Of a DNA stretch of 32,000 nt, positions 1-32,000 are shown piece after piece. Position numbers and translations under genes: made by a program. The DNA comes from Alkanindiges sp. WGS2144 (GTDB lineage Bacteria > Pseudomonadota > Gammaproteobacteria > Pseudomonadales > Moraxellaceae): NCBI RefSeq assembly GCF_043950625.1, contig NZ_CP171007.1. One strand, given 5' to 3'. The number at the start of each line of letters is the position of its first letter. Position 1 is the stretch's first letter. The notes beneath the pieces were generated by a model. That model saw only the letters and a program-made list of their open reading frames with translations. It ran no database searches and had not been told where the DNA came from.

Positions 1-1966
1 TATTGATGGTTTTGTCAACTTAATGGCACGTAAAGGCAGCCTCAGCGACCAGCAGCTTATTTATATTCAAACCATTCAAAAATCATCAGCACATCTACTG
101 GCGCTGGTTAATGACGTGCTGGATTTTTCCAAGATTGATGCCGGCAAACTGGTACTCGAGCAGGCACCTTTTGATCTGGAACAAGCCGTATTTGATGTCA
201 TCGACATGCTCTCCCCGCTCGCCTGTGAAAAGCGCATTGATATGGCGGTGTATTACTACGAAGACATGCCCAGACAGGTCAATGGTGATGCACTACGCTT
301 TAAGCAGATTTTGACCAACCTGGTGAGTAATGCGATTAAATTTACCCCGGATGGCGACATTATTGTACGGGCACGCCTGGAAGACAGTAGTGATCAGCAT
401 TATTTAATTCATGTATCGGTACAGGATAGCGGCATCGGTCTAACAGGTGCTGACCGCAAGCTGCTGTTTGAGTCTTTTTCCCAGGGTGACCCATCCGTAA
501 CCCGCCAATACGGTGGCACGGGGCTGGGGCTGGCCATTTCGCGCCAGCTGGTGCATTTAATGCAGGGTAAAATTGGCTTTGAGGATAATCAGGAGCGCCA
601 TCCTACGGACAAGGGCGCCACATTCTGGTTTACCGTGCAGCTGGGTAAAGTCATGGATGAGCAAGACCTGACGGACTGGCCAGACTTAAGTGGCTGGCAG
701 GTTCTTTCCAGTATTCAGCATCCAGCCAGCGCCAATGTGCTGCGGGGCTATTTAAGCCAGGTTCAGGTTAAACAGCAGGAAGCCCAGTCCCTGCCAGACC
801 TGTTTGGTCGCCTGAGCAATTTTGAAAAGGAGCGCCATACGCATAGCTGGGTCATTGTAGACAATGGCGGAGATACCGAAGCATTGCTGCGCGAAATCCG
901 TACTCGCTATCACGGCGCACTGGCGGTGTATGGCTACCAGATGGCACTGGATCCCGATAGCCTGAAACGCTACGATGCCGTGGCTCTATATGAACCCATG
1001 AGCCGCTCTGCCCTGATTGCCATGTTACAGCATGAACAGGTGTATCACAGCCCGCAACCGGAGTTTTCCGGGCATGGGCTGCATGTACTGGCAGTGGATG
1101 ACCACCGGCCTAACCTGATGGTGCTGGAAGCATTGCTCAATGATTTGGGAGTTGAAGTCACCAGCGCCAATAGTGGTCTGGAAGCCCTTGAACTGATTAA
1201 TATACGACACGAAACCCAGCAGCCTGCTTTTGATCTGGTGTTTATGGATATTCAAATGCCACGGATGTCCGGCATTGAAGCCACCCAGGCCATTCGCCTG
1301 CTGGAAAAAGAATGGGGCAGTCATCATCAGTCATTACCTATTGTGGCCTTGAGTGCCCATGTGTTAAGCGATGAAAAGGACAACTTGCTGGCTGCTGGCA
1401 TGAACGATTATGTCAGCAAACCCATTCAGATCAATCAGTTGATCAGGATCTTGAACCAGTGGTCCAGCCTGCCAGCTCCCGTTGAACCATCGGCTGAAGC
1501 ACCTCAACAAAGCGCCAGTACCTTTTATCCGGATGACTTTTCACCAGAAGAGTTTTATCAACCTGCCCGGGAAAACATGCAGTATGACACCCAGCCACAT
1601 ATTCTGGACTGGCCAGAAAGCCTGAGGTTATCAGCCGGTAAAGCCGAACTGGCGCAGGAGTTGCTACAGATGCTGGTTTTCAGTTTTAATGACGAAAAAC
1701 AGCATTTAAAACAGCTCATTGCACAACAGGACTATCAGGAGCTTGAGCAGCGAATTCATCGGATGTATGGCGCCACCCGTTATATTGGATTGCCCAGCCT
1801 GCAAACCATCTCCCGCGCTTTTGAAAAAATGCTTATGGAGCAGCGCAAGTCTGGCCAGCCAGCCGGTAGCAATTTTATGGAAGATATTGATATGTACTAT
1901 CAACAGCTGATTGTCGCCATGAATGAACTGGAAACCGAAGCACAAAAGGTACTTAAATCACGTTAA
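1..1966 (+). CDS. Hybrid sensor histidine kinase / response regulator with C-terminal HPt domain (BarA/GacS type), 5'-truncated by the window edge
   Basis: The frame is open from base 2 (IDGFVNL precedes the first Met), so the N-terminus lies outside the window. HisKA-like helix SAHLLALVNDVLDFSKIDAGKL. HATPase N-box LTNLVSNAIKFT, G1 DSGIGL, G2 GGTGLGLAIS. Receiver domain VLAVDDHRPN...FMDIQMPRMSG...SKP. HPt-like HRMYGATRYIG. Confidence 0.9.
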   Translation, partial: IDGFVNLMARKGSLSDQQLIYIQTIQKSSAHLLALVNDVLDFSKIDAGKLVLEQAPFDLEQAVFDVIDMLSPLACEKRIDMAVYYYEDMPRQVNGDALRFKQILTNLVSNAIKFTPDGDIIVRARLEDSSDQHYLIHVSVQDSGIGLTGADRKLLFESFSQGDPSVTRQYGGTGLGLAISRQLVHLMQGKIGFEDNQERHPTDKGATFWFTVQLGKVMDEQDLTDWPDLSGWQVLSSIQHPASANVLRGYLSQVQVKQQEAQSLPDLFGRLSNFEKERHTHSWVIVDNGGDTEALLREIRTRYHGALAVYGYQMALDPDSLKRYDAVALYEPMSRSALIAMLQHEQVYHSPQPEFSGHGLHVLAVDDHRPNLMVLEALLNDLGVEVTSANSGLEALELINIRHETQQPAFDLVFMDIQMPRMSGIEATQAIRLLEKEWGSHHQSLPIVALSAHVLSDEKDNLLAAGMNDYVSKPIQINQLIRILNQWSSLPAPVEPSAEAPQQSASTFYPDDFSPEEFYQPARENMQYDTQPHILDWPESLRLSAGKAELAQELLQMLVFSFNDEKQHLKQLIAQQDYQELEQRIHRMYGATRYIGLPSLQTISRAFEKMLMEQRKSGQPAGSNFMEDIDMYYQQLIVAMNELETEAQKVLKSR

Positions 1967-2045
1967 CGATAAACTGACCCGGTAGTCAGCTTTTGGCTGC
2001 ATTAAGCCCGTATCATCACCACAAACACAACACATGAGGTACAAC

Positions 2046-2834
2046 ATGGCACTGGTTAGCCTGACCCGTATTGGCGCAATTGCCCACGTACAATTAAACC
2101 GCCCCGAAAAGCGCAATGCCATGAGCTTTGCCTTGCTGCATGAACTGGTTAAAACCGCTAAGCACATTAAAAAAGACAAAGACATCCGGGTGGTGGTCTT
2201 ATCTGGTCAAGGTGAAGCCTTTAGTGCCGGGATTGATTTATCTGATCTCAATAATCCCAAAAACATGGCTTATGCCAGTTGGGAGCTGCTCAAGCCAGGA
2301 CAAAGTATTTTTCAAAAAGCTAACCTGATCTGGCAAACCCTGCCGGTGCCAGTGATTGCTGCCCTGCATGGTCACTGCCTGGGCGCTGGCATGCAACTGG
2401 CTTTAGGTGCCGACATCCGTATTTGCCACCCTGAATGCAAGCTATCCATTATGGAAAGCCGCTGGGGACTGGTACCAGATATGGGTCTGACCCGCTCCAT
2501 CAAGGATATTATTCCACTGGATCTGGCCAAGGAGCTAACCTTTACTGGCCGGATTTTTGATGGACAATATGCCAAGAATATTGGTCTGGTTACCCATATT
2601 AATGAAGACCCACTTGCCCATGCCATGCAGCTGGCCGAAGAACTGGTTCAGCGTTCTCCGGATGCCTTGCTTGCGGGCAAGCGGGTACTGGATGCCATGG
2701 CTCATCAGCCTCGTCGCTCATTACGGCTGGAAAAACTGTGGCAATTTAAACTGATGCTGGGCAAAAATAGCCGGATCGCCCGTATTAAGGATAAAAAACC
2801 GGAAGTGAGTTTTGAGCCGCGGCAGTTTGGGTAG
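2046..2834 (+). CDS. Enoyl-CoA hydratase/isomerase (crotonase) family protein
   Basis: Crotonase motifs AFSAGIDL and GHCLGAGMQLALGADIRI. I chose the ATG at 2046 (MALVSL...) because a GAGGT Shine-Dalgarno lies 5 nt upstream. The ORF-track start at 2034 is also possible. Confidence 0.85.
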   Translation: MALVSLTRIGAIAHVQLNRPEKRNAMSFALLHELVKTAKHIKKDKDIRVVVLSGQGEAFSAGIDLSDLNNPKNMAYASWELLKPGQSIFQKANLIWQTLPVPVIAALHGHCLGAGMQLALGADIRICHPECKLSIMESRWGLVPDMGLTRSIKDIIPLDLAKELTFTGRIFDGQYAKNIGLVTHINEDPLAHAMQLAEELVQRSPDALLAGKRVLDAMAHQPRRSLRLEKLWQFKLMLGKNSRIARIKDKKPEVSFEPRQFG

Positions 2835-2874
2835 TTAATCCAAACGATGTGTTTCCTACCCTCTGCCTATTTAT

Positions 2875-2906
2875 CAGGCCAGCTTTTCTGCTTGGCCTGT
2901 TTTTTT
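2875..2906 (+). terminator. Rho-independent terminator after the crotonase gene; marks the left edge of the AT-rich island
   Basis: caggccagc / gcttggcctg stem with one bulged base and a short loop, followed by a T7 run (2900-2906), about 40 nt after the stop codon. Confidence 0.7.
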
Positions 2907-2943
2907 ACCTGAAACGTTATTCTTTATATTCGCTTTACAAGGA

Positions 2944-2957
2944 GACACCACCTGTCA
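2944..2957 (+). promoter_or_regulatory. Copy 1 of the repeated imperfect palindrome GACA-NN-ACCTGTCA (putative operator)
   Basis: gacaccacctgtca, 50 nt upstream of the ATG at 3008. A TATACT -10-like hexamer lies at 2980-2985. Confidence 0.45.
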
Positions 2958-3007
2958 GCACTGCCTATTACCCTGTGGCTATACTTAGTAATAGACCAGG
3001 AAAAAAC

Positions 3008-3199
3008 ATGATTTGGGTAGCTTTAAATATTATTTTTGCCTTTTTAATTGCCAATTATGCTGAGCATAAAGGACAGTCTTTTATATTTTGGTGTTTACTC
3101 TCCCTAATATTTACTCCAGTAGTTGGATTAATCACCTTATTGGGAATATTGTTTGTTAAAAAGAATTTTGGAAGAAATAGAAAAAATATTAACTATTGA
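3008..3199 (+). CDS. Small membrane protein (63 aa, two predicted TM helices), hypothetical
   Basis: MIWVALNIIFAFLIANY...FIFWCLLSLIFTPVVGLITLLGILF has two hydrophobic stretches. An AGGA lies 7 nt upstream of the ATG at 3008. The longer GTG-initiated ORF from 2849 runs through the terminator hairpin and was trimmed. Confidence 0.4.
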   Translation: MIWVALNIIFAFLIANYAEHKGQSFIFWCLLSLIFTPVVGLITLLGILFVKKNFGRNRKNINY

Positions 3200-3228
3200 A
3201 ATAAAAGGTAATTAACCTCCTAGCCAGT

Positions 3229-3242
3229 GACACGACCTGTCA
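3229..3242 (+). promoter_or_regulatory. Copy 2 of the repeated palindrome (putative operator)
   Basis: gacacgacctgtca; with its flanking bases this reads as a perfect TGACA-N5-TGTCA inverted repeat. It lies 67 nt upstream of the ATG at 3310. Confidence 0.45.
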
Positions 3243-3309
3243 TCTATACAATTCACAATAACACTATTAACTAACGTCATTAAAGTAATGACTTTTTTGG
3301 AGTAAAACA

Positions 3310-3909
3310 ATGAAGGGAACCATTCTGGATTTTTCAATCCAAACCAATACAGGGATTATTTCTGGGGAAGATGGAAAGCGCTATCAATTTACAGGAAGCG
3401 AATGGAAAGAACAGCAGACGCCTCAACGCGGTATACAAGTTGATTTTGATAGCAATGAACAAGGTCAGGCTTATGGAATTTATTCTGCCTTATCCTCAAG
3501 CTCATCTCATTCTGCTTCGACCTTTCATAACCAGTCGGTAAAAACTGAAGAACAGTATCAATTTATTGACTGGTTTATTAAAGGATTAAAGAATTACGCT
3601 AATTTTGACGGGCGTGCCAGCCGCAAGGAATTCTGGTTTTTTATGCTGGGTAAATATCTAGTTTTACTGGCTTTGGCTATCATGGATGCCGTTCTTGGCA
3701 CAGAAGGAATACTACTGATATTGGGTATGGTCGGACTTGCGATACCCGAGTGGGCAGCAGGTTGTCGGCGCCTGCACGATATTGGCAAAAGTGGCTGGCT
3801 CCAATTACTGTCCATTATACCTCTTGGCATTATTATACTAATGATATGGTGGGCTAAAGAAGACGATACACATAGCAATCAGTATGGAGAGCCAACTAGA
3901 TCTCTATAA
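3310..3909 (+). CDS. DUF805 (YhaH/YhaI-like) inner-membrane protein with an extra N-terminal soluble domain
   Basis: DGRASRKEFWFFMLGKYLVLLAL followed by further TM segments and HDIGKSGW fits the DUF805 pattern as I recall it. A TGGAG Shine-Dalgarno precedes the ATG. Confidence 0.7.
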   Translation: MKGTILDFSIQTNTGIISGEDGKRYQFTGSEWKEQQTPQRGIQVDFDSNEQGQAYGIYSALSSSSSHSASTFHNQSVKTEEQYQFIDWFIKGLKNYANFDGRASRKEFWFFMLGKYLVLLALAIMDAVLGTEGILLILGMVGLAIPEWAAGCRRLHDIGKSGWLQLLSIIPLGIIILMIWWAKEDDTHSNQYGEPTRSL

Positions 3910-3917
3910 GCATTTCT

Positions 3918-3951
3918 AGCATCTACAGCAACTCGTTGTAGATGCTTATTT
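3918..3951 (+). terminator. Rho-independent terminator after the DUF805 gene
   Basis: Perfect 10-bp stem agcatctaca (3918-3927) / tgtagatgct (3937-3946) with a 9-nt loop, followed by tattt. Confidence 0.6.
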
Positions 3952-3966
3952 AAACAGGATATTTAC

Positions 3967-4569
3967 ATGAAACCTCAACCTATTGCCCTTAGTATCACCC
4001 TACTATTTACCACACTCACGTTAAACGCCTGCAATAAAGTAGGTACGGAAGCCAAAGAGAATATCCCTGAAACTCTTCAAGCGCAAAATAGCCAGCCAAG
4101 AAATGATAAAATATCACCAGTAAAATCGGTCAACACTATTGAAAATCTAATAGACGGTAAGATTAAGGATTCCATAAGTTTCTTAAATGAAGAATCCCGA
4201 CGCGCTAGCCCAGATGATGATTATTTTAAATATACTTTAAACTCAAAAAATATTATCAAATCTGACTTAAATCATGATGGGAAGCCAGACTATATTGTGG
4301 AAGCCAGTTTCTGTGAAGAAACAAGTTGCCACTCAACCACGATGACTTCTGAGTTTTATGTATTTATTATAAGTCAAAATGATCAACCACAATTTATTAC
4401 AAGCATTAATTTTGACCTGAATGCGAAAATAATAGATATCACTAAAGATGGAATTATTACAATTGAAAATCATGAATATGCGGATGATGACCCATCTTGC
4501 TGTCCCTCTATCATTAACAAACAAACTTACGCTTTAGTAGGCAAAAAATTAGCTGTATTGGCAGACTAA
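3967..4569 (+). CDS. Lipoprotein, hypothetical
   Basis: Signal peptide with lipobox LTLNAC. CAGGA Shine-Dalgarno. No recognisable catalytic motif. Confidence 0.7.
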   Translation: MKPQPIALSITLLFTTLTLNACNKVGTEAKENIPETLQAQNSQPRNDKISPVKSVNTIENLIDGKIKDSISFLNEESRRASPDDDYFKYTLNSKNIIKSDLNHDGKPDYIVEASFCEETSCHSTTMTSEFYVFIISQNDQPQFITSINFDLNAKIIDITKDGIITIENHEYADDDPSCCPSIINKQTYALVGKKLAVLAD

Positions 4570-4576
4570 TCTTTCA

Positions 4577-4620
4577 ATGGGAAATACACATGGTGCAGCC
4601 AAGTGATATTTCCCATTTTT
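4577..4620 (+). terminator. Hairpin terminator between convergent genes
   Basis: Perfect 10-bp stem atgggaaata (4577-4586) / tatttcccat (4607-4616) followed by tttt. It sits between the stops at 4569 (+) and 4622 (-). Confidence 0.6.
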
Positions 4621-4621
4621 A

Positions 4622-5197
4622 TTATTGAGTAAATGTCCAGTTACCCAAATTAGTATTAATTTGAACTTCGATAATTTTATCTAACGCACAATTATTGATA
4701 TAGCCCGTATAGGTACGGCCAAAAACCAAGTTCACTGGCATTGGTCTTGAGTTATCAATGGCACTACACTGGCCGCGGTTCAGGATCACTTTTTCAATAG
4801 TGACCCGATCTGTAATAGCCTGAATTTCTATCATGCCTAAACCATACTCTGCCCAGACAGGATTAAGTTTTAACTCAAAACGCACTGGAGATTTTTCTGA
4901 AGCTGGCAAGGTTTCTTCGAAAATATTTTCCTCAGAAAGATTAAAATCATCTTGATCAAATCGGGCTAAACCTTCTGCACTATATGGTTCATCAGATTCA
5001 ACATTGATAGAATCTTTTTGCTGGATGACATCTGTTTTTACAACTGAGCTCTCCTCCTGCTCATTTTTTGATATGTCTTGACAGCCACCAACCAGCAAAA
5101 GACTTGCTAAAAAATATGCCACTCTTATCTTATAGCTATATGCACTGCCTGTATAAATAGCCTGCTTAATAGTGAAATTTTTCATCATTTTATCCAT
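4622..5197 (-). CDS. Lipoprotein, hypothetical
   Basis: Lipobox LLLVGGC after a hydrophobic h-region. Several in-frame Met starts (MDKMMK) leave the exact start uncertain. It lies 15 nt downstream of the 5213-5752 gene and is probably co-transcribed with it. Confidence 0.65.
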   Translation of the reverse strand: MDKMMKNFTIKQAIYTGSAYSYKIRVAYFLASLLLVGGCQDISKNEQEESSVVKTDVIQQKDSINVESDEPYSAEGLARFDQDDFNLSEENIFEETLPASEKSPVRFELKLNPVWAEYGLGMIEIQAITDRVTIEKVILNRGQCSAIDNSRPMPVNLVFGRTYTGYINNCALDKIIEVQINTNLGNWTFTQ

Positions 5198-5212
5198 CTG
5201 CTCTAATTATAG

Positions 5213-5752
5213 TTATGAATATGAGTGGCAATATTGCTGCTCACCAAATGGCTCATCATAGCCCAAACTCATTACAGATACTTTTTGGCTTTTTAGCTGT
5301 TGCGTGGTTAGTTCGCCACCCCATACATTGAAAATTACATTGATGGAACCTTCAGGGCCACTTCTGACCACATAATCTGCAATCATGCCCTCACCCCAGC
5401 CTTCATGATAACAGCCGTATTTCAGCTTTTTCTCAATGGTATGAATGCTTTCCTGATTAAGAAAAATTTTTATGCCGTGAGTATATAAATAATCTGTAGT
5501 AGCTTTACCACTAAGTGTTGCATTACTTAATCCATACTGGTCAAAACTTGCTGCAACACTATTGCCGTTTTTTAATTGCCATATTATTAAGCCAGCGTTT
5601 TTTTCTGTGGGTTTTCCCAACTTTTTTATGACAGTTGATAAAGCGTCTCCTACAGTCAGTTTGACCCCGTTGGTAGAGATAAAATCCTCTGCAAGGACAG
5701 AAGTTGTGCCAGCAAGCAAACCCACTAATAAAACAGATTTTGTTAACTTCAC
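5213..5752 (-). CDS. Secreted protein, hypothetical
   Basis: Sec-type signal peptide MKLTKSVLLVGLLAGTTSVLA/EDF. No recognised domain. Confidence 0.65.
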   Translation of the reverse strand: MKLTKSVLLVGLLAGTTSVLAEDFISTNGVKLTVGDALSTVIKKLGKPTEKNAGLIIWQLKNGNSVAASFDQYGLSNATLSGKATTDYLYTHGIKIFLNQESIHTIEKKLKYGCYHEGWGEGMIADYVVRSGPEGSINVIFNVWGGELTTQQLKSQKVSVMSLGYDEPFGEQQYCHSYS

Positions 5753-5812
5753 CTTAAAGCCCCTTTATTTAAATATCATTTATTGATGAGGCTTTATTAT
5801 TGAATATAGCGT

Positions 5813-5826
5813 GGACAGGTGATGTC
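5813..5826 (-). promoter_or_regulatory. Copy 3 of the repeated palindrome (putative operator)
   Basis: The plus strand reads ggacaggtgatgtc and the minus strand GACATCACCTGTCC. It lies 60 nt upstream of the minus-strand start at 5752 and 32 nt past the HEPN gene stop. Confidence 0.45.
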
Positions 5827-5858
5827 TATGCCAGTGTAAAATATACCTCCCTATGTAA

Positions 5859-6521
5859 TCAATCATTTTTAATTACGGGGTAAAAAGGTTTACCCCATGT
5901 TATATCATCTGGATTTTGCAGCATTACTCTTAGCATCTCAGGAATAAGTGTAGACAAGATATGACAGGCATCTTTGAGTTGACTACGGTTTACTGTACTA
6001 TTAAATGTTGCTCCCCCATGAATAATTTGATTGCGCAAGGTATATAGATGATTAAAAACAGCTATTAAAATTTCAGGTGTATCTTTTTGAACTAAAGCAT
6101 TCAACGCTTTTTTCTGATTTTTTTCAAAACTTTCTAACCATATCTGCTCTGCGATTAAACCATTGTGGTAATCCCAAAATGGCTGAAAGGTAAATTGATT
6201 ATTCAGTAAAATACGGATACTGCCTGAAAATGTATGCCATACAGAGTGATAGATTTTCTGTTCTTTATCTAAATGACAGATACGATGGATAAACTGTACA
6301 AATAGACCTTTATCCGCACTACGTAAACCTGCCCCTAAATCTTTGGCGTATACTGCATTAAAGGCTATCCATAAAGCGATAAACTGTGTATCTATATCAT
6401 GTCCCTGTTGTGCTTGTTCGGCACATTGCAGCCAGCTTAATGAGCGATGCATTCGTAGACGAAAATCTTCATTAAATTGTTCACGATTTTTTTTAAAGGT
6501 GTTTTGAATAGTTGATAGCAC
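5859..6521 (-). CDS. HEPN-superfamily protein (predicted RNase-type effector)
   Basis: Rx4H motif in ...LYTLRNQIIHGGATF... (about 6015-6041) near the C-terminal third of a predicted all-helical 220-aa protein. It is the last gene of the cluster. Confidence 0.6.
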   Translation of the reverse strand: MLSTIQNTFKKNREQFNEDFRLRMHRSLSWLQCAEQAQQGHDIDTQFIALWIAFNAVYAKDLGAGLRSADKGLFVQFIHRICHLDKEQKIYHSVWHTFSGSIRILLNNQFTFQPFWDYHNGLIAEQIWLESFEKNQKKALNALVQKDTPEILIAVFNHLYTLRNQIIHGGATFNSTVNRSQLKDACHILSTLIPEMLRVMLQNPDDITWGKPFYPVIKND

Positions 6522-6567
6522 ATTCTTACCTTAATGATTTAAATAGATTATGTTTACTCTAAGAATC

Positions 6568-6600
6568 AGAAATGCCACACTTCACAAGTATGGCATTTCT
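6568..6600 (-). other. Intergenic stem-loop between the Hsp70-like and HEPN genes (possible attenuator or processing site)
   Basis: Perfect 10-bp stem agaaatgcca (6568-6577) / tggcatttct (6591-6600) with a 13-nt loop. There is no good U-tract on the minus strand, so it is not a canonical terminator. Confidence 0.4.
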
Positions 6601-6605
6601 ATTCC

Positions 6606-9419
6606 TTAACTTAAGTCAATTACCCGACTATTAGTTACCTGTTGCCGAGCCACTGCTTCGAGATCCAATGCTGTACAGATTTCAATCTCATTAGGTGAGA
6701 TAACCTTGGCAAAGACCCTATGCCCTTGTATATTGCCTGACAAACGTATGTTGTGTTCAAACAACCCTGTCTCACCACGCTTTACACTTTTCTCTATGGC
6801 TGCTTGTGGTGCAGTGGTATAGCCCATTACCAGCACCCCATTTAATGGCTTACCAAGCTCTATCCATTGCTCATAGTTTTGACCACGAGCTAAAGCCACC
6901 TGGAAAATATCGCGCTTAAAAGCACCAACAAAATACTGAAATGGGCTATCAGTATTATGCTGTGCAGCATGGTTAATCACTTTCAACCGTTCACCATGTC
7001 CTAAACGCAGCAACCCTAATGCAACACCTGTTTTTGCGGTAGGGGCATAGGGGTTTTTTGGGTCGGCATCTAAAGGTAAATGGATTTCGAAAATAGGAAT
7101 TTCATTATCATCCAGGAAAATTTCTGCCCTGTCTGCTAACGAGAAGTCATGCAGTGCTTTAGATTTATCCTCTTCCAAGCATCCAAGTAAGCCCAATACG
7201 ATACTTGAACGACTTGAATTTCCTGCTAACAGAATATGCACTAATTCTGGTAGTTGCTGGGTTTGCTGTCTAAAAGCACCTTTTAAAGCGATAAAAAAGT
7301 TTTTCAAGCCCTGACGAATGCGATTTTCCAGGAAAGTAATTAATTCTTTCTGATTAATGTTGATTTCACAATCTACGGTTTTACCGTCTTTACTCATTAG
7401 TTTAAAGGTTTCTGTACCTTTGGAATCCAGGTCAATTTTTCCTGCCTCCCACAATGGACGAAGTTTTGACATCATCAATGTGGTATTGGTATAGGCAGCC
7501 TGTGTTTGTTCTATCAATAACTCTGAACCAGCAAAACTATCGGCATCAAGCGGTTTGGTAAAGGCTACATTTTTTTTACGACATTCACTGGCATTGGCTT
7601 GAAATACCAAATATGCCAGATTTTCTAGTAGATTTTCACCGCCCAAAAATTTATCGCCCGATGAGCCAAAATGCTCAATCACATGATCCCAGCCCTCATC
7701 TTCTTCTTCATCGGTAGGCAAACGATAAAAGCCATAATCAAAGTCTGTGGTACCACCACCAAAGTCAAATACAGCATAGGATACACCGCCATCATCAGGT
7801 TCAATTTCCAGCCGTTCCAGTGCGGCTGCGGCAAATGCGGCAGGTTCGGACGCTAGTTCTTCAACACTAAACTCATTTATCCGTGCATCATAAAGCAGGG
7901 CTTCTGGCAAGCTACGCTGTAAACCCCTACGGAATGCTGCCAAAATTTTGTTTTTAATATCATTTGGATATTCAACTGGAAAGGTCAAATAGTAATTGAG
8001 GAAAATCCCTCTTGCACGCCAGTTAATATTCATGCCCAGAAACCACGCATAAATCTCAATTGGGTCAAGCTCTGGGTAGTCTTTGCCCAGTTCTATCACC
8101 TTGCCCTTGACTGGGTTATATTCAGTCAAGGGTTTTAGCTGGTATTCATATTCCTGTTGGTCACGGATACGAACCTCTTGTTGTTCACCACGCAATGCCC
8201 ATTGTTTCAGGCGCAATAAAATACTACTCACCACGCTGCTATTGGTATCATTTTTACGCAGGTTGGCACGGGCTTCATGTGAACAGTGAATATTGTTCCA
8301 ATCAACCAGTGGACGGTATACTTCACTTTTCCATTCATTTAAAAATTCTTGTAAATCGATAAATTCCAGTACAGTTGGGTTTTCATATTGCTGGTCGGTA
8401 ATTTCATCCTGTGCAAAATGTTTTTCCTGCATTCCAATACGCAATAACTCGTCTTTACCATTGGCACGAATGGCAACTACGGTGCTACTGGTACCAAAAT
8501 CAATAGCCACGCTGGCTTCCCGAATATCTAAAGCAGGATTACGGTCACGGAAAAACTGGCTAGTCTGAACTTTGGTAAATTTATCCTGTAAGGCTTTGGG
8601 GGCATAGAATTCCCACATGCCTTGCTTAACATCGATAAAACACAAAGTGTCAATTTTGGGTAGGCGCGTAGTAGTGTAGTCGATACTTTGCCAGATCTCG
8701 GCAATACTTAACTCAGGCTTATAGTTATATACTTTCTCAGGCAGCTCAGTAATAGTTTTTGCGTTTTTATAAAGTGCATTAAAAGCTGCTGGATCATTGA
8801 TATTATATGGTTTATAACTCCACTTTCTTTTGGTAAAGGTTCTTAATGCTTCTACCGTACTGGGCTTCTGATTAAATAAGGAATTTAAAGCAATAATAAG
8901 TGCTTCTACCTGGCGAGGTGCCTTATCAGATAAGAAACCTGAAATACGAATATTAGCCACTGTGCTCGATATATGAGGATCATTGTAATCTAAATCTACT
9001 GCACCTGTATTAACTAACCAAGCATTGGCTCCTAATAGCCTGTAATTGCTTCCTGCATGAAGTGGAAAACGACTATCTTTAGCTATCCCCATTAATTGTG
9101 GTTTGGTCGGTAGTTTCCAGCCACTTAATCCACCTAAATTTAAGTGATTAGTTACTTCTTTAGCGGCACTGACGGAATAATAATTACTAATATCAGGCTT
9201 ACCTTGCCATAATAACCCTGTTTCTCTATCAAAAATCATTTCACCGTCATTCACCCACCAGTAGCGGTATTGTTCAAAATACGCTACGGCTGCGTCAGTT
9301 GCCTGTTTTAGGGTTTTGGGATCTTCTATCTTGTCATTTTGCAGTGCCATGGCTTCGGCAGTCGCAAGTAGCTTTTGATGTTTTAAGGTTGGTACAGATG
9401 TGTCAAAGGTTTGGCTCAT
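6606..9419 (-). CDS. Hsp70-like (actin-fold) ATPase with DUF1566/Lcl-C-like N-terminal domain, non-canonical
   Basis: Hsp70 phosphate-1 motif AIDFGTSSTVVA (about 8481-8510), phosphate-2 AVFDFGGGTTDFD (about 7740-7775), adenosine motif HILLAGNSSRSSIV (about 7203-7238). N-terminal DRETGLLWQG...GGLSGWKLPTKPQL resembles DUF1566. I chose the ATG at 9419 (MSQTFD) because AAGGA lies 8 nt upstream. The ORF-track start is 9473. Confidence 0.8.
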   Translation of the reverse strand: MSQTFDTSVPTLKHQKLLATAEAMALQNDKIEDPKTLKQATDAAVAYFEQYRYWWVNDGEMIFDRETGLLWQGKPDISNYYSVSAAKEVTNHLNLGGLSGWKLPTKPQLMGIAKDSRFPLHAGSNYRLLGANAWLVNTGAVDLDYNDPHISSTVANIRISGFLSDKAPRQVEALIIALNSLFNQKPSTVEALRTFTKRKWSYKPYNINDPAAFNALYKNAKTITELPEKVYNYKPELSIAEIWQSIDYTTTRLPKIDTLCFIDVKQGMWEFYAPKALQDKFTKVQTSQFFRDRNPALDIREASVAIDFGTSSTVVAIRANGKDELLRIGMQEKHFAQDEITDQQYENPTVLEFIDLQEFLNEWKSEVYRPLVDWNNIHCSHEARANLRKNDTNSSVVSSILLRLKQWALRGEQQEVRIRDQQEYEYQLKPLTEYNPVKGKVIELGKDYPELDPIEIYAWFLGMNINWRARGIFLNYYLTFPVEYPNDIKNKILAAFRRGLQRSLPEALLYDARINEFSVEELASEPAAFAAAALERLEIEPDDGGVSYAVFDFGGGTTDFDYGFYRLPTDEEEDEGWDHVIEHFGSSGDKFLGGENLLENLAYLVFQANASECRKKNVAFTKPLDADSFAGSELLIEQTQAAYTNTTLMMSKLRPLWEAGKIDLDSKGTETFKLMSKDGKTVDCEININQKELITFLENRIRQGLKNFFIALKGAFRQQTQQLPELVHILLAGNSSRSSIVLGLLGCLEEDKSKALHDFSLADRAEIFLDDNEIPIFEIHLPLDADPKNPYAPTAKTGVALGLLRLGHGERLKVINHAAQHNTDSPFQYFVGAFKRDIFQVALARGQNYEQWIELGKPLNGVLVMGYTTAPQAAIEKSVKRGETGLFEHNIRLSGNIQGHRVFAKVISPNEIEICTALDLEAVARQQVTNSRVIDLS

Positions 9420-9675
9420 GGGTTTTTCCTTAATGAAGAGCGTATAATTCAATTTATATTGGGTGTATTGCACACGCCCTTACTTGAACTCACTAGATAA
9501 TAAATTTTGCAGAAAGTGCCGCTCGTAACCTTGTTTGCTGTATGGCATTTTTTATATCTCCCAGCAATGAGCAATAGGTGACTGTTTCTATTTCATTACC
9601 CACAAGAGATTCTCAACATTCTGTTCATCGAATAGGCACCTAAAACTTAAATACCACTTTAAAACCATGTAAGAA

Positions 9676-10566
9676 TTATCGGGTCACGACAACCGCAGCA
9701 CGTACATTATCACACGCAGCATTACATAGACCTGCCAGCAACACCTGCTCTATATTGCCACCGCTGCCTGATACTTTTTGATGAATGTCATAGTCATAAT
9801 TTTCACCAATTTCAGGATCTTGCAGAGTTGCCTGGTTACTTTGCAAGGTAAGATTAAACAAAGCCAAACTATGCTCAAGGATAGTTCTTTCCGTTACAGA
9901 TATTGCTTGTTGGGTATTTTTGACCTGGGCGGCTAAAGCATCCCATATCCGTAAAACATTATTCCACTGAGATGCAATAGCTATCAGCTGCAAGATGTTT
10001 TCATCATGGTTAGGCAGTAGAATTTTACTTATTTCAGGATGTGCCTGAACTTGCTGTAAAAAGTCAAATTCGGGTTTTAGTGAACTTGCCCAATTAAATG
10101 AATCTAGTACTTTGTTTAAAGCATTTATTTTGCTGCCCATGCTCTCATTGTTTTGCATGAGCTGCTCATTTTCCTGATTTAATCGACTAATCTGTAGCTG
10201 TAACTGGCTCAGATCCTGTTCTTTACGTTTAAATAAACCCAGAAGTCCCATTTTTTCCTCTTCAAGTTGTTTATTGCTTTGTGTAAGCTGTGCTAATTGC
10301 TGACTTAAGCCATCATTATCCTGCTGTAGCACATAAATAAGCTGCTCAAGCTCTTTAAGCTTTGGATCTGAAAATGAATCCTTTTTTGCTTTTGCATCAC
10401 TTTGAAGTGGTAAAGCTTCATTCTGGTTTGATGTTCGATCAACCATATTGCGCAAAAATCGGCCCAACCTTTCTTGAAACACGTGATCGTCATTGGTTAA
10501 TTGCTCTATATGTGACAAGAATTGAGTGAGTACTTTTTTGCTTGGCATGCTGTCATTGTTTTCCAT
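9676..10566 (-). CDS. Coiled-coil protein with GrpE-like C-terminal domain (putative dedicated nucleotide-exchange factor)
   Basis: A long Q/L/E-rich heptad region precedes the C-terminus ...EIGENYDYDIHQKVSGSGGNIEQVLLAGLCNAACDNVRAAVVVTR. This parallels the GrpE beta-domain pattern G..FDP..H.A....g.V..v..GY......R.A.V.V. The assignment rests on motif resemblance only. Confidence 0.5.
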   Translation of the reverse strand: MENNDSMPSKKVLTQFLSHIEQLTNDDHVFQERLGRFLRNMVDRTSNQNEALPLQSDAKAKKDSFSDPKLKELEQLIYVLQQDNDGLSQQLAQLTQSNKQLEEEKMGLLGLFKRKEQDLSQLQLQISRLNQENEQLMQNNESMGSKINALNKVLDSFNWASSLKPEFDFLQQVQAHPEISKILLPNHDENILQLIAIASQWNNVLRIWDALAAQVKNTQQAISVTERTILEHSLALFNLTLQSNQATLQDPEIGENYDYDIHQKVSGSGGNIEQVLLAGLCNAACDNVRAAVVVTR

Positions 10567-10569
10567 GAG

Positions 10570-11502
10570 TTAGTCCAGGTCACCAATTAACACCTTAAAT
10601 TCCTGATGCACCTGTAACCCACTATGGTTGTGTACCAGCTCACGACATAAATCTAAAATCTTGTCCTGACTTGCTGCTGATAAAGCTACAAATTGACGTT
10701 TCTTTTGCTGTACCGTACTTAAATTTGGCGAATGATACGGTGATGGAACATGCGGTGCATTTAACACTCCAACAATTAGAGCCAGCTCATCAGGACGTAC
10801 CACATTCCAGAAGTCCTTAAAAATCACAGGTAAAAAGACCAGTAAACTTTCCAAGTCAGGCTGTTGCAGCTTTTGCAGCTGAGCTTTTGCCTCTGCAATA
10901 TGCTGTTGTAACTGCTGTTTGTCATGTTCCAGTTTATTTACTTGTTGAGCCAAGGCTTGCTCTGCATCCGAACGCATTAATGCAAGCTGCTCTTCAATCT
11001 GATTTTTTTCCTGACGTAAAGCGGCTAAAGCTTGCTGTTGATGCTCAATACTGTTTTCATGCCAGACCAATGGCAAAATATGATCTTGTACCCATGGGTG
11101 ATCGACCGTCTGAGTATCAAAAAATACCTGTTCGATATTTAATATTTGTAAAGCATATTGATAAATACTATCCCAATTGAGTATTTGCCATGTCTTACAG
11201 TGATATTCCTGTAAGTTTTTCACAGCATCAATAAATAGTTTATCTTGCCCCTGTTGGTAAAGCAGACTCACTTTTACTTTTTCTAAGCCATCTTTTAAAT
11301 TCAAGTTAGCAGAAATATCGCTTAATACATCTTTTAAGCTACTCGTCTTATCCTTGTGTAGATATTGCTGACTTCCTTTAATTTGAATTAGCTGCCAAGG
11401 TTCTGATTGCATACTTTGGTATGCGACCAGATGTTCTTTAAATGCTAAAATACATAGATAATGTTGTAAGTCATCGTTAGGGGCTGTTTTTTGTTTACTC
11501 AT
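10570..11502 (-). CDS. Hypothetical protein: N-terminal globular region plus Q-rich coiled coil
   Basis: Coiled-coil stretch QQQALAALRQEKNQIEEQLALMRSDAEQALAQQVNKLEHDKQQLQQHIAEAKAQLQKLQQ. The ATG at 11502 overlaps the upstream stop as ATGAGTAA, which suggests translational coupling. An alternative start is 11532. Confidence 0.6.
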   Translation of the reverse strand: MSKQKTAPNDDLQHYLCILAFKEHLVAYQSMQSEPWQLIQIKGSQQYLHKDKTSSLKDVLSDISANLNLKDGLEKVKVSLLYQQGQDKLFIDAVKNLQEYHCKTWQILNWDSIYQYALQILNIEQVFFDTQTVDHPWVQDHILPLVWHENSIEHQQQALAALRQEKNQIEEQLALMRSDAEQALAQQVNKLEHDKQQLQQHIAEAKAQLQKLQQPDLESLLVFLPVIFKDFWNVVRPDELALIVGVLNAPHVPSPYHSPNLSTVQQKKRQFVALSAASQDKILDLCRELVHNHSGLQVHQEFKVLIGDLD

Positions 11503-12196
11503 GGGTATAGTCCCTAAATTGAGTATTGTCATTCAATTCTTTTAAAATATTTGCAGTCGATTTATCTGGATTGATACTTTTTTCTGCTTCAATCAATTTA
11601 TCTTCCACGGCATTACGTTCATTTGATGAAAGTTTTCCATCAAAAAATTGAACAACATCAGAGATATTTTCAACTTTATCAAGGAAACTTGCTAAACGAT
11701 CTCCTGTAAAATAATCTGGTGATTCAACAGTTTTGGATAATAAGTCTCCTGTGCCTACCCCAAATTTTTCTTCAAAGCCCCAATACTGTACGCCAATACC
11801 TGCCGCCATTTTATCAAGGTCACTTGTTTCAGCAGATTTTTTAGGATCTAATTCAAAACTTTTAATCGCAGCCAGATATTCTTTATAGGTTGCATAGTTC
11901 TCAGGACTAATTCCATGATCTCGTGCCTGTATCGCACGATCACCAACTTCCTCTGTGGTTTCATTCGGTTCTAACATCCCTAAAATCTTGCTAATCACAT
12001 CTATCGCTGTGATCGCTTTTGCTAATGCCCCAGAAATAGGCAAAGCAAGTGCCAAAGCAGTAATAAATGAGCCTGAAGAACCACTTAATACATTGGAAAT
12101 CCCACTTAATACACTGGAACATGCACTGCTAACCGCAGAACAGACACTACTAAATGTGGAACTTACCGCAGAACAGGCATCACTGAACCAACCCAT
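11495..12196 (-). CDS. Ser/Cys-rich, hydrophobic-segment small protein (233 aa), long paralog; candidate membrane-active component
   Basis: N-terminus MGWFSDACSAVSSTFSSVCSAVSSACSSVLSGISNVLSGSS, then the hydrophobic stretch FITALALALPISGALAKAITAIDVISKILGML, then a soluble C-terminal domain. AGGAG lies 8 nt upstream of the ATG. It shares SPENYATYKEYLAAIKSFELDPK with the upstream 84-aa ORF. Confidence 0.65.
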   Translation of the reverse strand: MGWFSDACSAVSSTFSSVCSAVSSACSSVLSGISNVLSGSSGSFITALALALPISGALAKAITAIDVISKILGMLEPNETTEEVGDRAIQARDHGISPENYATYKEYLAAIKSFELDPKKSAETSDLDKMAAGIGVQYWGFEEKFGVGTGDLLSKTVESPDYFTGDRLASFLDKVENISDVVQFFDGKLSSNERNAVEDKLIEAEKSINPDKSTANILKELNDNTQFRDYTHE

Positions 12197-12208
12197 TTTA
12201 TTTCTCCT
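12158..12208 (-). repeat. Direct repeat copy A (5' end plus RBS of the 233-aa gene)
   Basis: ggaacttaccgcagaacaggcatcactgaaccaacccattttatttctcct is identical at 49 of 51 positions to 12414-12464, offset 256 nt. Confidence 0.85.
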
Positions 12209-12452
12209 GAAAATGTTTTTTTACGTCATCGAGACTTTCAATTTCATCCAATTCATCTGGAATTTGACTAAGTTGAGCACTACTTTTTTTAGAACTGACC
12301 GATTGTTTAACTAACTTCGGATCAAGCTCAAAATTACGAATATCCGCAGCATGTTTTTTATATGAGGCATTGTCTTCAGGCGTTTCCGATTTACTTGAAG
12401 ATGAATCCCATGCGGAACTTACCGCAGAAAAGGCATTACTGAACCAACCCAT
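12198..12452 (-). CDS. Small protein (84 aa), short paralog of the 233-aa protein that lacks the hydrophobic segment
   Basis: MGWFSNAFSAVSS... and TPEDNASYKKHAADIRNFELDPK align with the neighbour. It has the same AGGAGAAATAAAATG ribosome-binding/start context. Confidence 0.55.
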   Translation of the reverse strand: MGWFSNAFSAVSSAWDSSSSKSETPEDNASYKKHAADIRNFELDPKLVKQSVSSKKSSAQLSQIPDELDEIESLDDVKKHFQEK

Positions 12453-12464
12453 TTTATTTCTCCT
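12414..12464 (-). repeat. Direct repeat copy B (5' end plus RBS of the 84-aa gene)
   Basis: ggaacttaccgcagaaaaggcattactgaaccaacccattttatttctcct; see copy A. Confidence 0.85.
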
Positions 12465-15400
12465 TAAATTGATTGAATACCTTTACACATCTCGGCTATA
12501 TCTAGCCAAACATTTCCATTAGCCTTAATATTTTCTTCACCTAAAACCTGCTTGAGGGTATTTTCTGTATCTAAAGGTTCTAATAAATTTAACTGCACCA
12601 AATCCCACAATATTGCAAATAATTGCACTGCTTTTAATTTTACTGTTTTGGCGTTAAGTGTATAAATACGTTCAGGTGAGATCGGTGCAATATCTTCAAA
12701 CAATATCAATATTGTTGGTTTAACAGGCACAAATGTGTATTTTTCTGCCAATGCTTGCATTGCTTCAAAAGTACGAGCTTTCCAATCTAAATCCTCGGCT
12801 TTCATACTCATACGAATCAATAAATTTAACATTCTAGTCGCATCTACTAGATATTGATTAAAAACTTCTGCCCCAATCTCACTCCAATCATAGTGCTTGG
12901 ATAGCCTTGGATAGAGTCTTGCTCGTTGGGCAAACATGCGTTGTTGCCCAAGCTGCTTAATGATATCAACATCTATTTCAGGTGCATTGGTATCATTTGG
13001 TGTATGTACTTGTACCCTGACTGCTTCATGCCAACCTGCACTATAAACAATCGCTTCACCTGCGGTCAGCAAGGTTAAAAACTCTTTTTGTTCATCATCT
13101 AAACCAATCGTATCGCCAATCGCATGACGGTCATCAGCAGCAAATAGTCGATGAATAATTTTGGTATTGGTATTTTTTAAAACTTCTGGTGTCAATTTAT
13201 TCGGAATTTGATCAGCAATAATCAGACCTTCACCATATTTACGAACTTCTGCCAAAAGGTTAGCGAATAGTTCTACGCCCAAACGCTTAGAACTATCTTC
13301 CCCACCTTGTGGTTTAGATAACAAACGGTGTGCTTCTTCCAATAAAGTGAGATGTTGAAAACTATGGTCTTTTTTATGACGTTGTTTAACTGCTTCAGCC
13401 ACACGCCCAATCAGCAACCCCATCATTAAACATTTATCTTGTTCATCTCGTAAATCCTCCAACTCAATCACAACTTTTTTATCAAGCATCTCATTGATGT
13501 CAATTGAATTGCGAGTATTCAGCATCCGACCTTTTGCACCTGTGGTCAGATTATCTAAGCGAGAAATTAATGAACCTTCATATTTTTGCTGTAAATCAGT
13601 TCCAAAATTTTTAGATTTAATTACCTCTTTTAAGGTCAATAATACTTCGGAAAAAATAGGAAAACTTTGTCCACCACAATTCCAAGGATCAGGATAAATA
13701 TAGTTTTCATCATAATGAATATCCCAGCCTTTCTGCTCATAACTACGAACAATTGCATCTTCAATTAAATATGGCATTGAAGCTTCCATTGGAAATACTG
13801 CGGCAAATGTTGCTTTAAGCATGTCAATATGACCCGATAAAGGCTCATTCGGTAATAATTCAAATGGATTAAAACGAAATGGTGAAACTTTTTCATTACC
13901 CAAAGTATAATATTCAATTTCAGGATGATGCTTCGATAAGCTACGATATTCAGTTTTAGCAGGCTCAATAACCAAAAAAGGTAAACCTGAGTTAATCAAA
14001 ATCTGTTGGCAAGTGGTGGTTTTACCTGCTCCTGTAACCCCTGAAATAAAAATATGCTGATTGAGTAATTTTTTATCTAAACGCACCACATTATCTTTGA
14101 GCTTACGTCCATGCTGCACCACAACACCCAAATCAAAACCATCTTTTGGATTTACTGGATTTACTGCAAAATCAACATTTTTGCGTAATTTAATGCCTGC
14201 TACTTCACGACTTGGTAAACCTGCCAATAAGGAAAGCTCATTAGCATTAAGCCATGTTGCTGCGGAAAATGCCTGTTTAGCCTGTGGAATACTGTGAATC
14301 AATGCCAGTTGATTACTCATATTTGACTGTGGCAAACGCTGTACTAAAAATAGATTATGAACTTGTTTTTTTTGTAAAGAAAAATCCGTTACTTTAAGTG
14401 GCGAAAAATGCGATTGATTGCCCTGAAAAACGGATACCATCGCACGAGATAAACGATTATAAACGACAGGTGTTGGTGCAGCCAAATAGACTGCGGTACG
14501 GAACATACCTTTACTACGCCCTAAATCAAAACGCTCAATCAATTTGTCATTGATATGGCTTTGTACACGTTCAATCTTTTTATTCACGTATTCAAGGGTA
14601 TCTGACTTAGAAGAACCTGTATTTGTCCCTTGGGTTGTAGAGGTATTATCTGAATCAGTTTTAGAAATGGATTTACCTGTATTTTTTCCTACAGTTTGAG
14701 ATTCATTGGTACTTGTTCCATCTGCAATCGTCTTAGATGAATTTTTCCCCCAGTTGGTTGTATCACTACTACTAGAATAACTACTATTTTCCCCTTTAGT
14801 TCTGCTGCCTCCAGCATTATCTCCCTTTGAATGACTAACAGTTCTACTATCTCCAGTACCGTCAGTTTTAGAGATACTCGTCCCTGTATTCTTAGTTAAA
14901 CCGTAGCTACTACTTCTTCCTATAGTATTTGAAGTCGTAGTACTATCATTTTCACCCAACTGCTGTGAGCGTTTAATGTGTGGATGTAAATCTGATGACA
15001 GCTGCAATAGCTCATCAATCTGCTGATTAATTTCAAACTCCTGAGCAGGCTCAGCCACTAATAAAAGCTGCCAGATCTCACCTGATAAACCACGAGCAAG
15101 ACGATCTATTCCCTGTGTAATGTTGTGCCCAGTCTGTGATTGCTGGTCGATACTGCGAGAGGGTACGCCATGCAGCAACCCAAAATGTATCGACTCTTGT
15201 AATGGTTGAATGATTTTTACAGATAAATCTTCCCTGCTAACTTTTTCTAGTTGCACACCAGTCAAATTTCCTTCTAATTGACTGGTTAGAAGTTCACTAT
15301 ACTCATGTACACCCGATTTTTGAACCTTATTTACCACTCCTAGATAAAGCTCAATCCCTTCCGATGTGCCCGAAATATAGTATACCCAACAATAGTCAGG

Positions 15401-21372: not shown

Positions 21373-22896
21373 ATGACGGCCGCCAATAACACCAATACCA
21401 CTATTCCCAGCGTTAAACTACTCATTAACGGACAATGGGTCGAATCCAAAACTACAGAGTGGCGCGAAGTGATTAACCCGGCCACGCAGGAAGTCCTGGC
21501 ACGGGTACCGTTTGCCACACCGGATGAAGTCAATGCCGCCATTGAAAGTGCGCAGGCCGCTTTTGCCAGCTGGCGTAAAACCCCGATTGGCACGCGGGCA
21601 CGGATTTTTTTAAAGTATCAGGAACTCATTCGCCAGCACATGAGTGAACTGGCCGCCATATTAACCAAAGAACAAGGCAAAACACTGGCCGATGCCGAAG
21701 GCGATGTGTTTCGTGGTCTGGAAGTGGTGGAACATGCCGCGGCCATTGGCAATCTGCAATTAGGAGAAATTGCCAACAATGTAGCCAACGGCGTGGATAC
21801 TTATACCCTGCTACAACCGCTGGGCGTATGTGCCGGTATTACTCCATTTAACTTTCCGGCCATGATTCCGCTGTGGATGTTCCCCATGGCCATTGCCACC
21901 GGTAACACCTTTGTCTTAAAGCCCTCCGAGCAAGACCCGATGGTGACTAACCGTCTGGTAGAACTGGCGCTGGAAGCCGGTATTCCGGCCGGTGTGTTGA
22001 ACGTGGTGCATGGTGGCGAACAAGTGGTCAATGCCCTGTGTGACCATGCGCTGATTCGCGCCGTGTCGTTTGTGGGTTCAACCCGGGTAGGCACCCATGT
22101 GTACAACCGCGCCAGTCAAAACGGCAAGCGTGTGCAATGCATGATGGGCGCCAAAAACCATGCGATTGTGCTGCCCGATGCACATAAGGAGCAAACCTTA
22201 AACCAGCTGACCGGTGCTGCCTTTGGTGCAGCTGGTCAGCGCTGCATGGCGTTATCGGTAGTAGTGCTGGTGGGTCAGGCACAGGACTGGCTGGATGAAC
22301 TGGTCACCAAAGCCAAAACCTTAAGCTTAAATGCCGGGCACGAACAAGGCACCGATATTGGCCCACTGATTTCCTGTGCAGCACGTGAGCGGGTGGAAAG
22401 TTTAATTGAGCAAGGCATCAACGAAGGGGCACGGCTGGTACTCGATGGCCGCAAACCGCAAGTGGCTGGCTATGAGCAAGGCAATTTTGTCGGTGCCACG
22501 GTGTTTGCCGATGTCACACCCGAGATGAGCATTTACCAGCAGGAGGTGTTTGGCCCGGTGCTGTGCGTGATGCATGCTGATTCATTAGATGAGGCCATTG
22601 CTTTAGTTAATGCTAATCCAAATGGCAATGGCACTGCGATTTTTACCCAGTCCGGAGCAGCCGCACGCAAGTTTCAGGAAGATATTGATGTGGGCCAGGT
22701 CGGTATTAACGTGCCAATTCCGGTGCCAGTGCCGTTATTTTCCTTTACTGGTTCACGTGCTTCCAAGCTGGGTGATTTAGGCCCTTATGGTAAACAGGTG
22801 GTCATGTTTTATACTCAGACCAAAACCATTACCGCGCGCTGGTTTGACGACGATGCCAGCGTCGGCGGCGTAAATACCACCATTAGCCTAAAATAA
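21373..22896 (+). CDS. mmsA: Methylmalonate-semialdehyde dehydrogenase (CoA-acylating)
   Basis: [55 protein letters not shown] and the catalytic Cys context GQRCMA. An AGGAG Shine-Dalgarno precedes the ATG at 21373. The ORF-track start at 21271 lies inside the operator palindrome. Confidence 0.9.
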
Positions 22897-22945
22897 GCCA
22901 GCAACAAAAAACAACGCAAAGGAAGCACAGCAAAGGATATCCATC

Positions 22946-23848
22946 ATGGAAAAAATTGGTTTTATTGGCCTGGGCAATATGGGTGCCCCCATGGCACACA
23001 ATCTGCTCAAGGCGGGTCATCAGGTCACAGTATTTGACTTAAACCCGCGGGTAGTACAGCAGCTGGTAGATGCTGGTGCACAATCTGCCACAAGCATTGC
23101 CACACTGGCGCAAGCTCATATTGATATTTTAATCACCATGCTGCCAGCCGCACAGCATGTCAAACAGGTGTATTTAGGGGAAGATGGCATTTTGGCGCAT
23201 GTGGCCAAAGGCGTGTTGCTGATTGACTCCTCTACCATTGATCCACATAGCGCGCGGCAGGTGGAACAAGCCGCGCAGGCACACGGCAATCCCATGGTGG
23301 ACGCACCGGTTTCGGGCGGTACCGCTGGCGCACAAGCCGGCACGCTCACCTTTATGGTGGGTAGTGATGACGCCACCTTTGCCAAAGTGCAGCCGATTTT
23401 GGCACACATGGGTAAGAATATTGTGCATTGCGGTGCAGCCGGTACTGGACAAGTTGCCAAGGTGGCCAATAACCTGCTATTGGGCATTAGCATGATTGGC
23501 TTGTCTGAAGCCATGAATCTGGGCGTGGCACTGGGGATGGATGCCAAAGTACTGGCACAGGTAATTAATAGCTCTAGTGGTCGTTGCTGGAGCTCGGAGC
23601 TGTACCAGCCCTACCCGGGCGTGATGGACAACGTCCCTTCTGCGCGTGGCTATACAGGTGGCTTTGGCTCCGATTTAATGCTTAAGGACCTGGGACTTGC
23701 TGCCGAATCAGCCAGACTTGCCAAACAGCCCCTGATGCTGGGGGCTCTGGCGCAACAGCTGTACCAAACCTTTAGTAGCCAAGGCAACGGGCATCTGGAT
23801 TTTTCTGCCATTGTGCAGCTGTACCAGAATAAAGATACTGCCCAGTAA
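22946..23848 (+). CDS. mmsB: 3-hydroxyisobutyrate dehydrogenase
   Basis: IGFIGLGNMGAPMAHNL, DAPVSGGTAGA and GTGQVAKVANNL. It directly follows mmsA. Confidence 0.9.
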   Translation: MEKIGFIGLGNMGAPMAHNLLKAGHQVTVFDLNPRVVQQLVDAGAQSATSIATLAQAHIDILITMLPAAQHVKQVYLGEDGILAHVAKGVLLIDSSTIDPHSARQVEQAAQAHGNPMVDAPVSGGTAGAQAGTLTFMVGSDDATFAKVQPILAHMGKNIVHCGAAGTGQVAKVANNLLLGISMIGLSEAMNLGVALGMDAKVLAQVINSSSGRCWSSELYQPYPGVMDNVPSARGYTGGFGSDLMLKDLGLAAESARLAKQPLMLGALAQQLYQTFSSQGNGHLDFSAIVQLYQNKDTAQ

Positions 23849-23878
23849 ATTACAGTTTATTGTAGGATAACCAAGTAC

Positions 23879-25030
23879 ATGGATTTTGCTTTAACCGAAG
23901 ACCAGCGCATGATTCGCGACATGGCACGCGATTTTGCTGCTAACGAGTTGCGCCCGCATGCCTATGATTGGGACAAAAGCGGCTGGATTCCTGATAGCGT
24001 AGTGACGCACATGGGTGAGCTGGGTTTATTAGGCATGATTGTGCCTGAAGAATTTGGCGGCTCTTACACCGATTATGCAGCGTATGCGCTAGCCATTGAA
24101 GAAATTGCAGCCGGTGAAAGTGCTACCAGCACCTTAATGAGCGTACACAACTCGGTCGGCTGTGGCCCCATTTTGCAATACGGCACTAATGCGCAAAAAC
24201 AGCAATGGTTACCACAACTTGCCAGCGGTGAAGCCATTGGCTGCTTTTGCCTGACCGAACCGCAAGCTGGCTCGGAAGCCAACAACCTGAAAACCCGTGC
24301 CGTACTTGAGGGTGATGAATGGGTGTTAAATGGTGCCAAGCAGTTTGTCACCAATGGCAAACGCGCCAAAATGGCGATTGTGTTTGCCGTGACTGACCCC
24401 GATCTGGGTAAAAAAGGCTTATCGGCCTTTATTGTGCCCACCGATATGCCGGGTTTTGTCGTCAGTCGGGTGGAACACAAAATGGGCATCCGTGCATCTG
24501 ATACCTGCGCTATCACGCTGGAAAACTGCCGCATTCCCAGGGACAACTTACTGGGTAGTCGCGGCAAGGGGCTGGCCATTGCGTTATCTAATCTGGAAGG
24601 TGGCCGTATTGGTATTGCCGCGCAAGCAGTGGGTATTGCCCGCGCTGCTTTTGAAGCTGCGCTGGCCTATGCACGAGAACGGCAACAATTTGGCCAGGCC
24701 ATTATTGGCCATCAAAGCATTGGCAACATGCTGGCGGACATGCACACACAAATCAATGCCGCACGCTTGCTGGTTCTACATGCTGCTAATATGCGTACTC
24801 AAGGCTTACCCTGCTTAAGCGAAGCCTCGCAAGCCAAACTGTTTGCCTCGGAAATGGCCGAAAAAGTTTGCTCACAGGCGATTCAAATTCATGGTGGCTA
24901 TGGCTATCTGGAAGACTATCCGGTTGAAAAACTGTACCGCGATGCACGGATTACCCAGATTTATGAGGGCAGTAGCGAGATTCAGCGTTTGCTGATTGCA
25001 CGTAGTTTAACCGACTATTTACTGCCCTGA
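23879..25030 (+). CDS. Acyl-CoA dehydrogenase (short/branched-chain, isobutyryl-CoA dehydrogenase-like)
   Basis: ACAD signatures [19 protein letters not shown] and [17 protein letters not shown]. It sits in the valine-catabolism cluster. Confidence 0.9.
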
Positions 25031-25048
25031 TCACGCTGTGGTTTAACT

Positions 25049-25083
25049 GGTCTTTAGGCAAATAAATGTTGAGCCTAAAGACC
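25049..25083 (+). terminator. Hairpin terminator after the acyl-CoA dehydrogenase gene
   Basis: Perfect 11-bp stem ggtctttaggc (25049-25059) / gcctaaagacc (25073-25083). The T-run (tattttt) starts 9 nt later, so this is not textbook geometry. Confidence 0.5.
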
Positions 25084-25317
25084 CAGGTTATATTTTTCAG
25101 CAAGATCAACTGTGTTTGCCAGATGTTACCAACCCCTTTTAGTTCTTATTTTTGTTTTATTGAGTGCTTAAAAATAAATGATTACTAGAGAATAACTTCC
25201 TGCCCTAGCTTTCAAATAATGCTACTAAATATGAACGAATTTTAGCCTATTTATTAGTCTTCTCTACATGATATTGCCCTAAACTAAATATCAGTGCACT
25301 AATGGATTAATACTTGC

Positions 25318-26673
25318 ATGAATATGATAAAAACACTGCTGGGTCTACTGGTCTGCTCTGGCAGTATTGGTTTTGGCCATGCGGCCATCATACCCTGGCA
25401 GGACAATACACCTTCAGCACTGACACCTTTTTCAGGTAATAAAGCATTGCTGGCCCGACTGGTTGAACGTGACATCATGATTTACGGTCATCCGGCGCAG
25501 GCAGTGACTATTCCCGGTAAAAAAGGCGTCCAGCATTATAACAATGCCCGCTTTAGCTCAGCGGCAATTATTGTTCCGGCAAAGCCTGAGCAAATCAGAC
25601 AGGTACTTAGCCAGTACTCAAATTATGCCAGCCTGTTTCCTACCCTAACCAAAGCCACAGAACTTGAGCGTAATGGCACCATTACCCAGATGAGATATCA
25701 CATTCATGTGCCAGTGCCAATTCCAGCACTCAGCTTTAATGAAGATGTGATCATGCAGCATCAGATCAGTGACAACAGTATTCAGACACTCATTGTTGAT
25801 TCACCTATTCAATATGGCATAGGCAAGTTTGAATGGTTTGCACTGGACAATAATCATACTCTGGTTACCCTGACCCAGTGGGGTGATCTGGATAAGCCCA
25901 AGGGGTTTTTGGTCAGCACAATTTTAAAAGCACTGCCAGAGGTAAAGCAGGGCATTCCGCAAAGTGTGGATACCTTTGTACTGGAAACCCTAAAGCGCAA
26001 GTTTGCACCCGATGGAAAACTGCCTACACAAGGGCCGCGCCAACTGCCTTATAAAAAACTATCTGCAAGTGACATGCAGCTGGTACAGCAACTGAATGCC
26101 CGCGCCAGTAGCCCGGTAATGTTTGTACATCGCCCGGTTAATATGCCTTATAGTAACCGCGCTGAGCCACTACAGTTTGTGACTACCTTCGCTACCCTAA
26201 AAGCGCCACCAGCGTATAGCGCTCAGGTGCTCAGTGCGCCCACCAACTATAAAAATATATTTAGTCAGGTCAGCAAGGTAGAAAGCAAAACACTGCCTGA
26301 CCAGCAAGGCACTGAATCAACAGTAACAGTGAAAGTCGGCCTTGGGGTGATTGCCATCCCCTTTAAGTTAAACCTGCGCTATTTTAATGTGGGCAATAAT
26401 CGCTACTATTATCAGGCCAATGGCGGTGATATTGAGTACATGCAAGGGCAAATGCAATTCAGTGCGTTAGCCAGCCCTCAAACGAGCCAGCAGAGTTTTT
26501 TAAGTATGACCAGTGCTGGCAAGATTGGCGATAATGCACCGTTTTTATTAAAAATTGGCAAATCATTGCCCTACTCGGATTTACTGCCAACCGTGGGTGG
26601 CGCACCGGTATTTATTTATAAGGCCAATCAATACCTGAGCAAGAATCAGAACTTCAGAAGCCAGAAATCCTAG
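25318..26673 (+). CDS. Secreted hypothetical protein, possibly with tandem SRPBCC/START-like domains
   Basis: Signal peptide MNMIKTLLGLLVCSGSIGFGHA. Segments such as AAIIVPAKPEQIRQVLSQYSNYASLFP...GKFEWFALDNNHTLVTLTQ resemble the SRPBCC layout. The fold call is tentative. Confidence 0.55.
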   Translation: MNMIKTLLGLLVCSGSIGFGHAAIIPWQDNTPSALTPFSGNKALLARLVERDIMIYGHPAQAVTIPGKKGVQHYNNARFSSAAIIVPAKPEQIRQVLSQYSNYASLFPTLTKATELERNGTITQMRYHIHVPVPIPALSFNEDVIMQHQISDNSIQTLIVDSPIQYGIGKFEWFALDNNHTLVTLTQWGDLDKPKGFLVSTILKALPEVKQGIPQSVDTFVLETLKRKFAPDGKLPTQGPRQLPYKKLSASDMQLVQQLNARASSPVMFVHRPVNMPYSNRAEPLQFVTTFATLKAPPAYSAQVLSAPTNYKNIFSQVSKVESKTLPDQQGTESTVTVKVGLGVIAIPFKLNLRYFNVGNNRYYYQANGGDIEYMQGQMQFSALASPQTSQQSFLSMTSAGKIGDNAPFLLKIGKSLPYSDLLPTVGGAPVFIYKANQYLSKNQNFRSQKS

Positions 26674-26698
26674 CAGATATTTTATAGACTATCTGGTT

Positions 26699-26742
26699 GG
26701 TATTGTTGCATCAGTGGCTTTTGCCATAAATGCAACAATACC
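26699..26742. terminator. Stem-loop between convergent genes (secreted protein / truB)
   Basis: Perfect 12-bp stem ggtattgttgca (26699-26710) / tgcaacaatacc (26731-26742) with a 20-nt loop. The U-tracts are weak on both strands. Confidence 0.4.
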
Positions 26743-26791
26743 GGTTTATTGGTTGCGCCTGCATAGAATAGAACGCCATATCTATTGTCAA

Positions 26792-27697
26792 TTAAAGGTT
26801 AACCAGACGCTTGGGCTGCACTTGTCGTTCATCATTCACGTAACCCAAGCCCAAAAACCGCTCATGGGCAAAAACCAGCACTTCACCAACAGGCACGGTT
26901 TCAATCATCACGCTCTGACCGCGACAAAAATAAAAATCTTCGCCATGATCCAGTTGTACACGCGGGAAATCACGAATAGATTCATATACTGGCAGCAGCA
27001 AGGCATCACGCTCGGGTTCACTCAAACTTTCCAGATACTCAATAGTCATGCCTTCATCCAGTTGAAAGTGCCCGGTTTGGGTACGATGCAGAATTTTGAC
27101 ATAAGCGCCGGTTCCCAGAGCTTTGCCAATATCTTCTGCCAGCGTACGGATATACGTACCCTTACTACAGTGCACGCTCAAATTAAGGGTATCTTTGGTA
27201 AAACCTTCTAGTGTTAATTCATGAATTGTGACCGGACGGGGTGGACGTTCAATTTCGATCCCTTCGCGTGCTAGCTCGTACAATGGCCTGCCGTCTTTTT
27301 TTAGCGCCGAATACATCGGTGGCACCTGCATAATATCACCGCGCAAGCCAGCCAATGCCTGTTCAATGTTCGCCTCGGATAACTCCGGAATGGCAAAACG
27401 CTCTACCACATCTCCTTCGGCATCGGCAGTGGTGGTTACCGCGCCCAGTTGAATGATCGTCTGATAGCTTTTATTGGCATCCAGCAAATAATGTGAAAAT
27501 TTGGTGGCTTCCCCCAGGCAAATGGGTAAAAGGCCGGTTGCTAATGGATCAAGCGCCCCTGTGTGCCCGCCTTTTTGTGCCCGAAAAATCCAGCGCACTT
27601 TTTGTAGTGCTGCATTGGAGCTAATCCCCAAAGGCTTATTAAGCAAAATAATCCCGTTAACCGGGCGGCGCTGGATTTTTTGGCGTGGCTGATTCAT
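26792..27697 (-). CDS. truB: tRNA pseudouridine(55) synthase
   Basis: [37 protein letters not shown] (catalytic Asp) and a PUA-like C-terminus. It follows rbfA. Confidence 0.95.
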
Positions 27698-27833
27698 TGA
27701 CTACAAACTGAGATAAAGTGATAAATACATTTTAGCAAACTCGGCTATGAGCTGCTGCGCAGATTCACCTTAAACCCTGGTGATTTAAAATTTTTCGGCT
27801 AACGCCTGAAAAATACTGGAGTTCAACCATATT

Positions 27834-27860
27834 AAAAAGCCACGGTTATCCGTGGCTTTT
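27834..27860 (-). terminator. Rho-independent terminator or attenuator downstream of rbfA
   Basis: Stem gccacgg (27839-27845) / ccgtggc (27850-27856) with loop ttat. It is flanked by A5 and T4, so it reads as a hairpin plus U-run on the minus strand. It starts 26 nt after the rbfA stop. Confidence 0.6.
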
Positions 27861-27885
27861 GTTTTGACAAACAAACCAGCATCGG

Positions 27886-28299
27886 TTATTGCTCTTTTTG
27901 CCCGTCTTCTGTCTGGTTCTGTGTTTCATCAGTACGCACTGCCTTGGCAATCAGATCCATCATATAATTACCGTGCGCGGTCACATTATCGTAATGAAAA
28001 CGCAAACGCGGAGTAATCCGGGTCTTGATACGACGACCCAGCTCCTGACGTAAAAAACCGGCAGCGCCGTTCAGTACATCAAGCGTATCCTGATGTGCCT
28101 GTGCATTCTGGTCATTATCCAGCTCGCGTCCCATTACGGTTACATAAACATCGGCATAACCCATATCCGGACTAACCTTGATGCCAGAGATGGTCACCAG
28201 GCCGCCCAGACGTGGGTCTTTTAGCTCTGAGCGAATCAGGTCAGACAGCTCACGCTGCACCTGATCACCCATACGCTTTAGTCGCTGGCTACCCGCCAT
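27886..28299 (-). CDS. rbfA: Ribosome-binding factor A
   Basis: RLKRMGDQVQRELSDLIRSELKDPRLG...VSPDMGYADVYV. Its start overlaps the infB stop as TAATG. Confidence 0.95.
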   Translation of the reverse strand: MAGSQRLKRMGDQVQRELSDLIRSELKDPRLGGLVTISGIKVSPDMGYADVYVTVMGRELDNDQNAQAHQDTLDVLNGAAGFLRQELGRRIKTRITPRLRFHYDNVTAHGNYMMDLIAKAVRTDETQNQTEDGQKEQ

Positions 28300-31013
28300 T
28301 ACAGACTCCGTGCAACTTGCTGAACATCGTACACTTCAATTTTGTCCAGTTCCTTGATGTCGTTGTAGCCTTTTACTGCCAAACCACATTCAATACCGGC
28401 ACGTACTTCGTCAACCACTTCCTTATGGCGACGCAGGGATTCAAGCTCACCCTGGAACACCACCACATCATCACGCAACACCCGAATTGGCTTGTTACGG
28501 TAAATGGTACCTTCCATTACCATACAGCCTGCTGCTGCACCAAACTTGCTGGAACGGAATACCTGACGTACCTGCGCCACACCCAGAATGGTCTCGCGAT
28601 GCTCAGGAGCCAGTTTACCACTCATGGCTGCTTTGACATCATCAATCATTTCATAAATGATGCTGTAATAACGCAGATCCACACCATCCTGATCGCACTT
28701 CTGGCGTGCTGCATTATCGGCACGAACGTTAAAGCCCAGGATTACCGCATCAGAGGATTCAGCCAAAGTCACATCCGACTCGGTAATCGCACCCACGCCT
28801 GAACTAATAATGCGCACGTGCACATCTTCAACTGACAAGTCGTTCAAGGCAGCTGTAATCGCTTCCAAAGTACCGCGCACATCGGTTTTCAACACAATGT
28901 TGACGGTTGGCACGTCCTGCTTGCCCATAGAGGCCATCAGGTTTTCCAGACGCATGGCGCTGGCACGTTCCAGACGCTTTTGCCGCTCACGGGCACTACG
29001 GAAATCGGCCACTTCACGGGCTTTTTTCTCGTCGCTCACCACCAGCACTTCATCACCCGCATTGGGTGACTCGGGCAAGCCCAGAATTTCTACGGGAATA
29101 GACGGGCCAGCAGACTTGATTGACTGACCGTTCTCGTCATTCATGGCACGCACGCGACCATAGGAAGCCCCAGCCAGTACCAAATCACCAACCTTCAGGG
29201 TGCCTTTTTGTACCAGCAGAGAAGTGACTGCACCACGGCCTTTATCCACACGGGCTTCAATCACAATACCTTGCGCAGCGCCTTCATCGGAGGCAGTCAG
29301 CTCCATCAATTCGGCCTGAATGGAAATCAGATCAAGTAATTCATCAATGCCCTGACCGGTGTGTGCTGATACCAGTGCTACCGGGGTATCGCCACCCCAT
29401 TTCTCAGGAATAATTTCCTTGGCAGTAAGCTCATTGAGCACACGATCCGGATCAGCAGTTTCCTTATCCATTTTATTGATGGCAACAATAATAGGCGTAC
29501 CTGCTGCACGCGCATGGTCAATGGCTTCTGCGGTCTGTGGCATTACGCCATCATCGGCAGCAACAACCAGTACCACAATGTCAGTAGCCTTGGCACCACG
29601 AGCACGCATGGCAGTAAACGCCGCGTGGCCTGGAGTATCCAGGAAAGTAATAATACCTTTATCGGTTTTTACATGATAAGCACCGATATGCTGGGTAATA
29701 CCACCTGCTTCACCGGACGCCACTTTGGCACGGCGGATATGATCCAGCAGCGAGGTTTTACCATGATCAACGTGACCCATAATGGTGACCACCGGCGGAC
29801 GGGTTTTTTCTGCACCACGATCCTTCTTGGCTGCTTCCATCAGGTTATCTTCAACCGCAGTATCACTCACCAGCACCGGATTGTGACCCATTTCCTCAAC
29901 CACTAGCGCAGCAGTCGCCTGATCAATGCTTTGATTCTGGGTAACCATTTCACCCATTTTCATCAGCATCTTGATCACTTCACGCACCTTGATGGCCATT
30001 TTTTGTGCCAGATCGGCGACCACAATGGTTTCACCAATCTGTACGTCATAGGTTTGCTTTTCTACAGGTTTGGCAAAGCCATGCTTATTGGACTGGCTGG
30101 TTTTCAAGCCGCGCTTGTTAGGCTGGAAGCTTTGCTCCTCCTGCCCACGGTTCTTACCGCGTGCCTTGCCACCACGGCTATTGGCTGAACCACCACCACG
30201 TTTGATTTCGCGGTTTTCCTGGTCAAATGACTCTTCATAAGCACGCCCTACCAGACCGGCGGCCAGCGGCGTATTGTCTTCCACCACTTTAATACTAATG
30301 TCATCATTAGAATATTTGGATGCCATTTGACGCATCTGTTCCAGGGTGCGCTGTTGTGCTTCTTCAGCCGCCTTACGACGCGCTGCTTCTTCAGCCGCCC
30401 TTAAGCGAGCCTCTTCCGCTTCACGTGCTTTTTTCTCTTCAGGGGTTTCTGATTTGCCCCGGGGCTCAGGCTTACGTACTTCAGCTTTACGTGCAACTTC
30501 TGGTTTATCGCCACGCTTTTTAACCACCACTTCAGTCTTGGCACTCGCCCCTTCTTTAGGTTCAGACTGATGAGCCGCACGCATGGCATCCAGCGTTGCC
30601 TTTTGACGTGCCTCAGCTTCAGCACGTGCCTGACTTTCGGCTTTTTCACGGGCAATCATATCTGCACGGGCTTTTTCAGCGGCTTCTGCCTTGGCTTTTG
30701 CTTCTGCGGCCAATGCAGCCGGATCCGGCTTCACAAAAGTATGCTTCTTGCGTACTTCTACATTAATGGTTTTGGCCTTGCCGCCAGTCCCTGCAACCTT
30801 GGCAGTGCTGGTGGTTTTACGTTTTAAGGTAATGTTGGCTGGGCCTTGTCCATGCGAACGCTTGAGGTGAGTAACCAGTTGCTCCTGCTCTGCTGCAGTT
30901 ACGGTCGCATCTGCGCTACGTGTAGGCAGACCTGCTTCAACCAGTTGCTCGAGCAGCTTTTCGACTGGACGGCCTACATTTTCTGCCAATTCTTTTACGG
31001 TTTTGTCCGTCAT
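28299..31013 (-). CDS. infB: Translation initiation factor IF-2
   Basis: GTPase motifs [17 protein letters not shown] and NKMD. Charged K/E/A-rich N-terminal region. Sits between nusA and rbfA. Confidence 0.97.
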
Positions 31014-31025
31014 AATTCGCTACCC

Positions 31026-32000
31026 CTAATTAAACCATGATTCACGGGCTTTCATAATTAACTGACCAGCCCTTTGGGGATCTAAGCCTTCTATATCAGC
31101 AATATCGTCTACTGCCTGATCGGCCAAATCGTCTACTGTTACAACACCACGGGCAGCCAGTGCAAAGGCTAGCTCATGGGTCATGCCTTCCATATTCAGA
31201 AGGTCTTCGCTAGGATCCTGAATACTCTCCTGCTGCAGCAAGGCGTCGGCAATAGCCACCTCCTTGGCACGATTTTGCAGCAGTTCAACCACTTCTTCAT
31301 CCAGTTCAATTTCGTCAAACGTCTCTGGCGGAACATAGGCCACCTCCTCAATAGAGGTAAAGCCCATGTCAACCAGTGCAACTGCCATTTCTTCATCCAG
31401 CTGCAAGCGCTCAACAAACATATCAATATATTGCTGGGCTTCAGACGCCTGACGCTCACGGTATTCATCTTCCAGCATCATATCCAGCTTATAGCCGGTT
31501 AGCTCAGAAGCCAGGCGTACATTCTGGCCCTGTGAGCCAATAGCACGTGCTAGCTGATCACCAGTGGCAAAGATAATATCGGCACTTTTTGCATCTTCAT
31601 CCAGTACAATACTGGATACATCAGCTGGCTCTAAGGCACTGGCAATATACTGCGCTGGATCATCCGACCATACCACCACATCAATACGCTCACCGTTAAG
31701 TTCCTGCTGCACTGCCTGAATACGCGTACCACGCATTCCGATACAGGCGCCCACCGGATCAATACGATGATCATTGGTTTTTACGGCAATCTTGGCACGT
31801 ACACCCGGCTGGCGGGCTGCACCCTTGATTTCAATAATTTCTTCACTGATCTCAGGAACTTCTTTACGCATTAGTGCCATCAGCATTTCTGGACGACCAC
31901 GCGACAGCAGTAACTGGGCACCGCGACCCTCACGGTTCACATTGTATAAAATGGCGTTGATACGCTGCTTGGGACGCAGCATTTCCTTGGGCAGCATTTC
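31026..32000 (-). CDS. nusA: Transcription termination/antitermination factor NusA, N-terminus outside the window
   Basis: KH-domain region AKIAVKTNDHRIDPVGACIGMRGTRIQAV and an acidic C-terminal repeat region. The ORF is open to the window end. Confidence 0.95.
   Translation of the reverse strand, partial: EMLPKEMLRPKQRINAILYNVNREGRGAQLLLSRGRPEMLMALMRKEVPEISEEIIEIKGAARQPGVRAKIAVKTNDHRIDPVGACIGMRGTRIQAVQQELNGERIDVVVWSDDPAQYIASALEPADVSSIVLDEDAKSADIIFATGDQLARAIGSQGQNVRLASELTGYKLDMMLEDEYRERQASEAQQYIDMFVERLQLDEEMAVALVDMGFTSIEEVAYVPPETFDEIELDEEVVELLQNRAKEVAIADALLQQESIQDPSEDLLNMEGMTHELAFALAARGVVTVDDLADQAVDDIADIEGLDPQRAGQLIMKARESWFN

Follow-up and report, generated by a model that had tools for sequence, protein, structure and literature searches.

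A very divergent Hsp70-type ATPase, probably lidless, as candidate signature protein of a mobile, putative defence gene cassette in Alkanindiges

Results

Our analysis of a window of 32,000 nucleotides from Alkanindiges sp. WGS2144 (contig NZ_CP171007.1) identified, from sequence profiles and structure models, a very divergent Hsp70-type nucleotide-binding domain (NBD) in the middle of a 937-residue protein. The best explanation, to which we give about an even chance, is that this protein is a lidless Hsp70 and the signature protein of a cassette that is self-contained and moves horizontally, and for which we infer an anti-phage or anti-mobile-element role. The open reading frame is a feature far beyond chance and belongs to a large, unnamed family whose multi-gene cassette is widespread and undescribed. 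One search returned 1,240 relatives at E ≤ 1e-3, and an exhaustive search 1,848 representative clusters at 50% identity, 648 of them at E ≤ 1e-30. The gene and its parts are as follows.

6606..9419, minus strand: gene for the Hsp70-like ATPase, 937 aa and a stop codon, by which the cassette is recognised as its signature gene (open reading frame listing, ribosome-binding site plus ATG, large family)
8715..9419, minus strand: N-terminal module, aa 1-235, in which a long helix at aa 11-48 precedes the partial Lcl_C/DUF1566-like domain (AF2 secondary structure)
9066-9239, minus strand: best-matching Lcl_C-like core, aa 61-118 (Pfam Lcl_C match)
8523..8714, minus strand: conserved pre-NBD segment, aa 236-299, IDY..TRLPKID...QGMWEFY...R.RNP.LDIR (invariant alignment columns)
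6996..8522, minus strand: Hsp70-type NBD, aa 300-808 (hhalign against E. coli DnaK, Foldseek)
8481..8507, minus strand: phosphate-1 motif AIDFGTSST, aa 305-313, aligned with DnaK IDLGTTNS
8205..8207, minus strand: K405, in hhalign register with catalytic K70 of DnaK (RLKQWALR versus AIKRLIGRR)
7845..7847, minus strand: E525, aligned with catalytic E171 of DnaK (SEPAAF versus NEPTAA)
7737..7769, minus strand: phosphate-2 motif FDFGGGTTDFD, aa 551-561, D552 and T557 aligned with DnaK D194 and T199
7206..7232, minus strand: adenosine-binding motif LLAGNSSRS, aa 730-738, aligned with DnaK ILVGGQTRM
6609..6995, minus strand: linker GERLKVINH (aa 809-817) and C-terminal beta-domain (aa about 825-937), predicted to resemble the beta part of the Hsp70 substrate-binding domain (SBD-beta), with no helical lid

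The longest open reading frame at the locus (6606..9473, minus strand) is intact and starts with GTG, giving 955 aa. We place the start, as the initial annotation did, at the ATG at 9419, because an AAGGA ribosome-binding site lies 9-13 nt upstream and homologues begin with MSQ(T/S)F. The protein is 100% identical to a database entry from the same strain named "hypothetical protein"; no signal peptide is visible in its sequence, and it is predicted to be cytoplasmic. The GC content is 0.35-0.42 across about positions 3000-17000 and 0.47-0.53 in the flanks, which makes the region an AT-rich island. The view in the initial annotation of an AT-rich accessory-cluster gene distinct from the housekeeping dnaK is borne out.

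The Pfam HSP70 model has no match in the protein at E ≤ 0.1, and NCBIfam DnaK/HscA models reach only E about 1e-3, under their cut-offs (aa 527-635 in the numbering of the 955-aa frame), whereas hhalign against the NBD of E. coli DnaK, whose sequence was verified against PDB, gave probabilities of 93.5% (DnaK residues 3-396) and 95.8% (residues 2-362), with E-values of 2e-7 to 8e-9. This profile-profile alignment takes in the Hsp70-specific K70, E171 and GD.hLGGE.F segments. In Foldseek searches with the AlphaFold model, the best 50 matches were all Hsp70/Hsp110 proteins (E down to 1.4e-16), with no kinases or actins, and structure-based identity to DnaK/Hsp70 is only about 13-16%. The model fits docked, ATP-type DnaK best (rmsd 8.5-9.5 Å, TM 0.32-0.34), undocked ADP/GrpE-bound DnaK giving a poorer fit (rmsd 20-25 Å, TM 0.23-0.28). 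The three Hsp70/actin-fold motifs were confirmed at verified coordinates, and D307, G309, K405, E525, D552, G554-556, D559, E595, G733 and N734 do not vary in any of 132 diverse relatives. A conserved insertion of 55 residues (aa 396-450) has low confidence in the model; K405 lies inside this low-pLDDT segment and can therefore be equated with K70 only tentatively. Together, hhalign, Foldseek and the invariant catalytic set uphold an Hsp70-type NBD in mid-protein. Every catalytic residue is conserved, and we predict catalytic competence, with the same even confidence as the explanation of which it forms part.

The C-terminal tail, first put at roughly 150 residues, measures about 130. It shows no sequence similarity to the DnaK SBD (hhalign 12.3; 30 shuffled controls 7-17) and, as had been noted, no EEVD-like end. 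The claim that the protein has no SBD thus holds by sequence but not in the predicted structure. Modelled by AF2 with a mean pLDDT of 80.7 (83-96 as block means for fragment aa 30-143), the C-terminal fragment has nine strands of at least three residues, and its top Foldseek matches in isolation are mostly Hsp70 SBD-beta domains, with weak E-values (0.05-0.5), probabilities up to 0.96 and TM scores of 0.43-0.46. With the full-length model, about 660-690 columns align with NBD+SBD constructs (E 1e-16), compared with about 490-540 for NBD-only entries (E about 1e-12). Close relatives conserve the interdomain linker well, but it varies in the family at large; AlphaFold models it as a strand, as in ATP-bound DnaK. 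From these models, a beta-sandwich probably follows the NBD, so that of an ordinary DnaK-type C terminus, which would have spoken against the initial annotation, the sandwich is probably present and the helical lid absent. Because the predicted sandwich best matches SBD-beta, with neither lid nor EEVD, the models make a lidless Hsp70 more likely than an isolated NBD.

At the N terminus, the proposed DUF1566/Lcl_C-like domain survives as a partial, sub-threshold resemblance. The motifs DRETGLLWQG and GWKLPTKPQL lie at aa 64-109 (coordinates verified), and Pfam Lcl_C (PF07603) scores 28.4-31.8 bits (E 2e-6 to 2e-7) against a cut-off of 34.9, over only profile positions 2-62 of 117. In favour of the resemblance, Lcl_C is matched by 14/16 family N-termini, and dynamin-type operons of the family encode genuine, stand-alone Lcl_C proteins (61.5 bits); hhalign of the module against such a protein from a related operon gave a probability of 51% (E 1.5e-4). 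The Legionella collagen-like adhesin Lcl is a secreted trimer that binds host glycosaminoglycans, and its C-terminal domain has a C-type lectin-like fold and binds sulphated glycans (PMC11162425). The module shares the N-terminal half of that domain, including the D..TGLLW and W.LPT..EL motifs, but is fused to an ATPase and predicted to be cytoplasmic. It is the fastest-evolving part of the protein (mean pairwise identity 31%, against 50% for the C-terminal region and 65% for the NBD), and it is absent, or swapped for other unannotated extensions, in many family members, and therefore cannot be the defining functional element. The family-wide conserved core begins at about aa 236, distant relatives matching the profile from about position 215.

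The other genes of the cassette in the window are listed in order of transcription; the Hsp70-like gene stands between cc296 and the HEPN gene.

15881..16816, minus strand: WYL-domain transcription regulator (HTH_11-WYL-WCX), first gene of the cluster (Pfam and PADLOC matches)
12464..15766, minus strand: HerA/FtsK/VirB4-superfamily ATPase, 1100 aa, Walker A motif GVTGAGKTT at 14015-14041
12198..12452, minus strand: truncated p233 paralogue, 84 aa, with MGWFS.A.SAVSS and NFELDPK in common with p233
11495..12196, minus strand: p233, 233 aa, co-occurring with the HerA-like gene in 26-28 loci
10570..11532, minus strand: coiled-coil partner cc320, 320 aa, in 36-39 related loci
9676..10566, minus strand: coiled-coil partner cc296, 296 aa, located directly upstream of the Hsp70-like ATPase gene at 37-40 related loci
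5859..6521, minus strand: HEPN-domain protein, 220 aa, R-x4-H motif RNQIIH at aa 163-168 (6018-6035); optional, downstream

The HerA-like ATPase matches Pfam DUF87, PADLOC HerA/mad8, NCBIfam CedD/HerA/VirB4/"serine-rich protein", and the translocases TraD and TrwB; a Ser/Thr/Gly/Asn-rich low-complexity stretch at aa about 265-395 is kept in 28/28 orthologues. In p233, which has no family match in Pfam, PADLOC or NCBIfam, an uncharged, hydrophobic N terminus rich in small residues (about aa 1-70) precedes a conserved, helical-looking domain; Acinetobacter loci carry a small open reading frame orthologous to its 84-aa paralogue. The C-terminal region of cc320 is conserved (LL.FLPAIF..FW..V.P.DLALL.G....P.IPSPYPEPS), and the protein matches the NCBIfam sll0565 family under the cut-off (E 1.3e-7). 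In cc296, the N terminus and coiled coil are variable and a C-terminal domain of about 135 aa is conserved. The GrpE-like partner of the initial annotation was not recovered: none of 33 members of the cc296 family matches Pfam GrpE, the profile of the family alignment finds no GrpE in PDB, and hhalign against the GrpE profile gives a probability of ≤0.5%, so that GrpE homology of cc296 is not supported. No J-domain signature occurs in the cassette. The HEPN gene has weak Pfam RiboL-PSP-HEPN and LA2681-HEPN matches and a RefSeq orthologue named "HEPN domain-containing protein". The Hsp70-like protein, cc296, cc320 and p233 are not covered by any PADLOC model.

The order HerA-like, p233, cc320, cc296, Hsp70-like is kept in 26-28 loci of Gamma- and Betaproteobacteria and recurs in a distant metagenomic member; elsewhere, the cc320-cc296-Hsp70-like trio is accompanied by two (or one) dynamin-like GTPases in place of HerA and p233. 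These five genes are the conserved cassette, the WYL regulator (5/83 loci; in several related loci it stands in the equivalent position) and the HEPN RNase (6/83) being optional; the core thus has no recognisable nuclease or toxin effector. Tandem paralogues occur in at least eight loci. Phage and viral collections contain virtually no copies of the Hsp70-like gene, and a full-length copy lies on only 1/72,556 plasmids, a mobilisable one on which IS elements, an integrase and modules of the HipA toxin-antitoxin type flank it. In Magnetococcales the copies are solitary and adjoin housekeeping genes (SerRS, TopA, GcpE) or a hybrid histidine kinase. The flanks of related loci vary greatly, 142 neighbouring open reading frames representing 170 Pfam families; many flanking genes are housekeeping, and strong matches include type IIG restriction-modification, DRT, Septu PtuA, Gabija GajB, PD-T7-1, DISARM DrmMI and PDC candidates. 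MmeI-type genes were also seen near related loci.

Discussion

We propose that the Hsp70-like protein would clamp and release a specific client in an ATP-driven cycle, rather than act on general unfolded protein, client recognition falling to the variable N- and C-terminal domains. A protein derived from the invader is one candidate for the client, the low-complexity stretch in the partner ATPase another, and the two coiled-coil proteins would serve as dedicated cofactors or adaptors. Such a cycle would govern whether a large, oligomeric NTPase, of the HerA type at this locus and of the dynamin type in other genomes, is assembled, activated or taken apart. The sensor or client-specific remodeller of the initial annotation would be compatible with the genomic context. 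At loci like that of Alkanindiges, the output would include the HEPN RNase, which implies defence of the abortive-infection type. The AT-rich island, the WYL and HEPN genes, the IS/integrase/HipA-flanked plasmid copy, variable flanks with known defence systems, tandem paralogues, termini that diverge faster than the NBD and the virtual absence from phage and viral collections are all consistent with a defence or accessory role. Counting against this explanation are the many housekeeping flanking genes, the rarity of HEPN and WYL, the solitary Magnetococcales copies and the lack of PADLOC models for core proteins other than the HerA-like ATPase. The SBD-beta assignment comes from predicted structure, with weak Foldseek E-values and no sequence signal, which counts against it, and with neither a J-domain signature nor a supported GrpE in the cassette, a canonical co-chaperone cycle would be hypothetical.

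With the canonical bacterial Hsp70s (DnaK, also HscA and HscC), the protein has in common the NBD fold, the phosphate-1, phosphate-2 and adenosine motifs and equivalents of K70, E171, D194 and T199; it also shares the interdomain linker and the probable SBD-beta sandwich, its model resembling the docked ATP-bound form. It differs from them in about 300 additional N-terminal residues, the conserved NBD insertion, the missing lid, an accessory and mobile rather than housekeeping setting, and an operon with neither a cognate J-protein nor a demonstrable GrpE. Type III CoCoNuT systems, which are McrBC-derived, encode the Hsp70-like NBD/SBD proteins CnuD/CnuCD with coiled-coil proteins and HEPN RNases, and in one variant a small helical protein accompanies an EccE3-like/VirB4-like HerA ATPase that carries a variable insertion (Bell et al., eLife 2024, PMC11090510). 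Compared by description only, this variant resembles our HerA-like, p233, Hsp70-like and HEPN set; however, our cassette lacks McrB-like GTPase, McrC/DUF2357, CSD and vWA genes (Pfam, PADLOC), and CnuD has degenerate Walker-A-like motifs and poor predicted ATP hydrolysis (PMC11090510), in contrast to the strictly invariant catalytic set here. The anti-phage systems SIR2-HerA and DUF4297-HerA likewise have a large ATPase of the HerA superfamily, encoded in an accessory island, and PADLOC HerA models match the C-terminal half of our ATPase (E 1e-12 to 1e-19). Neither partner is present here, however, and our ATPase has twice the length, an additional N-terminal domain and the polar low-complexity stretch; it scores 47 bits against NCBIfam HerA_antiphage (cut-off 800).

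It is rather unlikely that the protein is instead a chaperone dedicated to a machine that remodels membranes or maintains the envelope. In that case it would work with the coiled-coil proteins in the assembly, recycling or targeting of dynamin-like GTPases, or of the HerA-like ATPase and a membrane-associated p233, when membranes are under stress, being repaired or forming vesicles. The exchange of HerA and p233 for membrane-active dynamins, the hydrophobic N terminus of p233, the nuclease-free core and the housekeeping surroundings in Magnetococcales would fit such a machine. So would a cyanobacterial "chaperone group", a gene-neighbourhood remark without mechanism, in which a dynamin-like GTPase is linked with a DnaK-domain protein (Jilly et al., Front Plant Sci 2018, PMC5827413). 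Dynamin-type cassette variants show the same linkage (DnaK-domain proteins compared by description only), and cc320 matches the family of Synechocystis sll0565, but the window has a HerA-like ATPase where that group has dynamins. The patchy distribution, mobile context, WYL/HEPN association and adjacent defence systems speak against a membrane role, tandem duplication and hypervariable terminal domains are more typical of conflict systems, and bacterial dynamin-like proteins (DynA, LeoABC/Eleos) are themselves implicated in phage defence. The ATPase also matches VirB4, TraD, TrwB and CedD-type translocases, one copy sits on a mobilisable plasmid, and conjugation or secretion was suggested for the similar CoCoNuT ATPase with its small helical partner (PMC11090510). 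Even so, we regard as very unlikely a transfer or secretion apparatus of a mobile element in which this ATPase translocates DNA or protein and the Hsp70-like protein unfolds or delivers substrates: the cassette has no other type IV/type VII secretion components, relaxase or pilin genes, dynamin-like GTPases can replace the ATPase, and plasmid copies are so few.

Two further alternatives concern the protein itself. An Hsp70 NBD that stands alone between a lectin head and a tail unrelated to the SBD could be a glycan or ligand sensor, DUF1566 binding switching the ATPase with no peptide clamp, as the Lcl_C-like signal, the glycan binding of Lcl, the missing SBD sequence similarity and the statistically weak C-terminal matches would allow. 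We consider this unlikely, given that those matches are mostly Hsp70 SBDs, alignments run about 130-150 columns longer with better E-values on NBD+SBD templates, the linker is modelled as in ATP-bound DnaK, and the partial, predicted cytoplasmic Lcl_C-like head is missing or different in many relatives. That the protein is no Hsp70 but another ASKHA-fold protein (such as a sugar kinase, or a filament former like actin or ParM), its motifs reflecting the fold only, has a negligible chance: although Pfam HSP70 finds no match and some database relatives bear the generic name "acetate and sugar kinases/Hsc70/actin family protein", the best 50 Foldseek matches are exclusively Hsp70/Hsp110, the profile-profile alignment spans the whole DnaK NBD with its Hsp70-specific segments, and a linker and an SBD-like domain follow.

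Recognition of an Hsp70-type ATPase

Our analysis bears out the assignment of an Hsp70 nucleotide-binding domain (NBD) to the product of the gene at 6606-9419, though the Pfam HSP70 family is silent on this protein (no match at E<=0.1). Eight distant relatives were likewise without a Pfam match, the NCBIfam HscA/DnaK models reached only 12 to 18 bits against cut-offs of 620 to 822, and none of the PADLOC defence models matched the protein. Searches of PDB sequences, with the single sequence and with a family profile, gave at best an E value of 0.08, to the DnaK NBD, the profile alignment falling exactly on the motifs EP.A.A, D.GGGT.D, and GD..LGGE. Since the Pfam, NCBIfam, and PADLOC scans were uninformative, homology had to come from profile-profile and structure comparison. 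With hhalign, the family alignment matched E. coli DnaK, the sequence of which was checked against the PDB, with a probability of 93.5% (E 2.4e-7; aa 302-808 against DnaK 3-396), and a 132-sequence family alignment did so with a probability of 95.8% (E 7.6e-9). An AlphaFold2 model of the whole protein (pLDDT 77, pTM 0.60) had Hsp70 or Hsp110 structures as all of its top 50 Foldseek matches (best E 1.4e-16). The protein thus carries an Hsp70-type NBD, with detectable homology across the full length of that of DnaK.

In the register taken from hhalign, the residues aligned to DnaK D8/G10, K70, E171, D194/G196-198/T199, and the adenosine motif show little or no variation: D307, G309, K405, E525, D552, G554-556, D559, G733, and N734 are found in all 132 family representatives and T557 in 131 of the 132. 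This conservation argues for a functional ATPase, a predicted activity that appears to be under strong purifying selection. Every motif quoted in the initial annotation was found in the protein, and its position was checked. The protein is derived from Hsp70 and would act like it; it scores below the curated family thresholds and has neither a lid nor cognate co-chaperones.

Hypothetical protein ACF3NA_09015 of Alkanindiges sp. WGS2144 matches the gene product with 100% identity. The longest ORF begins upstream of the annotated start:

6606..9473 (-), longest ORF, GTG start, 955 aa

Since an AAGGA ribosome-binding site stands before the ATG at 9419 and homologues begin MSQ(T/S)F, the coordinates 6606-9419 (937 aa), as initially annotated, are correct.

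Terminal domains of the Hsp70-like protein

The initial annotation had denied the protein a DnaK substrate-binding domain (SBD). This holds at the sequence level, where the similarity of the final 130 residues to the DnaK SBD does not exceed that of shuffled sequences (hhalign control), but the models predict a beta-domain whose top structural matches are mostly Hsp70 SBDs. As also annotated, the C-terminal tail has no EEVD; no end resembling this motif of eukaryotic cytosolic forms occurs in the protein or its family. The beta-domain runs to the last residue (aa 937), and the models show no helical domain, i.e., no SBD-alpha lid. Directly after the NBD lies the linker GERLKVINH, nearly invariant in close relatives, variable in the wider family, and modelled by AlphaFold2 as a beta-strand. 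The C-terminal fragment model has nine strands and a mean pLDDT of 80.7, with block means of 83-96 over its ordered part (aa 30-143). Hsp70 SBDs made up 10 of the top 13 Foldseek matches of this isolated model, all weak (E 0.05-0.5, TM 0.35-0.46); the best figures, a probability of 0.96 for 4jnf and a TM of 0.46 for 4ani_H, come with E values in that same weak range. The full model aligns with NBD+SBD constructs over about 660-690 columns (E 1e-16) and with NBD-only entries over about 490-540 columns (E about 1e-12), and it superposes best on docked, ATP-type DnaK states. Judged from these models, the protein would fairly probably be a lidless Hsp70 of the form NBD-linker-SBD-beta rather than an NBD to which an unrelated tail is joined.

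The DUF1566 head proposed for the N terminus stood in part. The Lcl_C profile (PF07603) scored 28.4 bits with the full protein and 31.8 bits with the N terminus alone, short of the gathering threshold of 34.9, and the match spans only half the profile (positions 2-62 of 117). Among relatives, 14 of 16 N termini matched Lcl_C at E<0.01. Comparison by hhalign of the N-terminal alignment with a genuine Lcl_C protein (61.5 bits), which is encoded inside related operons, gave a probability of 51% (E 1.5e-4), and a sequence-profile search of the PDB with the N-terminal alignment returned nothing relevant. From the sequence comparisons, we consider the Lcl_C/DUF1566 signal real but partial. In Lcl, the C-terminal domain has a C-type lectin-like fold, with a proposed role in glycan recognition and/or trimerisation (PMC11162425).

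No part of the protein evolves faster than the N-terminal module, whose mean pairwise identity is 31%, where the NBD stands at 65% and the C-terminal domain at 50%; between tandem paralogues, the respective values are 26%, 62%, and 41%. In many distant relatives, it is replaced by other, unannotated extensions, which argues for a putative accessory module, acting in specificity or oligomerisation, over an element that defines the family.

A conserved cassette with interchangeable NTPases

In the window, the Hsp70-like gene is found among the following features, in which cc320 and cc296 are coiled-coil proteins and p233 is a 233-aa protein:

15881-16816 (-), WYL regulator
12464-15766 (-), HerA-like ATPase
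14580-14970 (-), low-complexity stretch of the HerA-like ATPase, aa about 265-395
12198-12452 (-), truncated p233 paralogue of 84 aa, adjoining p233
11495-12196 (-), p233
10570-11532 (-), cc320
9676-10566 (-), cc296
6606-9419 (-), Hsp70-like protein
5859-6521 (-), HEPN protein

Synteny defines the cassette as a HerA-like ATPase (about 1,050 aa), p233, cc320, cc296, and then one or two Hsp70-like copies, an order kept in 26-28 loci and in one distant metagenomic member. The trio cc320-cc296-Hsp70-like is present in 37-40 loci, and the WYL regulator (5/83 loci) and the HEPN gene (6/83) are occasional additions. In some related loci of other genomes, HerA and p233 are replaced by two dynamin-like GTPases (L006, L007, L012-L014, and L027) or by one of about 825 aa (L040 and L075), with Dynamin_N matches of E 5e-13 to 4e-25. 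The window is of the HerA type and has no dynamin-like GTPase beside the Hsp70-like gene.

Among the other products of the dynamin-type loci are stand-alone Lcl_C proteins, an OST-HTH protein, small biotin/lipoyl-like proteins, and a family of 234-263 aa whose DDALDE motif recalls isoprenoid synthases. On plasmid pYH12207-1 of A. piscicola (L084), a short ORF of 196 aa at 15751-16341, annotated "dynamin family protein," directly follows the HEPN gene of a HerA-type cassette and may be a remnant linking the two variants. The window has a 256-nt noncoding gap (9420-9675) between cc296 and the Hsp70-like gene, at the position where the Acinetobacter radioresistens locus (L001) and the A. piscicola plasmid carry a second, divergent Hsp70-like paralogue; a copy may have been lost from the window cassette, or gained in the others. 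In another locus (L088), a family member of 1,395 aa (10001-14188) has a 540-residue unannotated N-terminal extension and a single upstream gene of 249 aa (9182-9931), with no NTPase present; a type I restriction-modification HsdM/HsdS pair is found about 6 kb away. This may be a minimal two-gene form.

Partner proteins

The HerA-like protein is a member of the HerA/FtsK/VirB4 superfamily. All 28 HerA-like orthologues compared carry, upstream of the ATPase domain, a stretch of 100-200 residues rich in Ser/Thr/Gly/Asn/Gln, which lies about 200 residues before Walker A, reaches 70-87% of these residues in the best 60-aa window, and is conserved as a feature, not in sequence. Its role may be that of a tether, of a phase-separating region, or of a client of the Hsp70-like protein. 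The N terminus of p233 is uncharged and rich in small residues. Both p233 and the adjoining 84-aa ORF carry an N-terminal MGWFS(D/N)A.SAVSS and an internal NFELDPK, and the cassettes of A. radioresistens and A. piscicola have an equivalent small ORF.

In cc296, the coiled coil is variable and the C-terminal domain, of about 135 residues, is conserved. By eye, its end looks similar to the beta-domain motif of GrpE in a short colinear stretch (YDYDIHQKV...GNIEQVLLAGL...VRAAVVVT versus LDPNVHQAI...GNVLGIMQKGY...IRAAMVTV in GrpE), and the hhalign register agrees but is not significant: with 1, 3, and 108 GrpE sequences, the probability was 0.3-0.5%, and neither Pfam nor the PDB gave a match to GrpE. 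The GrpE-like partner named in the initial annotation is therefore not supported; we rejected the motif likeness as evidence and keep it only as a lead. None of the cassette partner families has a conserved HPD motif indicative of a J-domain. With neither a supported GrpE homologue nor a conserved HPD, the cassette gives no evidence of a canonical DnaJ/GrpE cycle, and cc296 and cc320 are best described as putative dedicated cofactors. In the HEPN protein, the R-x4-6-H motif appears as RNQIIH (aa 163-168); matches to the RiboL-PSP and LA2681 HEPN families are weak and below cut-off, and the RefSeq orthologue is named HEPN domain protein.

Spread and genomic context

An exhaustive search for the Hsp70-like family, in which conservation spans about residue 215 to the C terminus, returned 1,848 representative clusters at 50% identity, 648 of them at E<=1e-30. 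Scanning one genome per species gave at least 493 loci with family members; the best 80 of these were kept and come mainly from Gamma- and Betaproteobacteria and Magnetococcales. The family is annotated "hypothetical" almost everywhere. As neither the phage collections nor the E. coli collection contained a match and the viral-contig collections gave three matches, weak and partial, the cassette is neither phage-borne nor an E. coli system.

Its surroundings give the cassette the character of a mobile accessory unit. The A. piscicola plasmid copy is flanked by IS3 elements, an integrase, and HipA toxin-antitoxin modules, and its genes are annotated as hypothetical except for "ATP-binding," "WYL," and "HEPN." In the flanks of 40 loci, 142 ORFs fell into 170 Pfam families, none of which recurs more than four times; strong matches include type IIG restriction-modification, DRT, PtuA, GajB, PD-T7-1, DrmMI, MzaA, and PDC candidates. 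The AT-rich setting noted previously is confirmed (GC 0.35-0.42 over about 3000-17000), flanked by metabolic and housekeeping genes of GC 0.47-0.53, and a tRNA scan of the whole window found no tRNA gene to mark an integration site.

Possible functions

Taken with WYL and HEPN, the occurrence of tandem paralogues, and terminal domains that are hypervariable, the mobile context speaks for a defence role, directed at phages or mobile elements. The core cassette is without a recognisable toxin, and the Magnetococcales copies are solitary and lie in housekeeping neighbourhoods. A role in membrane maintenance also fits and is suited by the link to dynamin (PMC5827413). Within the defence reading, one more specific scenario is a stand-alone immune or conflict system centred on Hsp70, in which a lidless Hsp70 with two private coiled-coil cofactors controls the assembly of an NTPase engine as a chaperone; we regard this scenario as rather unlikely. 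In it, an invader cue would be recognised via the hypervariable terminal domains of the Hsp70-like protein, and the ATP cycle would license or reverse higher-order assembly of an interchangeable engine of the HerA/VirB4 or dynamin type, a candidate client being the prion-like stretch, conserved and rich in Ser/Thr/Gly/Asn, that the HerA-type partner carries.

The recruitment of Hsp70-superfamily ATPases to conflict-type operons is already known. Among published systems, those most like it are the CnuD/CnuCD units of Type III-A CoCoNuTs, along with the extension that consists of an "EccE3-like/VirB4-like ATPase plus small helical protein" (PMC11090510). However, the nucleotide motifs of the Hsp70-like CnuD proteins are degenerate (PMC11090510), whereas the catalytic set is near-invariant here, and the McrB-like NxD GTPase and McrC/DUF2357 that form the defining McrBC core of Type III CoCoNuTs are absent, both from the island genes (Pfam, PADLOC, and NCBIfam) and from the related loci. 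The cassette shares a HerA-superfamily ATPase with SIR2-HerA and DUF4297-HerA systems but is missing their effector partner, as no SIR2 or DUF4297 gene occurs in the island of the window. A dynamin-DnaK linkage, the "chaperone group," has been noted in cyanobacteria (PMC5827413) and probably reflects one and the same phenomenon, viewed from the opposite end. In the literature searched, we found no paper describing the HerA/p233/cc320/cc296/Hsp70-like cassette; the novelty lies in the domain architecture and in a cassette that is widespread and can exchange its NTPase engine.

Although few proteins have been studied as thoroughly as the Hsp70s, a family of about 1,850 clusters (50% identity) is invisible to Pfam, having kept a perfect catalytic site, lost the lid, gained variable terminal domains, and become locked into a five-gene cassette with a HerA-type or dynamin-type motor. 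If the cassette is a defence system, it adds a chaperone-driven mechanism to bacterial immunity and offers a tractable model of Hsp70 cycles retargeted to single clients; chaperone-controlled assembly, if true, would be a new logic for such immunity. If it is not, the cassette still ties Hsp70-type ATPases to bacterial dynamins and HerA machines, a connection so far mentioned only in passing, in cyanobacteria and CoCoNuT systems.

Other features of the window and related loci

A link between hybrid histidine kinases and the Hsp70-like family was rejected, the cluster concerned (F5) being a generic BLAST cluster of sensor kinases. In several Magnetococcales (L065, L066, and L069-L071), a hybrid kinase and a protein of 140-155 aa lie directly upstream of the solitary Hsp70-like gene, an adjacency that may reflect coincidence or the shared ancestry of these genomes. 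The window has a hybrid histidine kinase (HisKA-HATPase-REC-Hpt) at 23-1966 (+), which ends 4.6 kb from the Hsp70-like gene.

The AT-rich stretch reaches past the cassette (2849-5752) into genes whose neighbourhood with it is not conserved in other loci:

2849-3199, small hydrophobic ORF
3310-3909, DUF805 membrane protein
3967-4569 (+), lipoprotein-like ORF without family assignment
4622-5197 (-), lipoprotein-like ORF without family assignment
5213-5752 (-), lipoprotein-like ORF without family assignment

A second, smaller GC dip (0.42) at 25001-26700 coincides with an ORF of 451 aa (25318-26673), whose sole match is a marginal one to Polyketide_cyc2/START-like proteins.
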